Virus record (IMG/VR): IMGVR_UViG_3300035684_000004
Span: 1 to 62,152 of that record
Strand: one strand, 5' to 3'
Length of the DNA stretch: 62,152 bases
DNA from: a virus
Shown: positions 1-62,152 of the stretch, in pieces
How positions within the stretch are numbered: the stretch's first letter is position 1
Layout of the letters: every line of letters begins with the position of its first letter
The notes under the pieces: model-generated
The model's input: the letters and a program-made list of their open reading frames with translations, nothing else
Told to the model about the DNA's origin: nothing
Databases searched by the model: none
Program-made: the position numbers and the translations under genes

Positions 1-77
1 CGGGCGCCGGGCAGTACCACGTGTTCGGGTGCGCGTGGTCCGTGCACCACCGCTCGTGCTCGACGACCGGCTCCTCC
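1..77. repeat. Terminal direct repeat, left copy (identical to 62076..62152)
   Basis: Read directly: the first 77 nt of the window recur base-for-base as the last 77 nt. Confidence 0.97.
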
Positions 78-88
78 TGCTCACCCAT
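1..88 (-). CDS. 5' part of a 48-aa ORF that crosses the window junction (continues 62075->62017)
   Basis: ATG at 88..86 with GGAGGGG 11 nt upstream. Joined through the repeat it reads MGEQEEPVVEHERWCTDHAHPNTWYCPAPDGWVAADALPAVKEKPKED-stop. Too short for the ORF track. Confidence 0.5.
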   Translation of the reverse strand, partial: MGEQEEPVVEHERWCTDHAHPNTWYCPAP

Positions 89-118
89 CACTGCCCCACC
101 CCTCCGGGTACGAGAACG

Positions 119-472
119 TCAACCGGCGGACCGCCGCGCGGCCACCGCGTCGTCCACCGGCAGCCCCACCTCCGCGACCCGGGTCTTCTCCTGCCCCAGC
201 TGCAACAGGTCGTACAGCACCTCGAACGTCACCTCGGCCTCCCCCCGGTCCAGGTGCCTCGCCCACCGCCGGATCGCCGGCTGGTACCGGCCCGTCTGCC
301 GCGACCACGTCTCGATCGCCTCCAACAGCCACGTGTCGTGGTTCGACACCCGCCACGACGCCGGCGGCAACCGGCCGCGGCCCTTCCACCGCCACGCCGT
401 CGACGTCGGCGACCCGTGCAGCACCGCGATCTCCTGCGGCCCCACGATCCGCGGCTTCTCCCGCTCCGCCAT
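119..472 (-). CDS. Helix-turn-helix DNA-binding protein (excisionase/AlpA-like HTH)
   Basis: ORF track 117 aa. ATG 472 is preceded by GGAGGAG. The N-terminus IVGPQEIAVLHGSPTSTAWRWKGRGRLP looks like a small Xis-type HTH. Confidence 0.6.
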   Translation of the reverse strand: MAEREKPRIVGPQEIAVLHGSPTSTAWRWKGRGRLPPASWRVSNHDTWLLEAIETWSRQTGRYQPAIRRWARHLDRGEAEVTFEVLYDLLQLGQEKTRVAEVGLPVDDAVAARRSAG

Positions 473-564
473 CGCGTGCTCCTCCGTTACCGAGCCCGGT
501 GAGTGTCCGAGCCACTGGCACAGGAGTATCCCCCGCCAGAGCGCAGTCAGTCACCCTGCGCGGG

Positions 565-876
565 TCAGAACTCAAGGCGTGCCTCGACGCCATCAGCGGC
601 GGCGGCTCTCGCGGCCTTCGCGATCTCGTGCGCTGCGCGACGACGTCCGGACGGCGTCAGCCGGTACGTCGGCCGTCGTCCGCCGGCGCCGGTGACGCGC
701 TCGACCAGACCGCGCGCGACGAGCGTGGCCGTCCGGACTCGCACGAGGTCCAGGGACCAGCCCAGCCGCTCGGCGAGCACTCCGGGCGCGACGGTGCCTT
801 CGCCGCCGGTGTAGGCGTCGAGCATCGTGAGGAGCTCGACCCCGCCTGCGCTCAGGGCCTTCGTCGCGGCGCTCAC
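565..876 (-). CDS. Winged-helix (MarR/PadR-like) transcriptional regulator
   Basis: Last 103 aa of ORF 565..912. GTG 876 overlaps the upstream stop (GTGA). LAERLGWSLDLVRVRTATLVARGLVERV...PTYRLT resembles a recognition helix plus wing. Confidence 0.6.
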   Translation of the reverse strand: MSAATKALSAGGVELLTMLDAYTGGEGTVAPGVLAERLGWSLDLVRVRTATLVARGLVERVTGAGGRRPTYRLTPSGRRRAAHEIAKAARAAAADGVEARLEF

Positions 877-1259
877 AGCGCAAGCAGCGCGGCGCGGGAC
901 GCGAGCAGCCACATGCCGCTGCCGGGCGGCACGGCCAGCTCGTGTCGGCCGCTCCCGACCCGAACGGTGTAGGCCACCGACAGCACGCGGTCCTCGCGTA
1001 GGTTCGACGTGACGATCGTCAGCGTCTCCTGCTCGACGTTCTCGTCGAGGATCCGCACGGTGACGACGTTCACGCCGTCCGCTGCGAGGCGGTGCAGGTG
1101 GATCCGGCCGAAGAGCAGCTGGTCGACAGACTGCCCTGCACGCTCGGCGTCCTCGTCGCCGAGCCGGTCGAACAACTCGTCGACCTGCTGGATCCGGGTG
1201 TTCGCGGCGCGCCGGGCCCGGATGTTCGGGTGCACGGGCACCAGGTTGCTGGTGGTCAT
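873..1259 (-). CDS. Hypothetical protein (128 aa)
   Basis: ATG 1259 with CAGCGGAGGA upstream. The part of ORF 873..1508 upstream of it is low-complexity. Confidence 0.7.
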   Translation of the reverse strand: MTTSNLVPVHPNIRARRAANTRIQQVDELFDRLGDEDAERAGQSVDQLLFGRIHLHRLAADGVNVVTVRILDENVEQETLTIVTSNLREDRVLSVAYTVRVGSGRHELAVPPGSGMWLLASRAALLAL

Positions 1260-1302
1260 CTCATCCTCCGCTGACGAGTGATCGAGTGGTTCAGTGGTAC
1301 CC

Positions 1303-1344
1303 ATACTAGTACATGGTGCTGGGCGTGTGCCAGACAACGGCACA
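1303..1344 (-). promoter_or_regulatory. Promoter P1: dyad TGTGCC-N7-GGCACA (proximal half acts as -35), 18-nt spacer, -10 TAGTAT, then GTACCACTGAA
   Basis: Minus-strand reading cCTGTGCCgttgtctGGCACAcgcccagcaccatgtacTAGTATggGTACCACTGAAcc. Same architecture as P2-P4. Confidence 0.65.
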
Positions 1345-1446
1345 GGAGCCGCAGGGGACAATGAGCACGCGCGTCCGGGGTTCCCTCCGTTCACCGGACA
1401 CGCAGGGGCCCCGGGGTGCCAGCCCCGGGGCCCCACCACGCACCGG

Positions 1447-1956
1447 TCAGAACGGGCCCATGCCCCCGGACGCCGGCCGGTCACCGGGCCGGGGCTGCCC
1501 CGGGTCACCCGGGCCGTCCACGACCGCCGTCGCCGAGCTGTACTCGTACGGGTCCCGGCGGGCGTCCTTCCCGATGCCCCCCTCGACCACGCGCGCGATC
1601 GCGCCGTTCGTGCCCGTGACGCCCGTCGGCTTCAGCACGCCGTAGTGCGCGAGCACCGCGGTGCCGAACTGCGTCAGGAACACCATCGCCGTCGGCGCGA
1701 CGTCGAAGTCGCCCCCGTTCGCGGCGATCTGCGTGACGACCGACGTCAGCACGGTCAGCGCCACCAGGGTGAGCGCCTTCACGGCCGAGTCGGCGAACCG
1801 CCGGGTCACCAGCGCCACGGCGCCGGGCAGCAGCACGCCGATCAGGATGTTCAGCCAGTCGGCCGGGATCGTCACCGTGTCCGGTGCGGCGCCGGCCAGG
1901 GTCGAGACGGCGTACGCGCCGTCGTTCAGTGATGCGAGCAGCACGGTTGTCTCCAT
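1447..1956 (-). CDS. Multi-pass membrane protein, holin candidate
   Basis: 169 aa. Hydrophobic helices WLNILIGVLLPGAVALV, ALTLVALTVLTSVV and AMVFLTQFGTAVLAHYGVL, with a hydrophilic tail. Lies after the tail block. Confidence 0.6.
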   Translation of the reverse strand: METTVLLASLNDGAYAVSTLAGAAPDTVTIPADWLNILIGVLLPGAVALVTRRFADSAVKALTLVALTVLTSVVTQIAANGGDFDVAPTAMVFLTQFGTAVLAHYGVLKPTGVTGTNGAIARVVEGGIGKDARRDPYEYSSATAVVDGPGDPGQPRPGDRPASGGMGPF

Positions 1957-1984
1957 GCGTCGAGCCGGACCCCCAGGCGGGGGC

Positions 1985-2452
1985 TCACCTGCACTGTCGC
2001 AGCTGCCTCGTCATCGCCTCAGCAGATCGGCGGTGAGCGTCCCGCGTGTCCGGGACGTCGGTGTCCGCCAGGGCCCGCTCCCGCGAGATCGCCGACTCGA
2101 GCCGCGCGTTCGCGGCCTGACACTCCTCACGCGCGACCCGCCGGACGTCGGCCGCGTTGTACCCGACGTAGACCGCAGCTGCGACCATGAGCGCGGCGCC
2201 CACCGACGCGATGACACGGACAAAGCGGCTCGACGCCTTCTCCTGGATCTCGCGTCGCGCCGAGTGCAGCAGCTCCTTGTTCTCCCGGATGCCCTTGAGG
2301 ACGTCCGACAGCCCTCCCACGGTCCCGGACAACCGCTGCGTGGATGCCACGAGCGTCTCGTCGCGGCTCAGGATGTCCTCGACGTGATCGAGTCGCTCCT
2401 CGACCGCGTCGAGCCGCTCCTCTGCTCGGTCCATGCGCTCCCGCCAAGGCAC
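1985..2452 (-). CDS. Membrane-anchored coiled-coil protein (lysis-region neighbour)
   Basis: 155 aa. GTG 2452 with AGGAGGGG 8 nt upstream. Heptad-like N-terminus and one TM helix (VIASVGAALMVAAAVYVGY). Confidence 0.6.
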   Translation of the reverse strand: MPWRERMDRAEERLDAVEERLDHVEDILSRDETLVASTQRLSGTVGGLSDVLKGIRENKELLHSARREIQEKASSRFVRVIASVGAALMVAAAVYVGYNAADVRRVAREECQAANARLESAISRERALADTDVPDTRDAHRRSAEAMTRQLRQCR

Positions 2453-2473
2453 GCCCGGCCCCCCTCCTACTGT

Positions 2474-2767
2474 TCAGCCCTCCCCGCGACCGAGAGCACG
2501 ACGATCCCGACACTGCCGGTCCAATGCGTCCACGGTACGTGTCAGCTCCGGCACCAGGCCCCGAACTAGCGCCATCGTCGCCTCGTACGTCTCGGCGAGC
2601 TCCGTCCCGGACAGGTGGCCCAGCTGGTCGCGGACCGTCGGCCGGTCGGGCGCGACGTAGCGGGCGTTCGGGCGAGGGTTGCCGCCGGCGGCCACGGACA
2701 CCATCGTCGCCTTACCGTCGCGTCGTGCGCGAGGGGCGAGGCCCCCCGGGATCGTCGTCACGCTCAC
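2474..2767 (-). CDS. Hypothetical protein (97 aa)
   Basis: GTG 2767 is preceded by AAGGAGGAGGG. Overlaps the 3' end of the upstream ORF by 56 nt. Confidence 0.5.
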   Translation of the reverse strand: MSVTTIPGGLAPRARRDGKATMVSVAAGGNPRPNARYVAPDRPTVRDQLGHLSGTELAETYEATMALVRGLVPELTRTVDALDRQCRDRRALGRGEG

Positions 2768-3047
2768 GCCAGCCCTCCTCCTTCATGCGGTCCAGCAGTC
2801 CCGTCTCGACGTCCACGGCTCGTGTCATCAGCGGTACCACCGTCTCGATCATCAGCGCCGTGCTGTCGCGTACACGTTCCTCGAGCGCGGCCTTCTCGGC
2901 CTCGAGCTTCTCGATCTGCTTCCGCGCAGTCTCAAGCTCTCTGGCTAGGACTATGCCCCAACCCTTGATGAGCATGACGAGCAGCACGCCCGCGATGCCC
3001 AGGTTCGCGATCGTGGACACCCAGTCCAACGACGACCCCTCGCTCAC
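2712..3047 (-). CDS. Small membrane protein (N-terminal TM + coiled coil), holin/lysis candidate
   Basis: Last 111 aa of ORF 2712..3533. GTG 3047 overlaps the stop of 3044..4228 (GTGA). TM segment STIANLGIAGVLLVMLIKGWGIV. Confidence 0.6.
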   Translation of the reverse strand: MSEGSSLDWVSTIANLGIAGVLLVMLIKGWGIVLARELETARKQIEKLEAEKAALEERVRDSTALMIETVVPLMTRAVDVETGLLDRMKEEGWRERDDDPGGPRPSRTTRR

Positions 3048-4228
3048 GGAATCCCCCCCTGCCACGGCGACGAGTAGGGCGACGCCAGACCGCTCGCGTA
3101 CTGCTCGGGTGAGTCGAGGACCCCGATCCGCTGCCGCTGCCACAGCGGCGGCGCCAGCGACGGCGGCGACGACCAGGACGCGAACCTCGAGTTCACCTGC
3201 CCGCGGCCGTACGTCGGGTCCCACGCTCCACCGTGAGCGGTGAGCGTCGGGCCCGCGGTAGCGCCGGTCGGCGTGAGGATGGTCGTCGCAAACGCCGGGG
3301 TTGCTGCGGTCACGTCGACGGCGAGCGCGGGGTACAGCATCCGCCGCAAGGTCGGGTCGGTCAGCACAGGCCCGGAGGTCAGCCCGGCTCGGGTGGCGGG
3401 CAGCGCGACGTAGTCCCCGACGATCTCGGTGGCGTAGACGTGCCGGCGGGTAGGCCCGACGTACGAGACGTTCAGGAACCCCAGGTTGGCCCGGCCGATC
3501 GTGGGGCTGTGCCCGTCCCAGTACCCGACCCACGTCTCGCCGGTGTTCAGGTCGAAGCCGTACACGACAGCGCCTGACCCGTACGACACGGACTCCAACG
3601 CGAAGTCGTCCGGGCCGAGCGGCAGGAGCTGGCTAGGGGTCCGGGACGCCACCGGGCACCGATCGATGTCGAAGTAGCCGCCGCCGGCGTAGTCCGGTCC
3701 GACAGGCGACGAGCCTCTCGTCCCGGTGAGCACGAGCACCGGGTTCGTCGGGTCCGTGACGTCCCACCCGACGAACCCGCGGCTCGAGTCGCCCTGCTGA
3801 CCCACGGCGTACAGGTGCGTCCCGTCGCCGGAGAAGAACGGCGTCGGGCTGCCGAGCACGGTCCCCGAGCTGGTCGAGTACCCCACGTCGGTCGTGACGT
3901 CCCGTGCCACCAGGGTCGCGCCGGACGCGACGTCGACGAGGTGCAGGAACACGCGGATGCTCTCGCTGCCTGCCGGCGCGGTCGGCGTGTTCGTCTCGCT
4001 GTGGAACATCGCCAGCAGCGACCCGTCGAGCGTTACAGCCCCGCTGCTCACGTACATCTGCGGGATCGTCGACGCCGTCCACGTCACGGTCCGCACCCGC
4101 GTGATCGTGTCGTCGGCGACCTGCCACACCGACGTCGCGGACGCCGTGTTGACCTGCTGCGTCCCGCTCATGAAGTACGCCGCCGGGTACGACGCGACGA
4201 AGTACCCGTCGGGCAGCAGCAGCCCCAC
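3044..4228 (-). CDS. Minor tail protein (position-based)
   Basis: 394 aa, Ser/Thr/Gly-rich, last large ORF of the tail block. GGAGGG upstream of GTG 4228. Confidence 0.6.
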   Translation of the reverse strand: MGLLLPDGYFVASYPAAYFMSGTQQVNTASATSVWQVADDTITRVRTVTWTASTIPQMYVSSGAVTLDGSLLAMFHSETNTPTAPAGSESIRVFLHLVDVASGATLVARDVTTDVGYSTSSGTVLGSPTPFFSGDGTHLYAVGQQGDSSRGFVGWDVTDPTNPVLVLTGTRGSSPVGPDYAGGGYFDIDRCPVASRTPSQLLPLGPDDFALESVSYGSGAVVYGFDLNTGETWVGYWDGHSPTIGRANLGFLNVSYVGPTRRHVYATEIVGDYVALPATRAGLTSGPVLTDPTLRRMLYPALAVDVTAATPAFATTILTPTGATAGPTLTAHGGAWDPTYGRGQVNSRFASWSSPPSLAPPLWQRQRIGVLDSPEQYASGLASPYSSPWQGGIP

Positions 4229-4231
4229 CCG

Positions 4232-6466
4232 TCAGCCCTCCAGCGGGCCGGGCAGGATCCGCCCCGACACGTAGCACGACGACGCCGCGTAGAACGCCAC
4301 CCAGATCCACGGCGGCTTCACCGACCGGTACGAGATCGGCGCCGTCGAGTCCAGCTTCCCCGTGAGCGGGCTCGACGACACACCGTCCCACGGCGACGTC
4401 TGCTGCCCCGGGGAGTACCCGGCTGCCTGCCCAGGGCCCCCGATCGCGTCGATGAACCCGAGCGTTTCGAGGTTCTCCTGCTGCTTCTGGTACGGGCCCC
4501 GGCCGTACCCGTCGGTCGACGTCGGGTTCCCGACGTACTTCTGCAGCTGCGCCGCGGTGACGGCGTCGCCGAAGAACGCGACGTAGAACGCGCACGCCGG
4601 CGACGTCTTCAACGTGATCCGTGCGATCTTCCCGGCCGCCGACAGCGGGATCGACTGCACGACCCACAGGTTGGCGAACAGCGGCAGCTTCGGGATGATC
4701 CCCGCGGACGACTCCCCGTCGAAGGGCTCGACGGCGTCCGGGGTGACCTGCGAGCGTCGCGCCCGCCGACCAGGGAGCCGCAACGGGTCGTCCTTCGAGT
4801 CCTCGTCCTGCCGGATGATCGCCGCCACAGTCGGCAGGTCCCGCGCGAGCTCGTCGACGGTCAAGGACACCTGCCCAGGCCCGGACGACGGCGCGCCCTG
4901 CACCTGCGCGATGTGCAGGTCGACGGTCGCGCCCTGGAACGACTGCACGCGCAAGACGTCACCCTCCCGGATCCGCCACCGCGAGCCCTCGTTCGGGTCG
5001 ACGGTGAGCTGCACCGTGCCCACCCACCCCGGGTACGCCTCGCCCGAGCGGCGGGTCCGTGCGTACTCCTCCTTTGCGGCCGCGATGCCCACAGCCTTGC
5101 TGATCCCGGAGCCGTAGTTCGTGTCCCGCTCGACCCGCAGCAGCCGGCTCGAGTACGCGGTGTTCTTCCCGATCACGGTGCCGTCGGCGGCGTACCGGAA
5201 CGGCTCGGTCCGGCCGTCGCCGGCGATGGGTCGGCGCAGCTCCTTCCCGATCTGCGTCCCCGAGTACAGCGGCCACAGCGCGTTCCAGGTCTGCGGGCCG
5301 ACCACGCCGTCGACGGTGATCCCGGCCTGGTCCTGGATGGAGCGGATCGCGGCCTCGGTCGCGGACCCGTAGGTGCCGGTCACCGCGACGTCGCGGGTCA
5401 GGTTCAGCTCGTTGATGCGCCGCTGGATGTCGCTGACGCCCTCACCGGAGTCGGTGTCGGCGTCCGTCTCGCCTAGGCCGATCGTGTTCCCCGGCGACGA
5501 GTTCGGGTAGGCGGGCTGCTGCGCGATCTGCCCCGGGTAGCGCCAGTTCGCCCACGAGTAGCCGTCCTGCCGGATCCCGCGGCCGAAGAACACGTTCGGC
5601 GCCTCGGTCAGGTCCGAGCGCAGCTGGAAGTCCATGCCGCGCTGCCCGTACCGCACCGTCCACACCGTGCCGCTGGTCCGCTGCCGCAGCTCGTACGCCC
5701 GCCGCACTGTGCGCCGGCGCCGGACCGTCCACCCGATCGGCAGGGTGCTCTGCACGTACGCCATGACCGACTCGTTGCTCGAGCCCCGCCCGGCCGTCGA
5801 GTGCCCGGTCGTCACGGTCGCGATCGCGGCGACCCGGCGGGTGACGACCTCCTTGTTCAGCGCCGTAGCGATCAGCTTCCCGCGGTCGGTCGCAGGGATG
5901 TACTGCCCGGGCTTGTGCGTCGCCAGGCCAGCCGGCCCGGCGAGGTCACCCACCAGCTCGAACGTCGTGCCCTCGCCGTTGGAGCTGGTGGCCTTCGCGG
6001 TCAGCTCGCCGGACCACAGCGGCACCGCGTCCCGGACGCCGGCCGGGGTGACGATGTACAGGTCGACCGACGCGCCGTCCCGCAGGAACGACGTCGCCCC
6101 GGTCCCGATCTTCTCGAAGCCGCTGACCTTCGGGAACCGGATGCTCGCCGGCCCGCAGCCGAACGGGTCCATCAGCACGTACCGGTCCACGATGGTCTGC
6201 ACGCCCCGGAACACCGTGCGGTCGACGCCGTCGATGTAGACGTGGAAGAAGCCGACGTCGGCGCGGATCACGCTCGACGGCGCCCACTCGACGGGCTGCC
6301 CGTCGACGAGCGTCGGCGCGGGGAACACCTCGCTGATCCGCTGCAGCGGCGCGAACCCGGACGCCGGCGCGCCGGGCGGCGGCGACGAGTCGACGGAGCT
6401 CGCGAGGCCCTCGAGGTTCAGGCCCGGCCGGACCGTCGTCGACGGCACGAGGGTGAGGGTGGCCAT
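4232..6466 (-). CDS. Minor tail protein with peptidoglycan-binding motif
   Basis: 744 aa from ATG 6466 (TGATG overlap with the upstream stop). ITVDGVVGPQTWNAL is a PG_binding_1-type motif. The N-terminal 112 aa of ORF 4232..6802 look non-coding. Confidence 0.75.
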   Translation of the reverse strand: MATLTLVPSTTVRPGLNLEGLASSVDSSPPPGAPASGFAPLQRISEVFPAPTLVDGQPVEWAPSSVIRADVGFFHVYIDGVDRTVFRGVQTIVDRYVLMDPFGCGPASIRFPKVSGFEKIGTGATSFLRDGASVDLYIVTPAGVRDAVPLWSGELTAKATSSNGEGTTFELVGDLAGPAGLATHKPGQYIPATDRGKLIATALNKEVVTRRVAAIATVTTGHSTAGRGSSNESVMAYVQSTLPIGWTVRRRRTVRRAYELRQRTSGTVWTVRYGQRGMDFQLRSDLTEAPNVFFGRGIRQDGYSWANWRYPGQIAQQPAYPNSSPGNTIGLGETDADTDSGEGVSDIQRRINELNLTRDVAVTGTYGSATEAAIRSIQDQAGITVDGVVGPQTWNALWPLYSGTQIGKELRRPIAGDGRTEPFRYAADGTVIGKNTAYSSRLLRVERDTNYGSGISKAVGIAAAKEEYARTRRSGEAYPGWVGTVQLTVDPNEGSRWRIREGDVLRVQSFQGATVDLHIAQVQGAPSSGPGQVSLTVDELARDLPTVAAIIRQDEDSKDDPLRLPGRRARRSQVTPDAVEPFDGESSAGIIPKLPLFANLWVVQSIPLSAAGKIARITLKTSPACAFYVAFFGDAVTAAQLQKYVGNPTSTDGYGRGPYQKQQENLETLGFIDAIGGPGQAAGYSPGQQTSPWDGVSSSPLTGKLDSTAPISYRSVKPPWIWVAFYAASSCYVSGRILPGPLEG

Positions 6467-6873
6467 CAGTCGCCCGCGTCCATGATGAGCGTGCCGTTCG
6501 TCATGGTGGGCGCGGAGCCGATGTCGAGTGGCGCGGCGTCCGCGAGCTCGATGAAGTCGAAGACGTGCTCCCCGGTCGAGGTGGGCGCGTCGACGATGAA
6601 CACGCGCCGGACGACCTCCCCGAGGGCGTACCCGCCGGGCACGGTCGGCCAGACGACGTCGAGCAGGGTGGCCATCTGCCCCAGGCCGGTCGCGGACCCC
6701 CACGACGCGGTGCTCCTGGCGAGGCTCGCGCGGGCGTACCCGGTGTAGCCGGGCTCGACGTAGGCGTCGCCGGTCAGGGACACGTCGAGGCCGAAGTACC
6801 ACGTGCTCGGCGGGGTCAGCGCGTCGCCGCGGAACAGCCAGTTCAGCAGCAGCTCGCCGTACTCGGTCTGCAC
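6466..6873 (-). CDS. Minor tail protein (position-based)
   Basis: 135 aa. GTG 6873 with GAGGAG upstream. Downstream of the tape measure. Confidence 0.6.
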   Translation of the reverse strand: MQTEYGELLLNWLFRGDALTPPSTWYFGLDVSLTGDAYVEPGYTGYARASLARSTASWGSATGLGQMATLLDVVWPTVPGGYALGEVVRRVFIVDAPTSTGEHVFDFIELADAAPLDIGSAPTMTNGTLIMDAGD

Positions 6874-6882
6874 GGTCGCTCC

Positions 6883-7332
6883 TCAGTAGGCGGTCGGGTT
6901 GCAGGGCCAGTCGACGACGAGCTCCTCACGGAACCCCCACCGCATCGCGTCGCCGTCACGGCCCTCGGTGCGCTCGCTGATGTTCGGACTGCCGGTGAGC
7001 CGCCACGTCCTCACCACGCCGGCGATCGTCACCCGGAACTGCGCGTCGGGGCCGGCCTCCACGGCGTCGACGAGCGTGTCGTAGGCGTTCTGCAGCGCCG
7101 CGTACGACGCGGCCACGATCCGGACTTCCCACCGGAGACGGTCGACGTCGAGCACGGACACGATCTCGACCTCACCGGCGACGTACGGGCCCTGCTCGAC
7201 GATCCGCCGCTTCGGCCGCCCGGGCCGCTTCCACGTGATCGTCTCGTAGGTCGCGCCGGCGGCGCCGCTCGTCGAGAGCAGCACGGTCCCGCCGGGGTTC
7301 AGGACCTCGAACAGCGTGGAGAACACGGGCAC
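6883..7332 (-). CDS. Minor tail protein (position-based)
   Basis: 149 aa. Starts 2 nt after the tape-measure stop. Confidence 0.6.
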   Translation of the reverse strand: MPVFSTLFEVLNPGGTVLLSTSGAAGATYETITWKRPGRPKRRIVEQGPYVAGEVEIVSVLDVDRLRWEVRIVAASYAALQNAYDTLVDAVEAGPDAQFRVTIAGVVRTWRLTGSPNISERTEGRDGDAMRWGFREELVVDWPCNPTAY

Positions 7333-7333
7333 G

Positions 7334-10300
7334 TCAGGACACCCCCTTCGTCGGCGAGTACGTGCGCCCGCCGGACGACGCCGACGGGACGTCCGAGAGG
7401 CGCCCGACGACGACCTTCTCGATGTTGTACGTCTGGCTGTTGTCGGTGCTCGACCGCGACGCCACGGGGATCGGGACCGGCACGAGCCGGGGCCCGGCCA
7501 TGTTCAGCACGGAGCTGATGGGGCGGCCATCGGGTGACCCGCCGTCCCAGAACTTCGGCAGCGTCCGCGTCCGCACGGCCTCCATGAACGGCATGCCGTA
7601 GTAGTCAACGGACGCCGTCGGTTGCACGAACTCGCGTCGGGTGACGAGCACGGGGACCTGGTCGCGGCCGAACGCCCCCCAGTCGATCGGGCCGCCCTCG
7701 GCACGGGGCTTCTGGAACTTCGAGCCGCTGGCGTTGCCCGCGGTCGGCGCCGCCCGACCCTTCGCGTTCACGTACACCGGCCGGTTGTCGAGCTCGGACT
7801 GGATCGCCGTCGAGATGTCGATGCCGAACGCGGCCGCGATGCGCTTGATCTCCCCGGCGGGCAGCTTCAAGCTGCGCACCAGGGCGTCCATCGTGGCCTT
7901 GCCGCCGGCGGCGGCCTCCGCCGCGGCGATCGCCATCGCGGACTTGAGGTCCTTCGTGTACTGGTCGGTCGGCGCGTTCATGGCGATCGCCGCGATTCGG
8001 GCCTGCTCGGCCACGAACCCCGACAGGTTGGCGATCTGCGTCTCCGACTCGTTCACCATCTTGATCAGGTTCCCGGAGTGGTCGGCCAGGAGCCGCTGCA
8101 GCACCGGCTCCGCCCGCTCCGGGCCCTGCGCGAGCAGCTTCGCCACGACCGTCGGGTCCAGGCCTCGCTGGATCGCGCCGTTGATGTCGCGGATGAACGA
8201 CTTCGACAGGTCGATGGAGCGGCGGTACCGGCGCTCGAGCGTGTTGTTCGCCTGCTCGGCGCGCGCCTCCGCGAGCCGCTGCTCCGCGGCCTCCACCGCG
8301 CTGGACCGGCCCGTGCCGCCCGACCCGCGCGCGGCGATGAGCGCCTCGTCGTCCTTGAGCCGCTGCCGGGCCCGGTTCAGGGACTGCTGCTGCGACAGCC
8401 ACGACTTGTAGCTCTTGGTCCGGCCGGCGTGCATGAGGGCTTCCTTGTCGGCGATCGACTGCCGGTCCCTTGCCAGCCGCTGCTCGTCCCGCAGCGACGT
8501 CGTCCCGCCGCTGGTCGACTCCCGCCGCGCCTTCGCCAGCGCCGCCTGCGCGTCGGCGACCTTCTTCGCGTCACCGGTCGGGTCGTACTTCCCGAGCACG
8601 TCGGTGTCCCGCTCGAACGCCGTCTTCGCGGCCTTCACCACCCCCGAGATGGCCTCCTCGAGCTTCTCCATCGCCTCGATGTCGAGCTGCGCGTTCGCCG
8701 CGATCGACGCGGCCGTCGCGGCGTCCTCGTTCTTGAGGTCCTTCACGTAGCCGATGAGCCGGCGCCGGGCGTCAGCGCTCGAGTCAAACGTCCCCGACAG
8801 GTCGATGTTCGCGCGCTGCGCGAGCACGCCGAGCGCCTGGTTCGACAGGCCCGTCTCCAACGCGACCTCGGTCAGGTTGGCCTGCGTGTTCTCCAGCTTC
8901 GCGTTCAGCTCGGTGTAGGCCTTCGCGGCGGCTTCGCCCTCGGCGGCGACCTTCCCGACCTGGCCGTCGCCGAACACCTCGCTCGCGCCGGCCTTGAGGG
9001 TGCCCAGGACCCCCTCGTACTGCTTCCCCACCTCGACGGTGTGCTCCATCGTCTTCCGGAGCCCGTCGAGCTGCGCCCGGGCGGCCTTCGTGTCGTAGGC
9101 GTTGAACGACGCCCGGACCTTGTCGGCGTTCGCCTTCGCCTGATCCTGCGCGTCGTTCCACTGAGAGAACCCGCGGATCACCAGGAAGATCGCGGCGGCG
9201 AGGCCCGCGGTCATCGCGATCGACGCCGCGCCGGCGGCGGTCGCGAACCGGGCCGTGGCGGCGGCGGCGCCGTTCGTCGCGACGACGTACGCGGCGGTCG
9301 TCACAGTCAGGTACGCCGTCCGGGCGGCCTGCACCGTCGCGGCGGCCCCGGCAGCGACGAGCCCGGGGATGAGCCGGGCGAGGTACACCGCGGCGACCAG
9401 CTCGACGATCTCGACGTGGTCGGCGAGGAACTCGGTCAGCGCCCGGAGCACGTTCAGCATCGCCAGCAGGGGCCCGACGACCGCGACGCCGGCGATCGCA
9501 GCGAGGGCGCCCGCCACCGGGGCGGCGTCCTGCGCGAGCTGCACGAGGATGCTGGCCAGGTTCCCGGCCGTCGCCCACACCTGCTCGAACACCGGCGCCA
9601 CGGTGTGCAGCGCGGCGTTCAGGTACGGCAGGACGTCCCCGCCGGCCTCCCGGGCGGCGCCGAGGAACGCGTTCAGCGGCGGCAGGACCTTGAGACCGAC
9701 GGCGATCCCGGCGGCCTCCGCCGAGTTCCGGAACAGCGTCAGCTGCGCCTGCGTGGACTTCATCTGCTCGTTGAACGCGCGCTGCGTCGCGCCGGTCCGC
9801 TTGCTCGAGTCGGCGATCCCGTCGACCGCGGCCTGGTAGTTCGCGCCGTCCGCCGACAGCAGCGCTAGCACACCCCGCGCGGCCCGGACGTCGTCGAACA
9901 TCCGCACGAGCTGCTCGCTGGACCCGCCGGTGACCCGGCCGATGTCCTGGATGACGGCCTGCAGGCCCTTCTGCTTCAGCGCGCTCGCACCGGACTCGTA
10001 CCCGAGGGCCTTGTAGACCTTGGTGAGTTCCTCGGTCGGCTTGATGAGCTTGGTCAGCAGCTGGTTCGTCGCGGTCGCGGCTTCCGGTGCCTGGATGCCG
10101 GCCAGGGTGATCGCTGCGTACGCCGCGCCGACGTCCTGCAGCGGGACCTTCGCGGCCGCCGCGATCCCGACGAAGTCACCGAGGTTCTGTGCAAGGTCGT
10201 GGAACGTCACCACGCCCTTGTTGACCACCTGGAACAGGACGTCGCTCACGTCGCCGGCAGAGGCGGCCGAGAGGCCGTACGCGTTCAGTGCCGCGGTGAT

Positions 10301-10765
10301 GGCCCGCGCCGACGTGTCCGTGTCGGTCAGGCCCGCGCTAGCAGCTTTCGCCGAGACCTCCAGCACGTGGAACGCCTCGGCTCCGGCGAAGTTCGACGAA
10401 ATGATCTCGTAGAGCCCGTTCGCGAGGGTCGTCGCGGCCTGGGGCACCGTCTTCGCCAGCTCGAGGACCTGCTCGCTGGCGCCGGCGAAGTTGGTGCGGA
10501 CCTCGTCGCTGATCGTCGACACGTTCCGCATCGACGCCTCGAACGGCACCGCCGCGGCGGCGGCGACGCCGAGCGCCGTGGCGATCGCGGCGCCCCCGAG
10601 CACGACGCCCTTGGTGACGTTCGACCCGAGGATGGAGCCGAACCGGCCGCCCTGCTTCTCGGCGTTCGCGGCGAACCGGTCGATCTGCACGGTCGCCTGG
10701 TTCAGGGCGCGGGCGAGTCCGGTGCCGTCCCCGAGGACGTAGACGGTGACCGTGCGCACACCCAT
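7334..10765 (-). CDS. Tape measure protein
   Basis: 1143 aa, the largest ORF. Ala/Gly-rich helical sequence with hydrophobic central segments. Follows the major-tail and chaperone genes. GAGGAG precedes ATG 10765. Confidence 0.9.
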   Translation of the reverse strand: MGVRTVTVYVLGDGTGLARALNQATVQIDRFAANAEKQGGRFGSILGSNVTKGVVLGGAAIATALGVAAAAAVPFEASMRNVSTISDEVRTNFAGASEQVLELAKTVPQAATTLANGLYEIISSNFAGAEAFHVLEVSAKAASAGLTDTDTSARAITAALNAYGLSAASAGDVSDVLFQVVNKGVVTFHDLAQNLGDFVGIAAAAKVPLQDVGAAYAAITLAGIQAPEAATATNQLLTKLIKPTEELTKVYKALGYESGASALKQKGLQAVIQDIGRVTGGSSEQLVRMFDDVRAARGVLALLSADGANYQAAVDGIADSSKRTGATQRAFNEQMKSTQAQLTLFRNSAEAAGIAVGLKVLPPLNAFLGAAREAGGDVLPYLNAALHTVAPVFEQVWATAGNLASILVQLAQDAAPVAGALAAIAGVAVVGPLLAMLNVLRALTEFLADHVEIVELVAAVYLARLIPGLVAAGAAATVQAARTAYLTVTTAAYVVATNGAAAATARFATAAGAASIAMTAGLAAAIFLVIRGFSQWNDAQDQAKANADKVRASFNAYDTKAARAQLDGLRKTMEHTVEVGKQYEGVLGTLKAGASEVFGDGQVGKVAAEGEAAAKAYTELNAKLENTQANLTEVALETGLSNQALGVLAQRANIDLSGTFDSSADARRRLIGYVKDLKNEDAATAASIAANAQLDIEAMEKLEEAISGVVKAAKTAFERDTDVLGKYDPTGDAKKVADAQAALAKARRESTSGGTTSLRDEQRLARDRQSIADKEALMHAGRTKSYKSWLSQQQSLNRARQRLKDDEALIAARGSGGTGRSSAVEAAEQRLAEARAEQANNTLERRYRRSIDLSKSFIRDINGAIQRGLDPTVVAKLLAQGPERAEPVLQRLLADHSGNLIKMVNESETQIANLSGFVAEQARIAAIAMNAPTDQYTKDLKSAMAIAAAEAAAGGKATMDALVRSLKLPAGEIKRIAAAFGIDISTAIQSELDNRPVYVNAKGRAAPTAGNASGSKFQKPRAEGGPIDWGAFGRDQVPVLVTRREFVQPTASVDYYGMPFMEAVRTRTLPKFWDGGSPDGRPISSVLNMAGPRLVPVPIPVASRSSTDNSQTYNIEKVVVGRLSDVPSASSGGRTYSPTKGVS

Positions 10766-10779
10766 GTGTCAGCCGCTCC

Positions 10780-11433
10780 TCAGTAGCCGGGCTTGAGCTG
10801 GATCCGGGGGTGCTGCTCGTCGCCGGCCTCCCGGCGCGCGTCGGCGAGCAGCCCGCACCAGAAGCAGCCGTCGACCACGAGCTGCGCGGCGTCCGGGTTG
10901 AGGCGGCCCCGGTCGGGGACCCCGCAGCCCGTGCACGCCGACCGCGAGTCGACGAGCTCGGCGATCGCAAGGTGCCGGTCGTCCTCCGACCAGCGCAGGA
11001 ACTCGCTGCGCGGGATCCGGTACTCCCGGCACACGGACATCTCGACCTGCAGCAGCGGCGCCCGCCGGAGCCGCTCGGTGGCCCACTCCCAGCCCTTCGG
11101 CCCGGACACGCGGATCGCGTCCTCGACGATCGCAGCCCACACGTCCGGGGTCGTGGTGTCCGGCCACTGCGCGACGTCGCCGGGGGTGACGTCGGTCCGC
11201 GGTTCGTCGCCGTACTTCTCCCACCGCACGGTGTTCGCGACGACGTCCGCCTCGAACGCCTCGTGCGCCGCGTCCCGCTCGGCCTCGGGCGCGTCACCCT
11301 TCACGGTGTGCGCGGCGACCAGCTCGTTCCACCGGTCACCGCCGCACGGCACCATCCCGAGCAGCCACGTCACGACACCCTGATCGTCGGTGTCGTCGTC
11401 CTCGAGCTCGTACTCCATCACCTGCTCGGTCAC
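10780..11433 (-). CDS. Hypothetical protein, acidic N-terminus and Cys-rich C-terminus
   Basis: 217 aa. GTG 11433 overlaps the upstream stop (GTGA). Contains CTGC...CFWC pairs. Confidence 0.6.
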   Translation of the reverse strand: MTEQVMEYELEDDDTDDQGVVTWLLGMVPCGGDRWNELVAAHTVKGDAPEAERDAAHEAFEADVVANTVRWEKYGDEPRTDVTPGDVAQWPDTTTPDVWAAIVEDAIRVSGPKGWEWATERLRRAPLLQVEMSVCREYRIPRSEFLRWSEDDRHLAIAELVDSRSACTGCGVPDRGRLNPDAAQLVVDGCFWCGLLADARREAGDEQHPRIQLKPGY

Positions 11434-11621
11434 GACGCTCCCCTCGTCTCGATCTCGTCCGCGCGCGGCACGACCGCGGACGCGAGCACCTCATGCATCC
11501 GCCGGTGCCGCACCGCCGCCCGCCGCCGGCCCTCGCGCACGACCAGACCGAGCTGCGGCCGGCACGGGCACGTCAGGTCAGGCTCGTGCTCCTCCCCAGC
11601 GGGCATGAGGTGCAGCGCCAT
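11430..11621 (-). CDS. Small ORF (63 aa) in the -1 frame at the end of the chaperone candidate
   Basis: ATG 11621 shares the A of the upstream TGA. Peptide MALHLMPAGEEHEPDLTCPCRPQL... Confidence 0.4.
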   Translation of the reverse strand: MALHLMPAGEEHEPDLTCPCRPQLGLVVREGRRRAAVRHRRMHEVLASAVVPRADEIETRGAS

Positions 11622-12271
11622 CAGCCCTGCTCGGTCAGCGCCCGCAGCGATGGCTGGCGCGCCTTGTCGGCGGTCCGGAGCGACTGGTTCACGGCGATCG
11701 CCGTCGCGACGAGCACCTCGACGTCCGCGGCCGACCACGCGCTCTTGGGCGGCAGCCCGCCGGCGTGCTCGTCGTCGCCCTCTTCGCTGGCAGCGAACAC
11801 CTCGTCCCAGTCGACGTCGGCAGGGGACACGCAGCAGTCCTCGACGAGCGCCCTCGGGAACGTGTCGGGGTTCCACGCCAGCTCCTGACCTCGGGCGGTC
11901 GCATCGGCCTTCTGCTGCTCGGTCGGGGGGTGCTGCAGGACCATCGCCCGGAGCCGGCGAGCGCCGTTCGCCTCGAACACGAACCACGTCGTCGCCTCGT
12001 CGAGCGCCTCGTTCGCGGCCGCCAGGTCGCCTTCGATCTGCGCGAGGCCCTCGGCGTCCTCCCGCTGCACGTTCTCGAGCGCAACCTCCGGGTCGACGCC
12101 GGCGGCGGCGTACTCCGCGAGCCGCCGAGGCCTGGTCCGCTCGAGCTCGATGCGGACCTTGTCGCGGGCCTGCTCGATGTGCTCGACCCGGTCCGCGACC
12201 TCGTCGTCGAGGTAGATCCCCACGACCATCCGCCGCGGCTTCTTGCTGCCCTGCTTGCTCTTGCTCGACAC
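11621..12271 (-). CDS. Tail assembly chaperone candidate
   Basis: 216 aa and acidic. Lies between the major tail protein and the tape measure. GGAGGAGG precedes GTG 12271. The call rests on position only. Confidence 0.55.
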   Translation of the reverse strand: MSSKSKQGSKKPRRMVVGIYLDDEVADRVEHIEQARDKVRIELERTRPRRLAEYAAAGVDPEVALENVQREDAEGLAQIEGDLAAANEALDEATTWFVFEANGARRLRAMVLQHPPTEQQKADATARGQELAWNPDTFPRALVEDCCVSPADVDWDEVFAASEEGDDEHAGGLPPKSAWSAADVEVLVATAIAVNQSLRTADKARQPSLRALTEQG

Positions 12272-12507
12272 GTGGCCTCCTCCGTTGTGACGGGGGCGCC
12301 GTCCGGGCGTTATAGCCCCGGGCCTACCGGGGGAACCGTCCGTGGGCGCCTACCCTGGCGGTAGGCCCGTGCTGGTGATGCGCGGCGCTGACGGTGTGAC
12401 CGACCAGGAGGCCGATCGACACCGCGGGGGGTGGGCCCGGGTCCGGTCAGGACCGGGGGACGACCGGGACGACGACGACCGGCCCGGGCCCAGCTCCTCC
12501 CCGAGCG

Positions 12508-12999
12508 CTACGTGATCGCCTTGTCCTTGCGGGGCTGCCCCGTGAACGCGACCTGGCACACCGACCGCGCGAGCTGCGCGTCCAGCGACAGGTCCCGGTT
12601 CAGCGCACCCGACTTGTGCGGCCAGATGTCGACCTTGTCGCCCGTCGTCGGCGCCAGCTTCGACGGGCACACCACCAGGTAGCCGCTCGACCCCTCCACG
12701 AGCGCCGTCCTGGCGGCGGCCCGGACCGTGGAGTCCGCGGACACCGTCCCGTCGTCGTCGAGGATCGTGATCGTCCCGTCGCCGAGGGTCTGCGGGCCGT
12801 CGACCTGCAGCTCCTCCTTCTGCGACATGACCGGCGTGTTGATCCGGTTCAGCGACGTCTCGAACCCGCCGAGCGCGGTGACGGCCGCCGTGATGTTCGT
12901 GCCGGCCGCGAGCTCGGCCGCGGTCGGGCCCGCCGTGGACGACGCGATCGTCGGCACCACGAAGATCGAGGACTGGCCCCGCCGGAAGTACAGCGACAC
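12508..12999 (-). CDS. Major tail protein
   Basis: 163 aa with a beta-rich sequence. Sits at the canonical position upstream of chaperone and tape measure. Confidence 0.7.
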   Translation of the reverse strand: MSLYFRRGQSSIFVVPTIASSTAGPTAAELAAGTNITAAVTALGGFETSLNRINTPVMSQKEELQVDGPQTLGDGTITILDDDGTVSADSTVRAAARTALVEGSSGYLVVCPSKLAPTTGDKVDIWPHKSGALNRDLSLDAQLARSVCQVAFTGQPRKDKAIT

Positions 13000-13002
13000 G
13001 GG

Positions 13003-13350
13003 TCAGCCCTCCGTGCTCGACGTCGACCCCGACCGGCTGGCCGACGTCGTGCTGCTCGTGCCGGCCGACCGCTTCGACGACCGGCTGAACTTCTTCGCCT
13101 GCTCCTTGCGCAGAGCGGCGCGGTCGACCGGGCCGGCCGTCCCGTCGTCCTGCGCGTCGGGGTCGGCCTTCTCGATGCTGTCGACCGCCTCGCCGTTGCG
13201 GTCCACCAGCACCCAGCCCCGGTCCTCCCACAGCGACTCGAACGCCTCGACCGTGAAGGTGGCGATCAGGTGCTCGGACGGCGTGTCGGGGTCGGCGATC
13301 AGGTCGCCGTGGGTGTCGAGGTGCGCGGCGAGCACGTGGGTCTGCGTCAT
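13003..13350 (-). CDS. Hypothetical acidic protein (115 aa)
   Basis: ATG 13350 with GGAGG upstream. Preceded by a conserved leader element. Confidence 0.65.
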   Translation of the reverse strand: MTQTHVLAAHLDTHGDLIADPDTPSEHLIATFTVEAFESLWEDRGWVLVDRNGEAVDSIEKADPDAQDDGTAGPVDRAALRKEQAKKFSRSSKRSAGTSSTTSASRSGSTSSTEG

Positions 13351-13448
13351 GGACGCCTGCCTCCGGTGCTGTGAGCTGGGTGCCGCTCAGCCCGGGGCCC
13401 CGCCCGTGGCGGGTGGTGGGTCTGTCGTCCGCGGGTGGTCGCGGTCCC

Positions 13449-13464
13449 GGTCACAGGGTACGGG
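13449..13464. repeat. GGTCACAGGGTACGGG 16-mer, copy 1 (core of a ~100-bp related leader)
   Basis: Exact second copy at 25313..25328. The flanks share GGTGCCGCTC, CCGGTGCTGT and GCGCCGCCCG blocks. Confidence 0.85.
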
Positions 13465-13494
13465 CGCCGCCCGTCCGCCGGGGTCAGGACACGG

Positions 13495-13692
13495 CTACGA
13501 GCGCATCCCCCGCGTCACGACGTCGCGCCAGGCCCCCGGAGGCACGTCCTGTGGCCGCCACGCAATCGGGGACTCCAACCAGATGGGAGGCAGGCCCTCG
13601 TGGACCGTGACCAACAGCCCGTCCCGGAGAAGCCGCGGCTTGCGTGACCTGGGGGTGCTGTCGCTCCGTTCGCGATCACCGTCCGGGCTCAT
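13495..13692 (-). CDS. Possible small ORF (65 aa)
   Basis: ATG 13692 lies 4 nt after the upstream stop. Third-position GC is weaker than in neighbouring genes, so the call is uncertain. Confidence 0.3.
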   Translation of the reverse strand: MSPDGDRERSDSTPRSRKPRLLRDGLLVTVHEGLPPIWLESPIAWRPQDVPPGAWRDVVTRGMRS

Positions 13693-13696
13693 GCGT

Positions 13697-14143
13697 TCAG
13701 GTTACGGGCTGCAGGGTCAGGGTGACCGGCAGCACGGCGTTCCCCCACCCACCGCCGAACGCCGGCGGCGGGAGCTGCGCCTCGGTCAGCTCGCGGAGCA
13801 GCACCTGCGTGCCGGCCACCGCGAGCGGCACCGCCCACCCCGACACCGACCGCGCGACCAGCGCGCGCGCCGCGCGGCCGCGGAGCTGGATGACCTGCTC
13901 CACCGACGTGCCGATGCACGTCACCCGGATCCGGACCCGCACCAGCTCGTACCGGCCGACCATCGTCTCGCTGTGCAGCGACGGGCCCGCCGTCTCGACC
14001 AGGCACATCGGCGCCGTCGGCGCGCCGTCCAGGACGTGCTCGTCGACCCGCAGCCCCGGGACGTCGGCGAGGCCCGCGAGCAGGCACGCCCGGACGCCGG
14101 CGACCGCCGGGACCTCCGCCTGGTACAGCTGCTGGTCGGTCAT
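13697..14143 (-). CDS. Neck/tail-terminator-type protein (position-based)
   Basis: 148 aa from ATG 14143 (ATGA overlap). Last gene before the major-tail region. Confidence 0.5.
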   Translation of the reverse strand: MTDQQLYQAEVPAVAGVRACLLAGLADVPGLRVDEHVLDGAPTAPMCLVETAGPSLHSETMVGRYELVRVRIRVTCIGTSVEQVIQLRGRAARALVARSVSGWAVPLAVAGTQVLLRELTEAQLPPPAFGGGWGNAVLPVTLTLQPVT

Positions 14144-14610
14144 CCGCTGAACACCGGCCCACCCCGCCGCCCCGACACCAGGGACGCGACGAGCGCGTCC
14201 AGGCGCCGCTCGAGCTCCTCCTCCGCCTCGTCGACGGCCGGGCCGATGTGCGGGTACGCCGGCTGGTCGAACCGGCGGCCGAGGGAGTCCGCGCCGTGGA
14301 ACCCGTACTCGAGGCGGTCGGCCTGCGGCGCGTCCGTCCAGACGGCGGCCGAGACACCGGAGTGGTCGACCTCCCACGACGACACGTACTCGCCGGTGAC
14401 GACGTTCGGGCCCGGGCCGGTGCCGGGGATGTGGCCCTGGTTCGGGCCGTGGAACCCGGTCATCGCGTTCCGCTGGATCCGCCGCCGCAGCCCCTCGGCG
14501 CTGGCGCGGGTCAGCGCCTCGCACTCGGTCCCGAAGCGGGCGGCGTCGAGCGCGAACTCCGCCGCGATCTCGCGGGCGCCTCGGACCTCGATCCCTCGTC
14601 TGGCGGGCAT
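14140..14610 (-). CDS. HK97 gp10-like neck protein
   Basis: 156 aa. The ...APQADRLEYGFHG... segment matches the gp10-family EYG signature. GAGGAGG precedes ATG 14610. Confidence 0.65.
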   Translation of the reverse strand: MPARRGIEVRGAREIAAEFALDAARFGTECEALTRASAEGLRRRIQRNAMTGFHGPNQGHIPGTGPGPNVVTGEYVSSWEVDHSGVSAAVWTDAPQADRLEYGFHGADSLGRRFDQPAYPHIGPAVDEAEEELERRLDALVASLVSGRRGGPVFSG

Positions 14611-14619
14611 GGTGCCTCC

Positions 14620-15048
14620 TCAGGGGCGGGTGACGGGCGACGCGGACAGCAGCACGACGATCCCGGCGGACGACCGCTGGATCAGCGTGACGGCGTACTC
14701 GGCGCCGACGAGCGCCGCGTCGCGGGACGTCTCCACGACCACCTCGTCGCGGAGCTGCACCTCGACGGCGTCCTCGTCGCGGAGCAGGACCTGCACGGTG
14801 GCCTTCCCCGCTGGCCGGGCGGGGAGCTTGTCGCTGACCTGCACGTCGCGGGTCGCCGGCGTGACGATCGCGGGCACACCCTGCGCGTACGCCGCCTGGA
14901 CACCGTCCTCTGGCACGAGCGTCACCGGGTCCACGGCGGCACCTGCGGGGTCCCGCGGCCGCCGCAGCGTCACCGTGCACGCGGACGTGAGGATCGCCTG
15001 GTCGACGTCCCGCTCCGCGCGGGTCAGGGTCGCAGCGAGGTCAACCAC
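14620..15048 (-). CDS. Head-tail joining/head-closure-type protein (position-based)
   Basis: 142 aa. GTG 15048 overlaps the upstream gene by 8 nt. Confidence 0.5.
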   Translation of the reverse strand: MVDLAATLTRAERDVDQAILTSACTVTLRRPRDPAGAAVDPVTLVPEDGVQAAYAQGVPAIVTPATRDVQVSDKLPARPAGKATVQVLLRDEDAVEVQLRDEVVVETSRDAALVGAEYAVTLIQRSSAGIVVLLSASPVTRP

Positions 15049-15643
15049 CGTCGATCTCGCTTCCGAGCCTGGTCAGCAGCGCGTCCTTCACGGCCTGCCC
15101 GATGCCCACGCCCATCGAGCCCTCCGCGATCGCGTTCTGCAGCGCGGCCGGGTCGAGGTGCTCGACCCACTGCCGCGCGTGCGCGCGCCACGGGGTCGGG
15201 ACGTCCATCTGGACCTGCACCACCCCAGGGCCCTCGAACGTGAAGTCCGTGTCGTGCGCGGCGACGAGGACCACCTTCGGCGTCTGCGCTGCCCGGACCG
15301 CCAGGTGCACCTCCCGGACCTGCCTCGACCAGTCCTGCCCGTTCACCACGACCGTGCCGGCGCCGGTCGGCTGGACGTTCACCTGCACGTGCGCCGTGTC
15401 GGGAGCGGCGAACGTCTCGCGGGGCGGCCGCGGCGGGGTCTGGACCTTCGGACCCTCCACGTACTGCGTTCCGCCACCGTTCATGGACGGCACCGCGATC
15501 GGGTTCTCCATGTCGGCCGGGTCCGGACCTCCACCGCAGGTAGGGCAGTCCGGGGAGCAACCCTGCCCGTGCCCAGGGCAGTTGATGCCGCAGGCTCGGG
15601 AGTGCGGGCGCCTGTCCTTGTCTCCGCTCATGCTGGCCATCAT
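15041..15643 (-). CDS. Hypothetical protein with Cys-rich N-terminus
   Basis: 200 aa from ATG 15643 (ATGA overlap with the MuF-like stop). N-terminus ACGINCPGHGQGCSPDCPTCG. Confidence 0.6.
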   Translation of the reverse strand: MMASMSGDKDRRPHSRACGINCPGHGQGCSPDCPTCGGGPDPADMENPIAVPSMNGGGTQYVEGPKVQTPPRPPRETFAAPDTAHVQVNVQPTGAGTVVVNGQDWSRQVREVHLAVRAAQTPKVVLVAAHDTDFTFEGPGVVQVQMDVPTPWRAHARQWVEHLDPAALQNAIAEGSMGVGIGQAVKDALLTRLGSEIDGG

Positions 15644-16680
15644 GACGTGCCGGTCGGGCCCTGCGCCGGTGCCCGCCGCGTCGCGAGCGCCGCCCGGCGT
15701 GTCCCACCCGGCGGCACACCACCAGCGGCACGCGCCGACGCCCGCGCGAGGGTCTGCGCATGCCGGGCGGCCGCCGGCGCCAGCACCGCCAGCGCGCGGG
15801 TGTCGAGCCGGCCCGACGGCGTCCGGACGGCGGGCAGGTCCGGCGCGACCCGGTCCGGCGCCCCACCGGGCGACAGCGGCTGCGCGGCGCGCGCCTGCTC
15901 GTCGGAGCGGACGTCGAGCCGGGGGAACGACGACCGGCCGCAGTTCGGGTGCGCCAGCGGGTACGCGCCCGCTTCCTCGAGGGACCGGATCGTGCCGTTC
16001 GCCTTGTCCGGGTCGTCGTGCCGGGTCCACCCGCACCCGAACCCGTCGCTGATCTCGACGTGCGTGACGCCGGCCTGCCGGAACAGGTCGAAGCTCCCGA
16101 GCTGCCACGTCTCGGCGAGCTTGGTCCGGACCGCCATCCGCGCGTACGTGTCGAGCTGGTGCCGCGACCCGTCCCGGTAGACGACCGCGGTGAGGCCCCG
16201 GTCCCGCAGCGCCCGCTCGAGGACCTTCGCCTGCTCCCCAGCCGTCCCGTCCACCTCGGAGATCCGGGACACGGCCCGGGCCAGCGCCCGCGCCGTCGAC
16301 AGCGCGTACGACGACGCGCCCCGCAGGTCGGCGACCAAGTCCCGGACGGCGGCGTCAACGACACCCTTCCGGACCTCGAGCGCCCGGCCCAGCTCCGCGA
16401 CGGTCCCCGACGCCGCGGCCTCCACCACGCCCCGGACGGCGTCCGACACGGCAACGTCGGCGCTCGCGTCGAGCTGGTCGATGAGCGCGACGGCCTGCGC
16501 CGCGAACGCCGCAGCGCGGCGCCTGCGGACCGCCGGGGGCTCCTGGGTGAAGGTGCCCCGGATCCGCGCCAGAGACTCCAGGAGACGCCTGGTGACGCTC
16601 TCGTACGGGGCCACGAGGGTGTTGGTGTGCCGCTCCACTCCGGCCGCGCCGAGACCGCGCCGCCCGGCCGGAGTGGTCAC
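15640..16680 (-). CDS. MuF/SPP1 gp7-like minor head protein
   Basis: 346 aa. C-terminal CGWTRHDDPDKANGTIRSLEEAGAYPLAHPNCGRS fits the W..D...NG....HPNC signature. Confidence 0.75.
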   Translation of the reverse strand: MTTPAGRRGLGAAGVERHTNTLVAPYESVTRRLLESLARIRGTFTQEPPAVRRRRAAAFAAQAVALIDQLDASADVAVSDAVRGVVEAAASGTVAELGRALEVRKGVVDAAVRDLVADLRGASSYALSTARALARAVSRISEVDGTAGEQAKVLERALRDRGLTAVVYRDGSRHQLDTYARMAVRTKLAETWQLGSFDLFRQAGVTHVEISDGFGCGWTRHDDPDKANGTIRSLEEAGAYPLAHPNCGRSSFPRLDVRSDEQARAAQPLSPGGAPDRVAPDLPAVRTPSGRLDTRALAVLAPAAARHAQTLARASARAAGGVPPGGTRRAALATRRAPAQGPTGTS

Positions 16681-17057
16681 GGCCGCAGCCAGCCCGTCCC
16701 GCCACCCAGGTACCGCCTCGACGTCCCGCGGTACGACGGGCCCTGCAGCCGGCCGCCGGTCGTCAGGCCGACCGTGACCCCCGCGATCGCGGAGAGCCGG
16801 TCAACCTGCGCCCGGAGCAGCGTCACGTTCCCGCTCGAGGACTGAGCGATCGACAGGCCGCCCGGCAGGCCGATCGACACCGACCCGGCGACCTGGTCGG
16901 CGAGGCGCTCCCCGAGGACCTGCGCGGCAACCGCCGCCCAACGCCGCGTCTCCGGCACGTCGTTGATCTCGTCCCACAGGTCGGTGAGCGCGTCGTCGTC
17001 CGGGGACGTGCCCACCTCGGCCCGGATCCGGCGCAGCTGCTGATCGGTCATCGCCAC
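16677..17057 (-). CDS. Head-tail connector (gp6-like) candidate
   Basis: About 126 aa. The start is ambiguous (GTG 17057, GTG 17066 or ATG 17051). The N-terminus MTDQQLRRIRAEVGTSPDDDALTDLW is typical of small connector proteins. Confidence 0.5.
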   Translation of the reverse strand: MAMTDQQLRRIRAEVGTSPDDDALTDLWDEINDVPETRRWAAVAAQVLGERLADQVAGSVSIGLPGGLSIAQSSSGNVTLLRAQVDRLSAIAGVTVGLTTGGRLQGPSYRGTSRRYLGGGTGWLRP

Positions 17058-17093
17058 GACACCCACCCCTCTCGTTCGCTGCCAGTCACCAGA

Positions 17094-18326
17094 TCATGAC
17101 GTGGTGTGCATCCACATCTTCGGGGCCACACCGTTCGCGTCCCGGCTCGCGTTCTGCCCGTCAGCGGTGAACTGGGCCGGCAGCGACGAGAACCCGCTGG
17201 TCGTACCGGTCCCGTCCACGGCCACCATCCCGTACGTCGCCGTGTTCGCTCCGGGGGTCGCCGCAGAGGTGCTCGTCGACCACCCCGCGGACGCCGTCGG
17301 CGCGTTCAGCGCCCGCCACTGCACGTTGCTGCCCGTGGACAACCCTGCCAACCAGTACCACCCCGGCGTGAGCGCGAGCGGCGCCGTCAGCGACGCGGTG
17401 CGCATCGCCGACCCGGCGCCCGACAGGAACGGCGTCACCTCGCGCAGCAGCGCTCCAGGCAGGCCCGCCGCGTTCGTGTCGTAGATCCCTAGGTGGATCA
17501 GCCCGCTCGTCTTCCCCAGCGTGATGTCCATCGCCAGCTTGTCCACGGGCACCGTGCTCGGCACCAGGATCGGCGACGCGTACGCCGTAGCCAGCGTCGG
17601 CGCGACGTCCGCGCCGCCAGTGTTCAGGTTCGTGTACCAGCGCCCCGTCGTCCACGGGATCCCCCCGACGCCGCTCCCACCGGACCCGGACGGGCCCGTC
17701 GCGCCGCGGATGTCGACGGCGTCCGCGAGGACCGCGGTCAGCCCAGCGGCACCCACGTACAGGCCGGTCGCCGGCTTCGTCCCGGACCCCCCAACCCAGT
17801 CGAGGACCTGCAGCACCCGCCGCGACCCATCCGACACGACAGCGAGCGCCGGGGTCCACCCGTTCACGCCGTCCGCGCCCGCAGGGCCCGCCGCTCCCGC
17901 CGGGCCGGTCGGACCTGCGGCGCCGACCTCGCCAGCCGGACCGCTCGGACCAGCCGGGCCGGTGGGCCCCGCGGGGCCTGTGGCGCCGGCTGGTCCGGTG
18001 TCTCCGGTGTCGCCCTTCGGACCGGGCGGTCCGGCCGATCCCGTCGCTCCTGCGGGCCCCTGGGCGCCGGCGGCGCCGGTGTCTCCCTTCGGACCCTGGG
18101 CGCCTGCCGGGCCAGCAGGACCCGACGCACCAGCTGGACCCGTGGCACCCGCCGGGCCCGCTGGTCCCTGCGGTCCCGTCTGGCCCGCCGGACCCGGCGG
18201 GCCAGGGACGCCGCCCTCGAGCACCACCGCCGCCGGCGGGCCGCTCGGCGCCGCCACCGCGCCGCCCGTCGGGGGCACCGTGACGACGGCCGCGCCCGGC
18301 GCCGGGACGACGACCGGGTCAGCCAC
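17094..18326 (-). CDS. Collagen-like (Gly-X-Y repeat) fibre protein
   Basis: 410 aa. About 100 residues of uninterrupted GPAG/GPQG/GDTG triplets, followed by a globular C-terminal domain. Confidence 0.85.
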
Positions 18327-18780
18327 CGGTCGTCACCTGCCCCGACAACAGCACCCCGCCCTCAAGGAACCGCACCACCCGCCCGCTCGTGTGCTTGAGC
18401 TCCAAGTCGAACGGCGCCGGCCGGCTCTGGTCCACCCACGTCCACGCCTCGCTCGCGGCCGCCGCGAGCTGCACCGTGATCCGGCCCGCCTTCCCCCCAG
18501 CGGTCAGACCCGCGTGCGGGGACGGCGTCGGGACCGTGTACTCGTCCAGCGTGATCGGCCCCGCGACGCCGTCCGTGACGTCCGCAGTGTGGAACCGCGC
18601 CAGCAGCGCGCCGCCCCGGGACTCGCGGACCTCCATCCGCGCGATCCAGCTTCCCGGCCACCCCGCCGGCAGCCCGGCCGGGTTCCCCTCGGCCCACAGC
18701 CACGACACCGACCAGTCCGCGCCCTGGGGGATGACCAGGGGCCCGGACAGCACCGCCAACGACGCCGGCTTGTGCGCCAC
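18319..18780 (-). CDS. Hypothetical protein (153 aa) of the fibre cassette
   Basis: GTG 18780 is preceded by AAGGAGGA. Confidence 0.65.
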
Positions 18781-18837
18781 CCTCGTCCTCCTTCTCGAGC
18801 TCGTACCGCGCTGGCCACCCCGCCGCTATGCCGAGGG

Positions 18838-20313
18838 TCAGACGGTGAGGTCGGTGACGTCGCGGACCAGGAACTGGCTGACCTCGCCGTAGACCGCGCG
18901 TGTGGTCGGGGTGTTGCCGAGCACGAAGTCGAAGCGCAGGGTGTCCGTGCCGGCGGGAGTGGTGAACCGGCGGTGCGCGACCGCGTAGGTGTCCAGCACG
19001 CCGGACAGGTGACAGCACCACGTGTAGGAGCCGGTGTTGGAGCCCGACCCGCGGGGGATGCAGCCGAAGGAGAAGTTGGTGCCGTTGACGGCGTCGCTCT
19101 CGAGGTCGACATGCACCAGGGCGCTGACCTCGTACGTACGCCCGCCCTGAACGCCGGTGACATCTGCGCGCCAGAAGTTGGACCCCGGCGCGGTGCTCTG
19201 GGCCAAGCTGATGCGCTGCCACTTCCCGTAGGTGGCGGCGGGCGTCGACAGGCTCGGGGTGCCGACCTTGCTGAGGCCGTCTGCGAGGCCGTCGGCGTTG
19301 GTGTCAGTGTTGAACAGGCCGCCGCCGGTGACGAGGTTCTGCTGGGTCAGGATCGACGTCGAGAGCGGGGGAGCGCCGTTGCGGAACCTGCTGGTGAAGC
19401 GGGTGTCGGCTAGGGCTGCCTGCGCGATGGCGAGGTGCCCGGCCTGGTTGGGGTGGACGTTGTCCAGCTTGAGCGTTGACCGGTACAGGCCGGTGGCGGG
19501 GTCGACCAGGGCGCTGTGGGCGTCGATGATGGGGTAGCCGTAGGCGCGGTGGAGCTCCCAGATCCACGCGTTCCACTGCTGGACGTAGCCGTTGACCGTC
19601 GTGCTGTCGTCGCGCGGAGGGATCGTCCACAGCCCCGGGGTGATCCCCGCAGATTCAAGGGCGGCGCGGATGCGTGCGTGCGTGGCCTGCGACTCGGCGA
19701 ACGAGTAGCCCACGGCGCCGACGTCGTTGGTGCCGAGCGCGATGGTGACGACCTCGGGACGCGGCGTGATCGCCAGGACTGTCGGCAGCAGTGTCGACTC
19801 GCCCTGGGCCAGGGTGTAGCCGCTGGTTCCCACGTCGCCCCGGTAGCGGACCGTCTGGCGTGAGAGAAGCCCGAGCTGCCGATGCCAGGCCATGCCGTAG
19901 GAGGTCTGGTAGGCGGTGATCGAGTCGCCCATCGCCACGTGCCCGATCGGCTGGCGCCGGGGAACATAGGTGCCCGGTAGGGCGGCGAGCGCGGCCCGGA
20001 TGTCCCCACCGGGAGCGCCCTCCGCGGCGCCCGTCAGGTCCTTCCCCGTGGACGTCACGACCCCCACGTCACCCCGCGGCGCGCCCTTGTAGTCGAGCAT
20101 CTTCAGGTACAGCGTGGCGGTCGAGCTGTAGAACTCGGCGGTGCCCTGCGGGGTCCGGTTCCGCACCGTCGACCCCGACAACCCGTGCGCGTTCGGCACC
20201 GGCGTCACGCCGTCCGCCTCGACGACCGTGACCGGCGTCGACCCGCCGGACGCCGTGTCGACGCGGTACCACGGGCCCCGCTCCACCGCCACGCTGTGCC
20301 TGTACAGAGGCAT
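18838..20313 (-). CDS. SGNH/GDSL hydrolase-domain protein with C-terminal beta-sandwich-like domain
   Basis: 491 aa. Blocks AMGDSIT, GTND and DNVHPN are present. The N-terminal ~95 aa are paralogous to 20354..21898. Confidence 0.8.
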   Translation of the reverse strand: MPLYRHSVAVERGPWYRVDTASGGSTPVTVVEADGVTPVPNAHGLSGSTVRNRTPQGTAEFYSSTATLYLKMLDYKGAPRGDVGVVTSTGKDLTGAAEGAPGGDIRAALAALPGTYVPRRQPIGHVAMGDSITAYQTSYGMAWHRQLGLLSRQTVRYRGDVGTSGYTLAQGESTLLPTVLAITPRPEVVTIALGTNDVGAVGYSFAESQATHARIRAALESAGITPGLWTIPPRDDSTTVNGYVQQWNAWIWELHRAYGYPIIDAHSALVDPATGLYRSTLKLDNVHPNQAGHLAIAQAALADTRFTSRFRNGAPPLSTSILTQQNLVTGGGLFNTDTNADGLADGLSKVGTPSLSTPAATYGKWQRISLAQSTAPGSNFWRADVTGVQGGRTYEVSALVHVDLESDAVNGTNFSFGCIPRGSGSNTGSYTWCCHLSGVLDTYAVAHRRFTTPAGTDTLRFDFVLGNTPTTRAVYGEVSQFLVRDVTDLTV

Positions 20314-20353
20314 TGCCGTCTCCCTACTCGCAGATCAGTTCAGGTCGTCGAGG

Positions 20354-21898
20354 TCAGCAGCCGATGGACGCGAGCGCCGCGGACGCCTCCGACGCGATCT
20401 TCCGCGCGTACCACTCGACGCCGTAGGTGGTGGGGTGCGTCGCGTCGGTGTCGGTGATGACGTCGGCGTTCCCGGTCCCGGCGAGCGCGCCCACGCGGCC
20501 GTTGCCCGTGATCCACGGCAGGGCGCGGACGCTGCTCGTGCTGGCCCCTCCCGCCGACCTGGCGTACCAGGAGCCGGTCAAGGCATCGAGGAAGACCCAC
20601 GGTCCCGCCGTGGCCTGCAGAGCAGCCAGAACCCCGTCCCGGACGTCGACGTAGTTCCCGTTGCTGGCGTTCGTCAGGTTCGGCGTGAACGGGGCGGCGC
20701 AGATGATCGGTGCAACAGCGGAGTACGCACGGATCGCCGCGAAGAGCGCCGTTGCTTCGGCCTGCAGTGCGGCCTTGCTCTGCCGACTCTGGTCGTTCAA
20801 CCCACCGAACACACCGAACGCCGTGGGTGCCTGAGGCAGGACATCCAACGCAAGCCGCTCACGGAACGTCGTGTAGTTGCCGCTGTTGTTGTTCAGGAAG
20901 CCAGTGCCGCCGACGCTTGAGTCGTACACGGTGTCGAAGCCCAGCAGCCGTCCGACTCTCGGGTAGAGGTCGTACACGTTCTCGCTGCTGGCTCGCTGAC
21001 CGAACGAGTCGCCCAGCACGCCCCAGCTCGCGGCGTTCAGCCGCGCAGGCGCGGCAATCGAGTCGGTCGGCCCCACGGCCATCGCGATGACGCCGTTGGC
21101 GTACCCCTCAAAGCGGATCGTCCGCCACTGCCGGGAGCCGAACGCCAGCTTCGTCCACGACTTCACGTTGCCGCTCTTGCCGTTGACGCCGTAGCTGGTG
21201 GCGATGGGCTCCCCGTCGATGACCCACATGCCGCCGTAGTCGTTGTAGAAGCGGAACTCAACGTCCGGAGCGTCAGTGTCGATCTCCCACGTGGTCCGCT
21301 GCAGGGCGAAGTTGGCGCCCTGGCCGGTGCCTGACGTCCCACCCTGGTAGTACGTGTCGCCGCCAGCGACCACGCTGTTCGTCCGCGCATTGATCCACCG
21401 CACCCGGGGGTCGGACATCAGCATCGTGACTGCGCTCGTGATGGTCGGCGAACCGCCGTTGGCGCCGTGCGTGATGGTCGGCGGTGCCGCCATGACGGTT
21501 CGCGGCTTCTGGCTCAACCGACGCATCGCAGGGTTCGGGCCCACCTGCCCGCGGGTGACCTGCGCCGGCTGGATGAAGACGAGCGGAAGAGATCCGCCGG
21601 GCGGTGCATCGGTGGCAGCAGTCAGGTCCCGTCCGGTGGACGTCACGACCGGGTCGCCGAGCAGGGCGCCCTTGTAGTCGAGGTGCTTGAGGTACAGCGT
21701 CTGCGTCGTCGACACGAAGTCGCACGTGCCCTGCTCCGTCCGGGGCCCGACGGTCGACCCGGACCCGCCGAACGCATTCGCGACCGGCGTGACGCCGTCG
21801 AGCTCGAGCACCGTCACCGCGCTGTCCACCCCGGACGACGAGTCCACCCGGTACCACTCCCGCCACGCCAGCGGCGCCCGGTGCCTGTACAGCGGCAT
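20354..21898 (-). CDS. SGNH/GDSL hydrolase-domain protein (paralogous N-terminus)
   Basis: 514 aa. Blocks VLGDSFG, GGLND and DATHP are present. It shares the MPLYRH...WYRVD...DGVTPV...TLYLK.LDYKGA N-terminal domain. Confidence 0.8.
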   Translation of the reverse strand: MPLYRHRAPLAWREWYRVDSSSGVDSAVTVLELDGVTPVANAFGGSGSTVGPRTEQGTCDFVSTTQTLYLKHLDYKGALLGDPVVTSTGRDLTAATDAPPGGSLPLVFIQPAQVTRGQVGPNPAMRRLSQKPRTVMAAPPTITHGANGGSPTITSAVTMLMSDPRVRWINARTNSVVAGGDTYYQGGTSGTGQGANFALQRTTWEIDTDAPDVEFRFYNDYGGMWVIDGEPIATSYGVNGKSGNVKSWTKLAFGSRQWRTIRFEGYANGVIAMAVGPTDSIAAPARLNAASWGVLGDSFGQRASSENVYDLYPRVGRLLGFDTVYDSSVGGTGFLNNNSGNYTTFRERLALDVLPQAPTAFGVFGGLNDQSRQSKAALQAEATALFAAIRAYSAVAPIICAAPFTPNLTNASNGNYVDVRDGVLAALQATAGPWVFLDALTGSWYARSAGGASTSSVRALPWITGNGRVGALAGTGNADVITDTDATHPTTYGVEWYARKIASEASAALASIGC

Positions 21899-21941
21899 TG
21901 CTCTCTCCCTGGATCAGCGCCACGCCAGCCGTGGCCGTGCC

Positions 21942-22823
21942 CTACTTCCCGGCGAGCGCCCCGCGGACGGTGCGCCACGCGGCGTCCGTCCCCGGCCCCC
22001 ACACGCCGTCCACCCCGAGGCCGGGCACCAGCGCCCGCCACGCCGTCTGCAGCGCCCGCACCGTCCGCGCGTGCGACGTCTTCGACTGCGCCCCCCACGC
22101 GCCGTCGACGTGCGCGCCGCACGCGGCCTGCGCCGCCCGGACCTGGGCCTCGGTGCCGGCGCCGTCGCGGAGCTCCCGGACGGCGGTCACGGCCCGGTCC
22201 GTCTGCGGGCCCCACGCACCGTCGACGCCGACGTGCACGGCCCGCTGCGTCGCGAGCACGACCGCGCGCTGCTTCGGGACCGCCGTCGTGCCGCCCGTGA
22301 GCGGCTTCCCGTCGAGCAGCTTCGCGTACTCCCCGAGCAGCTGCCCCGGGCACGACGTCGGGTGGAACGTGAAGTGCGGCTCCACCTCGAGACCGGAGCC
22401 GGCGGCGCGGGACTGCTGCACCCACCACCCCAGCGCGCCGAGCGCCTCCGTCGTCGGGGGCCGGCCGTCGTTCAGGTGCACGAACGCGTGGAACCGGTCG
22501 TTCCCGTCGTTCGAGCCCTGCGCGGCCGTCCTCACGCCCAGGCCCCGCCCGGCGAACGCGTACCCGTGCTGGCAGAACCCGCCGCTGTACGCGATGTCGT
22601 TCCACCCGCGGGGCTGCTCCATGTGCATCTGCTGCCAGCGCCGCCAGATCGCCTCGCACACCGTGTGCGACCGGATCGTCAGCGGGTCCCCGCCGTAGTG
22701 GACGGCGACGCCGCCGGGGTTGGTGTCGATCTGGTGGGACACGCTGCGGGGCGCGACGAGGCCGAGCTGCGCGCGCGCGCGGAATCCGACGATCCGCGGC
22801 CGGACCAGCGTCAGGCCGGTCAC
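21942..22823 (-). CDS. Endolysin: N-acetylmuramoyl-L-alanine amidase (Amidase_2/PGRP-like) + PG-binding repeats
   Basis: 293 aa from GTG 22823. Contains AVHYGG...WNDIAYSGGFCQHG, plus three VDGAWGPQT-type repeats. Confidence 0.88.
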   Translation of the reverse strand: MTGLTLVRPRIVGFRARAQLGLVAPRSVSHQIDTNPGGVAVHYGGDPLTIRSHTVCEAIWRRWQQMHMEQPRGWNDIAYSGGFCQHGYAFAGRGLGVRTAAQGSNDGNDRFHAFVHLNDGRPPTTEALGALGWWVQQSRAAGSGLEVEPHFTFHPTSCPGQLLGEYAKLLDGKPLTGGTTAVPKQRAVVLATQRAVHVGVDGAWGPQTDRAVTAVRELRDGAGTEAQVRAAQAACGAHVDGAWGAQSKTSHARTVRALQTAWRALVPGLGVDGVWGPGTDAAWRTVRGALAGK

Positions 22824-22969
22824 GCCGGCCCGCCCTCGATGTCGTCGTCGCCGGCGTCGAGGGGCTCGCCGCCCTGCCCGGTGGGCGCGACGTCCGGGTC
22901 GGGGATGACGAGCGGGTCGGGGACCGCCACCCATCCCGCCCCGGTGTCGACGTGCTTCGCGTCGGCCAT
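22820..22969 (-). CDS. Small acidic ORF (49 aa)
   Basis: ATG 22969 lies 3 nt after the upstream stop, and its TGA overlaps the endolysin GTG (GTGA). Below the ORF-track size cut-off. Confidence 0.45.
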   Translation of the reverse strand: MADAKHVDTGAGWVAVPDPLVIPDPDVAPTGQGGEPLDAGDDDIEGGPA

Positions 22970-22972
22970 GCG

Positions 22973-23566
22973 TCAGCCGCCGAGCTTGTCGAAGATCGTG
23001 CGGCGGTTCTTCCCGCCCCGCTCCCGGTCGAGCACGATCTGCGCGTGCTCCGGGTGGTCCTCGATGTACTCGACGACCTGCGCGACGGTGTGCTCGCCGG
23101 GCTGGAAGTCGGTGACCTCGTCCGGGTCGGTCGCCGGGGCGTCCGAGCCGTACGACCGGTTCACCTCACGGAGCCGGGCCGAACGCGGCTTCCGCGTGGT
23201 CGTCGGGATGTGCGGCAGGACCTTGTCCTCGTGGCCAGCGGGGATCGGGTCGCCCGGGTGCAGGTACACCGACTCGCCGTCGACGCCGTGGATGACGACG
23301 GACCCGTCGAAGGTGTCCGCGATCCACTTCTTCGTGTCGCCCGACGGCTCGTCGTCCTCGTCGTCGTCCTGGGTCGCGGCGGCCGCGGCGCGGGCCTCCG
23401 CGAGCTCGGCCTTGAGGCGCTCGATCTCGGCGGCCTGCGCCGCCTGCGCGTCCGTGGTGCTCTGCGCGCCGTCCACCGGCGGCGGGCCGCCCGGGTCGCC
23501 GGCAGGGGACGGTGTCGGCGCCCCGGTGGTCGTGGTGCCCTGCTGGCCTCGCTGCTGTCCTGGCAC
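22973..23566 (-). CDS. Hypothetical protein (197 aa) after the major capsid gene
   Basis: GTG 23566 with CAGCGGAGGGA upstream. Has a coiled-coil/acidic middle. Confidence 0.65.
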   Translation of the reverse strand: MPGQQRGQQGTTTTGAPTPSPAGDPGGPPPVDGAQSTTDAQAAQAAEIERLKAELAEARAAAAATQDDDEDDEPSGDTKKWIADTFDGSVVIHGVDGESVYLHPGDPIPAGHEDKVLPHIPTTTRKPRSARLREVNRSYGSDAPATDPDEVTDFQPGEHTVAQVVEYIEDHPEHAQIVLDRERGGKNRRTIFDKLGG

Positions 23567-23673
23567 GGTCGTCCCTCCGCTGTCTGCTCTGTCGTGGATG
23601 CGGCCCCGGCGCCGCCCGCTGCTGGACGACACCGAGGCCGCTGTCTCGTGCTGTCGTGCTCCCCCGCCCGGCG

Positions 23674-24738
23674 TCAGCCGATCGTCGCGATGGTGAGCTG
23701 CCGCGGGTCGTCGAGGATCGGCATCCCGCACCCGGACACCTTCGTCCAGGACGTGATCGGGTCCTCGGAGAACCAGGTGCCGCCGATCAGGCCGGGCGCC
23801 GTCTCCCGCGTGAGCGCGCCCGTCCGGATCAGCTGGAACGAGTCGCGGGTCACGCCGAGCTGCGTCTCCCCGAGGCCGTCGGCGACCATGACGAGCTTGC
23901 CCGCGGGGATCAGCGGGACGTCGGTGCCGAGGTAGTTCGTGATCGCGTGCTCGACGACCACGAGCTGCGGCAGGCCCCGCTGGGCGCGGACCTGGTTGAC
24001 CTCGTCGATCGACAGGTCCGGCACGTTCGTCAGCGACGCCGCGCCGGCGTACCGCACCGTCTTGTACTGGGTCGTCTTCCCGAGCGCCTGCGCCATCGCG
24101 AGCCGCGTGTACGCCTTCCTCGGCCGCTTGAAGCCGAGCTGGGTCATCGCGAGGACCCACGCCTCCTCGTCGGCGATCGGCGTCGACGACGCGGCGTTCG
24201 TCCACAGCGGCGACGCCGTCGGCTTCTGCCCCGAGCCAATCGCGTAGTCCGTCTCGGCGAACAGGTTGTTCTCGCCGGCCAGGGTGAACTTGCCGGTCGT
24301 GAGGAGCTGCGCCTTCGCCAGCGCCAGCCGCAGCTTGATCGAGTCGGTCTGGTTCCGGAGGTCGTCGAACGCCTCGTTCACCAGCGCCGCGTCGTACGCC
24401 GGCGTCGTCCCGTTCTGGTTCAGGAACATCAGCTCCAGGAACTCCGACTCGCGCAGCGGGAGCTTCTGGCTGATCGGGGGCAGCTCGACTTCCTGCTCCG
24501 TCGCCTTGAGGTTGCGGCGGCCGAGCGGGGACTCCGAGTCCCACGTGCGGTACACCGCGGCGTACGACCGGCGCGTGACCGTGCCGAACCGCGCCTTGTT
24601 CGTCGCGACCCGCCGGTCGGGCAGGACGTTGAGGAAGTCCAGCACGCCAGGGTCGTCCCCGTACGGGTCCGGGAGCTCCCGGACGAAGATCGTGGCCTCG
24701 ACCGGGTCCACGAGGTTCCACGGGCTGAGAGTCGGCAT
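23674..24738 (-). CDS. Major capsid protein (lambda gpE-like family)
   Basis: 354 aa. Its size, and its position after the scaffold and decoration genes, match lambda gpE. The sequence style matches Phage_cap_E. Confidence 0.85.
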   Translation of the reverse strand: MPTLSPWNLVDPVEATIFVRELPDPYGDDPGVLDFLNVLPDRRVATNKARFGTVTRRSYAAVYRTWDSESPLGRRNLKATEQEVELPPISQKLPLRESEFLELMFLNQNGTTPAYDAALVNEAFDDLRNQTDSIKLRLALAKAQLLTTGKFTLAGENNLFAETDYAIGSGQKPTASPLWTNAASSTPIADEEAWVLAMTQLGFKRPRKAYTRLAMAQALGKTTQYKTVRYAGAASLTNVPDLSIDEVNQVRAQRGLPQLVVVEHAITNYLGTDVPLIPAGKLVMVADGLGETQLGVTRDSFQLIRTGALTRETAPGLIGGTWFSEDPITSWTKVSGCGMPILDDPRQLTIATIG

Positions 24739-24785
24739 CTGCTGCTATCTCCTGTCGGGACGGGCGGGAGCGCGGAGGCCGCTGC

Positions 24786-25199
24786 TCAGACGAACTTGAA
24801 GTAGGCGGCGAGGTCGGCCTTGCCGTTCGCGTCCAGCGCGACCCCGTTGTTGATCGTCGTGATCGCGGCGTCGACGACGACACCCTCGAACCGGAACGCG
24901 GCGAGGATCGGGGTGGTCGTGGGGTTCTCCGGGTCGACGGCGACGTCGGCCTCGAGGAACCCGACGCACACGTTGCGACCGTCGCCGGCGGCGTCGTCGT
25001 ACTTCCCGTACCGGCCGGTCGCCGTGATCTTCCCGAGGTACAGGCCGCTGGGCAGCCGGCCCTGCGGGTAGAACGCGCTCGTCCACGTCGACACGTCGAG
25101 CGTGCAGGGGCGGACGGTGTCCATGCCCTTCGCCGACGCCAGCCACTGCGGGCCGGACATGTCGATGTCGGTGACCTGACGGAGCCTGAGGTTCACCAC
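24786..25199 (-). CDS. Head decoration protein candidate (gpD-like position)
   Basis: 137 aa, immediately upstream of the gpE-like capsid gene. AGGAGA precedes GTG 25199. Confidence 0.55.
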   Translation of the reverse strand: MVNLRLRQVTDIDMSGPQWLASAKGMDTVRPCTLDVSTWTSAFYPQGRLPSGLYLGKITATGRYGKYDDAAGDGRNVCVGFLEADVAVDPENPTTTPILAAFRFEGVVVDAAITTINNGVALDANGKADLAAYFKFV

Positions 25200-25312
25200 A
25201 GCGGGGATCTCCTATCGGGGCGGCTGGTGAGGGGTGCCGCTCCGACCGGTGCTGTCCCGGCTGGTCGTCCACGTCCCCGCCGTGCGGGGTCTCTGGCCCG
25301 TGGTGGCCCGAC

Positions 25313-25328
25313 GGTCACAGGGTACGGG
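25313..25328. repeat. GGTCACAGGGTACGGG 16-mer, copy 2
   Basis: Exact match to 13449..13464. Lies in the 179-bp gap upstream of the decoration gene. Confidence 0.85.
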
Positions 25329-25378
25329 TCGGCGCCGCCCGCTCGTGGTGCCGCGCCGAAACCCGCCCCCGTGTCGCG

Positions 25379-26080
25379 CTACTTGAGCAGGTGCGCGGGC
25401 TTCTTCCCGGTGAGCCGCTCGATGTGCGCGGCGGCCTGCGCGCCCGGCTTGCTCTTCCCGTCCCCGGACGCGCCGGGGGACCCGACGGGCGGGGTGCCCG
25501 CGCCGCCGGTGGACGGCGTCCCGGACGCCGAGCCGGCGAACGCGCCGGGCAGCTGCTCCTTGAGCTTCCCGACCGCGGCCTTCACCGCTTCCTCGTCGGA
25601 GTCCACGGTCACGCCGAGCGCGGTCAGCGACGCCGTGAGCAGCTCGGGGCTGGTCGCGTTCGCGGCGGTCAGGTGCTTGATCGCGAGCGCGTTCAGCCGC
25701 TCCTTCTTCGCCTCGGCCAGGACCCGCTCGGCCTCGGCCTTCGCCCGCTCGGCGTCGGCCTTCGCCTTCTCCGCCTCCGTCATCGACGCGGCCTGCTGCT
25801 CGGCGTACCGCCGGTACCCCTCGGCCACGATGTTCGGGTCCTCGACACCCAGGCTCTTCGCCCACTCCTGGATCCCCGAGCGCCGGCCCTGGTCCTTCTC
25901 CCGCGCGGCGACCTCGCTGGTGCGGGTGTCGAGCTCCTGCGCGAGGTGCGGGTGCGCCTTCAGCACGTCCGCGAGGGTCCGCGGCGCGGTCGGCGCTCCG
26001 GTCCCGCCGCCGGCCTGGCCGCTGTCGTCGTCGGGCAGGGGCAGTGCGGCGGCCAGCCACGGGCGGTTCTTCGGCGGCAT
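25379..26080 (-). CDS. Scaffolding protein
   Basis: 233 aa, helical and rich in Ala/Glu/Lys. Lies between portal and capsid genes. GGAGGGA precedes ATG 26080. Confidence 0.7.
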   Translation of the reverse strand: MPPKNRPWLAAALPLPDDDSGQAGGGTGAPTAPRTLADVLKAHPHLAQELDTRTSEVAAREKDQGRRSGIQEWAKSLGVEDPNIVAEGYRRYAEQQAASMTEAEKAKADAERAKAEAERVLAEAKKERLNALAIKHLTAANATSPELLTASLTALGVTVDSDEEAVKAAVGKLKEQLPGAFAGSASGTPSTGGAGTPPVGSPGASGDGKSKPGAQAAAHIERLTGKKPAHLLK

Positions 26081-26141
26081 GTCGTCCCTCCGGGGTGTCG
26101 ATCGTCGTCAGCACGGAGGGTACGGCCCGTCACGCGCGGTG

Positions 26142-26160
26142 TGTGCCAGTTCGCGGCACA
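26142..26160. promoter_or_regulatory. Perfect dyad TGTGCC-N7-GGCACA upstream of the scaffold gene
   Basis: Read directly: tgtgcc agttcgc ggcaca. Confidence 0.6.
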
Positions 26161-26172
26161 CCCGGCGTGGCG

Positions 26173-28062
26173 TCACCTACCGGGGCGGGGTGAGGGAGGC
26201 TCCGGGGGCCCGCTGGGACGCGCGGAGTCGCCCTGAGGCTCGCGCTCGCGGCCCGCGGGGGGAGTGGTGGGGGGCTCGCCCTCCGGGTCGCTGGTGTCGC
26301 CGCCGAAGCCGCCACCGCCGCCGGCCGGCGGCTCGTCGCCGTGGTCGTGAGGCTCCGGCTCGACGTACGGCACCCCGAGGTACTTCGCGGCCGCCTCCAC
26401 GTTCCCCGTCGCCTCGACGATCCCCACCGCGATCTCCGTGCGCTCGGACTGGATCCGCTGCACCTCGGCCTGCGCGTCGTCGATCGGGACGCCAGCCTCC
26501 ATCAGCATCATGACCGCAGTCAGCGTGCTGATCGCGCCCTTCGTGAGGAGGTCGCCGACCTCCTGCAGCGTCGCGGCCCGGTCCGCGGGGAGGCCCTTCC
26601 CGAGGACCATCTGGATCGCCGGCAGCGGGCCCGCGGGGATGAGCTGGTTCGCCGACGCGAACGACGCGACCATCTTCCCCAGCAGGTCGTACTTCGCGCG
26701 CCGCACGGCGGTCATCTCCCGCTCGAGGGCCTCCACCGACGCGAACCCCAGCCGCATGCTGTACCCCGACGGGACCTGGTCGGGGGCGACCATCCCGAGC
26801 AGCACCTGCCCCAGCCGGGTGTTCCTCGCGAGCTTCTGCGCCAGCCGGTCGTTCTGCTTGATGAGCGCGTCCAGCGTCCGGGACGTGTCGAGCAGCGACA
26901 GGTCCTGCCCGGCGAACAGGTTCGACCAGCCGGCCGCGCCGGTCTGCGGCGCCTCGGTCAGGCCCTTCCCGACCAGGTGCGGCGACGCGACCGTCTCCGC
27001 GTTCAGCGCGAGGTCGGTGTCCCCCGACGCGATGTCGTCGAGGATCTGCGCGACCGTCGTGAGGATGCTCTTCCCCCACAGGTTCGACCCCGGGTAGTCG
27101 TTCGGCACCCCGATGACCGGCATGAAGTCGACGCCCAGGTCGACGGGCGGCACGAGGAACCGCGCGGCCGCCTTCGGGAACGAGTAGACGTCGCTGCCCT
27201 CGATCTTCGCGGGGTCGTAGTCGGCCTGCTCGTACCAGCACGTCCACCGGGTCGGCTCGTCGCGGTACGGCATCTTCCGCGGCCGGTCCAGGGGGCGCAT
27301 CCGCCACGTCGTCCGCCGGATCCACTCGACGTCCTTCTCGTCCGTCCACTGCCACGCGAGGTGCACGACCGGCGGGTAGTCGGCGTCCTTCCACCCCAGC
27401 TGCACGTACTCCTTCGACGTGATCGCGTCCCAGTGCGGGAAGTAGAACCCGGGGTCGTACCCCGACAGGCGCGGCCGCTTCACGTCACCGTCCCAGTGGA
27501 GCACCAACACCGAGTCCCCGAGCGTGATCGTGCGGTTCTCCGCCTCGACGAGCTTCTGCCCGACCTTCTCCTTCTCGAACCACCGCTTGAGGTACTCCTG
27601 CACCTCCACCGGCAGCGACCCCGCCCCGGGGGTGACGAGCTCCCCGCCGGGGTTCTTCGCCGGCTCGGCGTCCGGGACCCGGAACCGCTGCTCGTCGCCC
27701 AGCACCAGGGACCGGGCGGTGTCGATCAGGTTCTGCGGGTCGCCGTACTCGCGGTACTGCAGCGCCTGCGGGAACGCCACCGGCGACTCCGCGCCGTCCG
27801 CCTCCGTGACCGGCTTCGCGCGCCACATGTGCGACGGGAGCCAGTGCCGGCGCACGTTGTCCGCGTACGCCTGCAGCACCTGGTACGCCAGCAGCCGCCG
27901 GCGGTCGTCCTTCGGGAGCCACGTCCCGATCCCCGGCGCGAGCAGCGTCGGGAGCTGCCCCGCGCCGATGACGTGCGTCAGGCCCGCCCACTGGTCGTGG
28001 AGGAACGGCTGCCGGTACGCCCCCTGGCCGAGCTGGCTCACGTGCTGGCTCTGGATCGTCAC
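26173..28062 (-). CDS. Portal protein
   Basis: 629 aa. It is the first large ORF after TerL and precedes the scaffold. Has a Gly/Pro-rich C-terminal tail. Confidence 0.8.
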   Translation of the reverse strand: MTIQSQHVSQLGQGAYRQPFLHDQWAGLTHVIGAGQLPTLLAPGIGTWLPKDDRRRLLAYQVLQAYADNVRRHWLPSHMWRAKPVTEADGAESPVAFPQALQYREYGDPQNLIDTARSLVLGDEQRFRVPDAEPAKNPGGELVTPGAGSLPVEVQEYLKRWFEKEKVGQKLVEAENRTITLGDSVLVLHWDGDVKRPRLSGYDPGFYFPHWDAITSKEYVQLGWKDADYPPVVHLAWQWTDEKDVEWIRRTTWRMRPLDRPRKMPYRDEPTRWTCWYEQADYDPAKIEGSDVYSFPKAAARFLVPPVDLGVDFMPVIGVPNDYPGSNLWGKSILTTVAQILDDIASGDTDLALNAETVASPHLVGKGLTEAPQTGAAGWSNLFAGQDLSLLDTSRTLDALIKQNDRLAQKLARNTRLGQVLLGMVAPDQVPSGYSMRLGFASVEALEREMTAVRRAKYDLLGKMVASFASANQLIPAGPLPAIQMVLGKGLPADRAATLQEVGDLLTKGAISTLTAVMMLMEAGVPIDDAQAEVQRIQSERTEIAVGIVEATGNVEAAAKYLGVPYVEPEPHDHGDEPPAGGGGGFGGDTSDPEGEPPTTPPAGREREPQGDSARPSGPPEPPSPRPGR

Positions 28063-28117
28063 GACGCGAGGATGACACGCGGCGGGTGTGCCAGTCCCTC
28101 AGACACCCTCAGACGGC

Positions 28118-28156
28118 ACGGAACCCCCGGTCGGGTCGATGTCCCGGGGGTTCCGT
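28118..28156 (-). terminator. 13-bp GC-rich hairpin after 28199..28468
   Basis: ACGGAACCCCCGG / CCGGGGGTTCCGT arms read directly. No U-tract. Confidence 0.55.
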
Positions 28157-28198
28157 CCGCCGTGCTCGGGGGGGAGGAGCGCGCCGGTGCCAGGCACG

Positions 28199-28468
28199 CT
28201 ACTCCCGGCGTGTCGCCCGCGTCCACGCCTGCCACGTCGCGTCCTGGACGGCGTCCCACACCTCGGCGTGCAGGCCGCGCATCGGCGTGCCCGGCCGCCA
28301 CCCGAACCCGGTCAGGTAGTCGAACCGGAGCCGCTCGGTGAACCGCTGGAACTCGGCGGCTGGCCAGGGATCGCCGGGTCGGGGTCGGTGCTGACGCAGC
28401 CAGGCGTCGACGTCGGCGTCAACTGCTCCGGGGGAGTGTCCGGCCTGCCCGTCGGGGTGGCCGGGCAC
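28199..28468 (-). CDS. Hypothetical protein (89 aa)
   Basis: GTG 28468 lies 1 nt after the upstream stop, with GGGGGAG upstream. Confidence 0.5.
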   Translation of the reverse strand: MPGHPDGQAGHSPGAVDADVDAWLRQHRPRPGDPWPAAEFQRFTERLRFDYLTGFGWRPGTPMRGLHAEVWDAVQDATWQAWTRATRRE

Positions 28469-28469
28469 G

Positions 28470-28964
28470 TCACTCCCCCGGTGGGGCTGGGGGGTCGGCG
28501 TCACCACCGTCTCCCCCGTCGTCGCCGTCGTCGGTTTCTCCCCCGTCGTCACCCGGGTCAGTGTCCACGGGCGCCGGTGGGTTCCCGCAGCCTGGGGTGA
28601 CGGGCTGGCAGTCGGCGATCCGGGAGTTCACGATCTCGAACTGCCCGCGGACCACGTACCCGACCCCGACGATCGTCCCTACGAGCACCGCCGCGACGGA
28701 CGCGACCATGAGGGCGTACTCGACGGCGGACGCGCCCCGGTCCCGGACCCGGTCGGCGACGGGCTTCCTCGGCCGGGGGAGCCGCACGCGGACGCCGTCG
28801 TGCTCGACCTCGACACCCCGCGCGGTGCCCGGCAGGTACGGGCGCCGGCCGACGCGGCCGGTGCGGATCCAGTCGATCGCGGCGATCACGCCGAGAGACA
28901 TGACGATGACGGGGATGACGATCGCGAGGAGGCACACGATGCCGGCGAGCACAAGCCTGAGCAT
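28470..28964 (-). CDS. Membrane protein containing a Flp/Tad-type prepilin-like segment
   Basis: 164 aa. An N-terminal TM helix is followed by ADRVRDRG-ASAVEYALMVASVAAVLVG, which matches the Flp signature G/(A,S)xA(I,V)EY(A,G)L plus a hydrophobic helix. Acidic Asp/Gly tail. Confidence 0.6.
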   Translation of the reverse strand: MLRLVLAGIVCLLAIVIPVIVMSLGVIAAIDWIRTGRVGRRPYLPGTARGVEVEHDGVRVRLPRPRKPVADRVRDRGASAVEYALMVASVAAVLVGTIVGVGYVVRGQFEIVNSRIADCQPVTPGCGNPPAPVDTDPGDDGGETDDGDDGGDGGDADPPAPPGE

Positions 28965-29133
28965 GCGTCGGAGTGTGCCAGCGACTCACCCACCCGCCCA
29001 GGGCCAGCGGGCAGGACCCGCCGAACGGACGACCTCGACAACCTCGGCATACCCCCGTCATAAGTCCGCGGTAGGGCCCGACCCCTGACACGACTTCCTA
29101 CGTGCTCGGCGGGCTGGAACCCCCCAGGCGAGT

Positions 29134-29345
29134 TCAGCGGCCGAGGCGCGGGTTCCTCCGGGCGTCCGGGTGCCCGATGTGCCACGCGCGCTTCAAGCTG
29201 TCGTCCCTGCACTCCGTGTGCACTGGTACACGTTCATCGACTTCGCACCCATCCGTTGCCGGTACGCGATCGCGCCGGCCACCGCGGCCTCGCGCGACCA
29301 GTACGGCTTCTTCGCGCACCCCCGGTCCCGTCGCCGCTTCTTCAC
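29134..29345 (-). pseudogene. Small zinc-finger-type ORF interrupted by a -1 frame change near 29215
   Basis: Frame a (GTG 29345, GTGA overlap with the TerL stop) reads VKKRRRDRGCAKKPYWSREAAVAGAIAYRQRMGAKSMNVYQC, then stops. Frame b continues ECRDDSLKRAWHIGHPD to 29134. Confidence 0.45.
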
Positions 29346-30880
29346 CGCGTCCTCCCCCCACCCGACCACCGCTGCGACGACGGCCCGGTCGGGCGCCGCT
29401 CCTGCGACTTCTTCGACCGGTTCGCGGGGAACATCAGCCACCGCAACGCGTGCACCATCGCGTCGACCCGGTCCGGGGACGGCTCGTCCTTGTCGCCCGT
29501 CCACGTCGTCGCCTCGTCCTCGAGCTCCTCGAGCGGGTTCAGGATCGCGCCCGGCTGCGCCAGCGGATGCGAGCTGTCGGGCACGAGCCGGCCCGTGCCG
29601 TCGTCCACCATCGGGATCACCGGCAGGACGTGGTGCACGCGCGGGGGCTTCTGCTCGTACAGCAGCGCGATGGTCTGCGCGCGCAGCCACTTCGACTGGT
29701 TCGGCCCCGACGGAGTCACCCGCACGATCGGCGGCCGCGCGGGCGCGGGGTTCCCGATCCTGCGCTGGTGCTCCACGATCCGGATCCACGCGGCCTTGAG
29801 GATCGACTCGACCATCTCGCCGCCCACGTTGTCCTCGACGATGACGACGTCGACGTCCTGGTCGATGGCCTCCTGCCAGACGACTTCCGCCCACTCCTCC
29901 GGGGTGTACCGCCCGGACAGGTCGTTCAGGACGTACGCGTGGACGTCGCCGTCGAGGCCCACGGTGATGATCCCGGTGAGGTCGGAGACCTCCCCGGACG
30001 TCTTCGCGGGGTCCACGCCGATCGCCTTCACCTGCAGCCGCGGGACGGCGTCCGACCGGAGCCGGCCGTCGTCGATCCACGCCTGCTGCAGCATCGCGCC
30101 CTCGACGTCGGTGAGCAGCTCCCCGTGCAGCTCCTGCCGGCCCAGGCGGGTGCCCTCGTACCGGGCCTGCAGCACCGCCACCGCCGCCGGCGACAGGTTC
30201 GCGAGGTTGTCCGCGGTGTGCCCCCGCGTGACGTGCACCCGCATCCCCTCGGGGCCGTTCACCAGGTCCCGGACGTGCGGCAGGTTCTTCGGGGTCGTCG
30301 TGACGATGACGCGGGGGTCGGTGGCTTCGCGGAGGCAGAACCACAGCTGGTCGAACATGTCCTGCGCGACCTTCCGCGGCCACGCCGCGTACTCGTCGCA
30401 CCAGGCGCCGTCGAACGCGTACCCGCGGATCGCGTCGGGGTCCTCGGCGGAGAACGCCCGGATCATCGTGCCGTCGTCGAGGGTGATGAGCAGCGCCGGG
30501 CTCTTCTTGTAGCTGAACGTGCCGGGCTCGAACACGGCGAGCAGGCCAGCGGACCGGGCCTCGTAGCAGATGGCCTGCACCTCGCGGTGCGTCTTCGCGA
30601 TCACCGCGTAGTGCCCCGGGCCGAGGCCCGCGGCCTGCCGGGCACGGGACCACTTCTTGACCGTCTCCGCGCCGGTGCGGGTCTTCCCCCACCCCCGCCC
30701 GGCGATGATCGCCCACACGTCGTACGGCTCGGCCGGCTCGAGCTGGTCGGGCCGGGCGTGACGCTCCCAGTCGTACTCGCGGCGCTTCAGCTCAGCGATC
30801 AGCGCCCGGGACCGCCGGTACAGCTCGCGGTCGGTGAGGAGCTCGGGTGGCCGCCACGTCGGCGGCCGGTACGTCGTCAC
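29342..30880 (-). CDS. terL: Terminase large subunit
   Basis: 512 aa from GTG 30880. Walker A in AIIAGRGWGKTRTG. The C-terminal nuclease-type region includes IITVGLDGD and VIVEDN. Confidence 0.92.
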   Translation of the reverse strand: MTTYRPPTWRPPELLTDRELYRRSRALIAELKRREYDWERHARPDQLEPAEPYDVWAIIAGRGWGKTRTGAETVKKWSRARQAAGLGPGHYAVIAKTHREVQAICYEARSAGLLAVFEPGTFSYKKSPALLITLDDGTMIRAFSAEDPDAIRGYAFDGAWCDEYAAWPRKVAQDMFDQLWFCLREATDPRVIVTTTPKNLPHVRDLVNGPEGMRVHVTRGHTADNLANLSPAAVAVLQARYEGTRLGRQELHGELLTDVEGAMLQQAWIDDGRLRSDAVPRLQVKAIGVDPAKTSGEVSDLTGIITVGLDGDVHAYVLNDLSGRYTPEEWAEVVWQEAIDQDVDVVIVEDNVGGEMVESILKAAWIRIVEHQRRIGNPAPARPPIVRVTPSGPNQSKWLRAQTIALLYEQKPPRVHHVLPVIPMVDDGTGRLVPDSSHPLAQPGAILNPLEELEDEATTWTGDKDEPSPDRVDAMVHALRWLMFPANRSKKSQERRPTGPSSQRWSGGGRTR

Positions 30881-31044
30881 CAGAGCCACCGGTCCGGGGG
30901 CGCGTCGCGCCGGGACCCGGCCGAGCACGGCGGCCCACCCGCCTGCAGGTAGATCCCGGCGTCGCTCAGCATCCGTCGGCAGGTGCGGCAGTGCTTGAGC
31001 TGCCACCACCGCAGCCGGCGGCCGCACCACTCGCAGCGCTTCAT
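30877..31044 (-). CDS. Small zinc-ribbon ORF (55 aa)
   Basis: ATG 31044 overlaps the RHH stop (ATGA), and its TGA overlaps the TerL GTG. Peptide MKRCEWCGRRLRWWQLKHCRTCRRML (CxxC...CxxC). Below the ORF-track cut-off. Confidence 0.45.
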   Translation of the reverse strand: MKRCEWCGRRLRWWQLKHCRTCRRMLSDAGIYLQAGGPPCSAGSRRDAPPDRWLW

Positions 31045-31250
31045 GAGGGCCGCACCGGGTGGCGCTCGGCGTACTCCCGCAGCGCGGCCTTGATGACCTC
31101 GTGCCGGGTCGTTCCGAGCGCAGCCGCTCGCCGGTCGAGGTAGTCGACACCCGGGCGCCGTACGTCGATCTGCAGGGTCACGACCTCCTCCTCCGGGTTG
31201 CGCTGCTTGCGTGGTCTGCCTGACGGGCGGCCGGTCGGGCGGTAGGGCAT
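31041..31250 (-). CDS. Ribbon-helix-helix (CopG/Arc-like) DNA-binding protein
   Basis: 69 aa. TLQIDVRRPGVDYLDRRAAALGTTRHEVIKAALREY fits a beta strand followed by two helices. Confidence 0.6.
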   Translation of the reverse strand: MPYRPTGRPSGRPRKQRNPEEEVVTLQIDVRRPGVDYLDRRAAALGTTRHEVIKAALREYAERHPVRPS

Positions 31251-31287
31251 CCAGTCACGGTACCCGCGAAAGTCCTACCGGAAAGCC

Positions 31288-31854
31288 CTACTGGATCCGG
31301 CGTCCGATCTCGGTCTGCAGGCCCGCGAGGTGCTCCCGGATCTGCTCGTCCGACATCGCGCCCAGGTCGACGTCGTCCGCGGCGCCGCCGTCCACGTGCT
31401 CCACCCGCTCCGTGGACTCCCCGACCACCATCCGCTGCACCTTGATGCCTGCCTCGATGTACGCCAGCAGATCCCGCGCGTTCAGCTTGGACGGCTCGAG
31501 GTCCCGGAGGCGCTGCACGGCCTTCGCGACCAGCAGGTTCGCGACCGACAGGTGCTGCTCGGCCAGCTCGTACCGGCGGTCCCGCATCCGGGCCTCGTGG
31601 AGGCGGACCTGCTCGGCGTCCCACGCCTGCGACCGGCGGACCCACTGCCACTTCGCGGACAGCTGCATCAGGTACTGCTCGCTGACCTGACGCTCTCCCG
31701 CAACCTTCCTGAGCGTGCGTGCGCGGCCCATCCCGCGGTAGTGGTCGAAGTGGCCGTACGCCGCCGGGGGCTCGTCGGGCCAGCGGTCCCACTGCTCGAG
31801 GGTGGTGCCGTCGGGGTCGAGGCCGGCGAGCTCGTCGGTCGGTGTCGTGCTCAT
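31288..31854 (-). CDS. terS: Terminase small subunit
   Basis: 188 aa from ATG 31854. HTH-like RTLRKVAGERQVSEQYLMQLSAKW followed by a coiled coil. Upstream of TerL. Confidence 0.7.
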   Translation of the reverse strand: MSTTPTDELAGLDPDGTTLEQWDRWPDEPPAAYGHFDHYRGMGRARTLRKVAGERQVSEQYLMQLSAKWQWVRRSQAWDAEQVRLHEARMRDRRYELAEQHLSVANLLVAKAVQRLRDLEPSKLNARDLLAYIEAGIKVQRMVVGESTERVEHVDGGAADDVDLGAMSDEQIREHLAGLQTEIGRRIQ

Positions 31855-32108
31855 CGCTGGTCCTCGGGGATCAGGTCGAGGACCAGCAGCGGGTCGCTGA
31901 GGGGTCCGGTGTTCGCGCCCCACAGGTTGGCCTTGAGCTCGCTGATGCGGACGGCGAGCATCAGCCGGTGGTAGGCCATGCTGCCTTCGTCGCCGCCCAC
32001 TGCGAGTTCCCAGGCGACCTGGTGGCTCCGGGCGGCCTGGGTCAGGTAGCGGCGTTGCATGGCCTGCCGTGCATGCGGCGGGACGAATCGAGCCAGCAGG
32101 GTGCTCAC
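31851..32108 (-). CDS. Hypothetical protein (85 aa)
   Basis: GTG 32108 overlaps the upstream stop (GTGA). Confidence 0.55.
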   Translation of the reverse strand: MSTLLARFVPPHARQAMQRRYLTQAARSHQVAWELAVGGDEGSMAYHRLMLAVRISELKANLWGANTGPLSDPLLVLDLIPEDQR

Positions 32109-32524
32109 CGGGTAACGCTCGACAGGTAGAACATGTCGACGGGTGGGCCGGCGAGGCCTCCGCCGTCGGGGTGGGGGTCGTGCGCGAGCTGGCCGGTGGC
32201 GGCGTTCACGAGCACGGAGTGGAGCCAGGGACCGCGGCGTGAGGGGCCGGTCGCGATGACGTGCTCAGGCCAGGAGCCGGGGGCGTAGACGGGGAACTGC
32301 GGGTCGGCGTGGAGGATCTCGATGGCGCCGACCGACCACATGGCGATGTAGCTGCGCAGCGAGCCCCACCAGTCGTCGTGCTCGACGAAGTGCGGGACGT
32401 CGTGGAGGGACTGCTCCAGGAGCGACGCGACGCAGGCGCGGAGGCAGTCGCCGGGCCGTCCTTGGGCGTCGTGGCCGTTCGTGGAGCCGGGTGGGGGCAG
32501 GATCTCCTGCTGGACGGGGATCAC
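32105..32524 (-). CDS. Hypothetical protein (139 aa), possible Cys/His hydrolase fold
   Basis: GTG 32524 overlaps the upstream stop. GDCLRACVASLL, with downstream His/Asp residues. Confidence 0.55.
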   Translation of the reverse strand: MIPVQQEILPPPGSTNGHDAQGRPGDCLRACVASLLEQSLHDVPHFVEHDDWWGSLRSYIAMWSVGAIEILHADPQFPVYAPGSWPEHVIATGPSRRGPWLHSVLVNAATGQLAHDPHPDGGGLAGPPVDMFYLSSVTR

Positions 32525-33024
32525 TGCAGGTACCGGATGTCGGCAGCGATGGCCCGGCGTAGCCCCGCCTCGACCTGGTCCACGTCGAGGCCACTGCTGG
32601 GCGCGAGGTCCTCTGCGATGGCCCGGAGCCGGCCGTCGCGGGTGTCGAGCAGCTCGCGGGCCTGCTGGTCCCGGTACGCACGTCCGGACGGCGTCACGTT
32701 GTCGTTGAAGCGGATCCGGGCGCCGTGCTGGTGGGGCCAGGCGCGGCGCATGGCCTCGTCCTGGTGGGTGCGGAGGGCGTAGACGGTGCGCTCGCGGGCG
32801 GCGCGGAGCTGCTCGGCCTCGTCCTGCTGCCGGGCGAGGTCGGCCTGCCGGTCCTTGATGGCCTGGCAGGCAGCGTCGAGTTCGCGCTGTAAGACGGTGA
32901 CGCTGCTCGTGTCGACGCTGCCGTCTGCAGGGAGCCAGCGCTGCTCGTTGAGGTATCGGCGGGCGTCGCCGATCGGGTCCGGGTGATGGCCGCCGTCCCA
33001 CATCGCGGTGCTCGGTTCGGTCAC
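32521..33024 (-). CDS. Hypothetical coiled-coil protein (167 aa)
   Basis: GTG 33024 with AAGGGA upstream. Confidence 0.6.
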   Translation of the reverse strand: MTEPSTAMWDGGHHPDPIGDARRYLNEQRWLPADGSVDTSSVTVLQRELDAACQAIKDRQADLARQQDEAEQLRAARERTVYALRTHQDEAMRRAWPHQHGARIRFNDNVTPSGRAYRDQQARELLDTRDGRLRAIAEDLAPSSGLDVDQVEAGLRRAIAADIRYLQ

Positions 33025-33110
33025 GGTGTCGTCCCTTCTGGTGGTGCGTCCCGGGGTCAGGGTAGGCCGAGGGGTGTGCTGTTCGGTGGCACATCCGGGC
33101 GTGGACGTGG

Positions 33111-33153
33111 GAGCGCCCCGCACCTCTTCGGGCCGTAGAGGGCGGGGGCGCTC
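33111..33153 (-). terminator. Long GC-rich hairpin after 33168..34514
   Basis: GAGCGCCCCGC...GCGGGG(G)CGCTC arms with an inner CCTCT/AGAGG stem. Confidence 0.55.
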
Positions 33154-33167
33154 GGTCGTGGGCCGGG

Positions 33168-34514
33168 TCAGGTCGGGCCGGTGTACGTGCTCCGGACGTG
33201 GTCGAGCTCGTTGGCGAGGCGGTCGATCTCGGCGCGAGCCTCGGCGAGCCGGCGCTTGGCCTTGCGGTGCTTCCTCGCGAGGCGGTACCCGTCCCCGAGC
33301 AGCGAGTTCCGGTGCTTGCGCAGGTCGTGGTACGCGTCGTGGAACGTCCGGACCATGTCGGCGTCGCTGCCCGGCAGGCCCAGCAGGCTGTTGCAGCCCC
33401 CGTCGTCGCAGTTCCCGAACACGCCGCGGATCTCCATGAGGAGGTCGGCGGTCACGCCCGGCCGCTCGGTGGCCGGCTTCTCGGCCAGCGTGTCGACGAG
33501 CTCGCGGACCGCGAGGGCCAGGACGTCGACCGGCTCGTCGTTCCTGGTGCGAGCGACCTTCCCCGCGTCGAGCGCGGCGTGGAGGTGCCCGGCGGCGCGG
33601 GTGGAGCGGCCCCGGAGGTCGTCGGCATCCTGGTCGCGCTGCTCGGCGAGCTGTCGGTACTGGCCGACGAGGTTCGCGAGGTTCTCGACGACCGGGTCGT
33701 CGACGCTCCACGTCTGGCCGGCCTGCTCGGGGTGCAGGGCGTCGCGGACATCTCGGACGACATGAGCGAGCTGGTTCGCGTGGTTGAGGGTCGTCTCGCG
33801 GTACCGGACGAGCAGGTCGGGCAGGGTGGCGTCGATGTCGCGGGGCGGGTCGTCGAGGCCGAGCCAGCCGCGGACTAGGTAGATCAGCTCGTTGTGCTCG
33901 GCGGTGATCGCGGCCTGCTTCTCCCGCTGGCGTCGAAGCTGCCCGGTCGCGGCCAGGGCGAGTTCGGTCACGCTCTTCGGGCCGTCAATCAGGTCGGGGG
34001 ACACCATCCCGTCCAGCTCGGTCCAGAGCAGCGATCCGAGGTCCTGCAGTGCTTGGTCGCTGGTTGCGGCGGCGCGGCGCAGGTCGTTCAGGTCAGCGTT
34101 CGTGAGGGTGACGGTGCCGTTCCCGTTGTCGGTGGACGGGGTGGGGCCCCGGTAGGCGATCGCGTGCAGGAGGTGCCCGGGGACCAGGTGGTCGTGGCTG
34201 CCGCGTCCATCGGCGCAGGGTCGGCGGCCGGCGCTCGCGCAGTCGACGCCGGCGTCCAGGAGCGCCGGCGTGCAGTGCGCCCAGGTGTGCGGCTCGGCGG
34301 CCGCGGGCTTCTCGCTGGGCGGGGACAGGCGGTCCTCGTGGCGCTGCACCTGCCGGGCGAGCTCGGTCACGTCGCACGCGAGCTGGTACACCGGCAGCGC
34401 GAGCTGGTGGGCGGTTCCGGCGGTTCCGCGGTTGTGCTGCCTGCGCAGCTCGTGCGTGAGCTGGGCGAGGCTTCTGACGAGGTCTTGACCTTGGGGCTGC
34501 ATGTCGTCGGGCAT
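33168..34514 (-). CDS. Hypothetical protein (448 aa), helical
   Basis: ATG 34514 with CAGCGGAGGAG upstream. Confidence 0.75.
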   Translation of the reverse strand: MPDDMQPQGQDLVRSLAQLTHELRRQHNRGTAGTAHQLALPVYQLACDVTELARQVQRHEDRLSPPSEKPAAAEPHTWAHCTPALLDAGVDCASAGRRPCADGRGSHDHLVPGHLLHAIAYRGPTPSTDNGNGTVTLTNADLNDLRRAAATSDQALQDLGSLLWTELDGMVSPDLIDGPKSVTELALAATGQLRRQREKQAAITAEHNELIYLVRGWLGLDDPPRDIDATLPDLLVRYRETTLNHANQLAHVVRDVRDALHPEQAGQTWSVDDPVVENLANLVGQYRQLAEQRDQDADDLRGRSTRAAGHLHAALDAGKVARTRNDEPVDVLALAVRELVDTLAEKPATERPGVTADLLMEIRGVFGNCDDGGCNSLLGLPGSDADMVRTFHDAYHDLRKHRNSLLGDGYRLARKHRKAKRRLAEARAEIDRLANELDHVRSTYTGPT

Positions 34515-34550
34515 GGGACTCCTCCGCTGAGTCGGGTGGTGCTGGGTGGG

Positions 34551-34907
34551 TTACGCCGCCGCGGTCGCGGGGCGGTCGGTGGGGCCGGCTTCGAGCACGG
34601 CGCGCTCCGGGGCCGTGCCGAGGACGTACCGAGGGCTGCACCGCGCGATCGCTCGAGCCTCGGCCTGCGCGAGGGTCGCCGTGACACGTGCCGAGCGGGC
34701 GTGGTCGCCGGCGGCGCGGCGCGCCTTCTCCGCGGTGCCGAGGTGCCAGTGCCAGGCGGCGAGCGCCGGGTCCGGTGCGGGCACCGGCGGGTAGAGCCGG
34801 GCGAACGTGACGGCCGACAGGGCGGCGACGACGTCGGCGGTGAGCTGCCACGCGGCGCCGTCGAGCATCGCGTAGGCCTGGCCCTGCTCGTCGTACTCGA
34901 TGATCAC
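34551..34907 (-). CDS. Hypothetical protein (118 aa)
   Basis: GTG 34907 overlaps the upstream stop (GTGA). Confidence 0.6.
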   Translation of the reverse strand: MIIEYDEQGQAYAMLDGAAWQLTADVVAALSAVTFARLYPPVPAPDPALAAWHWHLGTAEKARRAAGDHARSARVTATLAQAEARAIARCSPRYVLGTAPERAVLEAGPTDRPATAAA

Positions 34908-35701
34908 TGGTCCCCCTGGGCGTTGAGGAAGCGGGTCACGCGGTGCTCGACCCGCTGCGGGACGCGGGCTTGGGCCTGAGCGTGCTCGTTCGCGGCCGCG
35001 AGGTCCAGCGTGCGGTCGTCGAGCACGGGCCCCTGCGTGACCTTCGGCCGGGTCGGGATCCGGGGGGCGCGTGCTCCGTGCTCGCGCAGGTGCGCGCGGG
35101 CGGCGCGGGCCTGCGTCCACGCGGCGACCTCGTCCGGGCTGGGGCCGGTCGTGCGGAGGCGGGTGGCGCCGGTGTCGGGGTTCTGCGGCGGGAGGTCCCT
35201 GGGGTCGGCGACGGCGCGGGGCGCGGCGGGCATGACCCGGGGCGGGCGCTGCGCCGGCGTCCACGCGGGCGGCGGGAGGTCGGCGGGGTCGCCGGTCGCG
35301 AACGCGAACTGCTCGGGGGTGAGGGCGTCGCCGGCGAGGTCCTCGGCGACGTCGAGCAGCTCCCCGACCGTGGGGCCGTCGTCAGCCAGCGCGTCCGGGT
35401 GGGCGTCGTCGAGCTCGGCGGCCGGCGGCAGGCCAGGGTGCTCGGCGGGCGGCTCAGGCTCGACCGGGGCGAACGGCAGGTCCGGGACGGGCTCGTCGTC
35501 GAACCGCTGCGGGCCGGGGCCGGGCTCCGGTGCCGGGTGGAGGGGCCGCTCCCCGGAAGGCGCCTGGGACGCTGTGAGGCCGTCTGTGGCGGGCGCGGGC
35601 CCGCAGGGCGGGTGGGTGGTGAGCCCGGTCCGCCGGGACCACTCAAGGTTCACGGGGAGCCCGCAGTGGCAGCGGAGGACGTCGACGAGGCGGCGGGTCA
35701 C
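34904..35701 (-). CDS. Hypothetical Pro-rich protein (265 aa)
   Basis: GTG 35701 overlaps the upstream stop. N-terminal CHC...C cluster. Confidence 0.6.
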   Translation of the reverse strand: MTRRLVDVLRCHCGLPVNLEWSRRTGLTTHPPCGPAPATDGLTASQAPSGERPLHPAPEPGPGPQRFDDEPVPDLPFAPVEPEPPAEHPGLPPAAELDDAHPDALADDGPTVGELLDVAEDLAGDALTPEQFAFATGDPADLPPPAWTPAQRPPRVMPAAPRAVADPRDLPPQNPDTGATRLRTTGPSPDEVAAWTQARAARAHLREHGARAPRIPTRPKVTQGPVLDDRTLDLAAANEHAQAQARVPQRVEHRVTRFLNAQGDQ

Positions 35702-35943
35702 GGCGCGCTCACCGGCCCGCTCGTGACGACGATCGACCCGTCGACGTGCGCGGCTGTCGCGCAGCCCTCCGGGACCAGCGAACCGACCAGGTCGAGCAGG
35801 GCGCGGTTCTCGGCCTCGAGGTCAGTGAGGCGCAGCAGCACCGGGCCGTCCTTGGTCAGCCAGCCGGCGCGGACGAGGATCGGGAACTCGACGACGTCCC
35901 CACCGGCCGGGCGGCCGGTGGGGAACTGCAGCACGTCACCCAT
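35698..35943 (-). CDS. Hypothetical protein (81 aa)
   Basis: ATG 35943 lies 5 nt after the upstream stop. Confidence 0.55.
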   Translation of the reverse strand: MGDVLQFPTGRPAGGDVVEFPILVRAGWLTKDGPVLLRLTDLEAENRALLDLVGSLVPEGCATAAHVDGSIVVTSGPVSAP

Positions 35944-35948
35944 CGTCG

Positions 35949-36335
35949 TCACGCCGGGTTCCGGACGGCGTTCAGCCGGATCGCGGCCGGCCACACCCGC
36001 ATCCCGGACCGGCGGCCGCGGACGTCGTGCGCGGGGTCGGTCTGCGGGCGCACGATCCGCGTGCGGGGCTGGGCGTCGTCGTCGGCCTGCTGGTCGCTGC
36101 GGGTGTCGTCGTACAGCACGATGGATGACCCGTGCAGGTGGGACGTGAAGCGGCGGGCGGTGCCGGCGATCGTCCACGTGGGGCCGTCCCAGCGGAGGAC
36201 GACGGCGCTGGTGCAGCCGCCGGTGACGAGCGCGACCGCGCGCTGCGCGGCGTCGACGTGGTCGCTGGCCTTGATGGTCTTCACGCCGCGCTGGCGGGCG
36301 GTCACGACCTGGACCTCGAAGCGTGCCTGGCTCAT
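35949..36335 (-). CDS. Hypothetical protein (128 aa)
   Basis: ATG 36335 with GGAGG upstream. Confidence 0.65.
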   Translation of the reverse strand: MSQARFEVQVVTARQRGVKTIKASDHVDAAQRAVALVTGGCTSAVVLRWDGPTWTIAGTARRFTSHLHGSSIVLYDDTRSDQQADDDAQPRTRIVRPQTDPAHDVRGRRSGMRVWPAAIRLNAVRNPA

Positions 36336-36395
36336 GGCCTGGCCTCCGTTCACTGCTCGGGTGCGGGGTGTGCTGTTGAGTCACCCACCCCCCGA

Positions 36396-36426
36396 CCTTC
36401 CGTCCGGTGCCAGCCGGAACGGAAGG
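36396..36426 (-). terminator. Hairpin after the DUF932-like gene
   Basis: CCTTCCGTCCGG / CCGGAACGGAAGG arms (one bulge). Confidence 0.5.
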
Positions 36427-36449
36427 CCGGGGAGCGGGGATGGGCCGAA

Positions 36450-37676
36450 CTACCGACCCGAGGTGACGAACGCGGCGCGCTGCTGGCGGATCGCGTCGCC
36501 GGCCAGGTCGCTGATCGCTCCGTGCTTGACCGTGTCGAGGACGCGCAGCGCTTCGCGGTCGCCGGTGTCGCCGTCGAGCGCGCGGAGCATCTGCCGCTCG
36601 AGCCGGGTCGTGCCGCGAGCGGTCTGCACGTGCGTCGACCACGTGTTGAACGCCTGCACGACCCCCCACGCGGTCCCCGACCACGGCGCGACGCGCTGGT
36701 CACGCCTCCAGAGCTGGTGCAGCTCGTCCTGCTTCCCGAGCGCCATCGTCCGGGATCGGCCCTCCAACGTGGCGCCCTTGTCGTCGACGAGGGGGGCGAC
36801 GAGGTTCACGAAGGCCTCGTACTCGTGGCCCGTCACCGGCTGGCGGGTGAGGAGGTCGAGCTCGATCTGCCAGGCGTCGGCCTCCCGCTCGATCATGAGG
36901 CCGAGCGCCTGCCGGGCCTTCGTGATCTGTGCGTCGTTCAGCTGGCTGCCGGACGTGTGCCGCATCCGCCACACCGGGACGTCCTCGCCGAGCGCGCGGC
37001 GGTGGCTGTTGTCGCAGCACACGTTCGTGGCGTTCTCCCGCGCGGACGTCGCGTACGACTGGTCGTGGCTCGTGGAGATCAGCGCGTGCGGGCGGATCGT
37101 CACCCCGGACTGGTGCTCGAGCGCGTCGGTCTCGACCTGCACCCACCCGACGCGGCCGCCCTTGAGCGTGCCCGCCGAGCTGATGTACAGCGTGTCCTGG
37201 ATGATCGAGGACAGGCCGTCCAGCAGGATCTCCCCGTACTCGTGCACACGGTGCCCGGACTTCACCACGTGCAGCACCTCGCCGGTGTCCGAGCGACGCA
37301 GGCTTTTCCAGCCGGGCACGCCCTTGAAGCTGAGGGCCTCGCGCCGGTCCGGTCGGCCCTCCTCCTCGAACACCACGTACTCGTCGACGTCGGCCAGCTC
37401 GCGCTCCACGACCGACCAGTCGAAGCAGCGCCGGCGCACGACCTCCACCGGGATGCCGTGCGCGTAGAACGGGGCCTCCCCGAACTCGGGTCGCCACGCG
37501 CCCGCCCACCACGGGAACCCGTACCGGTCGGTCATCCCGACGACCACGTTCCGGGCCAGCGTGCTCGCGCCCTCCCGACTGTACTCGGCCGGGTCCGCGA
37601 TGAGCTGCGCCGCGACCCCCGCCGCGATCTGCTCCCGGGTCGGGACTACGGGCTCCGTGCTGATCTGCAGTGCCAT
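36450..37676 (-). CDS. DUF932-like (phage/plasmid-like protein TIGR03299 type)
   Basis: 408 aa from ATG 37676 (CAGCGGAGGAG upstream). AGTLKGGRVGWVQV...LISTSHDQSYATSA...NVCCDNS...WRMRHTSGS fits the DUF932 pattern. Confidence 0.72.
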   Translation of the reverse strand: MALQISTEPVVPTREQIAAGVAAQLIADPAEYSREGASTLARNVVVGMTDRYGFPWWAGAWRPEFGEAPFYAHGIPVEVVRRRCFDWSVVERELADVDEYVVFEEEGRPDRREALSFKGVPGWKSLRRSDTGEVLHVVKSGHRVHEYGEILLDGLSSIIQDTLYISSAGTLKGGRVGWVQVETDALEHQSGVTIRPHALISTSHDQSYATSARENATNVCCDNSHRRALGEDVPVWRMRHTSGSQLNDAQITKARQALGLMIEREADAWQIELDLLTRQPVTGHEYEAFVNLVAPLVDDKGATLEGRSRTMALGKQDELHQLWRRDQRVAPWSGTAWGVVQAFNTWSTHVQTARGTTRLERQMLRALDGDTGDREALRVLDTVKHGAISDLAGDAIRQQRAAFVTSGR

Positions 37677-37698
37677 GCTCGCTCCTCCGCTGAGCTGT

Positions 37699-37718
37699 CC
37701 CGCACCGGCCGGTGCGGG
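37699..37718 (-). terminator. Perfect 20-nt palindrome CCCGCACCGGCCGGTGCGGG
   Basis: Read directly. Lies between tRNA-like element 1 and the next RBS. Confidence 0.5.
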
Positions 37719-37722
37719 ATCG

Positions 37723-37779
37723 TAGGCCGCCGGGACTCGAACCCGGGTGCTGCTGACGCCCAGCGCGCCGCGCGGCCCT
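37723..37779 (-). ncRNA. tRNA-like element 1: acceptor-like stem closing a canonical T-arm, no D or anticodon arm
   Basis: Minus strand reads AGGGCCG-25 nt-CCGGG UUCGAGU CCCGG-CGGCCUA. The closing stem has 5 Watson-Crick pairs plus one G-U pair. Starts 7 nt after the stop of 37786..38088. Confidence 0.4.
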
Positions 37780-37785
37780 GGCCGA

Positions 37786-38088
37786 TCAGGAGTCGAGCTG
37801 CTGCCAGCCGCGCGGCGCACGCTGCGGGTCGGTGTCCCCGAGCTCGTCGGCCACTTCCGGCGCGACGTAGAGCAGGTTCACGCCGTGGTGGGTCAGCAGG
37901 TGCAGCGACACCGTCCGGTTGAACGTGACGAGACGGTGGCTGATCGCCCGACCGCTGATGCGCAGTGCGTCTTCGAGGGTCCAGTTGTTCGGACCGCGGG
38001 TGCCGATCCCGCGGCCTTGATTCGCCTTGTCGGTGGCGGTCAGGATGCGCGCCGCCTCGTCCGGGGTGATGTCGCGCTTGGTGCTCAC
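37786..38088 (-). CDS. Hypothetical protein (100 aa)
   Basis: GTG 38088 with CAGCGGAGG upstream. Confidence 0.65.
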   Translation of the reverse strand: MSTKRDITPDEAARILTATDKANQGRGIGTRGPNNWTLEDALRISGRAISHRLVTFNRTVSLHLLTHHGVNLLYVAPEVADELGDTDPQRAPRGWQQLDS

Positions 38089-38152
38089 GAGGACCTCCGC
38101 TGTCCTCCGGGTGGCTCCCGCCGGTTGGTAGGGAGCGCTTCTTGTTGTTCTC

Positions 38153-38194
38153 AGTCTAGTACCCGTACCAGTGCGTGTACAGGTGAACGGCACA
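38153..38194 (-). promoter_or_regulatory. Promoter P4: TGTGCC-N7-TGTACA(-35), 17-nt spacer, -10 TAGACT
   Basis: Minus-strand reading cCTGTGCCgttcaccTGTACAcgcactggtacgggtacTAGACT. Confidence 0.6.
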
Positions 38195-38215
38195 GGAGGC
38201 GCACGTTCTCGCAGG

Positions 38216-38434
38216 TCAGAACGGGGGCGCCGACAGCCGCTCGACCTCGCCCTTCAGGTGCTCGAACCCGCTCACCAGCGCCAACGCCGGCCCACCTGCC
38301 ATCACCAGCTCGCCGTCCACGTTCACGGTGGCGGCGAACCCCAGCCGCGTCAGCGCGCTCGCCGCGGCCCGCGCCATCCCCTTCTCGTCTGCCAGGTCCG
38401 GAGCGACCAGCCCTGGCTGCACGTGCGCGGTCAT
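38216..38434 (-). CDS. Hypothetical protein (72 aa)
   Basis: ATG 38434 overlaps the upstream stop (ATGA). Confidence 0.55.
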   Translation of the reverse strand: MTAHVQPGLVAPDLADEKGMARAAASALTRLGFAATVNVDGELVMAGGPALALVSGFEHLKGEVERLSAPPF

Positions 38435-38586
38435 GCCGCAACCGTCACGATCAGCTGCGAGCCGGCCGCCGTCAGCCAGAACGCCGTCGACGCCGCGGGC
38501 AGGAACCCGATCCGCTCGTACGTCCTGACCGTCGCCCAGGTCACGCTCGAGAACACCGCGAGCGTCACCGCGATCACGAACCACAT
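38431..38586 (-). CDS. Small two-helix membrane protein (51 aa)
   Basis: ATG 38586 with CAGCGGAGG upstream. Peptide MWFVIAVTLAVFSSVTW...AFWLTAAGSQLIVTV. Confidence 0.6.
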   Translation of the reverse strand: MWFVIAVTLAVFSSVTWATVRTYERIGFLPAASTAFWLTAAGSQLIVTVAA

Positions 38587-38633
38587 GGAGGCCTCCGCTG
38601 CCTCTCGTGCACCACCCTCGCGGCGGTGCTGAG

Positions 38634-38679
38634 CGCCCGGGGCGGGACTCGAACCCGCCGACGTGCTCCTGACCCGGGC
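38634..38679 (-). ncRNA. tRNA-like element 2: perfect 7-bp acceptor stem + canonical T-arm minihelix
   Basis: Minus strand reads GCCCGGG-UCAGGAGCACGUCG-GCGGG UUCGAGU CCCGC-CCCGGGC-G. Begins 8 nt after the stop of 38688..39005. Confidence 0.45.
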
Positions 38680-38687
38680 GGCCTTGC

Positions 38688-39005
38688 TCAGGCCGGGTAG
38701 AGGCAGAGCGCGTACCCGGCGTAGGGCTCCGCGAAGACGCCGATCGTGGCGAACTCGTCCAGCAGCTCCCAGCTCGCCTCGATCGCCCAGTCGTACGGTC
38801 CGCCCTCGAGCAGCACCGTGGGCGTCGGGCCGGCGCTCGGCCAGTCCCACGCGGGGTTCAGCATCGGACCCTCGGCCCGGTAGGCGGCCTGCTCGCCGGT
38901 GGGCGCCGGCCCGTCGTAGCCCATCTTCGGGCCGAGCCAGGTCGCGACCAGCGCGAGCGCCTTGTCCTTCTGGTCCTTGGTCAGCTTCTTGGTCGTGGTG
39001 CTCAT
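38688..39005 (-). CDS. Hypothetical protein (105 aa)
   Basis: ATG 39005 with CAGCGGAGG upstream. Confidence 0.65.
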   Translation of the reverse strand: MSTTTKKLTKDQKDKALALVATWLGPKMGYDGPAPTGEQAAYRAEGPMLNPAWDWPSAGPTPTVLLEGGPYDWAIEASWELLDEFATIGVFAEPYAGYALCLYPA

Positions 39006-39052
39006 GTCCGCCTCCGCTGCGGTCGTGGTGGGTGCTGCTTGATCTACTTCAA

Positions 39053-39081
39053 ACACTAGTAGACGTACTAGTGGCGTGCCA
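39053..39081 (-). promoter_or_regulatory. Promoter P6: -35 TGGCAC, 17-nt spacer, -10 TAGTGT
   Basis: Minus-strand reading cTGGCACgccactagtacgtctacTAGTGT. Confidence 0.5.
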
Positions 39082-39210
39082 GGGGAACGGGTGGGGTGAA
39101 CGGGTGATGTTTCCGCAGGTAGAACGGCCTGAGACGCACGGAGGGCGCCCCGCCCGCCGCCCCTGGTGGGGAGGAGGGAGGAGCGCCCTGCGCGCTGTGA
39201 TCGGCTGGTG

Positions 39211-40128
39211 TCAGCTGGCCTTGGCCCCGCTGCCCTTCCGCTTGTCCTTGGCCGCGTCGTACCCGCCCTCGAGCTGCTCGAGCGCGGCGTAGCTGGACTT
39301 CCCGCAGGGCGGGCCGTCGATCTGCTCGATGCGCAGCGCGCCCGCCGTGTCGCGGACCAGCAGGTCGAACACCCACAGCTTGCCGTCCTCCGCCTTGCGG
39401 AGCAGCCAGCCGACGCCGTCCTGGTCGACGTACACGTACTCGCTCTTCCCGGGCACCGTCACCCCGGACAGGTAGCCGTTCGTGCTGAACGTCGGGCCGT
39501 CCGTGATGAACCGCTTCTCGGCCAGGTCGAGCGCCTTGCCGTACGTCTCGGACGCCGCCGGCCGACTGAGGTTCTTGCGGTCGTCGTCGACCCGCGCGCG
39601 CTCGACGAGCGTACGCCGACTGGCCACCTTCGGGTCCTCCGCCTTCGGCTCGGCCCTGGGCCGGTCGCTGGCCTTCTTCGTGGCGGCGGACAGCTTGTGC
39701 TGCTGCGCCGGCTGCACCGACGTGGTCCGGGGCGCAGGGAGCTCGTCGACCTCCGCGCCGGCGAGCGCGGCGAGGTTCCCCGCCGCCTTCGCCTCCTGCT
39801 CGCCCTTCTTCGCCTTCCCGACCCCGTAGATGCTGAGGAGCATCCGCGGGGGCAGGTCGCCGTGCGCGAGCTTCGCGGCGTCGATCGTGCTGAGGCCCAC
39901 GTTGACCAGCCGGGTCGGGTTGGCGTCCACGCAGGTCCCGACGATCATCCGGGCGGCCTTGAGCGCGTCCTCGGGGGAGTCGGCGAGCATGGCGGGCAGC
40001 GCGGTCAACGCCCGCTTCACCTGGTCGGCCGCCTCGCGGGTGAGGACCTTCGCCTTCGCCTTACCGCCCGTGGCCGCCGGGGCCTCGGTCTTGCTGGCCG
40101 GGTTCCTGCTCTGGGTGCTCGTGCTCAT
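39211..40128 (-). CDS. Hypothetical Lys/Ala-rich protein (305 aa)
   Basis: ATG 40128 with CAGCGGAGG upstream. Confidence 0.7.
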   Translation of the reverse strand: MSTSTQSRNPASKTEAPAATGGKAKAKVLTREAADQVKRALTALPAMLADSPEDALKAARMIVGTCVDANPTRLVNVGLSTIDAAKLAHGDLPPRMLLSIYGVGKAKKGEQEAKAAGNLAALAGAEVDELPAPRTTSVQPAQQHKLSAATKKASDRPRAEPKAEDPKVASRRTLVERARVDDDRKNLSRPAASETYGKALDLAEKRFITDGPTFSTNGYLSGVTVPGKSEYVYVDQDGVGWLLRKAEDGKLWVFDLLVRDTAGALRIEQIDGPPCGKSSYAALEQLEGGYDAAKDKRKGSGAKAS

Positions 40129-40207
40129 CGTGACCTCCGCTGTCACTAGATGGTGGGTGTTGCTGACATTCATCAATCTATCTGCATTCGCATTCTCGTG
40201 TCATGAT

Positions 40208-40243
40208 TTCGGCCCGGGAATTGCAGAGAATTCCCGGGCCGAA
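40208..40243 (-). terminator. Perfect 15-bp hairpin closing the FtsK-like operon
   Basis: TTCGGCCCGGGAATT-gcagag-AATTCCCGGGCCGAA read directly. Confidence 0.7.
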
Positions 40244-40262
40244 CGGTGGATTTCGCGTTGGG

Positions 40263-40886
40263 TCAGATGCCTGCCGCCATGAACACGAGGGCGGCGCCTG
40301 CGCCGGCGGCCAGCAGGATCGAGACGGCGTGCGCGGTCCACCCGTCGCTGCGCAGCCCGACACCGCGGTGCGACCACCACGGCGCGAGCGGGATCCCGTG
40401 CCCCGCCTGCCCCCACACCCGCTTCCCGTGGACGAGGTCGCCGGCGAGGTGCGAGCACCAGCCGACCAGCGCAGCCCAGGCTGGCCACGTCGGGATCGAG
40501 ACGCCGGCGAGCAGCAGCCCCAGCTCGACGCTCGCGAGGACGACCGCGCCGAACGCTGCGGCTCCCCACCAGTGGGTGATGCCGCGGTGCTGGCACGGGT
40601 CGCCCCGCCGGACGGCGCGTCGCCACCTCGGGTGCCGGGTCGCGGCCCACGCGAACGCGAGCCACGCGGCGCGCAGGACGTCGGCCCACAGCGGCCGCCG
40701 CGCCCGGTGGAGCCACTGGTCGACGTCGGGCGACAGCTTCCCCCCGGCCGTCGCGGACGCGGCGAGCGCGCTGCCCAGTGCGAGACCGGCCAGGGTCGGC
40801 CCGTGCGCGCCGTGCAGCCAGCCGAGTGCCAGGCCGTAGCCGGTGCCCCACGCGGCGCCCAGCAGCTGGTGGTCGGCGCGGTTCAT
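40263..40886 (-). CDS. Membrane-bound metal-dependent hydrolase-like protein (DUF457/YdjM-like)
   Basis: 207 aa from ATG 40886 (ATGA overlap). Hydrophobic throughout, with MNRADHQLLG...ITHWWG...CSHLAGDLVHG His/Asp motifs. Confidence 0.5.
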   Translation of the reverse strand: MNRADHQLLGAAWGTGYGLALGWLHGAHGPTLAGLALGSALAASATAGGKLSPDVDQWLHRARRPLWADVLRAAWLAFAWAATRHPRWRRAVRRGDPCQHRGITHWWGAAAFGAVVLASVELGLLLAGVSIPTWPAWAALVGWCSHLAGDLVHGKRVWGQAGHGIPLAPWWSHRGVGLRSDGWTAHAVSILLAAGAGAALVFMAAGI

Positions 40887-41128
40887 GACCGCCAACCGGG
40901 GTCGTCGAGGTCGGGGTTTCCGACCAGCACAGGCGGCCACTGCTGTTCGGGGACCTGCGCGAGCAGCCCGTTCCGAATCGCGTACCTCAGGCTCGCGGCT
41001 AGCCCTGCGAGGAACTGGTCGGCGCGAGAGTCGCGCGGCCGCGACAGCTCAGCTACGTACCCGGCCGAAGCGGCGGCCTGCACGACGAGTTCGACGAGGT
41101 GCTCGTCCACCTCGTGCCCGCCGATCAC
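40883..41128 (-). CDS. Hypothetical protein (81 aa)
   Basis: GTG 41128 overlaps the upstream stop (GTGA). Confidence 0.5.
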   Translation of the reverse strand: MIGGHEVDEHLVELVVQAAASAGYVAELSRPRDSRADQFLAGLAASLRYAIRNGLLAQVPEQQWPPVLVGNPDLDDPGWRS

Positions 41129-41934
41129 GCCGTCCCCGCTTCCCGGACGAGGTGCGGGCGCCGCGCCTCGGCGAGCCGGTCGGCGCCGGCCTTCCGCGAC
41201 CCGAGGCCGAACAGGTCCTGGACGCCGACACCCGTGAAGCCGTGCCCGGCCGCGAGCTCCTCCCGCAACCACGCGACGTGGTCGTCGAACGACGTCCCCC
41301 ACGGCGCGCCGTCCCGCCACCCGCCACCGGCGGGAAGTGCCGGGTCCACTGGCGGCGGGGGTGGCGGCGTGGACTGGCGGGCCGCCACCTCCACCGCCTT
41401 CGCCTCGGCGGCCGCCACCCGAGCCGCCAGCTCCTCCAACTGCGCCGCCGCTCGCGCCGCCGCCTTCTTGGCGTCCGTCTCCGCCACGTACCGCCCCAGC
41501 TTCGCCTCCGCCAGCTCGGCGGCCGTGGCGGCGAGGTCGTCGCGGTACTGCAGGCTCGCCCGCCACCGCGACACGATCCGCCACTCCACCACGATCACGA
41601 CCAGGCCGACGCCGAGCGCCTGCCACCGCGGGGACGGCTCGTACACCGACAGCGTGACCGACGCCGCGAGCAGCGCGACGGCGCCCAGTTCGTCGGCGAG
41701 GTGCGCGCGCGGGTCGGTCCACGTCCACAGGACGTACGGCGTCAGGACCAGCGGCACCGCCCACGCCAGGACGCCGAACCCGGCGTGCTGGCCGGCGTGC
41801 AGCTCAAAGCGGCCGACGAGCACCCCGACGGCGAGCAGGGAGACGGTGAACAGTGCCGCCCGGCCCGCCGTCACCAGCTTCTGCGTCCGCGTCCTCGGCG
41901 GCTGGCCAGCGCCGGTCGTCTGCGTCGTGCTCAT
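41125..41934 (-). CDS. Multi-pass membrane protein with coiled-coil C-terminal half
   Basis: 269 aa from ATG 41934 (GGAGGA upstream). About four hydrophobic helices, then an Ala/Glu-rich coil and a PPPPPP linker. Confidence 0.7.
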   Translation of the reverse strand: MSTTQTTGAGQPPRTRTQKLVTAGRAALFTVSLLAVGVLVGRFELHAGQHAGFGVLAWAVPLVLTPYVLWTWTDPRAHLADELGAVALLAASVTLSVYEPSPRWQALGVGLVVIVVEWRIVSRWRASLQYRDDLAATAAELAEAKLGRYVAETDAKKAAARAAAQLEELAARVAAAEAKAVEVAARQSTPPPPPPVDPALPAGGGWRDGAPWGTSFDDHVAWLREELAAGHGFTGVGVQDLFGLGSRKAGADRLAEARRPHLVREAGTA

Positions 41935-42427
41935 CGTCCTCGTCCTCCGTTGCGTCGATCGGGGCTGTCGACCCGGTGCCAGCCTGGCCCGACAGGTCTT
42001 CGGTGGGGTGCTCCTCACGGCGGGGCGCCGGCGGCGGGAGCGGCTCGTCGTCGTCCTCGAACAGGAACGCGTCGAGCTGGTCGTTGCGGCGGCCGCGCAC
42101 CACCGCCACCCCGGCGGCCGCCACGAGGGCGAGGCCCGCCACGGCGAGCACCGCCAGCCACGGGACGCCGCCACCCTGCTCGGTGGCCGGAGCCGCCACG
42201 GGACCGGTGGCGGCCGGTGGCGGGGCGCCGGTGTCCGCTGCCACCGCGACCGCCACCGCGACCACCCCGGCCGCCACCAGCCAGCGCAGCACCGGCCAGG
42301 CGTGCACGAGGTACGGGTGGCGGCGGCCCAGCTCGCCGGCGGCCGCCATCCGGGTGATGCCGTTGACCCTCCGAGTCGCCAGGAGCAGCGCGAGCAGCAC
42401 CAGCGCGACGACGATGACCCAGCGCAT
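41804..42427 (-). CDS. Membrane protein (three hydrophobic segments, acidic tail)
   Basis: 207 aa. ATG 42427 begins MRWVIVVALVLLALLLA. The last ~40 codons overlap the next gene, so the 3' end is uncertain. Confidence 0.6.
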   Translation of the reverse strand: MRWVIVVALVLLALLLATRRVNGITRMAAAGELGRRHPYLVHAWPVLRWLVAAGVVAVAVAVAADTGAPPPAATGPVAAPATEQGGGVPWLAVLAVAGLALVAAAGVAVVRGRRNDQLDAFLFEDDDEPLPPPAPRREEHPTEDLSGQAGTGSTAPIDATEDEDDEHDADDRRWPAAEDADAEAGDGGPGGTVHRLPARRRGARRPL

Positions 42428-42469
42428 GTGCGCCTCCTCTGCTGTGCCGCCCGGGGGCCGGGCGGGCTC

Positions 42470-43009
42470 CTACTGCGCGGTGAACGCGCCGCCGTGCTTC
42501 TGCCGGCGCTTCGCCGACAGGATCGTCTGGTTCACCTCGGCGCGGACCTTCGCCGCGCTCGCGGCCCGCTTCGCGACTGTCGCCTCCGCAGCGGCCAGCT
42601 TCACGTGCGCCCGGCGGAGCCGGAACGACGCGAGCGCCTTCTGGCTCGTGGTGAGCTGGTCCGCCCGCTTGATCGACCGGCGGAGCAGCGCCTCGGCCTC
42701 GAGGATCGCCGCCCGGCCCGCGAGGGCGTGCTTCGCGATCCGCACGAGGTACGCCCGGTGCGCGGCGGGGTTCCCGATCCCGGCGTAGGCCTGCGCGGGG
42801 TGCGCGCGCGCGTTCCCGGTCGAGCTCTCCCCGATCGCGGTGAACGTGCCCGTGGACTGCCCGGTCCCGACGGGCGGCGTGCCCCACGCGGCCTCAGCGG
42901 CCGGCATCACGTCGGCTGCAGGCATCGGAAGGGTGGGCCGCGGCGAGCGAGGGGCGCGCGGCGGACGCGGCGTGCGGGGTGGGGTGGTCGCTGGCTGGCT
43001 CACGGTCAC
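42470..43009 (-). CDS. Hypothetical protein (Pro-rich N-terminus, helical basic C-terminus)
   Basis: 179 aa. First ORF downstream of the repeat array. Confidence 0.6.
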   Translation of the reverse strand: MTVSQPATTPPRTPRPPRAPRSPRPTLPMPAADVMPAAEAAWGTPPVGTGQSTGTFTAIGESSTGNARAHPAQAYAGIGNPAAHRAYLVRIAKHALAGRAAILEAEALLRRSIKRADQLTTSQKALASFRLRRAHVKLAAAEATVAKRAASAAKVRAEVNQTILSAKRRQKHGGAFTAQ

Positions 43010-43018
43010 TCTCCGTAC

Positions 43019-43171
43019 TTGTCAGGTGGTCTTGTCAGGTGCGATGTCAGGTCCCGTTACGCCGGACAACGAGCGGTTGTCAGGTGCGATGTCAGGCCGC
43101 TTGTCAGGTGCCTTGTCCGGTCCGACGGCTTAGGGAGAGCGCCGACAACCGCCGCCGCCTCTTGTCCGTCC
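43019..43171. repeat. Array of 8 direct copies of TTGTCAGGTG-type 10-mers, plus an inverted copy
   Basis: Copies start at 43019, 43032, 43044, 43077, 43089, 43101, 43113 and 43162. An inverted TTGTCCGG lies at 43062..43069. Phasing is 12-13 bp. The 20-mer TTGTCAGGTGCGATGTCAGG occurs twice. Confidence 0.92.
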
Positions 43172-43180
43172 GGGCACACG

Positions 43181-45700
43181 TCACGCGGTCAGCGCCTCCA
43201 CGTCACGCAGCGCAGCGTCGTCGCGCGCCTCGTCGAGCTCGTCGCCGTCCTCGTCGGCGGGGTCGTAGTCGTCCGGGATGACGAGCGGCTCGTCGAGGAC
43301 GTGCTCGCTGATCGCCCACTCGCCGCGGGCGAGCTGCCGCGCGGTCGCTGGCCGGCCCGGGCGGGTCTTCGTGTGCGCCTCGAGCCGCGGGTACAGCGCC
43401 GGGCGGACGTCCTCGCCGGGGAAGTCGAGCCACAGCGCGACGAGCGTCTCCGTGCTGACCCGCACCCACCGGGTCCCGTCGGGGCCGGCCTGCACCTCGC
43501 CGGGCGGCACGCGCTCGCCGTCCGAGAGCTTGACGTGCTGGGCCGGGTCCGTTTCGGTGAACAGCCGGCGCACCATCGCCTGGAAGTTCGCGGCGCGCTG
43601 CTGCGGGGACGGCCGCGGGCCGGACGCCGGCAGGGACCAGTCGACGGCCGGGTCGTCGTCGCCGTCCTGCGGGCCGTCGACCTGCGCGACGAACCGCTCG
43701 ACGGGGATCCGCGGGTCGGGCGTCTCGTCGGGGTCCGGGCCGAGCTCGTGGGTCACCTCGGCGTCGATCTCGTCGTCCAGCAGGTCGCTCTCGAGCGCGA
43801 CCTGCTGGCGCATGTGCTCGCTCATCGTGTCGTCGTCCTCCTCCAGCTCGGCGAGCGCCAGGTCAGGCGCCGCCTCGGTCTCTTCGTCGGGGTGCACGGG
43901 CTCCTCCTGCTGCGCCGGCGGCCCGGCCGGGGTCGGCGGTGTCGGGGTCGGCGGGGTTGGCTTCGGGGCCTGCTCGATCCACTTCCTGACGGCCGGGTCG
44001 CGCAGCTGCGGCACCTTGCCGTACTTCGACGACAGCCACGTCCCGACGGTGACGACGTCGCGGCGGGCGTACGACGCGCGGCGCGTCGCGGCGCCCGCGA
44101 ACACCTCGGCGGTGGCCTGGTCGAGCTCGTGCCACTCCGGGTGCTTGACCATCCACTCGGCGACCGTGGCGGCGAGCAGCAGCCGGTCGGGGCGCTCGGT
44201 GCGGCGCTTCATCGGCCACCGGTTCTTCTTCTCACCCGCGAGCTCGGCGTAGTGCAGGCCCGGCTGCTCCATCGGGTCGAAGGTCCACGGCTCGGCGCCG
44301 GCGTCGAGGGTGTCCTCGGACAGCGCCATCCGGGCGTCCTCAGGCTTGTCGCACGCGAACGCCATCGACTCAGGAACGAGGTTCCGGAAGTCGGTCGACA
44401 CGTTCTCCTCCGACGGCCGCTGCAGCTCGGTGACGACCTTGAAGCCGGCGGAGCGCCACACCTCGACGCCCCGGGCCCACTCCTCCTCGAACGGGCCCAT
44501 CAGCGGCGCGGCCTCCGCGAACCAAGCCAGGACGAACGGGATCCCGAACTCGGTCCAGCACCGCGGCGTCCACCGGTCCTCGCCGGTGAGGTCGGTGATG
44601 AGCTGCGTCCGCACCGGCACCGCGGCGGCCAGCGCACGGAGCTGCGCCTCGGCTCCCTCCGGCGTGGACTCGAACCAGTGCAGGAACGGCCGGACGAACG
44701 GCACCCACTGCCCGGCCTTGCGGGTGTCGGACGCGATGACAACGATGCCCTGCCGGGCGACGAGCTCGCCGAGCAGGTTCACCTGGAACGCGGTCTTCGC
44801 CGCGCCGCTCTTCCCGGACGAGATCAGCGACGGGGAGCCGACGAAGTCGTCGGTCGGGGTCATCGACCAGCGCGACTCCTTGCGGTCCGCGGTCCACCCG
44901 ACCCGGATCGGCTCCCACACGCCGGCGCCCGCCCGGACCGGGCCCTTCCAGTCGGGCACGTTGTCGAGGTACGCGCTGCGCGAGATGACGAGCTTGGTGC
45001 GGTGCGCGAGCGTCCGGCCGGCCTCGAGCACGGGGTCGATCCGCACGGACCCGGACGGCAGCTTCGCCTTGGCCTCGATCCGCTGCTTCGCGCGGACCAG
45101 GTCCTCGCGGGTGTTCTCGGTGTGCTCGACGAGCACGTGCCGCTCGCCGTTCTTGTCCTCGGCCTTCACCGGGCGGGTGCTGTCGGCGAGGCCGACGGCG
45201 CGCTGCCAGGCGCCGTCCTCGTCGCCGTGGTGGTCCGTGCCGTCGCCGCGGTGCACGGGGTACTGCACGACGACGTGCCACAGCGCGATCAGGCACCCGG
45301 TCGGCAACACGAGCACGATGTGCCAGAACGGCACCGCTCCGATCAGGGTGGTGACCGACCAGACGGCAGCGAGCCACCCGATGGACAGGGCGAGCCGGCG
45401 CCGGTTCCACGGGTTCCGGGACTGCGAGGACCTCCACAGCGCCACGGTGAGCGCGGCGCCGCACGCGCCGAGCATGAACGTCAGGTGCGGGACGTAGTCG
45501 AAGCGGACGGCGAGCGCGTGCCAGCCGAGGCCGAGCAGCGGGACGACGAGCACGAACACCACGAACGGCAGGACCGCGGTGTCCCAGCCGCCCTTAACGA
45601 CGTCGAACAGGCCGCCCTGCCCGCGCCGCCACTGCTGCGGCGCGGGCTGCGCGGTCGGCTTCGGCTTCGCGGTCGTGCGCGGCCGGGTCCTGCTCGCCAC
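43181..45700 (-). CDS. Membrane-anchored FtsK/SpoIIIE/TraB-like ATPase candidate
   Basis: 839 aa. About four N-terminal TM helices. P-loop-like LISSGKSGAAKT, and a Walker-B-like FVLAWFAEAA. The C-terminus is acidic with an RPATARQLARGEW helix. GGAGG precedes GTG 45700. Confidence 0.6.
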   Translation of the reverse strand: MASRTRPRTTAKPKPTAQPAPQQWRRGQGGLFDVVKGGWDTAVLPFVVFVLVVPLLGLGWHALAVRFDYVPHLTFMLGACGAALTVALWRSSQSRNPWNRRRLALSIGWLAAVWSVTTLIGAVPFWHIVLVLPTGCLIALWHVVVQYPVHRGDGTDHHGDEDGAWQRAVGLADSTRPVKAEDKNGERHVLVEHTENTREDLVRAKQRIEAKAKLPSGSVRIDPVLEAGRTLAHRTKLVISRSAYLDNVPDWKGPVRAGAGVWEPIRVGWTADRKESRWSMTPTDDFVGSPSLISSGKSGAAKTAFQVNLLGELVARQGIVVIASDTRKAGQWVPFVRPFLHWFESTPEGAEAQLRALAAAVPVRTQLITDLTGEDRWTPRCWTEFGIPFVLAWFAEAAPLMGPFEEEWARGVEVWRSAGFKVVTELQRPSEENVSTDFRNLVPESMAFACDKPEDARMALSEDTLDAGAEPWTFDPMEQPGLHYAELAGEKKNRWPMKRRTERPDRLLLAATVAEWMVKHPEWHELDQATAEVFAGAATRRASYARRDVVTVGTWLSSKYGKVPQLRDPAVRKWIEQAPKPTPPTPTPPTPAGPPAQQEEPVHPDEETEAAPDLALAELEEDDDTMSEHMRQQVALESDLLDDEIDAEVTHELGPDPDETPDPRIPVERFVAQVDGPQDGDDDPAVDWSLPASGPRPSPQQRAANFQAMVRRLFTETDPAQHVKLSDGERVPPGEVQAGPDGTRWVRVSTETLVALWLDFPGEDVRPALYPRLEAHTKTRPGRPATARQLARGEWAISEHVLDEPLVIPDDYDPADEDGDELDEARDDAALRDVEALTA

Positions 45701-45872
45701 CTTGCCTCCGTTCAGCGTGCCAGCGCTGTCCTAGTCGGTGGGACGCACGTCTATGTCACGTCGTGCCGTCCCGCGGCACAAGAGTGGGGCATGATCTGCC
45801 GTAGCGCAACCACTTGTCAGACACGCGGGCGCGTTTCCGCAGGTCACGAGCGGGCGGGTGCTGACAAACGAC

Positions 45873-45906
45873 AGTGCCCCCCACCCCGGGTGGGGTGGGG
45901 GGCACT
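45873..45906 (-). terminator. Perfect 15-bp hairpin terminator
   Basis: AGTGCCCCCCACCCC-gggt-GGGGTGGGGGGCACT, followed on the minus strand by GTCGTTTG. Confidence 0.8.
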
Positions 45907-45989
45907 GGATCGCGCGGGGTGATGGCCGCCACCCGGCGATCACCGCCGCGCTGGCAAGGCGAGGACGAACTAGCCAGCGTGGCGGAGTC

Positions 45990-46589
45990 CTACTCGGTGG
46001 ACGAGAAGTCCACCGCCACGACCGGGCCGGACGCCGCGCGCTTCCTCGGCCTCCGCGTCGTCGTCTCGCCACCGGTCGCCGGCCGCTCGCCGTCCGGGCC
46101 CGGCTCGCCCGGGTCGCGGGTGCCGGTGCCGTCGAGGTCCAGGGGCTGCTCCCCGAGCCGCACGTCCCGCAGCTGGTGCATCAGCCCGACGACCGTCTCC
46201 GTCGGCTTCCCGGGCAGGGCCTCGTGCATGAGGTCGAGGAGCTTCTGCCCCTCGGCGTTCTCGCCGACGACGTCGTTCAGCTCGCTCAACAGCCCGCGCA
46301 GCTTCTCGGCGAGATCGATCGTGTCGCGGTCCAGGACCGGCTCGACCGCGACGAACCGCAGCTCGATGCTCGGCGCCTTCTCGATCCCCGGCCGGCCGAT
46401 GTGCCCCACCCGGCCCTCGAGCACGCCGACCACCGGGAACCGCAGCGACTCCCCCGTCTGGTCGTTCTCCCGCAGCGCCGTCATGAACGCCTCGTACATC
46501 GGCTTCGCCATCAGGTCCAGGCCGCTGGCCTCCCGGGACGGCTGGTACCTCGACAGGCTCACCGTCGGCTCGTTGCTCTTCTCCGCCAC
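45990..46589 (-). CDS. Hypothetical protein (199 aa)
   Basis: GTG 46589 is preceded by AAGGAGGA. Confidence 0.7.
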   Translation of the reverse strand: MAEKSNEPTVSLSRYQPSREASGLDLMAKPMYEAFMTALRENDQTGESLRFPVVGVLEGRVGHIGRPGIEKAPSIELRFVAVEPVLDRDTIDLAEKLRGLLSELNDVVGENAEGQKLLDLMHEALPGKPTETVVGLMHQLRDVRLGEQPLDLDGTGTRDPGEPGPDGERPATGGETTTRRPRKRAASGPVVAVDFSSTE

Positions 46590-46602
46590 GTCATCCTCCT
46601 TG

Positions 46603-47070
46603 TCAGCCTCGCCGCGACCTGCGGCGAGGGAACAGCGACTCCATGCTCATCAGCCCGGGGCGCGGCGCCGGGTCCCCGCCGACGTCGAGGTCCAGGGCTG
46701 CCTGGCCCGCTGTCGGGCCGGACTTGGGGCGCGGCCGCGGCTTCCGCTCGCGGTGCGGGGGGTTCTTGCACGTCGCCCAGTGCGGGATCCCGGGCCGTTC
46801 CTCCGCGCGGAGCGGCTCGGCCTCCGACAGCACGCGGGCGATCCAGGAGCCGTGCTGGTCCTTCTTCACGCCCAGGTTCGGCACCGGCTTCCCGGGCTCG
46901 GCCAGCAGGCGGCCGCCCTCGGTGAGGAGCGGCGGGAGCGGCCAGTCGACCATCATGGGCCGGCCACCGACCATCTTGCCGGTGCGCTCGTCGAGCTGCC
47001 GGGCGGTCCGCATCCACATCGTGGTGCCGTCGCAGCCGGGCTGCGAGCAGACCGTCGACCGCTCAGCCAC
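46603..47070 (-). CDS. Hypothetical protein (155 aa) with N-terminal CxxxC
   Basis: GTG 47070 lies 2 nt after the upstream stop. The RBS is weak. Confidence 0.5.
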   Translation of the reverse strand: MAERSTVCSQPGCDGTTMWMRTARQLDERTGKMVGGRPMMVDWPLPPLLTEGGRLLAEPGKPVPNLGVKKDQHGSWIARVLSEAEPLRAEERPGIPHWATCKNPPHRERKPRPRPKSGPTAGQAALDLDVGGDPAPRPGLMSMESLFPRRRSRRG

Positions 47071-47072
47071 GG

Positions 47073-47300
47073 TCAGAGCTCAACCGTCTCGTCGTTGCAC
47101 AGCGGGCAGGTGTCGTCGTCGTGCCCCCGGGGCGGGATCTGCCACACCACCAGCCAGACGATGAGACCTGCCAGGCCGAGGACCCGGAGCAGGGTGGCCA
47201 GGCCGTCGTTCGGGGTGTCGAACGCGAGGCCCATGCCGGTCAGCAGGCTCGCGGCCGAGGCGATCAGGACGACGCGCATGGCGATCAGGTTGTGGAACAT
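47073..47300 (-). CDS. Small two-helix membrane protein (75 aa)
   Basis: ATG 47300 with CAGCGGAGGG upstream. Has two hydrophobic helices and a C-terminal CPLC. Confidence 0.7.
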   Translation of the reverse strand: MFHNLIAMRVVLIASAASLLTGMGLAFDTPNDGLATLLRVLGLAGLIVWLVVWQIPPRGHDDDTCPLCNDETVEL

Positions 47301-47342
47301 CGGGCTGCCCTCCGCTGGCAGTCGGGTGATTCAGTGGTACTG

Positions 47343-47385
47343 ATACTAGTACACGGTCTGGGGTCGTGTACAGGCGAACGGCACA
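47343..47385 (-). promoter_or_regulatory. Promoter P2: TGTGCC-N7-TGTACA(-35), 18-nt spacer, -10 TAGTAT, then GTACCACTGAA
   Basis: Minus-strand reading cCTGTGCCgttcgccTGTACAcgaccccagaccgtgtacTAGTATcaGTACCACTGAAtc. Confidence 0.65.
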
Positions 47386-47389
47386 GGTG

Positions 47390-48292
47390 TCAGGCGCCGC
47401 CCAGGTAGTCCGCACACGCCAGCTCGACCGCCCGCCACAGCGGCATCTCCCGGTCGCCGGCGTCCCGCCGGACCTTCTTCGCCGCCCGGACGATGACCGC
47501 AGCGGCGTCCGGCGGCACCGCCCGCGTCCCGAGCATGGACTCCACCGGCACGTGCTCCTTCCGGCGCGGCTCGCCGTCGCCGTCGAGCCAGCCGGCCTGC
47601 GTCGCTTCGAGGTTCGCCTCGAACACGTCGAGGATCAGGCCCAGCGCCGTGGCGACGTTCCCGACCTTCCACGCGGCGTGCGCCGTCTCGAGCGCGTCCA
47701 GCGTCGGGTCGTACTGCGCGAGCGCGGCGACCCACCGGCCCGCGACCGTGCCGGCGAGCTTCCGGGCGTCGTCCAAGGCCTGCTGCGCCCGCTCGAGCTC
47801 GGCGGGCAGGAACACCAGCGTCACCGTCTGGAAGTCCAGGTTCGCCTCGGACAGGCCCTGCACGTCAACCTTCGTCAGCAGGTCGAGGGTCTTGTCGTCG
47901 AGGCCCGCGTACGCCCGCCAGTCGACGTCGTCGAGCTGCTCGTACAGCGCCTTGAGCGTGGCCGGGTCGTCCTCGCCCTCGATCGCGTTGTGCGACAGCT
48001 GCCGGGCGATGATCTGCTGCTTGGACTGCTCATCGCGGACGACGAGCACGTGGTCCTCATGGTCGCGGCCGAGCGCCGTCATCGCGGCCTCGATCCGGTG
48101 GTGCCCGGACACGATGTCCCCGGGCACGGCCGGGTCAGGCTCGTAGATCAGGGGGAGGGACGTGAGCCGGCCGTCGGCGCGGATGTTCGCGACCAGCCGG
48201 TCGAACGTCTCCTTCCGCATAAACCGCGCGTTGACCGCCTGCGGGTTGAAGTCGGCGAGGCGCCGCTTCTGGATCTCGACGTTCAGGGTCAT
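47390..48292 (-). CDS. ParB-like nuclease (ParBc/Srx) domain protein
   Basis: 300 aa from ATG 48292 (ATGA overlap). N-terminal LPLIYEPDPAVPGDIVSGHHRIEAA motif. Confidence 0.72.
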   Translation of the reverse strand: MTLNVEIQKRRLADFNPQAVNARFMRKETFDRLVANIRADGRLTSLPLIYEPDPAVPGDIVSGHHRIEAAMTALGRDHEDHVLVVRDEQSKQQIIARQLSHNAIEGEDDPATLKALYEQLDDVDWRAYAGLDDKTLDLLTKVDVQGLSEANLDFQTVTLVFLPAELERAQQALDDARKLAGTVAGRWVAALAQYDPTLDALETAHAAWKVGNVATALGLILDVFEANLEATQAGWLDGDGEPRRKEHVPVESMLGTRAVPPDAAAVIVRAAKKVRRDAGDREMPLWRAVELACADYLGGA

Positions 48293-49680
48293 GCCGGCCA
48301 CCTCTGGTCGCTCGAGTGCTTGTCCATCCACGTGGCGAGCGCGCCGGCGAGGTCCCACGCCCCCAGCGGGCCCTCGTAGTTCAGCATGTAGCGGTGCACG
48401 CCGTCCTTGGCCGTGCCGCCCTCGCCGCCGTCCTCCCGCTTCGCGAGCTTCATGCCGGGGATCCCGCGGCCGTACTTCGCGGACTGCGGGTTGTCGCTGA
48501 ACGCGGTCGTCAGCACGGTCCGGAGCCGGCGGGACAGGGGCCGCTGCAGGAGATGCCGGGCCTCGTCGCTCATGGCGGCCATCACGATCAGCTTCGAGAG
48601 GCGGCGGTACTGCGTCCACGCGACGGGGAAGTCGGACAGCAGGTACGCCTGCGACGGCTCGTACTTCGGGCCGCTGTACGCGAACGCGCCGATCAGCTTC
48701 CCGCCCGCGGAGACGCCGACGGCGAGCAGCGGGCTGCCCGGCAGGATGCTCTTGTTCATGAACTGCGAGCGGAGCGCGGAGAACTCCGGGCCGGTGAGCA
48801 CGTGCAGGCGCAGCGGGCCCTCGAGGTCCTCCCACGGGCCGAGCTTCGGCATCAGCACCGGCGCGGTCTGCTGCCGGGGCTGCACGATCCGGGTGGTCAT
48901 GCCCGCGCTGTACACGTAGATCGAGACGCCCCGGTTCGTCGTCTGCACCACACCCCGGAGGTGCTCGCGCAGCTCCGGGCGCTCAACGTGCAGGCCGAGG
49001 ATCCACGCGGGCCGCTCGACGACCAGGCGGACGAGCTCGTCCTTGCCGTGCTCGTCGAGCGGCGGGTACGTCGGCGCCGGCCAGTCGAAGAACGTGTCGA
49101 TGCCCGCGAACTGCTGCTCGTAGTCGCCGCGGGCCTTCCCGTCGCTGGTGCGCTCGCCGCCGTAGAACGGCGGGAACATCACGACCGGCGCGGCTGGTGG
49201 GGCGACGTCGGCGACGAACTCGCGAACGTCCATCGGGGAGAACGACGCGAGCTGCAGGGTGAGGCCCTCGAGCTTCGCGCGGGTCTTCCCGTGCATGGTG
49301 GGCCACTGCTCGCGGGTCGCGGCGAGCATCCGCTCGTAGTAGCGGCCGGTCTTGCCGATCAGGCCGAGGAACCGGGTGCCGAGCATCAGGGTCGCCATCG
49401 TCCCGGCGCGGCCGTCGAGGTACGGCGCGAGCCAGTCGAGCCGCTCGGCGTGCTCTGGCTTGAGCGTGAACGGGAGCTCGGCGCCGGTGAGGTACCAGCC
49501 GAGCGCGCAGGAGTAGCCGGTGACGTCGTTGCTGTGGAGCCGACACCCGCGGTCGGCGAGCACCCGTTCCAGGGTCATGTTGCCCGAGCACCCGACGTAC
49601 ACGTCGTCGTCGGGGCCCCACTCCGCGGACCGCTCCCAGACCAGCGAGCGCATGTCGCCGGGTATCGAACCGTGGAACAC
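48289..49680 (-). CDS. D12-class adenine-methyltransferase-like protein with degenerate motif IV (FPPF) and an unknown C-terminal domain
   Basis: 463 aa from GTG 49680 (CAGCGGAGGAG 7 nt upstream). YVGCSGNMT resembles motif I. VVMFPPFYGG sits where DPPY is expected. Confidence 0.5.
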   Translation of the reverse strand: MFHGSIPGDMRSLVWERSAEWGPDDDVYVGCSGNMTLERVLADRGCRLHSNDVTGYSCALGWYLTGAELPFTLKPEHAERLDWLAPYLDGRAGTMATLMLGTRFLGLIGKTGRYYERMLAATREQWPTMHGKTRAKLEGLTLQLASFSPMDVREFVADVAPPAAPVVMFPPFYGGERTSDGKARGDYEQQFAGIDTFFDWPAPTYPPLDEHGKDELVRLVVERPAWILGLHVERPELREHLRGVVQTTNRGVSIYVYSAGMTTRIVQPRQQTAPVLMPKLGPWEDLEGPLRLHVLTGPEFSALRSQFMNKSILPGSPLLAVGVSAGGKLIGAFAYSGPKYEPSQAYLLSDFPVAWTQYRRLSKLIVMAAMSDEARHLLQRPLSRRLRTVLTTAFSDNPQSAKYGRGIPGMKLAKREDGGEGGTAKDGVHRYMLNYEGPLGAWDLAGALATWMDKHSSDQRWPA

Positions 49681-49795
49681 GGGGGCCTCCTCCGCTGAGA
49701 CGGCGTCGCCCCCGGGGGCAGTCGGCCAGGAACCTTGCGGAGGAACCGACATGACCACACCCGGGGGCGACAGGGGCCGGTCCCGGGGGACCGAG

Positions 49796-49867
49796 AGCGG
49801 GAGGCAGGGATCGAACCTGCCCCTCCCCCCTGGAAGGGGGGCGCGCCACCTTCGGCGCTTCTCCCGC
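49796..49867 (-). tRNA. tRNA-Gly (anticodon UCC)
   Basis: Hand-folded cloverleaf: GCGGGAG AA GCGC CGAAGGTG GCGC G CCCCC CTTCCAG GGGGG AGGG GCAGG TTCGATC CCTGC CTCCCGC T. All stems are Watson-Crick, U33 and A37 are present, and no CCA is encoded. Confidence 0.9.
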
Positions 49868-49870
49868 GTG

Positions 49871-49904
49871 GTCGCCCACCCGCACGGGGGTTCGGGTGGG
49901 CGAC
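49871..49904 (-). terminator. 12-bp hairpin immediately 5' of the tRNA
   Basis: GTCGCCCACCCG / CGGGTGGGCGAC arms read directly. Confidence 0.5.
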
Positions 49905-49923
49905 TGAACGGCACAGTACCGGA

Positions 49924-50082
49924 TCAGCCCGGCGCTGGCGCCAGATGTGCCTTGCCTGCTTCGATCGCCGCGTTCCGTGTCGCGTACGCCGGCTTGGAGT
50001 CCACCTGGTGCGTGAGGCAGTGCCAGCCGAACAGGCCGTCAGCCTCGAGCAGCCAGGTGTCGACGAGGCACCGTTCGCTCAT
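49924..50082 (-). CDS. Small ORF (52 aa)
   Basis: ATG 50082 overlaps the upstream stop (ATGA). Peptide MSERCLVDTWLLEADGLFGWHCLTHQVDSKPAYATRNAAIEAGKAHLAPAPG. Below the ORF-track cut-off. Confidence 0.5.
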   Translation of the reverse strand: MSERCLVDTWLLEADGLFGWHCLTHQVDSKPAYATRNAAIEAGKAHLAPAPG

Positions 50083-50390
50083 CGCGTTGCTCCCGTCGGT
50101 GCGTCGGCCACGGTCGCGAGGTACTTCCGGGCGGCGTCCATCGCCCGGGCGTGCTCGTCGGCGCTGCTCTCCCGGAGCCTGAGCTGGCGGTGGGCGTCCT
50201 CGTCGTCGTGGTCGCCGTCGGCGTGACCCACCAGGAACGCGGCCGCCTCCTCCGTGTGCCCGCCGAGGTGCAGCACGTCCGCGAGCGCGTCGGCCTCGGT
50301 GCAGGTCATCGCGGTGCCGATCGCGGTGGCGGTCCAGGAGTCGCCCACGACGTCCGCGAGGTACGCGACGGCGCTGGTCAGGTCGCTCAC
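50079..50390 (-). CDS. Hypothetical acidic/His-rich protein (103 aa)
   Basis: GTG 50390 overlaps the ParB stop (GTGA). Confidence 0.6.
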   Translation of the reverse strand: MSDLTSAVAYLADVVGDSWTATAIGTAMTCTEADALADVLHLGGHTEEAAAFLVGHADGDHDDEDAHRQLRLRESSADEHARAMDAARKYLATVADAPTGATR

Positions 50391-52072
50391 GGCTTGGCCA
50401 GCTTCGCGGCGCGCTTCTCGACGTCGGACAGCTGGTAGCCCATGCGCTCGCTCAAGAACCGCAGGTACCGGGCGGTGTGGTCCGGCTTCCCGCGCCAGTC
50501 GTTCCGGTCGGTGGCCTGTTCGTACGCCGCGAGCACGAGCGTGAGAACCTCGACCAGGCCCGCCGGCTCGGTCTTCTTCCCGGCGGCCGTGACCCGCTTG
50601 AGCAGCTCGTCGCGGGCGTAGGTGACCTTCTTGACGCCGAGCAGGGTCAGGCCGTAGGTGTCGCCGAAGTGGTCGCGGAGCGCGAACCCGTCAGCGACCA
50701 GCGCCGCCATGAGCAGCTGGGAGGTGCCCTTGGGGACGGCCTTCATCTTCACCGCGGTCTTGAGCCACTCCCGGCGCAGCTCCTCCGCCGCCGTCCACGC
50801 CTTGTTCGACGCGATGACGTCGGCGCGCTCCGCCCGGGCCTGCTCTTTCGCGGCCGCCTCGTCGAGGGGCTGGCCGACGCCGCCCATCGTGGCGGCTGAC
50901 GCGCCGCCGCGGATCGTGTGCAGGTCGGGCTGCGTGCAGACGTACGCTCCGCCGGCGTACTTCACCCACTCGGACTGGCGGGGCTTCTCGGCGAGCTCGT
51001 CGCCCGGCAGGGCGACGTCCTCCACCGGACGCGGCGTCACGACGTCCTGGTCGATCTCGTAGTCGCCGTCCTCGTCGTCGTCGAGCGCGTCGTCGCCGGC
51101 CTCGAAGTCCACCTCGTCGTTGACCATCGCGAGCACGACCCGGTGGCCGGCCCCGTGCACGAGCTCGCGGGTGTCCAGCCACACGTCGCCGTTGAAGACG
51201 TCGACCTGCACGCCGTGACCGGGGCAGTCGGCGTGCTCCGCGCCGGTCATCGTCTTGTACGGGTCGTCGGGCTCCGACACGGCGAACGACCGGAGCGCCA
51301 CGCACGGCTCGTCGTCCGGGACGACGCGCAGCCCCAGCTCGAGCGCCTTCTCCAGACCCGCCTTGACCAGCCGGTCCTCGACCTCCTTGTTGCGGACCTC
51401 CTGGATCCGCTGCCGCAGCATCCACGAGCCGCCCTGCGCGAGCTCGATCAGCTCTGCCTGCTCAGGCTTGCCGTCGAACTCGGCCAGGGCGGCCGCGACG
51501 TCGAGGTACTGGCCCGGGTTCGGCTGCTCCATCAGGAACGCCTTCGCCGTCTGCGACCGGGCCACCGTGAGCCGCTGCGCGACCGTGTCCGGCCGCGTCT
51601 TCGTGGCGGCCGCGATCTCGTCCGCCGACATGCCGAACAGCGACAGCTGCTCGACGGCGTTCAGGCGGTCCAACTCGGTTAGCCCGGCGCGGGCGTCGTT
51701 CTCCGCGATCTGCGTGAGCAACCGCTCGATCTGCGCGGGGTCGTTGTGCTGCTCGTCGCCCGCGATGAGCACGGGCACGCGGTCCAGACCGGCCTCGATG
51801 GCGCCGACGGTGCGGCGGTGCCCGAACTTGACCCGCAGCTGGTCGTAGCTCTTTCCCTTGTCAGGAACGACGACCATGCCCGTTCGGACGGCGACGATGG
51901 GCTGCAGGACGCCGTGGAGCCGCAGGGACTCGACGAACTCGGCGTCGGCGGCGGTGGTCATGCGGACGTTGCGGTCGAGCAGCAGGGACCGCGGGTCGCG
52001 GTACACGAGCTCGAGGTCGTACGTCGGGGTCCCGGCCGGTGTCGTGGCCGGTGCATCGGTGGTGCTGGTCAA
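50387..52072 (-). CDS. ParB/Spo0J-family protein (N-terminal ParB domain + HTH, long C-terminal extension)
   Basis: 561 aa. LRVKFGHRRTVGAIEAGLDRVPVLI is followed by an HTH-like SADEIAAATKTRPDTVAQRL. TTG start at 52072, with GGAGGAG 6 nt upstream. Confidence 0.72.
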   Translation of the reverse strand: MTSTTDAPATTPAGTPTYDLELVYRDPRSLLLDRNVRMTTAADAEFVESLRLHGVLQPIVAVRTGMVVVPDKGKSYDQLRVKFGHRRTVGAIEAGLDRVPVLIAGDEQHNDPAQIERLLTQIAENDARAGLTELDRLNAVEQLSLFGMSADEIAAATKTRPDTVAQRLTVARSQTAKAFLMEQPNPGQYLDVAAALAEFDGKPEQAELIELAQGGSWMLRQRIQEVRNKEVEDRLVKAGLEKALELGLRVVPDDEPCVALRSFAVSEPDDPYKTMTGAEHADCPGHGVQVDVFNGDVWLDTRELVHGAGHRVVLAMVNDEVDFEAGDDALDDDEDGDYEIDQDVVTPRPVEDVALPGDELAEKPRQSEWVKYAGGAYVCTQPDLHTIRGGASAATMGGVGQPLDEAAAKEQARAERADVIASNKAWTAAEELRREWLKTAVKMKAVPKGTSQLLMAALVADGFALRDHFGDTYGLTLLGVKKVTYARDELLKRVTAAGKKTEPAGLVEVLTLVLAAYEQATDRNDWRGKPDHTARYLRFLSERMGYQLSDVEKRAAKLAKP

Positions 52073-52109
52073 GGTGCTCTCCTCCGCTGAGAGTCGACGG
52101 GCCTGCGGG

Positions 52110-52577
52110 TCAGGCGCCGTCTCGGATGTCGTCGAACAGTGTTGCGTCCATCGTGGTGCCGCCCGTCGGCGCGACGTATCGCCGTCCGAGCTCGATGACC
52201 TCTTCGCCGGTCTGCTCGAGCCACCAGCCCGCGAACATCGACCGGTGGCACCAGCCGCCGGGCTTGGCGAGGTTGTCGAAGCACAGCAGCACGGGGTGCT
52301 GCCGGCCGCTGTTGGCCAGCAGCACGCTGATGCGCTGCTGGATCCGCTCGGGGCCGTACCCGGCGAGCATGTTCCGGTACTCCCGCTCGTACTCCGCGCG
52401 GGGGAGGACGACGGGGCGCAGGAACCGGGCGAGCGGGGTGACCTCGCGCAGAGAGGCCATGTCGCCGGCGTACGTCGGTGGCCGTCGGGTGGGCGCGCCG
52501 AGCGTGGTCCGGACGGGGAGCCGGTCGGGTGCCTGCTGGCGCTCGAACTCGCTGTACGAGCACGTGAAGATGGTCAA
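52110..52577 (-). CDS. DUF488-like protein
   Basis: 155 aa from TTG 52577 (AAGGAG 7 nt upstream). VLLCFDNLAKPGGWCHRSMFAGWW fits the LLC.E....CHR signature. Confidence 0.6.
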   Translation of the reverse strand: MTIFTCSYSEFERQQAPDRLPVRTTLGAPTRRPPTYAGDMASLREVTPLARFLRPVVLPRAEYEREYRNMLAGYGPERIQQRISVLLANSGRQHPVLLCFDNLAKPGGWCHRSMFAGWWLEQTGEEVIELGRRYVAPTGGTTMDATLFDDIRDGA

Positions 52578-52660
52578 GGCTCCGCTCCTTGGGTGGGGTG
52601 TGGTGCTACTAGTAATGGTACCAGTGGGGGTCGGTGGGGGCCCGCGTGACGGCCGGGTGG

Positions 52661-53047
52661 TCACCGCAGCCGGCGGTCGGCCTCGACCCGGGCCTGGTAC
52701 AGCACAACGACCCGGTCCCACGTCTCCGGTGAGCACGGGCGCTTGAGCCCGGCGAGGCGGGCGATCTCCTTGCGGAGGTCGGGCGGGGCCGCGGCGATGC
52801 GCTGCACGGTCCAGACGTCGGCGACGTGCGGGACGTGCGCGCCGGTGCGGCGGAAGCCGGGGGCGCCGCAGTCGAGGGACGGCAGGCCGTGCTGGGTGGT
52901 GACGACCCAGCGGCCTTCCTCGTCGCGGGTGACGGGCTCGGCGCAGCGGCGGCACCGGCGGTGGGTGGTGTTCGCGGCGATGAGCCAGCGGACGACGGTC
53001 GTGGCCTTCGCGTCGCGCTGCTCCGCGATGTGCTCCTCGAGGCTCAC
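52661..53047 (-). CDS. Hypothetical protein (128 aa)
   Basis: GTG 53047 overlaps the upstream stop. Contains HRRCRRC. Confidence 0.6.
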   Translation of the reverse strand: MSLEEHIAEQRDAKATTVVRWLIAANTTHRRCRRCAEPVTRDEEGRWVVTTQHGLPSLDCGAPGFRRTGAHVPHVADVWTVQRIAAAPPDLRKEIARLAGLKRPCSPETWDRVVVLYQARVEADRRLR

Positions 53048-53352
53048 AACGTGCCGCCGTAGAGCACGGCGGCACCGTCCGGGAACGGGAGCGCGGGCGC
53101 TTCGAGCTGGACGAGCGTCGCCTTCGGGTAGGGCACACCCGTCTCGCTGATCGTGACGTAGACCAGCGCGCGGTGCTTGTCGCTGACCCACACGTGAGTC
53201 GGGGTCCCTTCGGGGTCGTAGGTGAGGCAGACGTCCGCGAAGTCGACCCCGTGTCGGCTGAACCACGTCCACCATGCTTCGACCTCGACTGCGGGTCGTC
53301 CCAACTCGGCGATCCGGTTCGCGGTGCCCATGACCTTCTGTGCGGTGATCAC
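53044..53352 (-). CDS. Hypothetical protein (102 aa)
   Basis: GTG 53352 overlaps the upstream stop (GTGA). Confidence 0.6.
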   Translation of the reverse strand: MITAQKVMGTANRIAELGRPAVEVEAWWTWFSRHGVDFADVCLTYDPEGTPTHVWVSDKHRALVYVTISETGVPYPKATLVQLEAPALPFPDGAAVLYGGTL

Positions 53353-53783
53353 AGCAGCCGCCCGGCGGTGTCGGCGGGCACCGTCTCGATGACCAGCTCG
53401 ATGCCCTCGTACCCGACCGTGCGGTGCGCCGGGAACCGCGTCTCCGTGACTAGCGTGTCCCGGTCGTCCGGTATCAGGCCGCCGGCGACAGCACCGTCCA
53501 CCAGCGACTTGCAGGCGAGCGCCACGGCCATCGTGTCGATGGGCTGCTCGTTCTTCCGCAGGTGCGTACAGGTGACGCGCACGGGCGGTACGAGCGGCTG
53601 CGCGGTGCCTTCCTCGAGCGCCGTCTCTGCGAGCTTGCGGCCGACGTCGCGCCACTTCGTGATCTCGTCCGTGACGACGTACCCGATGGCGTTCGACCGG
53701 CCGGCCTTCGCTGCCTTCGCGAGGCCGACGAGCTCGTTCATCAGCATCGGGTCGCCGCGGAACGTGAGGACGACGCGGGCCAT
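53349..53783 (-). CDS. RusA-like Holliday-junction resolvase candidate
   Basis: 144 aa from ATG 53783 (ATGA overlap). VRVTCTHL...PIDTMAVALACKSLVDGAVAGGLIPDDRD parallels the RusA D.DN..K...D.L....DD block, but only partly. Confidence 0.45.
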   Translation of the reverse strand: MARVVLTFRGDPMLMNELVGLAKAAKAGRSNAIGYVVTDEITKWRDVGRKLAETALEEGTAQPLVPPVRVTCTHLRKNEQPIDTMAVALACKSLVDGAVAGGLIPDDRDTLVTETRFPAHRTVGYEGIELVIETVPADTAGRLL

Positions 53784-54238
53784 CACGACGTCCCGGACGA
53801 CGGCTGCTGCAGGAGCGGGTCGGACGGGTCGAGCTTCTCGGCGGTCCACGCGCCGACCGGGCCAGCGGGGAGACTGCGGTGCGCGATCGCGATCGCGGCG
53901 TCCGCGCACGTCGCGGGGTCCAGGTCGACCCGGAAGCGGCGCAGGTTCTCGAAGACCTCGACGTACCGGAACGGGTCCGCGCCCCGCTCGATCGCGGCGC
54001 GGCCGACGCGCTCGCGGAGCATGAGGTTCAGGGTGGCGATGAGCCGGTCGGTGCAGCCTTGGCACGACGCGGCGGGGTAGTGGGCCGCGGCGGCGCCGTT
54101 GAGGCGCGCGGGGGTGGGGCGGAGGCTGGCGGGGTGCCCGGCGGTGGTGGCGAGGCGGACGTGGTCGACGGCGTGGTGTCGGGCGGCGGCGACGATGACG
54201 GTGTGGCCGCAGGTGTCGTCGGTGACGATCCAGGTCAT
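53783..54238 (-). CDS. Hypothetical protein (151 aa)
   Basis: ATG 54238 is preceded by GGGAGGA. Confidence 0.65.
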   Translation of the reverse strand: MTWIVTDDTCGHTVIVAAARHHAVDHVRLATTAGHPASLRPTPARLNGAAAAHYPAASCQGCTDRLIATLNLMLRERVGRAAIERGADPFRYVEVFENLRRFRVDLDPATCADAAIAIAHRSLPAGPVGAWTAEKLDPSDPLLQQPSSGTS

Positions 54239-54282
54239 GAGGGTGGTCCTCCCGGAGGAATCGGGGGTGGATGCTGGGAACG

Positions 54283-54323
54283 GTAGGCCCGGCTCGCCCC
54301 GGGGAAGGGGCGGCCGGGCCTAC
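54283..54323 (-). terminator. 17-bp hairpin with one bulge
   Basis: GTAGGCCCGGC(T)CGCCCC-ggggaa-GGGGCGGCCGGGCCTAC. Begins 7 nt after the stop of 54330..54731. Confidence 0.7.
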
Positions 54324-54329
54324 GTGTCG

Positions 54330-54731
54330 TCAGGAGCCGTCGATGCCGGTGTGGCCGCCGGCCATGACCTCGGCGATCCAGGCGGGCATGACCGTGTCGG
54401 TGTCGTCGACGAACCCGCAGCCTTCGAGCACTTCGATGACGGAGCACGGCGGCACGTTGAGCAGCACGACGCGCTGCAGGTACTTGACCAGCTCGGGGCG
54501 CTCGCGGAGGACGTCGCCGGCGAACTCGCCCCACTCGACGGTCGCGCGCGAGTCGCTGCCCCACTTGATCTGGATCTCCCAGACGATCCCGTCGGGGAAG
54601 CCGTCGGCGGTGTGCGCCTCGTGCTGCACCGTGATCGTTGGCGTCGTGATCCCGCACGCCTGCGCGTACCAGGCCTCGTGCGCCCGGACGAACGTCCACG
54701 CCGGCGGGGTGAACGGCTGCGGGGTCACCAC
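54330..54731 (-). CDS. Hypothetical protein (~133 aa)
   Basis: GTG 54731 or 54728, overlapping the upstream stop. Confidence 0.6.
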   Translation of the reverse strand: MVTPQPFTPPAWTFVRAHEAWYAQACGITTPTITVQHEAHTADGFPDGIVWEIQIKWGSDSRATVEWGEFAGDVLRERPELVKYLQRVVLLNVPPCSVIEVLEGCGFVDDTDTVMPAWIAEVMAGGHTGIDGS

Positions 54732-55123
54732 GACTGACGCGCCTCGTGCAGCGCCGACGCGTCGGCCTGCGGGTCGTTGGCGAGGACGTCGCGCATCCTC
54801 TGCAGGTCCTCGCGGGTGTTCGCGCACCAGAACAGCTCGAACGCCGACTTCGAGTCGAGCCCCAGCAGGTCCTCGGCGACACTGGCCACCTCGTCGGTGA
54901 TGGCGCCGTCCGGGGACGTCACGAACACCTCGATGGCGTCGTCGCTGGCCCATTGGTACCCGGCCGCCAGCGCGACGTGGCCCGCGAGGCAGGCGGCGGT
55001 GCCGCAGTGCCAGGAGGCCTGCCGCCAGGTGTCCGGGTTGGCGTCGATCCGGGCGAGCGCCTTGTCGAGCAGCTCGATGTTCACGGCCGTGGCCGTGTCG
55101 GTCGTGGGTGTCGGGTCGGTCAT
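54725..55123 (-). CDS. Hypothetical protein (132 aa)
   Basis: ATG 55123 with CAGCGGAGG upstream. Confidence 0.65.
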   Translation of the reverse strand: MTDPTPTTDTATAVNIELLDKALARIDANPDTWRQASWHCGTAACLAGHVALAAGYQWASDDAIEVFVTSPDGAITDEVASVAEDLLGLDSKSAFELFWCANTREDLQRMRDVLANDPQADASALHEARQSW

Positions 55124-55160
55124 GCTCGCCTCCGCTGCGAGTAGTGGTTCAGTGGTACTC

Positions 55161-55202
55161 ATACTAGTGGGTGGTGTGGGTGCTGTACAGGCCAGCGGCA
55201 CA
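55161..55202 (-). promoter_or_regulatory. Promoter P3: TGTGCC-N7-TGTACA(-35), 17-nt spacer, -10 TAGTAT, then GTACCACTGAA
   Basis: Minus-strand reading gCTGTGCCgctggccTGTACAgcacccacaccacccacTAGTATgaGTACCACTGAAcc. Confidence 0.65.
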
Positions 55203-55217
55203 GCACCCACACCCGCG

Positions 55218-55937
55218 TCACCGGGAGCCGCGACGCGCCCGACCCTTCCGCCTCGGCTGCTGCCGGGCCGGCGGAGCGGCCGCGAGCTTCGCGGCGAGCG
55301 CCTCCACGCCGCCGGTCTGCGGCTCGACCCGGCGGGCCGGGGGGAACACGGCGGCCGCCGGGGCGGACATCAGGTTGAGCGTCGTGGTGGCCGACATCGC
55401 GAGCGCCACCGTCGGGGCGTCCTGGTCGACCGCCACGGTCCGGGTCGACGCCTCGGACGCCGCGACGGCCAGGGTCGCGGCCTCCCGGCGGGCGCGGCGG
55501 CCGTCGACGAGCGAGCGGATCCGGTCGATGTCCAGGTCGCTGAGGGACACGTTCTCGCCCCACGGGCCGTCCTCGCCGGCGGGGCGGTACCCGAGGATCA
55601 GCACGGGCCCGGCGAGGGGCTCGTCCAGGAGGCGGGTGCGGAGCCGGTCGGGGACGCCCTCGGGGAGGCGGGGGAGGAGCTCGTCGACGATCCGTTCGGC
55701 GAGCTCGTTCTGCCGGGAGCGGGGCGCGGACGCGGCCTGCCAGGCGGTGAGGATGCTGCCGCCGCGGGCGCGCCAGGTGGCCTTGGCGGCGACGTCGCTG
55801 GGGCCGACGCCGTCGACGGCGGCGGCGATCGCGTCGCGGGTGCCGCGGACGTGGACGACCTCGAGGATGCCGTCGTGGGTGATGCGGATCGCGCGGACCG
55901 GGGGCGGGCCGTGCGGGGTGTCGGGCTGGGTGGTCAT
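55218..55937 (-). CDS. Hypothetical protein (239 aa)
   Basis: ATG 55937 (ATGA overlap) with GGAGGA upstream. Confidence 0.65.
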   Translation of the reverse strand: MTTQPDTPHGPPPVRAIRITHDGILEVVHVRGTRDAIAAAVDGVGPSDVAAKATWRARGGSILTAWQAASAPRSRQNELAERIVDELLPRLPEGVPDRLRTRLLDEPLAGPVLILGYRPAGEDGPWGENVSLSDLDIDRIRSLVDGRRARREAATLAVAASEASTRTVAVDQDAPTVALAMSATTTLNLMSAPAAAVFPPARRVEPQTGGVEALAAKLAAAPPARQQPRRKGRARRGSR

Positions 55938-56224
55938 CGTTCCTCCGTTGCTGCGGTGGTGGTGCTCGGGGCCGCGTGTCCAGCGCGGCCGTGGGCGAGT
56001 GCGGTGAGCGCCGAGCGGAACGCCCGGAGCCACACGTCGATGCGCGCCGTGGGGATGGCCTGCTGCTCGGCCTCCCCGCGAACCGAGACGACGTACTCCC
56101 AGGTTCCACCCTCGGGGCGTCGGGACTCCACGAACTTGAGCAGCCCGTCCTGTTCCAGGCGCTGCAGGTCCTCGACGCGTCGTGCGTGGTTGCGGGGCGA
56201 GCGCACCGGTCCTCCTGTGGGCAT
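55934..56224 (-). CDS. Small winged-helix DNA-binding protein
   Basis: 96 aa from ATG 56224 (GGAGGA upstream). VEDLQRLEQDGLLKFVESRRPEGGTWEYVVSVRG resembles a recognition helix plus wing. Confidence 0.55.
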   Translation of the reverse strand: MPTGGPVRSPRNHARRVEDLQRLEQDGLLKFVESRRPEGGTWEYVVSVRGEAEQQAIPTARIDVWLRAFRSALTALAHGRAGHAAPSTTTAATEER

Positions 56225-56261
56225 GCGTCCTCCGTTACTCCACCTCCCGGGGGCCGGGTGG

Positions 56262-56353
56262 TGTGCCAGTGAGTTGTACAGAAGGAACTCTATTGGCAGG
56301 ACCGGGAATGTACAGGAGGAATGCGGAATGGGCGTGCAAGGAAAAGCGGAATG
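56262..56353 (-). promoter_or_regulatory. Promoter P5 (-35 TGTACA 56309..56314, -10 TAGAGT 56287..56292), downstream dyad TGTGCC-N7-TGTACA (56262..56280) and four GGAATG repeats
   Basis: GGAATG copies at 56305, 56318, 56325 and 56348. This 180-bp gap looks distinctly less GC-rich than its flanks. Confidence 0.55.
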
Positions 56354-56404
56354 CACCGAACAGGTGATTCCGCTGTCCTCTGAACGCTGCTCGGGCCCGG
56401 AGCG

Positions 56405-56854
56405 TTACGACCAGGGTGTCTCGACGGTGCACGGCGCGAGGTCCGGCCGCGCGGTCCGGACGCCGGACACGAACAGCTCCCACCACACGCCGGCCGCGGG
56501 CCCCCACACGAGCAGCGTGGCGTCGGGGTCGGCGAGCAGCGCGTCGACCTCGGCGCCGTGCCGCACGAGCAGGAACAGGTCGTACGCCCACCCGTCGTAG
56601 CGGCCTTCGTGCTCGACGAGGCCGTGGCAGCCGGTCGTGCCGGACCCGCAGAGGACGACGGCGAGGCGGGGGTCCAGCGGACGGGACGTGCCTCCCGCGC
56701 CGCGGGGGAGGATGTGCTGCAGCGTCGGCCGGTCCCGAGTGCCGCACGCCAGGCAGGTGCGGCCGTCGCGCTCCATGACCTGCGCGTAGACCTCGGCGTC
56801 CGCGGCCGCGAGCTCGGCGCGCCGGTGCTGCTGAGGTGTCTTCGACGTCCGCAC
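56405..56854 (-). CDS. HNH endonuclease
   Basis: About 149 aa from GTG 56854. CLACG...LQHILPRGAGG...LCGSGTTGCHGLVE. Confidence 0.7.
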   Translation of the reverse strand: MRTSKTPQQHRRAELAAADAEVYAQVMERDGRTCLACGTRDRPTLQHILPRGAGGTSRPLDPRLAVVLCGSGTTGCHGLVEHEGRYDGWAYDLFLLVRHGAEVDALLADPDATLLVWGPAAGVWWELFVSGVRTARPDLAPCTVETPWS

Positions 56855-56873
56855 TGTGCCACCGTATGGCACA
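56855..56873. promoter_or_regulatory. Perfect dyad TGTGCC-N7-GGCACA abutting the HNH start codon
   Basis: Read directly: tgtgcc accgtat ggcaca. Confidence 0.6.
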
Positions 56874-57040
56874 CCACCACGGCGGGGGCCGGTAACGGGC
56901 CGCGCACGGTGTGCGATGGGGCCGGACGTGGTGCGGGACCCCGCTGATTCCTCCAGCGGGGTCCCGCTCGCGCAGTCTGCCACCGGGGCCGGGAACCGGC
57001 CAGCGTCAGCCGTGGCGGAGGGCTGACGCTGGCCGGTGCT

Positions 57041-57358
57041 CTAGCGGTCGCCCGCGGCGCGCTGCGCCCAGTCCGGGCCGGCGGCGGCCAGCTCGCGCCA
57101 CCGGTCGGTTGCGGGCCGGACGGTGCCGGGCGGCTCCCAGCCGGTGCGCTTCCCGTTCGGGGACGACACGACCCGCCCGCAGGCGTCGCACTCGGCGTCG
57201 AGGAACACGACGGAGCCGGTGACGGTCGCGGGGAGCGGGCGGAGCTTCCCGTCGCAGCCGAGGCGGCCGCAGTCGCCGGTGGGCTCCTGGCGCTGGACGG
57301 CGTCCATCCAGTCGGCGAGCAGCTGGGCGCGGGCGGGGTCGGGGGCCTGGTCGGTCAT
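57041..57358 (-). CDS. Hypothetical zinc-ribbon-like protein (105 aa)
   Basis: ATG 57358 with GGAGG upstream. CGRLGCDGK...CDACG. Confidence 0.65.
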   Translation of the reverse strand: MTDQAPDPARAQLLADWMDAVQRQEPTGDCGRLGCDGKLRPLPATVTGSVVFLDAECDACGRVVSSPNGKRTGWEPPGTVRPATDRWRELAAAGPDWAQRAAGDR

Positions 57359-58056
57359 CGGGTGCCTCCGGTGGGGGCGGTGTCTGGTCGTCCCGCTCGG
57401 GCGCGGGCTCTGGCTGTTGTCCGTGCTGGTGCTCATTGTGACGGGGTTCTGTGCTGCGCGCTAGCACGAACCCCCGTGGCGTGGCTGCACGTCGAGCAGG
57501 ACAGGGCGTCGTCCTCTTGTGGTCACCTCTCAACCCCGCCGAGGTGCTCTGCCTGCCTGTCGCCCTGGTGAGGATCGAGTTCTAGGTCAACACCCTCTGC
57601 CGGTGACCACCGGCAGCACCTCCTGCGGAGGTGAGGTGGAGTGCCTACCGGCACCGCCTACTGGACCAGCTCGCTGCGCTCGCCTGATTCACCCGGGCCC
57701 TCACCCCCCAAGGTTCTGGTCGGGGCAGCATCCACCGCGTGTCGTTCGCCCGTAGCTGGGCACAGCGATCTGCCTCCATCTGACGGAGGATCACCCGGCC
57801 GAACTGCGCCGGGGAGGGTACAGCGTGCTGCTTCGACGGTCGCGCCAGACGGTGCTCACCGATACGATGGTGAGCACGTCAGCTCGTGCGTCCCGGTGGC
57901 CCTACCACCGGTTCTGATCGCCTTGCTGGCCAGCCTCTACACCCGTTCCCGCGGGTGATGAGGTGTGCCTGCCCTGAGGCTAGGGGATGGGGCCCGCCGG
58001 ATCCAGTTGGTCCGGCGGGCCCCGCACGCACTTCGCACTCACGGCGCGTGTCGCTG
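57359..58056 (-). other. ~0.7-kb ORF-free, hairpin-dense region (candidate large structured RNA or cis-acting DNA element)
   Basis: No credible ORF in any frame. There are at least 10 short GC-rich hairpins, for example 57597..57616, 57617..57633, 57852..57877, 57893..57911 and 57989..58023. Confidence 0.5.
57989..58023 (-). terminator. 13-bp hairpin 34 nt after the stop of 58057..58326
   Basis: GGGGCCCGCCGGA-9 nt-TCCGGCGGGCCCC read directly. Confidence 0.6.
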
Positions 58057-58326
58057 CTACCCGGGCGCGTCGCCCACAGCCACGTCCACACCCTGTGCAC
58101 GACGTCGCGTCTTCCGGCACCACGCGCGCAGCCGGTGCCGGTCCTGACGCCGCTTGCCGCACCCACACCCGCACAGCCCCTCCGGCGGGCTCGGCGCCGG
58201 AGGCGGCGCCTGGTGGTACGTGCACCGCCCGTTCAGCCACCCGCGCCGCTGACACCGCTGGCCGGCGTTCGGGCCCCAGCGGATCGGCTCCCAGCAGACC
58301 AGGTCGCCCGGACGCGCGAGGTTCAC
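58057..58326 (-). CDS. Cys-rich small protein (89 aa)
   Basis: GTG 58326 lies 5 nt after the upstream stop, with GAGGGG upstream. Peptide LVCWEPIRWGPNAGQRCQRRGWLNGRCTYHQ... Confidence 0.5.
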   Translation of the reverse strand: MNLARPGDLVCWEPIRWGPNAGQRCQRRGWLNGRCTYHQAPPPAPSPPEGLCGCGCGKRRQDRHRLRAWCRKTRRRAQGVDVAVGDAPG

Positions 58327-58331
58327 GCCCC

Positions 58332-58517
58332 TCACGGCCGGACGCCCGTCGTCTCGTCGAACGGCACCGGCTTCCCGTCGACCACCGCGACGTGCTCGTC
58401 GTGCTCGCCCGACACCACGCACACCGCGTGCACCACGCCCTCGATGCCGGCCAGCAGCGTCGGGAGCGACCACCCACAGATCGGCGGCACCTCCCGCGCC
58501 GCGCCGCCCGTCCGCAC
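58332..58517 (-). CDS. Coding segment, frame A (61 aa as given in the ORF track)
   Basis: Third-position GC is high by eye, but no convincing RBS precedes it. It may be the C-terminal part of a frame-shifted gene. Confidence 0.4.
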   Translation of the reverse strand: MRTGGAAREVPPICGWSLPTLLAGIEGVVHAVCVVSGEHDEHVAVVDGKPVPFDETTGVRP

Positions 58518-58527
58518 GTCCGCGAGC

Positions 58528-58716
58528 GTCCACGAACGTCGGCTCGCCCGTCTCCCCGCTCACGTCCGGACCCACGTCGTCGTACACGTCGTCATCGTCG
58601 AGGATCGGGTCCCGCTCCTGCCCCCTGGACCGCAGGTACGCCCACAGCGCCGCGTCACGCTTCCGCGCCCGCTCCGCCAGCTCCTCGTCCTCGAACCGCT
58701 CCTGGAGCTGCGCCAT
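58528..58716 (-). CDS. Coding segment, frame B (MAQLQERFEDEELAERARKRDAALWAYL...); 3' limit approximate
   Basis: ATG 58716 with GGAG 8 nt upstream. This frame has no stop until 58057, yet its third-position GC collapses after ~58535. Confidence 0.4.
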
Positions 58717-58949
58717 CCGCGCCGCTCCGGGGGCTCGCTCACGCTTTCGTACGTGACGGCCCTCTCGGACGGCACGCCCAGCATCCGCAGCGGCGCCGAC
58801 ACCATCAGCCAGCCGCCCGCCGGCACGTGTACCGGCGGATCCAGCCGCCCGTCTTCCGTGACCCGCGCAACGTCCCCCGTGCGCTCCAACTGCGCGTCGT
58901 ACCCCGCCGCCATCGACCCCGGCAGGGGCCACCTCACTACCTCGTCCAT
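58560..58949 (-). CDS. Hypothetical protein, frame A (credible to ~58720, then an Arg/Ser-rich tail)
   Basis: ATG 58949 with CAGCGGAGG upstream. MDEVVRWPLPGSMAAGYDAQLERTGDV... Confidence 0.5.
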   Translation of the reverse strand: MDEVVRWPLPGSMAAGYDAQLERTGDVARVTEDGRLDPPVHVPAGGWLMVSAPLRMLGVPSERAVTYESVSEPPERRGWRSSRSGSRTRSWRSGRGSVTRRCGRTCGPGGRSGTRSSTMTTCTTTWVRT

Positions 58950-59350
58950 GCACGCCTCCGCTGCGCTCTCCGCCGACGCTGCTGCGCCCGCGTCTCCCTC
59001 ACGATGTCCACCGGCGACTCCCACACCGAATCCGCCGCGTACTCCCCCCGATGCGGCCGCGTCGGCCGCACCACCAACCGGTACGCCGACTCCTCCTTCA
59101 CCATCACACCCGGCGGCGGCAACGCCCCCTGCTCGAAGTCCTCGACCGCACGCTCCGTCGTTCGCCGCGTGAAGGTGGCCGGCACATGCCCGCAGTCCGT
59201 GACCGTCGCCTCTTCCCGGGCCCAGGCCAGGAACTCGGCCTCGTCCTTCACAAACGCGTACCGCCGCGGAGGCGCGACCTTGCAGACGCCGACGGTGCCG
59301 GGCGGCAGGTCGACGTCGTCCGGCCACCGCACCAACAGCAGCAGGCTCAC
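58937..59350 (-). CDS. Hypothetical protein (137 aa)
   Basis: GTG 59350 overlaps the J-domain gene stop (GTGA). Confidence 0.55.
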   Translation of the reverse strand: MSLLLLVRWPDDVDLPPGTVGVCKVAPPRRYAFVKDEAEFLAWAREEATVTDCGHVPATFTRRTTERAVEDFEQGALPPPGVMVKEESAYRLVVRPTRPHRGEYAADSVWESPVDIVRETRAQQRRRRAQRRRAWTR

Positions 59351-59994
59351 GAGACGCCCAGGACGTCGAGCGCCTCGCTCAGCCGCTGGAACTCCTCGTC
59401 CGACCCGCCCGTGTCCGGGTGCGCCGCACGCCTGGCCCTCACCAGGATCGGCTTCCGCAGCTCGTTCTCCGACATCACCGCCGCCCGGTTCATCGGCGCC
59501 TGCACCGTCATCCCCGCCAGCCGCAGAACCGTGGTGATGGCGTCCTCGCGAGACATCCGCGTGTCCACCGGCGCCGGCGACGACCCGGCCGGGAGCGCCT
59601 TCCACCCGGTGTACTGCTCACCGCGCTTCGTGACGCCGTACCGGTCCACCGCCCGCAGCGCCTGCAACGACAACGCGAGCGCCCGCACGTTCGCCTGCCA
59701 CCCGTCGTACGCGTCGGTCTGGTAGATCAGCGGCCCGTGCCTCGACTCGAACGCCAACCGAACGCCGGGGTGCTGCGGCTCCCGCGCGTTCGCCCGCGGC
59801 CACCCGTCCAGCCGGATCTCCGACGTGCTCAGCCCGACCTCGATGACGATGTCCCGCGCGCCAAGCAGCTCCAACTCCTTGGTCAGCAGCTCGAGCGTGT
59901 CCGTCCAGCCCACCCGGAACGTGTACCGCGACCGCCGGTCTTTCGCCGGCGTCGACGGCCCCTGCCACGTCAGGGGGTGGAACCGCACGTCCAT
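59347..59994 (-). CDS. J-domain (DnaJ-like) protein
   Basis: 215 aa from ATG 59994 (ATGA overlap). C-terminal ILVRARRAAHPDTGGSDEEFQRLSEALDVLG carries the HPD motif. Confidence 0.75.
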   Translation of the reverse strand: MDVRFHPLTWQGPSTPAKDRRSRYTFRVGWTDTLELLTKELELLGARDIVIEVGLSTSEIRLDGWPRANAREPQHPGVRLAFESRHGPLIYQTDAYDGWQANVRALALSLQALRAVDRYGVTKRGEQYTGWKALPAGSSPAPVDTRMSREDAITTVLRLAGMTVQAPMNRAAVMSENELRKPILVRARRAAHPDTGGSDEEFQRLSEALDVLGVS

Positions 59995-60359
59995 CAGGCA
60001 CCGCCGAGGGGGTTCGTGACGGGCTCCACCACACGCCCGTCCGCCAACGGCACCCGGCCACCCGCGTGGACGTCGCACCGCCCCGACCGGTACGGCTTCG
60101 ACCCGCGCATCGACTCGTGCGTCACCACCGCCGGCTGCCGGCACGCCGTCGTCTTCCACGCGCCGTGCCCGCCCCCGCCCTGGCTGCACGTCTCGCCCTC
60201 ACGGGCCGGCCGCCACGACGGCGGGGCCAGCTGGTAGCTGACCTCGATGTCCCGGACCCACCGGTCCGGGCCCACCAGCTCGAACTCGGACGGCTGCGGG
60301 ATCGCGGCGACGGCCGCGTCCGACATGACGGCCAGCGGGGCGTTCTGCTCGTTGCTCAC
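59994..60359 (-). CDS. Hypothetical protein (121 aa) with Cys/His cluster
   Basis: GTG 60359 with GGAGGA upstream, directly after the annealing-protein stop. Confidence 0.6.
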   Translation of the reverse strand: MSNEQNAPLAVMSDAAVAAIPQPSEFELVGPDRWVRDIEVSYQLAPPSWRPAREGETCSQGGGGHGAWKTTACRQPAVVTHESMRGSKPYRSGRCDVHAGGRVPLADGRVVEPVTNPLGGA

Positions 60360-60369
60360 GTCGTCCTCC

Positions 60370-61362
60370 TCAGGACTGCTCGTCGTCCGGACCGCCGGGC
60401 GCCTTCGCCGGCTTGGCAGCCGCCTCCAACGCCTGCAGCACCGACACCTGCTTGTGCTTGAAGTGCAACCCGATCCGCTCAATCACGTCGGGCAGCAGCA
60501 TCGGACCCGCGATCTGCAGCAGCGGCCCGGCCGGGCGGAGGTCGTCCACCGTGACGTGCTGCGGCGACAGGCCACGCGCACCTGTGAACAGGTTCAGCAG
60601 CGTCTCCCGGTCGTCCGCCGCGATCGCCTTGCTGAGCACCTCACGCCCCGCCGGCGTCAGCGGCTTCACGGCCCACGGGTCCTCGCCCTGCGCTGCCTGC
60701 CCGGCACGCTGCCGCTCGGCGCGGCCGGACGCCGGCACCTCGCGCCGCTCGTCGTCGTCCTGGCTCTGCCGGCTGAGCTCAGCCCGGGCCCGCTCGCTCT
60801 TCGACCACAGGTACGTGCCGACCCCGAGACGCATCGCGGCGTTCCGGATCGCGTCGCCGATCATCACCTTGACGTCGCGGGGCGCGCCGGTCTTCCCGTC
60901 GGCGTCGCCGAACCCGATCGCGGTGAACCCGGCCACGTGCAGCCGGATCCAGATCCCGCCGTTCTCGATCCGCGGCGGGGAGTGCTTCGCGAGCCAGTCG
61001 AGGATCACCGTCGGGTTGTCGGGCAGGCCCGTGTTGTTCAGGACGGCGGCCAGCGCGCGGTCGTCGATGTCCGGGTGCAGCGGCTCCCACGACCAGGTCG
61101 GGTCGACCTCGAGCAGCCGGGTCGTGACGCCGGCGTGCCCGACGTACGACAGGTGCGGCGCAGCGGCGCCCTGCAGGTGCCGGCCCCCGCACGTCGTGCA
61201 GTCGACCGGCTTCCCCTCCTTGGCCCACGGCTTCGGGAGGAGCTCGATCTCGTCCCGCCGGAACGGCTTGGTCAGCTTCTCGAACACCTGCCGCTGCTCG
61301 TCGGTCAGTCCCGACAGGTCGATGGCCTCGTACTCGAGGCCATCGGTGGGCGTGTCTGTCAA
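60370..61362 (-). CDS. Rad52/Sak-like single-strand annealing protein
   Basis: 330 aa from TTG 61362 (GGAGGAG 6 nt upstream). LSYVGHAGVTTRLLEVDP...GIWIRLHVAG...MIGDAIRNAAMRLGVGTYLW. Confidence 0.7.
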   Translation of the reverse strand: MTDTPTDGLEYEAIDLSGLTDEQRQVFEKLTKPFRRDEIELLPKPWAKEGKPVDCTTCGGRHLQGAAAPHLSYVGHAGVTTRLLEVDPTWSWEPLHPDIDDRALAAVLNNTGLPDNPTVILDWLAKHSPPRIENGGIWIRLHVAGFTAIGFGDADGKTGAPRDVKVMIGDAIRNAAMRLGVGTYLWSKSERARAELSRQSQDDDERREVPASGRAERQRAGQAAQGEDPWAVKPLTPAGREVLSKAIAADDRETLLNLFTGARGLSPQHVTVDDLRPAGPLLQIAGPMLLPDVIERIGLHFKHKQVSVLQALEAAAKPAKAPGGPDDEQS

Positions 61363-61536
61363 CGTGCTCTCCTCCGCTGAGAGTGGGTGGGGGTGGTACC
61401 AGTCCAATGGTAGTGGTACTAGTGGGCGTGGCGCCAGTGGTACGGCTAGTAGTGACCCGTGCGTGTCGCGCCCGCACCCACACGATCCGGACACCGGCCG
61501 CCGGTAGCGTCAGCCGCGCACACACCAGGAGGACTC

Positions 61537-61956
61537 GTGGCACGCGACTACCGCAAGCTCAGCAAGCGGGCGCTCCTGGAGCGCATCGCCCAACAACTCG
61601 ACGAACAGGGGAAGACCTTGAGCCAGCTCGACGACTCCGTCAGCAACTACCTCACCGCCGTCCGGACGGAGCTCGACGAGCTCCGCGCGAAGCTCGCGCA
61701 GGCCGTGGCCGACGACGCCAACGCCGCGGAGGTCCGCGCCGACGTGGAGGAGAACATCGCCCGCCTCGAGGCCGCGACCACCGAGCTGCAGGCCAACGAC
61801 CCGCCCGCCGAGCCCCCGGCCGACGGCGGCGAGACGGGCGGCGACGGCACCGACGGCGAGACCACGCCCGTCACCGACCCGGGCGCCGGCGCGGCCGGCA
61901 TCCCCTCCGGCGGCGAGCCCGGCGAGCCCGACCTCGGCGGCGGCAAGACGCTCTGA
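61537..61956 (+). CDS. Coiled-coil protein with acidic Gly/Pro tail (the only confident plus-strand gene)
   Basis: 139 aa from GTG 61537 (AGGAGGA upstream). Transcribed divergently from the annealing-protein operon. Confidence 0.6.
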   Translation: MARDYRKLSKRALLERIAQQLDEQGKTLSQLDDSVSNYLTAVRTELDELRAKLAQAVADDANAAEVRADVEENIARLEAATTELQANDPPAEPPADGGETGGDGTDGETTPVTDPGAGAAGIPSGGEPGEPDLGGGKTL

Positions 61957-61969
61957 CCCACCGCACGAC

Positions 61970-62003
61970 GAAGGGCCCGCAGCCACCAGGCTGCGGGCCC
62001 TTC
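61970..62003. terminator. Bidirectional 15-bp hairpin between convergent genes
   Basis: GAAGGGCCCGCAGCC-acca-GGCTGCGGGCCCTTC read directly. Confidence 0.8.
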
Positions 62004-62016
62004 CCGTTCCCCCGGG

Positions 62017-62152
62017 TCAGTCCTCCTTCGGCTTCTCCTTCACCGCCGGGAGCGCGTCCGCCGCGACCCACCCGTCGGGCGCCGGGCAGTACCACGTGTT
62101 CGGGTGCGCGTGGTCCGTGCACCACCGCTCGTGCTCGACGACCGGCTCCTCC
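62017..62152 (-). CDS. 3' part of the junction-spanning 48-aa ORF (see 1..88)
   Basis: Stop codon TGA at 62019..62017. In frame with ATG 88 once the repeat is collapsed. Confidence 0.5.
   Translation of the reverse strand, partial: EEPVVEHERWCTDHAHPNTWYCPAPDGWVAADALPAVKEKPKED
62076..62152. repeat. Terminal direct repeat, right copy
   Basis: Identical to 1..77. Confidence 0.97.

Follow-up and report, generated by a model that had tools for sequence, protein, structure and literature searches.

The 62,152-nt stretch of viral DNA analysed here (hereafter the window) is a complete, circular 62-kb phage genome associated with an uncultured actinobacterium of high GC. Between its large terminase and portal genes lies a 164-aa open reading frame, a segment of which is, judged from sequence, almost certainly a true homologue of Flp/Tad pilins and no look-alike. 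The gene encodes a phage-borne representative of the major pilins of Flp (Tad, type IVc) type that probably came from an actinobacterial host and was altered by two additions: a long leader with a transmembrane (TM) helix of its own, and an acidic, low-complexity C-terminal tail. Because a true Flp relative with an anchor and an acidic tail occupies the same place in related phages, we consider that these phages probably tamper with host pili. The features of the locus, in the direction of transcription, are as follows.

29342..30928/31150, minus strand: large terminase subunit, upstream neighbour, called at 528 aa, longest ORF 602 aa (Pfam Terminase_6N E=5e-15, Terminase_6C, PHROG, gene call)
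28965..29341, minus strand: spacer of 377 nt from the terminase stop to the Flp-like gene (GC3 plot, sequence)
28470..28964 including the stop codon, minus strand: TM-anchored Flp-pilin-like gene, P0001, 164 aa (ORF list, sequence, GC3 plot, Pfam Flp_Fap, gene calls on two assemblies)
28863..28964, minus strand: N-terminal TM helix, aa 1-34, within the "leader", predicted N-out/C-in (hydropathy, AlphaFold)
28737..28862, minus strand: basic loop, aa 35-76, predicted cytoplasmic, with RVRDR at its end (charge count, AlphaFold, alignments)
28710..28736, minus strand: predicted prepilin-peptidase site and Flp motif, G77↓A78-S-A-V-E82-Y83-A84-L85 (homologue alignment, 8U1K alignment)
28644..28733, minus strand: hydrophobic alpha-1 helix of the predicted mature pilin, aa 78-107 (hydropathy, AlphaFold, Flp pilin homology)
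28587..28643, minus strand: amphipathic helix end and two-Cys loop, aa 108-126, with C119 and C126 (Cys counts, BLASTP versus P0223)
28473..28586, minus strand: C-terminal tail, aa 127-164, acidic and rich in Asp, Gly and Pro, predicted to be disordered and outside the cell, overlapping the next gene
28199..28552, minus strand: conserved downstream gene, 101-117 aa, start uncertain (GTG 28504 or 28552), called as 101 aa, no TM helix
26173..28062, minus strand: portal protein, downstream neighbour (PHROG portal families; 24 homologues)

An earlier note, made by reading the sequence, had recognised a Flp prepilin signature in this frame, and database searches bear it out. An exhaustive phmmer search of 1.84 billion proteins returned 134 non-self matches at E<=1e-3, every one of Flp type and with the G-x4-EY motif, and the closest relatives are of the major-pilin type throughout. 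A profile search gave 1317 matches, for many of which the JGI name is Flp/PilA-type pilus assembly protein or pilin. Among solved structures, the family profile matched the Tad pilins 8U1K (C. crescentus; E=5e-9) and 8U2B (E=6e-8); the alignment begins at mature residue 1, with ASAVEYGL of the profile falling on mature residues 1-8 in 8U1K. By BLASTP, the window protein shares 54% identity with the 72-aa Flp pilin P0223 over 57 aa, from the helix through the second Cys. The HMM search that the note had proposed, against Flp_Fap and TadE, gave a divided answer. The window copy scores 23.6 bits (E=4.4e-5) against Pfam Flp_Fap (PF04964), below the gathering score of 32.2 bits, and its own match to the PDB is not significant (E=0.84). 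It aligns full-length, however, with TM-extended relatives scored against the same model, five of which, sharing its architecture, lie above the cut-off (P0047 40.5, P0162 39.6, P0045 37.7, P0160 34.6 and P0161 34.1 bits), with P0042 at 29.8 bits. TadE/TadF pseudopilins carry a prepilin-type site with Glu5, are processed by TadV and are larger than Flp. Against TadE (PF07811) the window protein gave nothing at E<=1 and seven TM-extended relatives gave nothing at E<=0.1, and the extra C-terminal length of the window protein is a disordered tail, not a folded domain (AlphaFold). TadE and TadF are listed as Tad minor pilins (PMC3244431, PMC10191384). Neither the window protein nor its relatives matched a PHROG family; phrog_28873 was hit weakly by two Flp pilins of cellular origin. 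NCBIfam returned nothing meaningful for the window protein and relatives.

Prepilin-peptidase sites have Gly (or Ala) at -1, Glu at +5 and Tyr at +6 (PMC3244431, PMC10710030). The window protein has these residues in G77↓A78-S-A-V-E82-Y83, at the junction ...RVRDRG77↓A78SAVEYALMVASVAAVLVGTIVGV... that joins the basic loop to the hydrophobic helix. Across ten TM-extended homologues, G(-1) and S, A, V, E, Y and L of the Flp motif are invariant, and from -3 to +25 and at the Cys pair the sequence logo of the TM-extended proteins equals that of 202 short-leader Flp pilins. The mature part holds exactly two Cys in every one of the 15 TM-extended proteins and in 171/202 short-leader pilins. The Flp motif includes a conserved Gly at mature position 7 (PMC10710030), which is present in 14 of the 15 TM-extended proteins and in 80% of short-leader pilins; the window copy has Ala84 there (AVEYAL). 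The missing Gly7 is thus a deviation of the window copy and not of the phage group, of which this copy is the most divergent member. Overall identity among TM-extended proteins with the conserved site is only 29-37%, and their mature cores share 50-81% identity with short-leader pilins. A phage-only clade for the mature core was rejected, the cores being equally close to short-leader pilins and to each other. P0163, P0165 and P0166, considered as further anchored forms, proved to be tandem Flp-Flp fusions. P0177, a short cellular homologue, forms a tandem pair with another flp gene and has T2SSF (TadB/C-type) genes nearby.

The layout that the note had described for this ORF (an extra N-terminal TM helix, a basic leader, the Flp motif, a hydrophobic helix and an Asp/Gly-rich tail) is confirmed by sequence and hydropathy, and the TM prediction it had called for gives two helices by both hydropathy and AlphaFold. 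The N-terminal helix is strongly hydrophobic (peak 3.17 over aa 1-35), and the second hydrophobic segment spans aa 77-107. AlphaFold places one helix at 2-40 (pLDDT about 87) and a single helix at 75-118 (pLDDT 86-90), the loop being disordered (pLDDT about 50). This loop (aa 36-77) has 12 K/R against 5 D/E, net +7, and holds a DG(V/P)R..P motif that is weakly conserved in family alignments, while the 38-aa tail contains 13 D/E, 10 Gly and no K/R. Foldseek found no matches to the two-helix model in the PDB, as expected because the helices are isolated. The predicted mature part, from A78, reaches 87 aa because of the disordered 38-aa tail, whereas mature Flp pilins are essentially alpha-1, at 40-60 aa.

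Set beside cellular Flp major pilins (PF04964; C. crescentus PilA 8U1K, 8U2B/8UCR), the phage protein is alike in Gly -1, Ser/Thr2, Glu5 and Tyr6, in a hydrophobic alpha-1 stretch, about 20 aa in length, that runs on into a single long helix, and in a basic stretch ending in (D/E)RG before the cut site; with the actinobacterial subgroup it also shares the C-terminal Cys pair. It differs at both ends. Leaders of the TM-extended group measure 48-94 aa (77 in the window copy) and contain a TM helix, against about 16 hydrophilic residues in cellular Flp pilins (median 16 in short-leader pilins). About three residues follow the last Cys in cellular pilins (median 3 aa in 170 short-leader pilins), whereas the acidic tail has 38 in the window copy and 5-46 across the TM-extended homologues. 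The N-terminal hydrophobic segment is present in 13 of the 14 family members examined, being weaker in P0048; the loop is net positive in 10/13 scorable members and the tail net negative in 11/14. The same segment occurs in a 69-aa ORF of contig L003, which keeps the N-terminal module only, without the Flp part, and this module may therefore have a function unrelated to pili. We know of no prepilin with a TM helix in its leader, and the literature searched describes an anchored leader for none. Type IV prepilins have a hydrophilic, cytoplasmic leader (PMC10191384); in the phage leader aa 1-34 are hydrophobic and only the last 40 or so residues are hydrophilic and basic.

Several lines of evidence show that the gene is real and that its long form is translated. 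In-frame GC3 climbs to 0.9-1.0 at the ATG (28964) and stays high until about 28600, which identifies the N-terminal TM part as coding; along the tail, GC3 is lower in the Flp-like frame and higher in the overlapping frame. A search of the six frames of the window for G-x4-E-[YF] with an uncharged hydrophobic 20-mer behind it gave a single occurrence, against none in 100 second-order Markov shuffles. A GGAGG ribosome-binding site lies upstream of the full-length ATG start in six relatives, from which we conclude that the TM leader is translated; no obvious ribosome-binding site was seen before the start of the window copy. The Flp-like phage gene is under purifying selection (dN/dS 0.14 between the L013 and L088 copies). 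The earlier note had suggested that an internal GTG, at the Val of KPVADRV, would yield a canonical prepilin of about 85 aa, but the codon is GTC at V69 and at V73 alike. From TM1 to Gly77 the frame offers a single start-type codon, GTG at codon 60 (window 28787), and a start there would give a 105-aa product with a 17-aa leader. An internal start producing a canonical short prepilin was rejected on these codons, on the GGAGG that precedes the long form in six relatives and on the conservation of the N-terminal module.

Pfam, PHROG and gene calls agree with the note that the gene lies between terminase and portal; all three genes are on one strand. The note regarded this location as an oddity; it is in fact conserved, as a Flp-like gene sits between large terminase and portal in eight other related-phage contigs (L008, L009, L010, L011, L013, L088, L089 and L090). 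Context could be read for four of the five relatives above the Flp_Fap cut-off, and all four have the terminase-portal position. The usual neighbour of the Flp-like gene is the downstream gene, whose homologues (ELEAWLRQNR...YLTG.GW.PG) occur at 11 relative loci, including L003 and L004/L005, which are without the Flp part; it has no match in Pfam or PHROG. After the portal come scaffold, HDPD-like and Phage_cap_E capsid genes. Flp/Tad components are encoded in a tad locus with tadA, tadB/C and tadV (PMC3244431), whereas the phage gene belongs to a packaging/head module, and neither Tad machinery nor a Peptidase_A24/prepilin peptidase, an integrase or a repressor was recognised among the phage ORFs scanned. 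ParB-like genes are present in the window and in L008.

The sole deposited portal relative is that of Streptomyces phage ZL12 (30%), which has no equivalent ORF between its terminase and portal. When the portal profile was run against a genome collection, it hit just three MAG contigs, all distant: Micrococcales, "Actinomycetes" and a Limnocylindrales bin. Among 50,697 deposited phage genomes, neither the region nor the protein found a match by megablast and tblastn, nor did the more canonical relative P0162 match deposited phage genomes, or the short Flp pilin the plasmid collection. IMG/VR scans with the portal and two family alignments, and with a back-translated GASAVEYGL DNA pattern, yielded no confirmed relative.

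The closest precedents are P-FimU of F10-like Pseudomonas prophages and the PilA-like proteins of Xylella prophages and virulent Pseudomonas phages (PMC12952977). These are phage copies of a host pilus subunit carried without the machinery; the window phage likewise encodes a pilus-subunit homologue without the machinery, and the phage context extends to nine contigs. The known copies are diverse and some occur in non-temperate phages; they incorporate into pili or inhibit assembly and so block pilus-dependent adsorption, as shown for P-FimU and proposed for P-PilA (PMC12952977). They are type IVa proteins with ordinary short leaders and Gram-negative hosts, whereas the window protein is of the Flp/Tad class, comes from an actinobacterial phage and has a membrane-anchored leader and a tail. 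In the haloarchaeal provirus SNJ2, the virus-encoded pilins PilA1 and PilA2 use host secretion and assembly machinery (PMC12426801), as we propose here; that system differs in being archaeal and an integrated provirus, in forming dominant filaments that serve as receptor for another virus, and in having no anchored leader described. A literature search on phage-encoded Flp pilins, and on Tad pili as actinophage receptors, found nothing.

By analogy with the phage FimU and PilA homologues, some of them from virulent phages, which incorporate into pili and block adsorption (PMC12952977), the decoy or poison role and the superinfection exclusion suggested by the earlier note are reasonable. We propose that the 164-aa protein would insert as a hairpin, with its N-terminus outside, the basic loop in the cytoplasm, the Flp helix spanning the membrane and the tail outside, so that RDRG77↓A78 would be shown at the cytoplasmic face. 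This predicted topology fits the side on which prepilin peptidases cut, which is cytoplasmic (PMC10191384). A host TadV-type prepilin peptidase would then cut between G77 and A78, leaving an 87-aa mature pilin and a 77-aa anchored fragment. Because the mature pilin keeps every residue common to cellular Flp pilins, it could enter the host Tad platform and co-assemble with host pilin. Pilins of the Tad pilus have their C-terminus directed outward (PMC11067988), and the phage tail would likewise face outward and coat the pilus surface. The masked or altered pilus would block pilus-dependent adsorption of the same or competing phages, with superinfection exclusion, or the sparing of progeny from dead-end adsorption, as the benefit. 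Some engagement with the host Tad system is fairly likely; the whole chain, from hairpin to masked Tad pilus and exclusion, we put forward tentatively and at slightly less than even confidence. Several observations count against masking. The tethered leader might prevent normal processing or release. The gene lies in a late structural block without a recognisable promoter of its own, a timing that suits exclusion less well than early or prophage expression would. The window copy, with Ala for Gly7, a sub-cut-off Pfam score, E=0.84 against the PDB and no obvious ribosome-binding site, is the most divergent, and L003 has the N-terminal module alone.

The same leader could instead make the protein a dominant-negative substrate that presents its Flp motif to TadV and/or the TadB/C platform. 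TM1 would hold the protein in the membrane, the peptidase would be titrated or the assembly machine plugged, and Tad pili would be abolished, costing the cell a phage receptor, adhesion or the uptake of DNA. We regard this as unlikely. In its favour, a TM-containing leader (48-94 aa, against a median of 16) is conserved across the phage group, and the Shine-Dalgarno site ahead of the long form shows that this leader is translated and so matters for function. The residues of the peptidase site do not vary, and in virulent Pseudomonas phages a role in inhibiting assembly has been proposed for truncated PilA-like proteins (PMC12952977). A plug would have no need of the two Cys, the amphipathic helix end and the long, variable, outward tail, all of which are kept and better fit a surface-exposed product, and the literature search found no precedent for a tethered-leader inhibitor.

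Distinctly unlikely, in our view, is a role independent of Tad, with the Flp-derived helix reused as a second membrane span and the N-terminal module as the functional core of a two-TM hairpin with a charged tail that acts in lysis timing (holin/antiholin-like) or as an assembly or packaging anchor. Two TM helices, a highly charged C-terminus and a late structural block do recall small phage membrane effectors, L003 keeps the N-terminal module alone, and the conserved soluble downstream partner is present even without the Flp part. A generic TM span, however, would not keep (D/E)RG↓ASAVEYGL and a Cys pair identical to those of cellular pilins at 29-37% overall identity. Nor is the gene beside a lysin: its neighbours are the terminase, the soluble protein of no known family and the portal, and other small TM proteins (1447-1956 and 1985-2452) sit at the far end of the structural block. 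When compared with class II-like holins, the protein has the two TM helices and the charged tail but no PHROG or Pfam holin match, nor one to any other phage family in PHROG.

It is very unlikely that the phage pilin serves the carrier cell, using the host Tad machine to make extra or different pili that change adhesion, aggregation or biofilm formation. The assembly-relevant pilin features are fully kept, SNJ2 offers a precedent for viral pilins that use host machinery and become dominant filaments (PMC12426801), the ParB-like genes could fit an extrachromosomal prophage, and the only deposited relative, ZL12, is a plasmid-like phage record. Against this, the ORFs scanned include no recognised integrase or repressor, assembly of the genome gave a free circle, and the gene lies inside the virion-gene block with no promoter or terminator detected. 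Finally, that the motif is a chance hydrophobic stretch in a spurious ORF, of which GC-rich genomes produce many long ones, is refuted by synteny in eight other contigs and by purifying selection, and is made vanishingly improbable by the in-frame GC3, the shuffles and significant matches to Flp pilins only, even though the window copy on its own falls under the Pfam gathering score and lacks significance against the PDB.

Phage copies of pilus subunits as a surface disguise against other phages are a recent idea, and the known cases are type IVa in Gram-negative hosts together with two archaeal pilins. Masking of Tad pili would carry it over to the Tad/Flp class and to actinobacterial phages; little is known of what Tad pili do in Actinobacteria. 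A bolder and rather unlikely idea is that these proteins form a class of Flp prepilins with a membrane-protein leader. In one form, the host peptidase would mature a two-part phage polyprotein into an anchored 77-aa fragment with a role of its own, found alone in L003, and a tailed pilin that remodels or shuts Tad pili; in the other, the protein would be a tethered, non-releasable inhibitor of TadV or the platform. If either were true, phages of high-GC Gram-positive bacteria would have a major battleground in Tad pili, whether these act as receptor or as DNA-uptake route. The family is both small and conserved, and its anchored leader offers a handle on how prepilin peptidases recognise and release their substrates.

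The spacer between terminase and Flp-like gene is 79-238 nt long in relatives. Scans of the flanks and spacer for sigma-70-like promoters or terminators found none, and Rfam gave no match of note there. The upstream part of the window spacer (29134-29341) shows a coding-like GC3 signal in two successive frames.

The window has a G+C content of 72.6%, and almost all of its coding-like ORFs lie on the minus strand. Because positions 1-77 and 62076-62152 form an exact 77-bp overlap common to both ends, we conclude that it is a circular assembly representing a complete genome of ~62.07 kb, and not a prophage within a chromosome. The Flp-like gene occupies the following neighbourhood.

Upstream neighbour of the Flp-like ORF: large terminase (Terminase_6N/6C)
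28964 to 28470 (-): Flp-like ORF, 164 aa
28199-28552 (-): conserved ~100-aa gene of the ELEAWLRQNR...YLTG.GW.PG family, function not assigned, start codon ambiguous in the window
Order downstream: small conserved gene, portal, scaffold, HDPD-like protein, Phage_cap_E capsid protein

GC3 in the frame of the Flp-like ORF climbs to 0.9-1.0 at the ATG and holds to ~28600, and an in-frame stop stands seven codons ahead of this ATG. The 28199-28552 gene overlaps the part encoding the acidic tail by 35-83 nt; its family is present at 11 relative loci, including contigs L004/L005, which are without the Flp gene, and was not found in contig L011. In the interval from the terminase stop to the Flp-like gene, 29134-29390 (-) shows coding-like GC3 in two successive frames, the first ending ...RGCAKKPYWSREAAVAGAIAYRQRMGAKSMNVYQCTRS and the second ...HTECRDDSLKRAWHIGHPDARRNPRLGR, each before a stop. 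This has the appearance of a single small Cys/His protein interrupted by a frameshift (assembly error, pseudogene or recoding); Pfam gave no match to the merged sequence.

The 164-aa protein is laid out as follows.

aa 1-34: helix 1, very hydrophobic
aa 36-77: basic loop, 12 K/R versus 5 D/E
RVRDRG77|A78SAVEY83AL: predicted cut site
Ending at ~aa 107: helix 2, hydrophobic
C119 and C126: Cys pair
Last 38 aa: C-terminal tail, 13 acidic residues, zero basic

AlphaFold, run with a 10-sequence alignment, modelled long helices at 2-40 and 75-118 (pLDDT 86-90), with the loop and tail disordered. The Flp prepilin signature proposed in the earlier note is borne out by RDRG77|A78SAVEY and the hydrophobic helix behind it, and homology searches return the Flp-type motif; the extra N-terminal TM helix in the same frame and the Asp/Gly-rich tail were likewise correctly described. 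The internal GTG start placed at the Val of KPVADRV is wrong, since V69 and V73 are both encoded by GTC. From the first helix to Gly77, the frame offers a single start-type codon, a GTG at codon 60.

The six frames of the window contain a single instance of G-x4-E-[YF] with an uncharged hydrophobic 20-mer behind it, and the pattern appears in 0/100 Markov shuffles. Pfam Flp_Fap matched the window protein at E=4.4e-5 (23.6 bits, under the 32.2-bit cut-off). A word-indexed search returned only the protein itself, and exhaustive phmmer against 1.84 billion representatives gave 134 other proteins at E<=1e-3 (best 2.5e-9), mostly of 50-110 aa and aligned to query residues ~70-130. BLASTP against a 72-aa member aligned 57 residues at 54% identity, a stretch that begins in the basic RDRG, spans the helix and reaches the second Cys. 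G-x4-E-[YF] is present in all 243 non-portal proteins gathered. Several matches repeat the whole architecture of N-terminal TM helix, basic loop and Flp part. A profile of these anchored proteins retrieved 1317 matches, many of them named Flp/PilA-type pilus assembly protein or pilin by JGI, with anchored forms top-ranked.

Five anchored relatives score above the Flp_Fap cut-off (34-40 bits), four of which (P0047, P0161, P0162 and P0045) were seen in the terminase-portal slot. The anchored profile matched the solved C. crescentus Tad pilin 8U1K (E=5e-9) and the Flp pilin 8U2B/8UCR (E=6e-8), its ASAVEYGL aligning with mature residues 1-8, so that the predicted cut site falls at a known mature N-terminus. 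On its own, the window protein gave a non-significant PDB match (E=0.84) whose alignment runs the same way. We are nearly certain that it is homologous to Flp pilins.

Anchored proteins (n = 15) and ordinary short-leader pilins (n = 202) have an identical residue logo from -3 to +25, followed by two Cys in 15/15 and 171/202, respectively. In their mature cores, anchored proteins share 51-81% identity with the best-matching short-leader pilin, a closeness similar to that among the anchored proteins themselves. Anchored leaders, however, span 48-94 aa and include a TM helix, against a median of 16 aa in short-leader proteins, and tails past the last Cys measure 5-46 aa against a median of 3 aa. 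These tails are acidic/Ser/Thr/Gly/Pro-rich and without K/R in 13/14. The window copy also differs in carrying Ala where Gly7 is conserved (PMC10710030). One short homologue, P0177 on a 746-kb contig, is paired in tandem with another flp gene, and genes with T2SSF domains (TadB/C-type) lie nearby. The mature core of P0162 (contig L010) is 81% identical to that of short-leader pilin P0174, and P0162 and P0226 have a C-terminal GPASLGDP stretch in common, a hint that phages and cells have recently exchanged flp genes. P0163, P0165 and P0166, on cellular-size contigs of 85-202 kb, contain two full Flp prepilin units, one after the other in a single ORF; they are either real fusions or neighbouring flp genes joined by the gene caller.

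The anchored gene lies directly 3' of the large terminase and ahead of the portal in L008, L009, L010, L011 and L013, and in the same slot in L088 and L089/L090, contigs reached via the portal. Where matchable, portals of gene-bearing contigs are 55-68% identical to that of the window. L004/L005 (portal 51%), L006/L007 (43%) and three MAG contigs have no Flp-like ORF at the locus, nor does any of the 70 portal relatives of greater divergence (<=45%). In L003 (portal 54% identical), positions 4230-4439 encode the N-terminal TM module alone (69 aa, DGPRTPW motif, no Flp part), followed directly by the conserved downstream gene; the anchor module may work on its own. GGAGG or GGAG stands 6-10 nt 5' of the full-length ATG in six relatives and is absent ahead of that of the window copy. 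Ten anchored proteins, just 29-37% identical overall to the window copy, keep R76, G77, S79, A80, V81, E82, Y83, L85, A88, V93 and G102 invariant. The Flp-like genes of L013 and L088, a close pair, differ by 10 synonymous and 4 non-synonymous changes (dN/dS 0.14; portal, 0.05). In L088, the closest relative, an insertion of two small Cys-rich ORFs (324-751; 71 and 72 aa) with zinc-ribbon-like CxxC patterns separates the Flp-like gene from the conserved downstream gene.

On membrane insertion a prepilin keeps its leader in the cytoplasm, and the peptidase cleaves behind Gly at the cytoplasmic face (PMC10191384); TadV cleaves Flp pilins, of which Glu5 and Tyr6 are characteristic (PMC3244431). 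By the positive-inside rule, the window protein is predicted to form a hairpin with N-terminus out, loop in and tail out, which would place G77|A78 where TadV acts. Cleavage there would release an 87-aa pilin keeping all shared pilin residues. As the N-terminus faces inward and the C-terminus outward in the Tad pilus (PMC11067988), the acidic tail would point outward, and entry into the host Tad pathway might change or mask the pilus surface. We favour such entry because of the predicted topology, the retained pilin residues and the outward tail. Functional engagement with the host Tad system is reasonably likely, and masking or exclusion as the specific outcome is a more tentative proposal. 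The proposed surface change has a parallel in the FimU and PilA homologues of phages, virulent ones among them; these homologues become part of the pilus and prevent adsorption (PMC12952977). Phage-encoded pilin mimics are already known; the pilin class and host group are new here.

Pilus entry alone does not account for the conserved anchored leader, which suggests either jamming or titration, or else a further function of the N-terminal fragment, the part that L003 keeps by itself. Less likely are a role that benefits the host, as in SNJ2 (PMC12426801), and a membrane role independent of Tad. The TM-containing leader is not described for prepilins in the literature searched, where we also found no paper on phage-encoded Flp pilins. 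PHROGs held no matching family, and no relatives of the gene were found among 50,697 deposited phage genomes or in IMG/VR.

Pfam scans of ~30 further ORFs and precomputed annotations of the central 20 kb revealed no Tad component, Peptidase_A24 or integrase. The scanned ORFs included a tape-measure protein, PG_binding_1 proteins, two GDSL hydrolases, a ParB_N-like protein, DUF932 and a DAM-like/GNAT-like protein. We infer a high-GC actinobacterial host from the G+C content, the sole deposited relative (a Streptomyces phage) and the bins of related contigs (Dermatophilaceae, Micrococcales or Actinomycetes). Just 3' of the capsid gene, within the structural block, are genes for two GDSL/SGNH hydrolases and for a protein weakly matching PG_binding_1 (18838-22934, -), and an 856-aa PG_binding_1 protein (4232-6802, -) lies a few genes past the tape measure; L003 encodes a Glyco_hydro_25 + PG_binding_1 protein a few genes beyond its capsid gene. 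A tRNA-Gly(TCC) at 49795-49867 (-) falls within the 5' end of 48289-49914 (-), the longest of the possible ORFs for the DAM-like (PF22555) and GNAT-like (PF22559) protein. Because these domain matches begin at aa 80, its true start is probably downstream of the tRNA. Further predicted membrane proteins, all on the minus strand, are encoded at 41804-42427, 43181-45700, 47073-47300, 1447-1956 and 1985-2452; scans of all but 47073-47300 gave no family match, and one comprises 839 aa with N-terminal TM helices. Two of these proteins, both small and encoded at the far end of the structural block, are holin candidates.

Follow-up and report, generated by a model that had tools for sequence, protein, structure and literature searches.

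Minihelices resembling the top half of tRNA between early genes of an uncultured siphovirus and their possible role as processing signals

tRNA-like elements of known systems and of the phage

The t-elements of plant mitochondria, which carry the motif GGTTCRANYCC, are sites where cuts by RNase P and RNase Z make mRNA ends (Forner et al. 2007, PMC1920247). First described in wheat mtDNA, these elements have ends that correspond to mRNA 5' or 3' termini, and once released they can gain an untemplated C or CCA (PMC1920247). They resemble the phage elements reported here in being non-canonical tRNA-like folds with the conserved GGTTCRANYCC T-arm, embedded in mRNA precursors beside coding regions (PMC1920247). 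The likeness is one of analogy only: t-elements are organellar and show no sequence homology to the phage elements, which are smaller (45-67 nt), often have no middle arm and possess a fixed downstream hairpin and ribosome-binding module, their processing being predicted.

The mascRNA and MEN-beta elements (3' ends of MALAT1 and NEAT1; RF01684) likewise combine an acceptor stem and a T-arm with a reduced middle arm, and are non-decoding. There, RNase P forms the 3' end of the upstream RNA, followed by RNase Z cleavage and CCA addition. RF01684 (mascRNA-menRNA) was the sole tRNA-type Rfam model to align the phage elements end to end, with 20.8 bits for element E1 and 23.2 and 17.6 bits for copies in two relatives (L004 and L002a); these scores lie far below the gathering score of 42.5, and the elements are thus not members of that family. 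They differ also in that mascRNA is a product of a vertebrate nuclear lncRNA, and the phage has no upstream triple-helix stabiliser. In the tRNA punctuation of animal mitochondria, and with the operon tRNAs of bacteria and phages, an excised tRNA-shaped unit similarly separates cistrons, but such tRNAs are functional decoding units, whereas E1 and its companion E2 have no anticodon arm. Virus-encoded tRNA mimics handled by RNase P, RNase Z and CCA-adding enzyme are known from the 3' TLS of plant viruses and the TMER units of gammaherpesvirus MHV68; these differ in belonging to eukaryotic RNA or DNA viruses, in being full L-shape mimics or pol III units, and in their roles in aminoacylation and miRNA release.

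The stretch of DNA analysed here (the window) comprises positions 1 to 62,152 of IMG/VR record IMGVR_UViG_3300035684_000004. Pfam and PHROGs scans identified terminase, capsid, tape-measure and tail-tube genes, marking it as a phage genome, and its source is an uncultured siphovirus of a high-GC (73%) host. The tRNA-like RNA elements E1 and E2 (Table 1), which have neither a D-arm nor an anticodon arm, are part of a small, conserved family of this type.

Table 1. Positions of E1, E2 and surrounding features in the window
Feature	Position	Strand	Remarks
Promoter-like site TGGCAC-17-TAGTGT	39053..39081	minus	palindromic core ACTAGTAC..TACTAGT; would drive E2 operon
105-aa gene	38688..39005	minus	promoter-proximal; ends 8 nt before E2; unrelated genes instead in relatives
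E2 minihelix	38635..38679	minus	acceptor, 14-nt linker and T-arm; no D-arm or anticodon arm
E2 acceptor 5' strand	38679-38673	minus	GCCCGGG
E2 linker	38672-38659	minus	14 nt
E2 T-arm	38658-38642	minus	GCGGG TTCGAGT CCCGC; loop TTCGAGT
E2 acceptor 3' strand	38641-38635	minus	CCCGGGC; perfect 7-bp acceptor stem
E2 discriminator and C74	38634 and 38633	minus	G, then C74
Hairpin 1 after E2	38609..38629	minus	8 bp; begins 5 nt past discriminator; predicted fold
Ribosome-binding motif CAGCGGAGG of 51-aa membrane-protein gene	38592..38600	minus	in loop of small hairpin
51-aa membrane-protein gene	38586-38431	minus	downstream of E2
Promoter-like site TGTACA-17-TAGACT	38153..38181	minus	would drive E1 operon
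100-aa gene	37786..38088	minus	promoter-proximal; ends 7 nt before E1; non-homologous among relatives
E1 three-arm tRNA-like element	37723..37779	minus
E1 acceptor 5' strand	37778-37773	minus	GGGCCG
E1 T-arm	37746-37730	minus	CCGGG TTCGAGT CCCGG
E1 acceptor 3' strand	37729-37724	minus	CGGCCT; pairs with GGGCCG (5 Watson-Crick pairs and one G-U)
E1 discriminator	37723	minus	A, then C
Hairpin 1 after E1	37698..37719	minus	TCCCGCACC GGCC GGTGCGGGA; 9 bp; begins 4 nt past A37723
Ribosome-binding motif CAGCGGAGG of DUF932 gene	37684..37692	minus
DUF932 gene	37676-36450	minus	downstream of E1
12-bp hairpin 5' of tRNA-Gly	49904-49871	minus	ends 3 nt before tRNA 5' end
tRNA-Gly(TCC)	49796-49867	minus	genuine; no encoded CCA; between two ORFs
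Hairpin 3' of tRNA-Gly	49792 onward	minus	begins 3 nt past discriminator

Structure, rarity and conservation of the elements

Re-reading of the sequence bore out an earlier note on this DNA that had described E2 as a 7-bp acceptor stem, a 14-nt linker and a canonical T-arm, and the minimum-free-energy fold recovers this structure. The account given there of E1 stands for its T-arm and its closing stem of five Watson-Crick pairs and one G-U pair; the linker, put at 25 nt, is 26 nt long and contains a weak middle hairpin. Both elements had also been placed 7-8 nt past a stop codon and upstream of a gene led by CAGCGGAGG: the gaps were re-measured as 8 nt (E2) and 7 nt (E1), and the motif with a start codon was seen downstream of each. 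The tRNA-Gly reported in the same direction was called by ARAGORN and Rfam as the only tRNA of the window, while neither E1 nor E2 was called; ARAGORN found zero tRNAs in the relatives L002-L005. A canonical tRNA was rejected as an identity for the elements, which form no cloverleaf in addition to missing both arms. At permissive E-values Rfam returned only sub-threshold matches to mascRNA and to the T-arm of tmRNA. Bacterial Y RNA (YrlA) was likewise rejected, with no TROVE (Ro60) match among the scanned proteins and no Rfam Y-RNA match at E-values up to 10. Two candidate tRNA features were discarded: an alanine-type G3-U70 identity pair, seen only in one alternative pairing of the L004 copy, and a linker GG as a mimic of G18-G19, which is not significant at this composition.

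Both strands of the 62 kb were scanned for a TTCRANY loop on a 5-bp stem with an acceptor strand next to it, and this structural pattern occurs at three loci, namely tRNA-Gly, E1 and E2. Dinucleotide shuffles (n = 300) contained a mean of 0.19 such loci, and two or more were present in 3/300 only. E2 scored 35.5 bits and E1 23 bits with covariance model R1, which gave no further candidate when run with filters off over the whole window. A third exact copy of GGTTCGAGTCC (44666-44676), which falls within an ORF and forms no stems, was put down to chance. Folding energies were no better than those of shuffled sequence (z = -0.4 and +0.4), scores that are expected, and uninformative, at 73% GC. 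The perfect 7-bp acceptor stem of E2 has a P of about 0.017. Taken singly, five acceptor stems fall short of significance (P = 0.25-0.86): the closing stem of E1 (P about 0.25) and those of L003a, L005, L003b and L006b. When E1 is folded within 111 nt of sequence, its acceptor stem is broken in the minimum-free-energy structure. Support for E1 comes mainly from its T-arm and from orthologues at the same position.

Five metagenomic relatives (L002-L006), with DUF932 proteins 60-68% identical to that of the window, carry eight further elements in the same intergenic slots, giving ten elements in six genomes; positional orthologues of E1 lie upstream of the DUF932 gene in L002-L006. None of the eight was called as a tRNA by ARAGORN or Rfam. 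Source samples of the contigs include SRR11829736 and IMG 3300066016, 3300077829 and 3300078413. When all ten sequences were aligned (A4), 94.2% of pair positions were paired compared with 66% in shuffles, acceptor pairing counts being inflated in this alignment because the 5' acceptor strands were chosen partly by complementarity. Both-sided changes occur in 9/12 pairs, the observed covariation score was reached by 0/500 shuffles, and pairing falls to 56-66% when the partner strand is slid by one column. Unguided RNAalifold recovered the two-arm and three-arm folds. E2 and its orthologue L002b are identical at 42/45 positions, with two substitutions that compensate each other in one T-stem pair (GCGGG/CCCGC versus GCCGG/CCGGC); the short linker, TCAGGAGCA(C)GTCG, is kept between them, and the intergenic DNA and flanking genes around them are diverged or unrelated. 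The high identity of this pair, and of L002a and L003a, could be due to recombination instead of selection.

Positions G53-C61, U54, C56, G57, A58 and C74, as well as the 7-nt loop, are invariant in 10/10 elements, G1-C72 is found in nine, and all ten have a purine discriminator (E1 counted with A37723). T-loop position 55 is G instead of U in two copies (L003b and L006b). Either GGTTCGAGTCC or GGTTCGACTCC is present in 7/10 copies, GGTTCGAGTCT in L005 and GGTGCGA in two. Linkers are 10-14 nt long or form one hairpin with a 4-6-nt loop. E2 and most copies possess the complete top half of a tRNA (7-bp acceptor on a 5-bp T-stem, G53-C61, U54-U55-C56-R57-A58 and a discriminator), the exceptions being E1, with a 6-bp acceptor that includes G-U, and the two copies with G55. 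All ten are in sense orientation, and three wobble pairs (two G-U, one U-G) become A-C mismatches if read on the opposite strand. A further relative, L042, has no element at the E1 slot, and the element is therefore dispensable there.

Each element follows a non-conserved, promoter-proximal gene, and sites homologous to the promoter-like site at 39053..39081 are present in L002, L003 and L006. In predicted folds a hairpin starts 2-5 nt past the discriminator of 10/10 elements. The genuine tRNA-Gly genes of the window and of L006 show the same downstream hairpin placement, and that of the window, located between two ORFs in the manner of an operon tRNA, has the flanking-hairpin layout of E1 and E2.

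Wider searches did not extend the family. The region was unmatched by DNA similarity, in near and distant modes, among 50,697 GenBank phages; a 66-nt E2 query matched only the T-arms of real tRNAs and chance sequences, and scans for a T-arm followed by CAGCGGAGG gave only real tRNAs, tmRNA and chance matches. Scans of IMG/VR and JGI metagenome contigs anchored on the DUF932 protein yielded nothing further, and a homologue search with a 72-aa protein returned the query itself only. No such element occurs in the distant DUF932 phages L007-L010 or in Rhodococcus phage Shagrat (L053), and zero minihelices were found at loci with homologues of the 105-aa protein (L011-L024, from genomes and IMG/VR). 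One weak look-alike of the minihelix was observed in L009, and ordinary tRNAs are present at the 105-aa-homologue locus of L014.

A possible role in the processing of early messages

E1 and E2 are most likely cut sites for host tRNA-processing enzymes, splitting long phage messages, a reading to which we assign a probability of roughly 0.5. Their anatomy, rarity, conservation with covariation, sense bias and layout in common with a real tRNA are matters of observation. The suggestion of the earlier note that they are tRNA-punctuation-like or stabilising signals fits all of these computed results and is partly supported, the mechanism being one that we infer. It is strengthened by the conservation of the family with compensatory changes, by the retention of nucleotides recognised by tRNA-end enzymes, by a constant sense strand and by a hairpin layout like that of tRNA-Gly.

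Acceptor/T-arm minihelices are substrates of bacterial RNase P, RNase Z and CCA-adding enzyme. The elements would be transcribed within early polycistronic mRNAs and would fold into a coaxial acceptor/T-arm stack, a helix of 11-12 layers with a canonical T-loop cap, to which the E1 type would add a middle hairpin. Host tRNA-end enzymes would recognise this stack, RNase P cutting where the acceptor stem begins, 5-15 nt past the upstream stop codon, and RNase Z after the discriminator. CCA is encoded by none of the elements, nor by the phage tRNA-Gly; the released RNA (about 45-70 nt) may be tagged by CCA-adding enzyme, with a predicted 3' end of ...CCCGGGCG+CCA. The genome-variable promoter-proximal gene would in this way be split from the conserved downstream genes, and the new 5' end of the downstream mRNA would lie 2-5 nt before a stable hairpin, which would protect it. 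The elements would accordingly serve as RNA punctuation or insulators.

Literature searches found no report of such tRNA-like elements in phages, and by those searches this would be, should RNase P and RNase Z indeed cleave the elements, the first non-decoding tRNA-like punctuation family in a bacteriophage. A mechanism of plant mitochondria, archaea and vertebrate lncRNAs would then be extended to phage operons, and would explain how a gene slot behind an early promoter can be freely exchanged with constant expression of the conserved genes. It would also give polycistronic constructs in high-GC Actinobacteria processing tags that evolved naturally and are very small (45 nt). Elements of this kind escape both tRNA finders and Rfam thresholds, so counterparts in other phages may be common and go unannotated.

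Origin of the elements and alternative readings

Genuine tRNA-Leu(TAA/CAA) genes match the 24-nt 3' part of E2 (T-arm and 3' acceptor strand) at every position, an identity suggesting that E2 arose from a tRNA through loss of an internal part. For E2 at least, tRNA genes are a likely source, which agrees in part with the alternative of decayed tRNA genes raised earlier. As a present-day explanation decay is largely excluded: pairing persists across relatives with non-homologous flanking genes, and a decaying pseudogene was rejected on this ground. A related reading, which we consider unlikely, is that remnants of phage tRNA genes minus their D and anticodon arms are kept as junctions for cassette recombination, with no RNA-level function. 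The tRNA-Leu identity agrees with it, as do the element-free slot of L042 and the unrelated genes on one or both sides of near-identical copies (E2/L002b and L002a/L003a), which are expected at recombination junctions. Such junctions require identity and not pairing, however, and compensatory double changes hold both stems; the T-loop positions critical to a tRNA stay fixed while linkers and flanks diverge, all copies are in sense orientation, and the hairpin spacing is kept.

Next in order, and improbable, is a role for the product rather than the cut, in which the minihelices, once released and probably tagged with CCA, would act by binding or titrating a factor that recognises tRNA (a host defence toxin that modifies the 3' ends of tRNAs, or an enzyme of tRNA modification or processing). 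It draws on the same structural evidence as punctuation and on the conserved short linkers of E2 and L002b, and elements just past strong predicted early promoters would be abundant. It needs the processing steps of punctuation plus one more, though, and no partner protein is evident from Pfam and PHROGs scans of the window; the acceptor sequences vary freely among copies, contrary to a sequence-specific target, and L042 does without the element.

That the elements are structured RNAs acting without tRNA enzymes, for example as terminators or attenuators lacking a U-tract, by stabilising the 3' side of the upstream gene or by binding a phage protein, is doubtful to a somewhat greater degree. 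Actinobacterial terminators often have no U-tract, and the elements, 5-15 nt past stop codons, have GC-rich stems that close promoter-proximal genes; yet a plain terminator leaves the 7-nt UUCGANY loop, G53-C61 and the two-helix stack of 11-12 layers unexplained, no terminator-like site was scored at either element, and other intergenic hairpins of the window are ordinary (e.g. 40240-40211). An intrinsic terminator was rejected for want of a terminator-like site and on the 3' tails GCUC and ACGA, which contain no U-tract.

Distinctly improbable is the more specific proposal that CCA-tagged minihelices accumulate early as decoy 'tRNA tops' and soak up host anti-phage toxins that hit the tRNA 3' acceptor end. 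Candidate targets include the CapRel/toxSAS pyrophosphokinases and the MenT/AbiEii nucleotidyltransferases, which are common in Actinobacteria; if true, the phage would have an RNA-based counter-defence. In a milder variant the elements would be natural RNA insulators, permitting swaps of accessory genes behind the early promoter without disturbing downstream expression.

The weakest reading, which the earlier note had also raised, takes the elements for attP cores or for traces of insertion into a tRNA gene of the host, and is largely excluded. Pfam scans of 40 proteins (the large ones and those encoded around the elements), ten of which were also compared with PHROGs, revealed no integrase or recombinase. 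Each genome has two or three copies that differ from one another, and the stems covary among relatives as an attP core bound to match its host could not. The relatives' contigs are phage-like with no host flanks, and no host-flanked copy of the lineage was encountered. The attP, attL and attR tRNA fragments left by integrating elements (PMC9897764) share a T-arm and 3' acceptor strand with the elements, and the E2 24-mer equals the 3' end of tRNA-Leu genes, but such fragments are a single contiguous 3' piece with no 5' strand, have an integrase next to them and are bound to match the gene of the host. In E2 the tRNA-Leu match stops before the variable/anticodon arm, and the 14-nt linker joins the T-arm directly to a 5' acceptor strand, whereas true att-type fragments of tRNA-Leu in IMG/VR (L025, L028, L030 and others) begin at the anticodon loop, continue to the 3' end and have no 5' strand.

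Two minihelices in the genome of a siphovirus-type phage

The window is a siphovirus-type phage genome remote from any cultured phage; its DNA had no match among GenBank phages, its terminase reaches 38% identity at most, and the same sequence is contained in a Logan assembly. Its G+C content is 72.6% and all of its genes are located on the minus strand. No integrase or recombinase was identified among the 40 window proteins scanned.

The earlier note described two tRNA-like acceptor/T-arm minihelices, E1 (37778..37724) and E2 (38679..38635, both minus strand), whose placement and reading were confirmed, with the linker of E1 being 26 nt rather than the 25 nt given there. ARAGORN, which that note had suggested running, and Rfam at gathering thresholds reported only the tRNA-Gly already claimed at 49796-49867, as tRNA-Gly(TCC), and called neither E1 nor E2. 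A structural scan of both strands (5-bp stem, TTCRANY loop, neighbouring acceptor strand with an upstream partner) returned exactly three loci, namely the tRNA-Gly, E1 and E2, while 300 dinucleotide shuffles gave a mean of 0.19 loci, with two or more in 3/300. A third exact copy of GGTTCGAGTCC at 44666 was rejected as an element, being inside the FtsK-like ORF and without stems. The perfect 7-bp acceptor of E2 has a chance P of about 0.017, whereas that of E1 (five Watson-Crick pairs and one G-U) is not unlikely by chance (P about 0.25). Folding energies of both were no better than those of shuffled sequence, which is to be expected with such a GC content.

Conservation and covariation among relatives

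Seven close homologues (59-68% identity) were found for the DUF932 protein whose gene closely follows E1, and their contigs were taken for comparison (L002-L006, L042 and L043). Metagenomic relatives L002-L006 are syntenic and possess eight further elements in the same intergenic slots (L002a, L002b, L002c, L003a, L003b, L004, L005 and L006b), none of which was called by ARAGORN. Acceptor stems vary among copies with pairing kept (GCCCGGG/CCCGGGC, GCCGGGA/UCCCGGC, GGCCGGG/CCCGGCC, GGACCGG/CCGGUCC, GGGCCG/CGGCCU). L042, slightly more distant (DUF932 59% identical), has no minihelix ahead of DUF932 (316-378) but retains the hairpin and the CAGCGGAGG ribosome-binding module.

When the ten elements were aligned under register control, with linker interiors trimmed, 94.2% of pair positions were paired versus 66% in shuffles, both-sided changes occurred in 9 of 12 pairs and none of 500 shuffles reached the observed covariation score, counts to be read knowing that 5' acceptor strands were picked partly by complementarity. 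Half of the acceptor stems are individually non-significant, and the T-stems together with the five perfect 7-bp acceptors supply most of the weight. A one-column shift of the partner strand lowered pairing to 56-66%. From untrimmed sequences, RNAalifold recovered a two-part fold (acceptor, T-arm) in the short type and a three-part one (acceptor, middle hairpin, T-arm) in the E1 type. The positional orthologues E2 and L002b agree at 42/45 positions, their sole two substitutions compensating each other in the T-stem, and the surrounding DNA is far more diverged.

All ten elements share the G53-C61 closing pair, U54, C56, G57, A58, a 7-nt loop and C74, with G1-C72 present in nine; acceptor and T-stem provide 11-12 stacked layers. 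The discriminator is A in eight (counting E1 with A37723) and G in two, and CCA is encoded by none of the ten, nor by the phage tRNA-Gly genes. Such features are what RNase P, RNase Z and the CCA-adding enzyme read on minihelix substrates. The sense orientation of all ten, and the presence among them of two G-U and one U-G wobble pairs, point to RNA of the coding strand. E1, E2 and their copies in relatives are very probably real, conserved, structured RNA elements (probability about 0.9).

In L004 (152-220), strand GGACCGG has two possible partners, one inside the middle hairpin and the other in the 3' acceptor strand, and may form an alternative fold; the orthologous acceptor GGGUCG/CGGUCC would include G3-U70 and U4-G69.

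Genomic layout of the modules

In order, a module comprises a predicted sigma-70-like promoter that has a palindromic core (TGGACA-like, 17 nt, TAGNCT) and one or two small genes; the minihelix then lies 5-15 nt past a stop codon and is followed by the discriminator and, 2-5 nt further on, by a stable hairpin. Last come the CAGCGGAGG ribosome-binding site, placed in a small hairpin loop, and the next gene. Genes upstream of the elements are non-homologous between genomes (105 aa versus 109, 101 and 58 aa; 100 aa versus 82, 76 and 80 aa). Those downstream keep their kind, with a small membrane protein following E2-type and DUF932 following E1-type elements. On sequence comparison, the promoter-to-minihelix interval is a hypervariable accessory-gene slot between conserved non-coding modules. 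The 105-aa protein has >100 homologues, some in chromosomes of Pseudactinotalea, Cellulosimicrobium, Cellulomonas and Tersicoccus, a hint that the hosts of that gene pool are of Micrococcales type.

Motif GTACNNNTACTAG, common to L002, L003 and L006, occurs 11 times in the window (0.21 expected). Its sense copies hold a predicted sigma-70-like promoter (TGGCAC/TGTACA, 17 nt, TAGTGT/TAGACT) overlapping the palindrome ACTAGTAC..GTACTAGT, probably an operator. Upstream of 14 start codons, all on the minus strand, stands the extended ribosome-binding motif CAGCGGAGG (16 copies on both strands versus 1.8 expected), usually within a small hairpin loop. In relatives, the loop of the stable hairpin just upstream often shows a second, decoy AGCGGAGG, an arrangement that could be a ribosome standby site.

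The tRNA-Gly(TCC) (region 49753-49904) lies between two ORFs and is flanked on either side, at a distance of 3 nt, by a strong hairpin; the tRNA-Gly(GCC) of L006 is bracketed likewise. In both, a 12-15-bp hairpin ends 3 nt before the 5' end, and another follows the discriminator by 2-3 nt, this downstream arrangement being the one seen in the elements.

Features of the window and its relatives (window coordinates unless a contig is named)
Feature	Position	Strand	Source
Terminase	29342-31150	minus	Pfam/PHROGs
Major capsid	23674-24738	minus	Pfam/PHROGs
Tape-measure protein	7334-10765	minus	Pfam/PHROGs
Scaffold, tail tube, peptidoglycan-binding tail/lysis protein		minus	Pfam/PHROGs
Early-region proteins (ParB-like, FtsK-like, DAM-like/GNAT-like, DUF932)		minus	Pfam/PHROGs
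Promoter-to-minihelix genes, unrelated among otherwise syntenic relatives	38688-39005 (105 aa), 37786-38088; L002 4038-4769; L003 1245-1421
GTACNNNTACTAG, sense copies	39053-39081, 38153-38181, ~52590-52625
GTACNNNTACTAG, plus-strand copies	1297, 47337, 55155, 61410, 61440	plus
CAGCGGAGG, examples	38592-38600, 37684-37692, 39011-39019, 49689-49697	minus

Putative role and origin

The most likely role of the elements, at about even odds, is as processing signals, one of the options in the earlier note, here for host tRNA-end enzymes, whose predicted cleavage would punctuate or insulate early phage mRNAs. This kind of mechanism is already known elsewhere; what appears to be new is its occurrence in a phage, and likewise the minimal form. 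In function, the t-elements of plant mitochondria come closest: they are defined by GGTTCRANYCC and were shown to guide the RNase P and RNase Z cleavages from which mRNA ends arise (PMC1920247). Another close analogue is mascRNA. With permissive thresholds, the sole Rfam hits were mascRNA-menRNA (20.8, 23.2 and 17.6 bits; gathering score 42.5) and the tmRNA T-arm, all of them below threshold. Literature searches on tRNA-like elements in phages or actinophages turned up generic mentions only.

Concerning origin, the 24-nt T-arm and 3' acceptor strand of E2 are identical to those of genuine tRNA-Leu(TAA/CAA) genes on IMG/VR contigs, and in E2 14 nt separate the T-arm from the 5' acceptor strand, which suggests descent from a tRNA gene via internal deletion. 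The same 24-mer occurs without a tRNA call in eight further IMG/VR contigs (L025, L028, L030, L032, L034, L035, L037 and L040) as tRNA-Leu(TAA) 3' fragments, contiguous from anticodon loop to 3' end and without a 5' strand; judged by this anatomy they are typical att-site relics, in contrast to E2. The alternative that E1 and E2 are attP cores or att relics is largely excluded by the joined 5' strand of E2, the lack of an integrase among the 40 proteins scanned, the several differing copies per genome and the covarying stems.

Directly after the DUF932 stop codon of a distant phage (L009, 11052-11100) lies a weak look-alike, GCCCCCG ... CCCG UCCGAGU CGGG C CGGGGGC, scoring 18 bits with the covariance model of the elements. 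An unrelated viral contig (L050, 4745-4900) carries a tandem pair of T-arm-like units, not called by ARAGORN, in which GGACGAG and CUCGUCC, separated by about 88 nt, could form a 7-bp acceptor; the pair may represent a tRNA-like gene of odd or permuted build.

Follow-up and report, generated by a model that had tools for sequence, protein, structure and literature searches.

A TraB-like gene with a clt-like repeat array in the genome of an uncultured siphovirus-type phage

Results

Organization of the locus

The IMG/VR record IMGVR_UViG_3300035684_000004, analysed over its whole length of 62,152 nucleotides (the window), is a complete, ~62-kb genome of the siphovirus type that we consider closed because of its 77-bp terminal overlap. 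It encodes TerL, portal, scaffold, major capsid, major tail and tape measure proteins as well as an endolysin, and this full head-tail set bears out the tailed-phage setting given in a preliminary description of the locus. Several ParB_N proteins are also encoded; no integrase, Rep protein or replicon, ParA or other segregation NTPase, or GntR repressor of the TraR/KorA type was detected in the window. TerL is ~30-33% identical, over ~45% of its length, to the TerL of the pZL12/pCQ3/pSLE1 group of plasmid-phages. No relatives were found among GTDB representative genomes or cultured phages.

On the minus strand of this genome, a gene for a TraB-like protein is followed by a repeat array and the genes d1-d5 (Table 1). 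Two perfect 15-bp hairpins had been proposed to bracket the unit, and folding confirmed both: positions 45873-45906 fold with a dG of -43 kcal/mol (z -5.75) and positions 40208-40243 with -28.3 kcal/mol (z -5.27), and in either case 0 of 200 shuffles folded as well. The former terminates the upstream gene (45990-46589) and has equivalents at the same position in the related lineages L001, L004, L008 and L013.

Table 1. Features of the TraB-like operon and its flanks. Positions are nucleotides of the window unless given as residues of the TraB-like protein.
Feature	Position	Strand	Description
Terminator-like hairpin	~45872..45907	(-)	5' boundary of unit; perfect 15-16 bp stem, 4-nt loop, then TCGTTTGTC
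Inverted array-motif copy	45861..45868	(-)	TTTGTCAG (complement CTGACAAA); just after 5' terminator hairpin
Promoter-like site	45791..45820	(-)	CTGACA-18 nt-GATCAT; putative promoter
TraB-like gene	43181..45700	(-)	membrane-anchored FtsK-family protein, 839 aa
TM helices	residues ~39-146
Beta domain	residues ~176-290
Motor core	residues ~291-540
Acidic disordered linker	residues ~590-690
Winged-helix-like C-terminal domain	residues ~699-802
clt-like array	43018..43168	(-)	eight co-oriented 8-bp repeats within 171-bp gap 3' of TraB-like gene
Array copies CGGACAAG	43161-43168, 43112-43119
Array copies CTGACAAG	43100-43107, 43031-43038, 43018-43025
Array copies CTGACATC	43088-43095, 43043-43050
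Array copy CTGACAAC	43076-43083
Inverted array-motif copies	43063-43070, 43142-43149
CCCTAAG element	43130-43136
d1	42470..43003	(-)	Pro-rich N-terminus, conserved basic helical C-terminal ~115 aa
d2	41804..42427	(-)	membrane protein; 3 predicted TM segments, acidic C-terminal tail
d3	41125..41934	(-)	membrane protein (3-4 TM); coiled coil, poly-Pro stretch, C-terminal domain; tentative start
d4	40883..41128	(-)	81-aa ORF
d5	40263..40940	(-)	YdjM (PF04307, formerly DUF457)-like membrane protein
Hairpin after YdjM-like stop	40208..40243	(-)	3' boundary of unit; perfect 15-bp stem, 6-nt loop
Promoter-like site of next gene	40175-40204		ATGACA-18 nt-TAGATT; downstream of 40208-40243 hairpin

The downstream genes are those first described, namely a helical basic protein, two multi-pass membrane proteins, the 81-aa ORF and a DUF457-like protein. 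The start of d1 (MSQPA) and its ribosome-binding site, GGAGAGTGA, are conserved, and the mechanical ORF start is at 43009; the protein itself had no match in Pfam, PDB or PADLOC. d3 is missing from lineage L004, and relatives carry ORFs of 93-99 aa at the position of d4. For d5, the true start is probably M19, which lies at 40886 and overlaps the stop of d4. Its match to YdjM (E 2.8e-5) is weaker than Pfam's cutoff; all four d5 homologues that we scanned also match YdjM, the best with 7.5e-8. The preliminary description had likened the gene order to traB-clt-spd. The succession of traB, clt and membrane genes holds, but the Spd identity of the latter finds no support, as neither downstream nor upstream genes show detectable sequence similarity to the TraA or Spd proteins of plasmids.

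The TraB-like protein

The 839-aa ORF is a genuine coding sequence (GC3 0.98). A profile-HMM search recovered the TraB family, with NCBIfam plasmid_TraB matching residues 58-544 (E=5.8e-60), though FtsK_SpoIIIE gave no match in a Pfam scan. At 203 bits the plasmid_TraB match stays far below the equivalog cutoff of 800, and the C-terminal third of the model is unmatched. With tblastn the protein finds 51 actinomycete plasmids, many of them annotated traB, at 25-32% identity, and a deep search yielded 515 relatives. Judged by these comparisons, the protein is clearly, if distantly, homologous to Streptomyces plasmid TraB.

The segments SSGKSGAAKT and FVLAWFAEAA, initially noted as resembling a P-loop and a Walker B motif, do align with Walker A (G296-T303, GKSGAAKT) and Walker B (ending in WFAE396) of TraB/FtsK, but both are deviant. 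Across 107 relatives, K302 and E396 are invariant, and the protein keeps the RSAG, QRPS and STDxR motifs. By contrast, a glycine precedes the Walker A lysine in 99/107 relatives, where our protein reads G-A-A-K-T, and Walker B is E-E in 96/107, where it reads A-E. The two changes occur together only in the protein's own six-member clade, within which they are conserved. Because both motifs deviate, the ATPase activity of this clade may be reduced or altered.

An FtsK/HerA-type ATPase fold, on which the preliminary description made its proposal depend, is present in the AlphaFold (AF2) model (pLDDT 84; motor core 96-98). The closest PDB structures are those of the FtsK motor (2ius/6t8o; E 1e-12, TM 0.62-0.64), followed by TcpA and EccC. 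The approximately four N-terminal transmembrane helices expected earlier are likewise borne out by four predicted hydrophobic helices, which the AF2 model places at residues 39-67, 70-91, 97-120 and 124-146. At the other end of the protein, the model predicts a domain of alpha-beta-alpha-alpha-beta-beta topology, which aligns with the '...PG..RPALxRRL...GRGxWR' domain of the wider TraB set and whose PDB profile matches are winged-helix regulators only. In this model, RPATARQLARGEW, originally read as a C-terminal helix, is instead predicted to form the beta-hairpin wing of the winged helix, and the recognition helix is likely formed by residues 766-777 (RPALYPRLEAHT).

The repeat array and the promoter gap

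Phased repeats do lie directly 3' of the TraB-like gene. Rather than the 10-bp units first reported, they consist of an 8-9 bp motif, C[T/G]GACAAG, that recurs with a period of 12-13 bp. This is the sole repeat array of the genome and its top 7-mer cluster (6 copies in 89 bp; 30 shuffles never gave more than 4), and 6 of the 10 exact copies of CCTGACA in the window fall within 43020-43108. All six exact copies of CTGACAAG in the genome are on the strand of the TraB-like gene, three of them in the array and one, at 45813-45820, forming the -35 region of the putative promoter. At its distal end, the array adjoins the d1 ribosome-binding site, immediately upstream of it.

The promoter gap is built similarly in relatives. 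L001 carries GTGAACAAG, ~17 nt and GATCAT at the equivalent place, and inverted copies of the lineage's own motif variant follow the terminator in L001, L008 and L013. Indeed, each lineage's own variant of the array motif reappears in its promoter gap.

Conservation in related phages

The layout of TraB-like gene and array is kept in 8/8 retrieved relative lineages, which are phage contigs with TraB-like proteins of 30-58% identity; no array-less homologue occurs among these. Homologous arrays follow the gene in L001, L004, L008, L013, L014, L015 and L016, and down to 30% identity they retain CCCCTA(A)GG, an inverted copy and an 8-bp motif phased at 11-13 bp. Synteny across these contigs, which measure 58-66 kb, extends from the gene and array to the flanking genes and the hairpins; in L015 a terminase lies 6.5 kb downstream. 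In L013, an unrelated ORF replaces d1 and the array is still directly 3' of the TraB-like gene. Thus, TraB-clt is a stable core module of an uncultured clade of siphovirus-type actinophages of ~58-66 kb. Since canonical GKT/EE motifs occur in sister clades that share the array and the synteny, the ancestral module was, from sequence, very probably an active pump.

Comparison with known systems

The closest parallel to the array is the clt locus of the Streptomyces plasmid pWTY27 (NC_013667.2), which is required for transfer and is footprinted and EMSA-bound by the plasmid's own Tra protein (Wang et al. 2012, PMC3583192). There too, a membrane-anchored FtsK-like Tra is paired with a clt of ~175 bp that covers the 3' end of its gene and the sequence behind it, with 7-8 bp direct repeats that share a CTGACA core (CCTGACACC/GTGACACC; CTGACAC repeat), one inverted copy (GGTGTCAC) and a CCCCTAGG element that compares with CCCTAAG in the phage array. 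The two proteins are ~25% identical; pWTY27 Tra has canonical GSGKG and EE motifs and a shorter C-terminus that lacks the long acidic linker of the phage protein. pWTY27 is moreover a theta plasmid of 14 kb that carries Rep, traA and a GntR regulator and has one capsid-annotated ORF but no head-tail set. TraB of pSVH1 (Vogelmann et al. 2011; Thoma et al. 2015, PMC4447253) resembles our protein in its membrane part, FtsK-like translocase and C-terminal winged helix, which reads 8-bp direct repeats in clt, and small membrane proteins are encoded beside traB. It differs in its repeat motif and host element, here a phage with no TraR and whose d1-d5 have no detectable Spd similarity.

Virion genes and a tra locus on one replicon are found in pZL12, which is cited as a Streptomyces plasmid-phage (Zhong et al. 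2010, via PMC3583192 and PMC4487206), and in pCQ3 and pSLE1 (85-90 kb). In pCQ3, the gap behind traA-traB holds repeats of the CTGACA type together with an inverted copy and CCTTAGG; small ORFs come next, and a capsid gene lies 10 kb downstream. pJV1 is similar. Because such TraB-bearing plasmid-phages already exist, calling the present genome an unusual phage/conjugative-element hybrid was an overstatement. The phage clade is nonetheless separate from pZL12, pCQ3 and pSLE1, and uncultured; the 62-kb window has no detectable ParA/ParB partition pairs, RepA, integrases, traA or GntR, and its TraB-like protein, with deviant ATPase motifs, is ~26-30% identical to the plasmid-phage TraBs.

FtsK/SpoIIIE provides the best structural match for the motor and likewise combines four N-terminal TM helices with a long linker and, at the C-terminus, a winged helix that reads polar 8-bp motifs (KOPS/SRS). 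However, identity is ~15%, the Pfam FtsK_SpoIIIE model does not match, and KOPS/SRS are spread over the chromosome, whereas the phage sites are concentrated in one gene-adjacent array. SpdB2 homologues have been noted in the actinophages phiC31 and VWB, and it was suggested that such Spd homologues could spread phage DNA (Thoma et al. 2015, PMC4447253). These would likewise be phages of a mycelial host borrowing plasmid spreading functions for DNA movement within hyphae, though with Spd-like proteins rather than a TraB motor and recognition array without Spd homology.

Interpretation

The proposal of a conjugative-plasmid-style traB-clt-membrane gene operon in a tailed phage is supported by TraB profile homology, the FtsK-motor fold, the winged-helix-like C-terminus, the clt-like array and their conservation. 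We read the unit, with a probability of roughly 55%, as a TraB/clt-type dsDNA translocation module, homologous to the Streptomyces plasmid transfer system, that moves phage DNA in a mycelial host. The operon would be transcribed from the putative promoter to the hairpin behind d5, and the TraB-like protein would insert into the membrane via its four N-terminal helices and form an FtsK-like ring. Its winged-helix domains would bind the co-oriented repeats directly 3' of its own gene, whose spacing of about one helical turn would let several domains of one ring load on one face of the DNA. The motor could then drive the element's own dsDNA through a septal cross-wall or cell-cell contact, with d2, d3, the YdjM-like protein and d1 as putative co-transcribed, Spd-like accessories, and so spread the phage, or a plasmid-like form of it, through the mycelium without virions. 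Through the extra motif copies at the -35 region and behind the upstream terminator, the TraB-like protein probably controls its own expression. This phage group may thus transfer its DNA virion-free from one host cell or compartment to another, although a Streptomyces plasmid-phage that carries transfer genes is already known.

The strongest competitor, unlikely as we consider it, is that the protein serves inheritance rather than transfer, as a segregation device of a plasmid-like prophage that loads on the array as FtsK/SpoIIIE do on KOPS/SRS and pumps or clears episomal genomes through closing cross-walls or sporulation septa. Its fold and the polar, co-oriented repeats are as in FtsK/KOPS, an episomal state is possible because the assembly is closed and circular and has no integrase, several ParB_N proteins are encoded, and the lack of any detected ParA or other segregation NTPase leaves a gap that a TraB-like protein could fill. 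Yet the sequence affinity is to conjugative TraB and not to chromosomal FtsK, the array matches clt loci needed for conjugation, and the searches turned up neither a plasmid replicon nor a relative in isolate genomes. Next in plausibility, and also improbable, is a derivative that no longer pumps: having lost normal ATPase chemistry, it would be a membrane-bound, sequence-specific DNA binder that tethers phage DNA to the membrane or septum or regulates its own operon, with array and promoter copies as anchor or operator sites. The Gly-to-Ala and acid-to-Ala changes in Walker A and B, unique to the clade and conserved in it, would fit, as would the covariation of the -35 and post-terminator copies with the array variant in relatives and the array's place before the d1 ribosome-binding site. 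Against this, selection has preserved the entire motor fold along with the catalytic Glu, the P-loop Lys/Thr, RSAG and QRPS, and the canonical sister clades show that arrays are not peculiar to the degenerate one.

We regard it as quite improbable that the array has nothing to do with the TraB-like protein and instead serves as an iteron origin, as a terminase pac site or as a centromere used by the ParB-like proteins or, ParR/parC-style, by d1. Its phased direct repeats form two blocks just upstream of the gene for a small, basic, helical protein, which does recall a parC/ParR layout; it is the genome's only array, and genes for ParB_N proteins lie 4-9 kb from it. But in every lineage it keeps its place directly behind the TraB-like gene, even in L013, where d1 is replaced, and it shares its motif core and accessory elements with the proven or putative clt of pWTY27 and pCQ3; the small-terminase PHROG match lies outside the operon, and the array has no adjacent Rep gene or AT-rich unwinding region. 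Least credible is that the unit is a recently captured AICE or plasmid fragment with no role in the phage. Although the nearest annotated homologues are plasmid TraBs, deep conservation largely refutes this reading, as the syntenic arrangement of gene, array, flanks and hairpins is shared by phage contigs with TraB-like proteins as divergent as 30-58% identity. No integrase or Rep gene lies nearby, and the GC content and GC3 of the operon are in line with those of the rest of the genome.

A complete tailed-phage genome encodes a homologue of plasmid TraB

The 62,152 bp of the window have a G+C content of ~72%, carry nearly all genes on the minus strand, and begin and end with an exact 77-bp direct repeat. 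This end identity indicates a closed circular, circularly permuted or terminally redundant genome that is complete at ~62.1 kb. The siphovirus head-tail gene set is full (see table), and the non-structural genes include those for ParB_N proteins, a DAM-like/GNAT protein, a DUF932 protein, a ribbon-helix-helix protein and a single-strand annealing protein.

The 839-amino-acid TraB-like protein encoded at 43181-45700 matches the NCBIfam profile plasmid_TraB (NF041214) with 203.5 bits and an E-value of 5.8e-60, aligning residues 58-544 with positions 24-501 of the 639-position model. The score lies far under the equivalog cutoff of 800 bits and the last third of the model is without a match; by this profile, the protein is a clear homologue of plasmid TraB and not an equivalog. 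A tblastn search retrieved 51 actinomycete plasmids at 25-32% identity, many of them annotated traB, and phrog_24831, a PHROG without assigned function, matches as well (2.5e-38). Pfam returned no match for the protein, FtsK_SpoIIIE included. Of the three families that the preliminary description had named, TraB was thus recovered, and FtsK_SpoIIIE and Spd were not found with Pfam.

An AlphaFold2 model built from an alignment of 107 sequences reached a pLDDT of 84 overall and of 96-98 in the motor core. Its best Foldseek matches in the PDB are the FtsK motor domains 2ius and 6t8o (E 1e-12, TM 0.62-0.64 over ~400 columns), followed by the TcpA coupling protein and EccC. The protein is therefore predicted to have the FtsK/HerA-type motor fold, and these matches remove the objection that such a fold might be lacking. 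Four hydrophobic helices (residues 39-146) form the N-terminal membrane anchor, in line with the roughly four transmembrane helices first described. The C-terminal domain (residues 699-802) aligns with the '...PG..RPALxRRL...GRGxWR' domain found at the C-terminus of many TraB-like proteins, and its modeled order of elements, alpha-beta-alpha-alpha-beta-beta at a pLDDT above 90, is a winged helix topology. The segment initially read as a C-terminal helix is instead predicted to be the beta-hairpin wing. A PDB profile search with this domain returned winged-helix regulators only (CooA, DasR, ArsR, HxlR and FadR), all below significance (E 0.05-0.5).

A clt-like repeat array lies directly behind the TraB-like gene

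The 171-bp gap 3' of the TraB-like gene contains eight co-oriented C[T/G]GACA[A/T][G/C] repeats, spaced by 12-13 bp and arranged in two blocks, together with a CCCTAAG element and two copies in inverted orientation. The window thus has what defines a clt, a set of short direct repeats located at the 3' end of the gene or immediately beyond it. In an unbiased scan, the array was the strongest local 7-mer cluster of the genome, and no second array was detected. An 89-bp stretch of it holds six of the ten CCTGACA copies in the genome, and 30 shuffles never gave more than four copies. The preliminary description was right about the presence of an array; the 10-bp unit it gave gives way to a unit of 8-9 bp with a 12-bp period. 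The exact octamer CTGACAAG occurs six times in the window, always on the strand of the TraB-like gene, where base composition predicts ~0.8 copies on both strands together; three copies lie outside the array. Two copies of GCGTGACGTG, 22 bp apart, overlap the stop codon of the TraB-like gene. They are in part similar to sps (CGTCACGTGACG), the palindrome bound by SpdA in Streptomyces plasmids, a likeness that may be due to chance.

Features of the phage genome and of the compared sequences
Feature	Sequence	Coordinates	Strand	Remark
Terminal direct repeat	window	1-77; 62076-62152		exact, 77 bp
Tape measure	window	7334-10765		
Major tail protein	window	12508-12999		
Collagen-like protein	window	17094-18326	minus	410 aa
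Period-9 tandem repeats	window	17873-18203		
Endolysin	window	21942-22823		
Major capsid	window	23674-24738		
Scaffold	window	25379-26080		
Portal	window	26173-28062		
Large terminase	window	29342-30928		
CopG-type protein	window	31041-31250	minus	69 aa
3' hairpin	window	40208..40243		after stop of YdjM-like gene
CCCTA(A)GG element	window	43130-43136		
GCGTGACGTG pair	window	43177-43208		overlaps stop codon of TraB-like gene
CTGACAAG copy	window	45813-45820	minus	predicted -35 site
TTTGTCAG	window	45861-45868		inverted near-copy
5' hairpin	window	45873..45906		after stop of gene 45990-46589
CTGACAAG copy	window	46599-46606	minus	end of gene 46603-47070
ParB_N/DAM-like cluster	window	47390-48301; 48289-49680; 50387-52072	minus	upstream of the operon
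tRNA-Gly(TCC)	window	49795-49867	minus	early region
CTGACAAG copy	window	51857-51864	minus	inside ParB-like gene 50387-52072
CCCTA(A)GG element	L013 (relative)	12591-12598		
P450-like protein	L013 (relative)	6555-7727		390 aa
CCCTA(A)GG element	L014 (relative)	4576-4583		
CCCTA(A)GG element	L010 (pWTY27)	5861-5868		
Major capsid ORF	L010 (pWTY27)	6651-8111		
Capsid gene	L009 (pCQ3)	24010-24942		10 kb from traB

The array and its surroundings are conserved among related phages. Five close relatives (45-58% identity), from metagenome contigs that reach 59.5 and 66.5 kb, share the gene order of the window: two upstream genes, the TraB-like gene, the gap, d1 (the first gene behind the array), the membrane proteins, an ORF of ~95 amino acids and the YdjM-like gene, followed by DUF932 and ParB_N genes. 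Two further clades have a matching arrangement, one represented by the protein P0014 (38% identity, on a 58-kb contig) and one by P0016 (30% identity, a terminase gene lying 6.5 kb downstream), so that in the proposed comparison with related phages, gene order and array alike hold down to 30% identity. An array occupies the gap in every retrieved lineage, with twelve copies of CGAACAAG in contig L013 and four of CCGAACAAN in L015 and L016, and it retains a phasing of 11-13 bp and an inverted copy. Nearly all phage arrays, like the pWTY27 clt, carry the element CCCCTA(A)GG in the interval that separates the inverted copy from the direct repeats; pCQ3 has it as CCTTAGG. The element could be a second conserved site, bound for instance by a host factor. 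Upstream of its TraB-like gene, the related phage contig L013, of 58 kb, also encodes a protein with a weak cytochrome P450 match, an unusual cargo for a phage.

The operon is delimited by hairpins and carries array motifs at its predicted promoter

Every feature that the preliminary description named is present, among them both hairpins said to bracket the unit; these are perfect and very stable, with dG values of -43 (5') and -28.3 kcal/mol (3') and z-scores of -5.75 and -5.27; a T-rich tract stands behind the 5' hairpin. A promoter-like site stands behind each hairpin, so that the two plausibly mark the ends of a transcription unit. A copy of CTGACAAG coincides exactly with the predicted -35 site of the TraB-like promoter, and the inverted near-copy TTTGTCAG follows the upstream terminator. 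In the relatives, each lineage's own variant of the motif reappears in its promoter gap, as in L001 (GTGAACAAG, then ~17 nt, then GATCAT) and L013 (CTTGTTCG). The recurrence of these copies in the window and its relatives suggests autoregulation. A GntR domain of the TraR/KorA type, as in kil-kor control, was found in none of the 50 non-structural proteins scanned; the motif copies suggest a different, possibly autoregulatory, control.

The genes flanking the TraB-like gene are conserved among the phage relatives. In position and transmembrane content, both conserved in the relatives, the small membrane proteins fit Spd proteins, as had been proposed, and a putative Spd identity is based on these two traits; similarity in sequence was not recovered. 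BLASTP against the traB neighbors of pCQ3, pWTY27 and pJV1 gave a best E-value of 0.004 over 59 amino acids, and Pfam returned only a weak YdjM match and no Spd-type match among the operon proteins. Similarity to TraA was likewise not found at BLAST and Pfam sensitivity, and we rejected TraA or Spd homology of the flanking genes at this level. A known DNA-binding fold for d1 was rejected too, as it had no profile match among the solved structures of the PDB, and so was a defense-system reading of the operon, whose proteins gave 0 matches to the PADLOC families.

The nucleotide site is remodeled in the window clade

Upon examination of the nucleotide site, we noticed that the window's protein has GKSGAAKT (residues 296-303) in place of Walker A and WFAE (residues 393-396) in place of Walker B, and thus lacks the canonical motifs GxxGxGK[ST] and hhhh[ED]E. 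Across 107 relatives, the P-loop lysine (K302) and the catalytic glutamate (E396) are invariant, whereas the glycine just before the lysine (position 301) and the acidic residue just before the glutamate (position 395) are each present in 99. Both deviations occur together, as GAAKT and A-E, only in the window and its five close relatives. The sister phage clades complete a graded series, from GKT/EE (P0016) through SAKT/EE (P0014) to AAKT/AE in the window clade. As the GAAKT/A-E state is kept across 45-58% identity, we take the deviant site to be selected and not the product of decay. This Walker-motif series is a ready-made experiment on how much change an FtsK-type motor tolerates.

Comparison with known transfer systems

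TraB-type transfer is the simplest known conjugation system, consisting of one protein and a short DNA site. In pWTY27, the clt comprises 16 bp of the tra gene and the next 159 bp, is needed for transfer and gives a footprint with the Tra protein (PMC3583192); its sequence holds CCTGACACC/GTGACACC repeats, the inverted GGTGTCAC and CCCCTAGG. In pJV1, traB is followed by a clt of two blocks that hold nine CCGCACA[C/G][C/G] repeats in all. The 85.5-kb plasmid pCQ3 encodes traA-traB as well as a capsid protein, and its traB is followed by CTGACA-type repeats and an inverted TGTCAG. Judged by this likeness, which extends to a shared motif core, the phage array is the same kind of site as the plasmid clt loci.

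The window differs from the known elements that carry such systems. AICEs combine integrase/excisionase, Rep and TraB and are inserted in a tRNA gene, whereas the window is a free phage genome of 62 kb; a scan of 50 non-structural proteins detected no integrase, repressor, Rep or ParA, and we rejected AICE membership for want of integrase and Rep. Phage-plasmids of the pZL12/pCQ3 type are defined by virion genes that share a replicon with plasmid genes for replication and partition. The window has a virion set and a circularly closed assembly; Rep, ParA and integrase were not found in it, and its TerL is only remotely related to those of that group. An ORF annotated as phage major capsid protein occurs on pWTY27, a small conjugative plasmid, and a capsid gene on pCQ3; in Streptomyces plasmids, phage genes are thus found alongside TraB elements more than once. 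A Streptomyces plasmid-phage with transfer genes, pZL12, is already known, as cited in PMC3583192 and PMC4487206, and the same link is seen in plasmids of the pCQ3 type. Based on Spd homologues in phiC31 and VWB, Thoma et al. proposed a spreading of phage DNA (PMC4447253).

What is new is a separate phage clade of ~58-66 kb, uncultured apart from the window record, that has TraB and a clt-like array as a conserved core operon, together with motif copies in the promoter, no recognizable plasmid backbone and an ATPase site remodeled in graded steps. Full-text literature searches found no description of a phage clade with such a core operon. Identical copies of the window's proteins can be found in NCBI, JGI/IMG and Logan. 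Among cultured phages (INPHARED, 50,697 records; tblastn and megablast) there was no similar sequence even at E<=1, GTDB genomes scanned with the TraB-like profile and the capsid protein gave no matches, nor did one metagenome scan, and IMG/VR yielded a single distant match.

A candidate module for self-transfer

We favor, at a probability of about 0.55, the reading that the unit is a module for self-transfer or spreading that operates like its plasmid counterparts. A membrane ring would use its winged helices to load on the phased repeats and would pump dsDNA of the element across cross-walls or cell contacts, with help from the co-transcribed membrane proteins; the promoter motif copies would provide self-control. 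The motor could also serve to segregate an episomal prophage as FtsK, its closest structural neighbor, would; we think this unlikely, given a clt-like site behind the gene. With three exact copies outside the array, the motif is too sparse to assess a KOPS-like genome-wide skew. In the window clade, the altered Walker motifs could mark a non-pumping tether or regulator, a reading that we consider rather improbable and that has to accommodate the lysine and glutamate retained there. The repeats might also be an unrelated ori, parS or pac site, which we consider very unlikely. That the unit is a passenger fragment is hardly credible, as the deep synteny contradicts it.

Beyond self-transfer itself, we tentatively, and with considerable doubt, propose a clade of non-integrating tailed phages of mycelial actinomycetes that would form virions and also have their dsDNA pumped through cross-walls or hyphal contacts by a self-regulated TraB acting on a clt array, the nucleotide site of the window subclade (GAAKT/AE) being remodeled yet under selection. 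Such a phage would need no extracellular step to spread through a colony and would evade receptor-based resistance. A clade that keeps a TraB system as a core module would show virion and conjugation-like routes stably combined in one element, and would supply a concrete mechanism for a long-standing, untested idea, namely that the phages of filamentous bacteria spread their DNA within the mycelium. With one gene, one 150-bp array and four or five small membrane genes, all of them mapped, the module has so few parts that the idea can be put to a direct test. The module is also relevant to phage resistance and gene flow in actinomycetes that produce antibiotics, and its array and winged-helix domain are a putative new orthogonal DNA-protein recognition pair.

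Other genes of the phage genome

The ParB_N-like proteins and the DAM-like/GNAT-phage-like protein are encoded in a cluster that is conserved in the relatives and has no ParA alongside; partition, nuclease or DNA modification are candidate roles. The only small regulator recognizable in the window is a ribbon-helix-helix protein of the CopG type, which scores above the Pfam cutoff; other lysogeny-type genes were not detected. The early region contains one tRNA gene. A further protein, in which a long Gly-X-Y region resembles collagen (Pfam Collagen, E 1.9e-16), is probably a tail fiber, and this region explains the period-9 tandem repeats within its gene.
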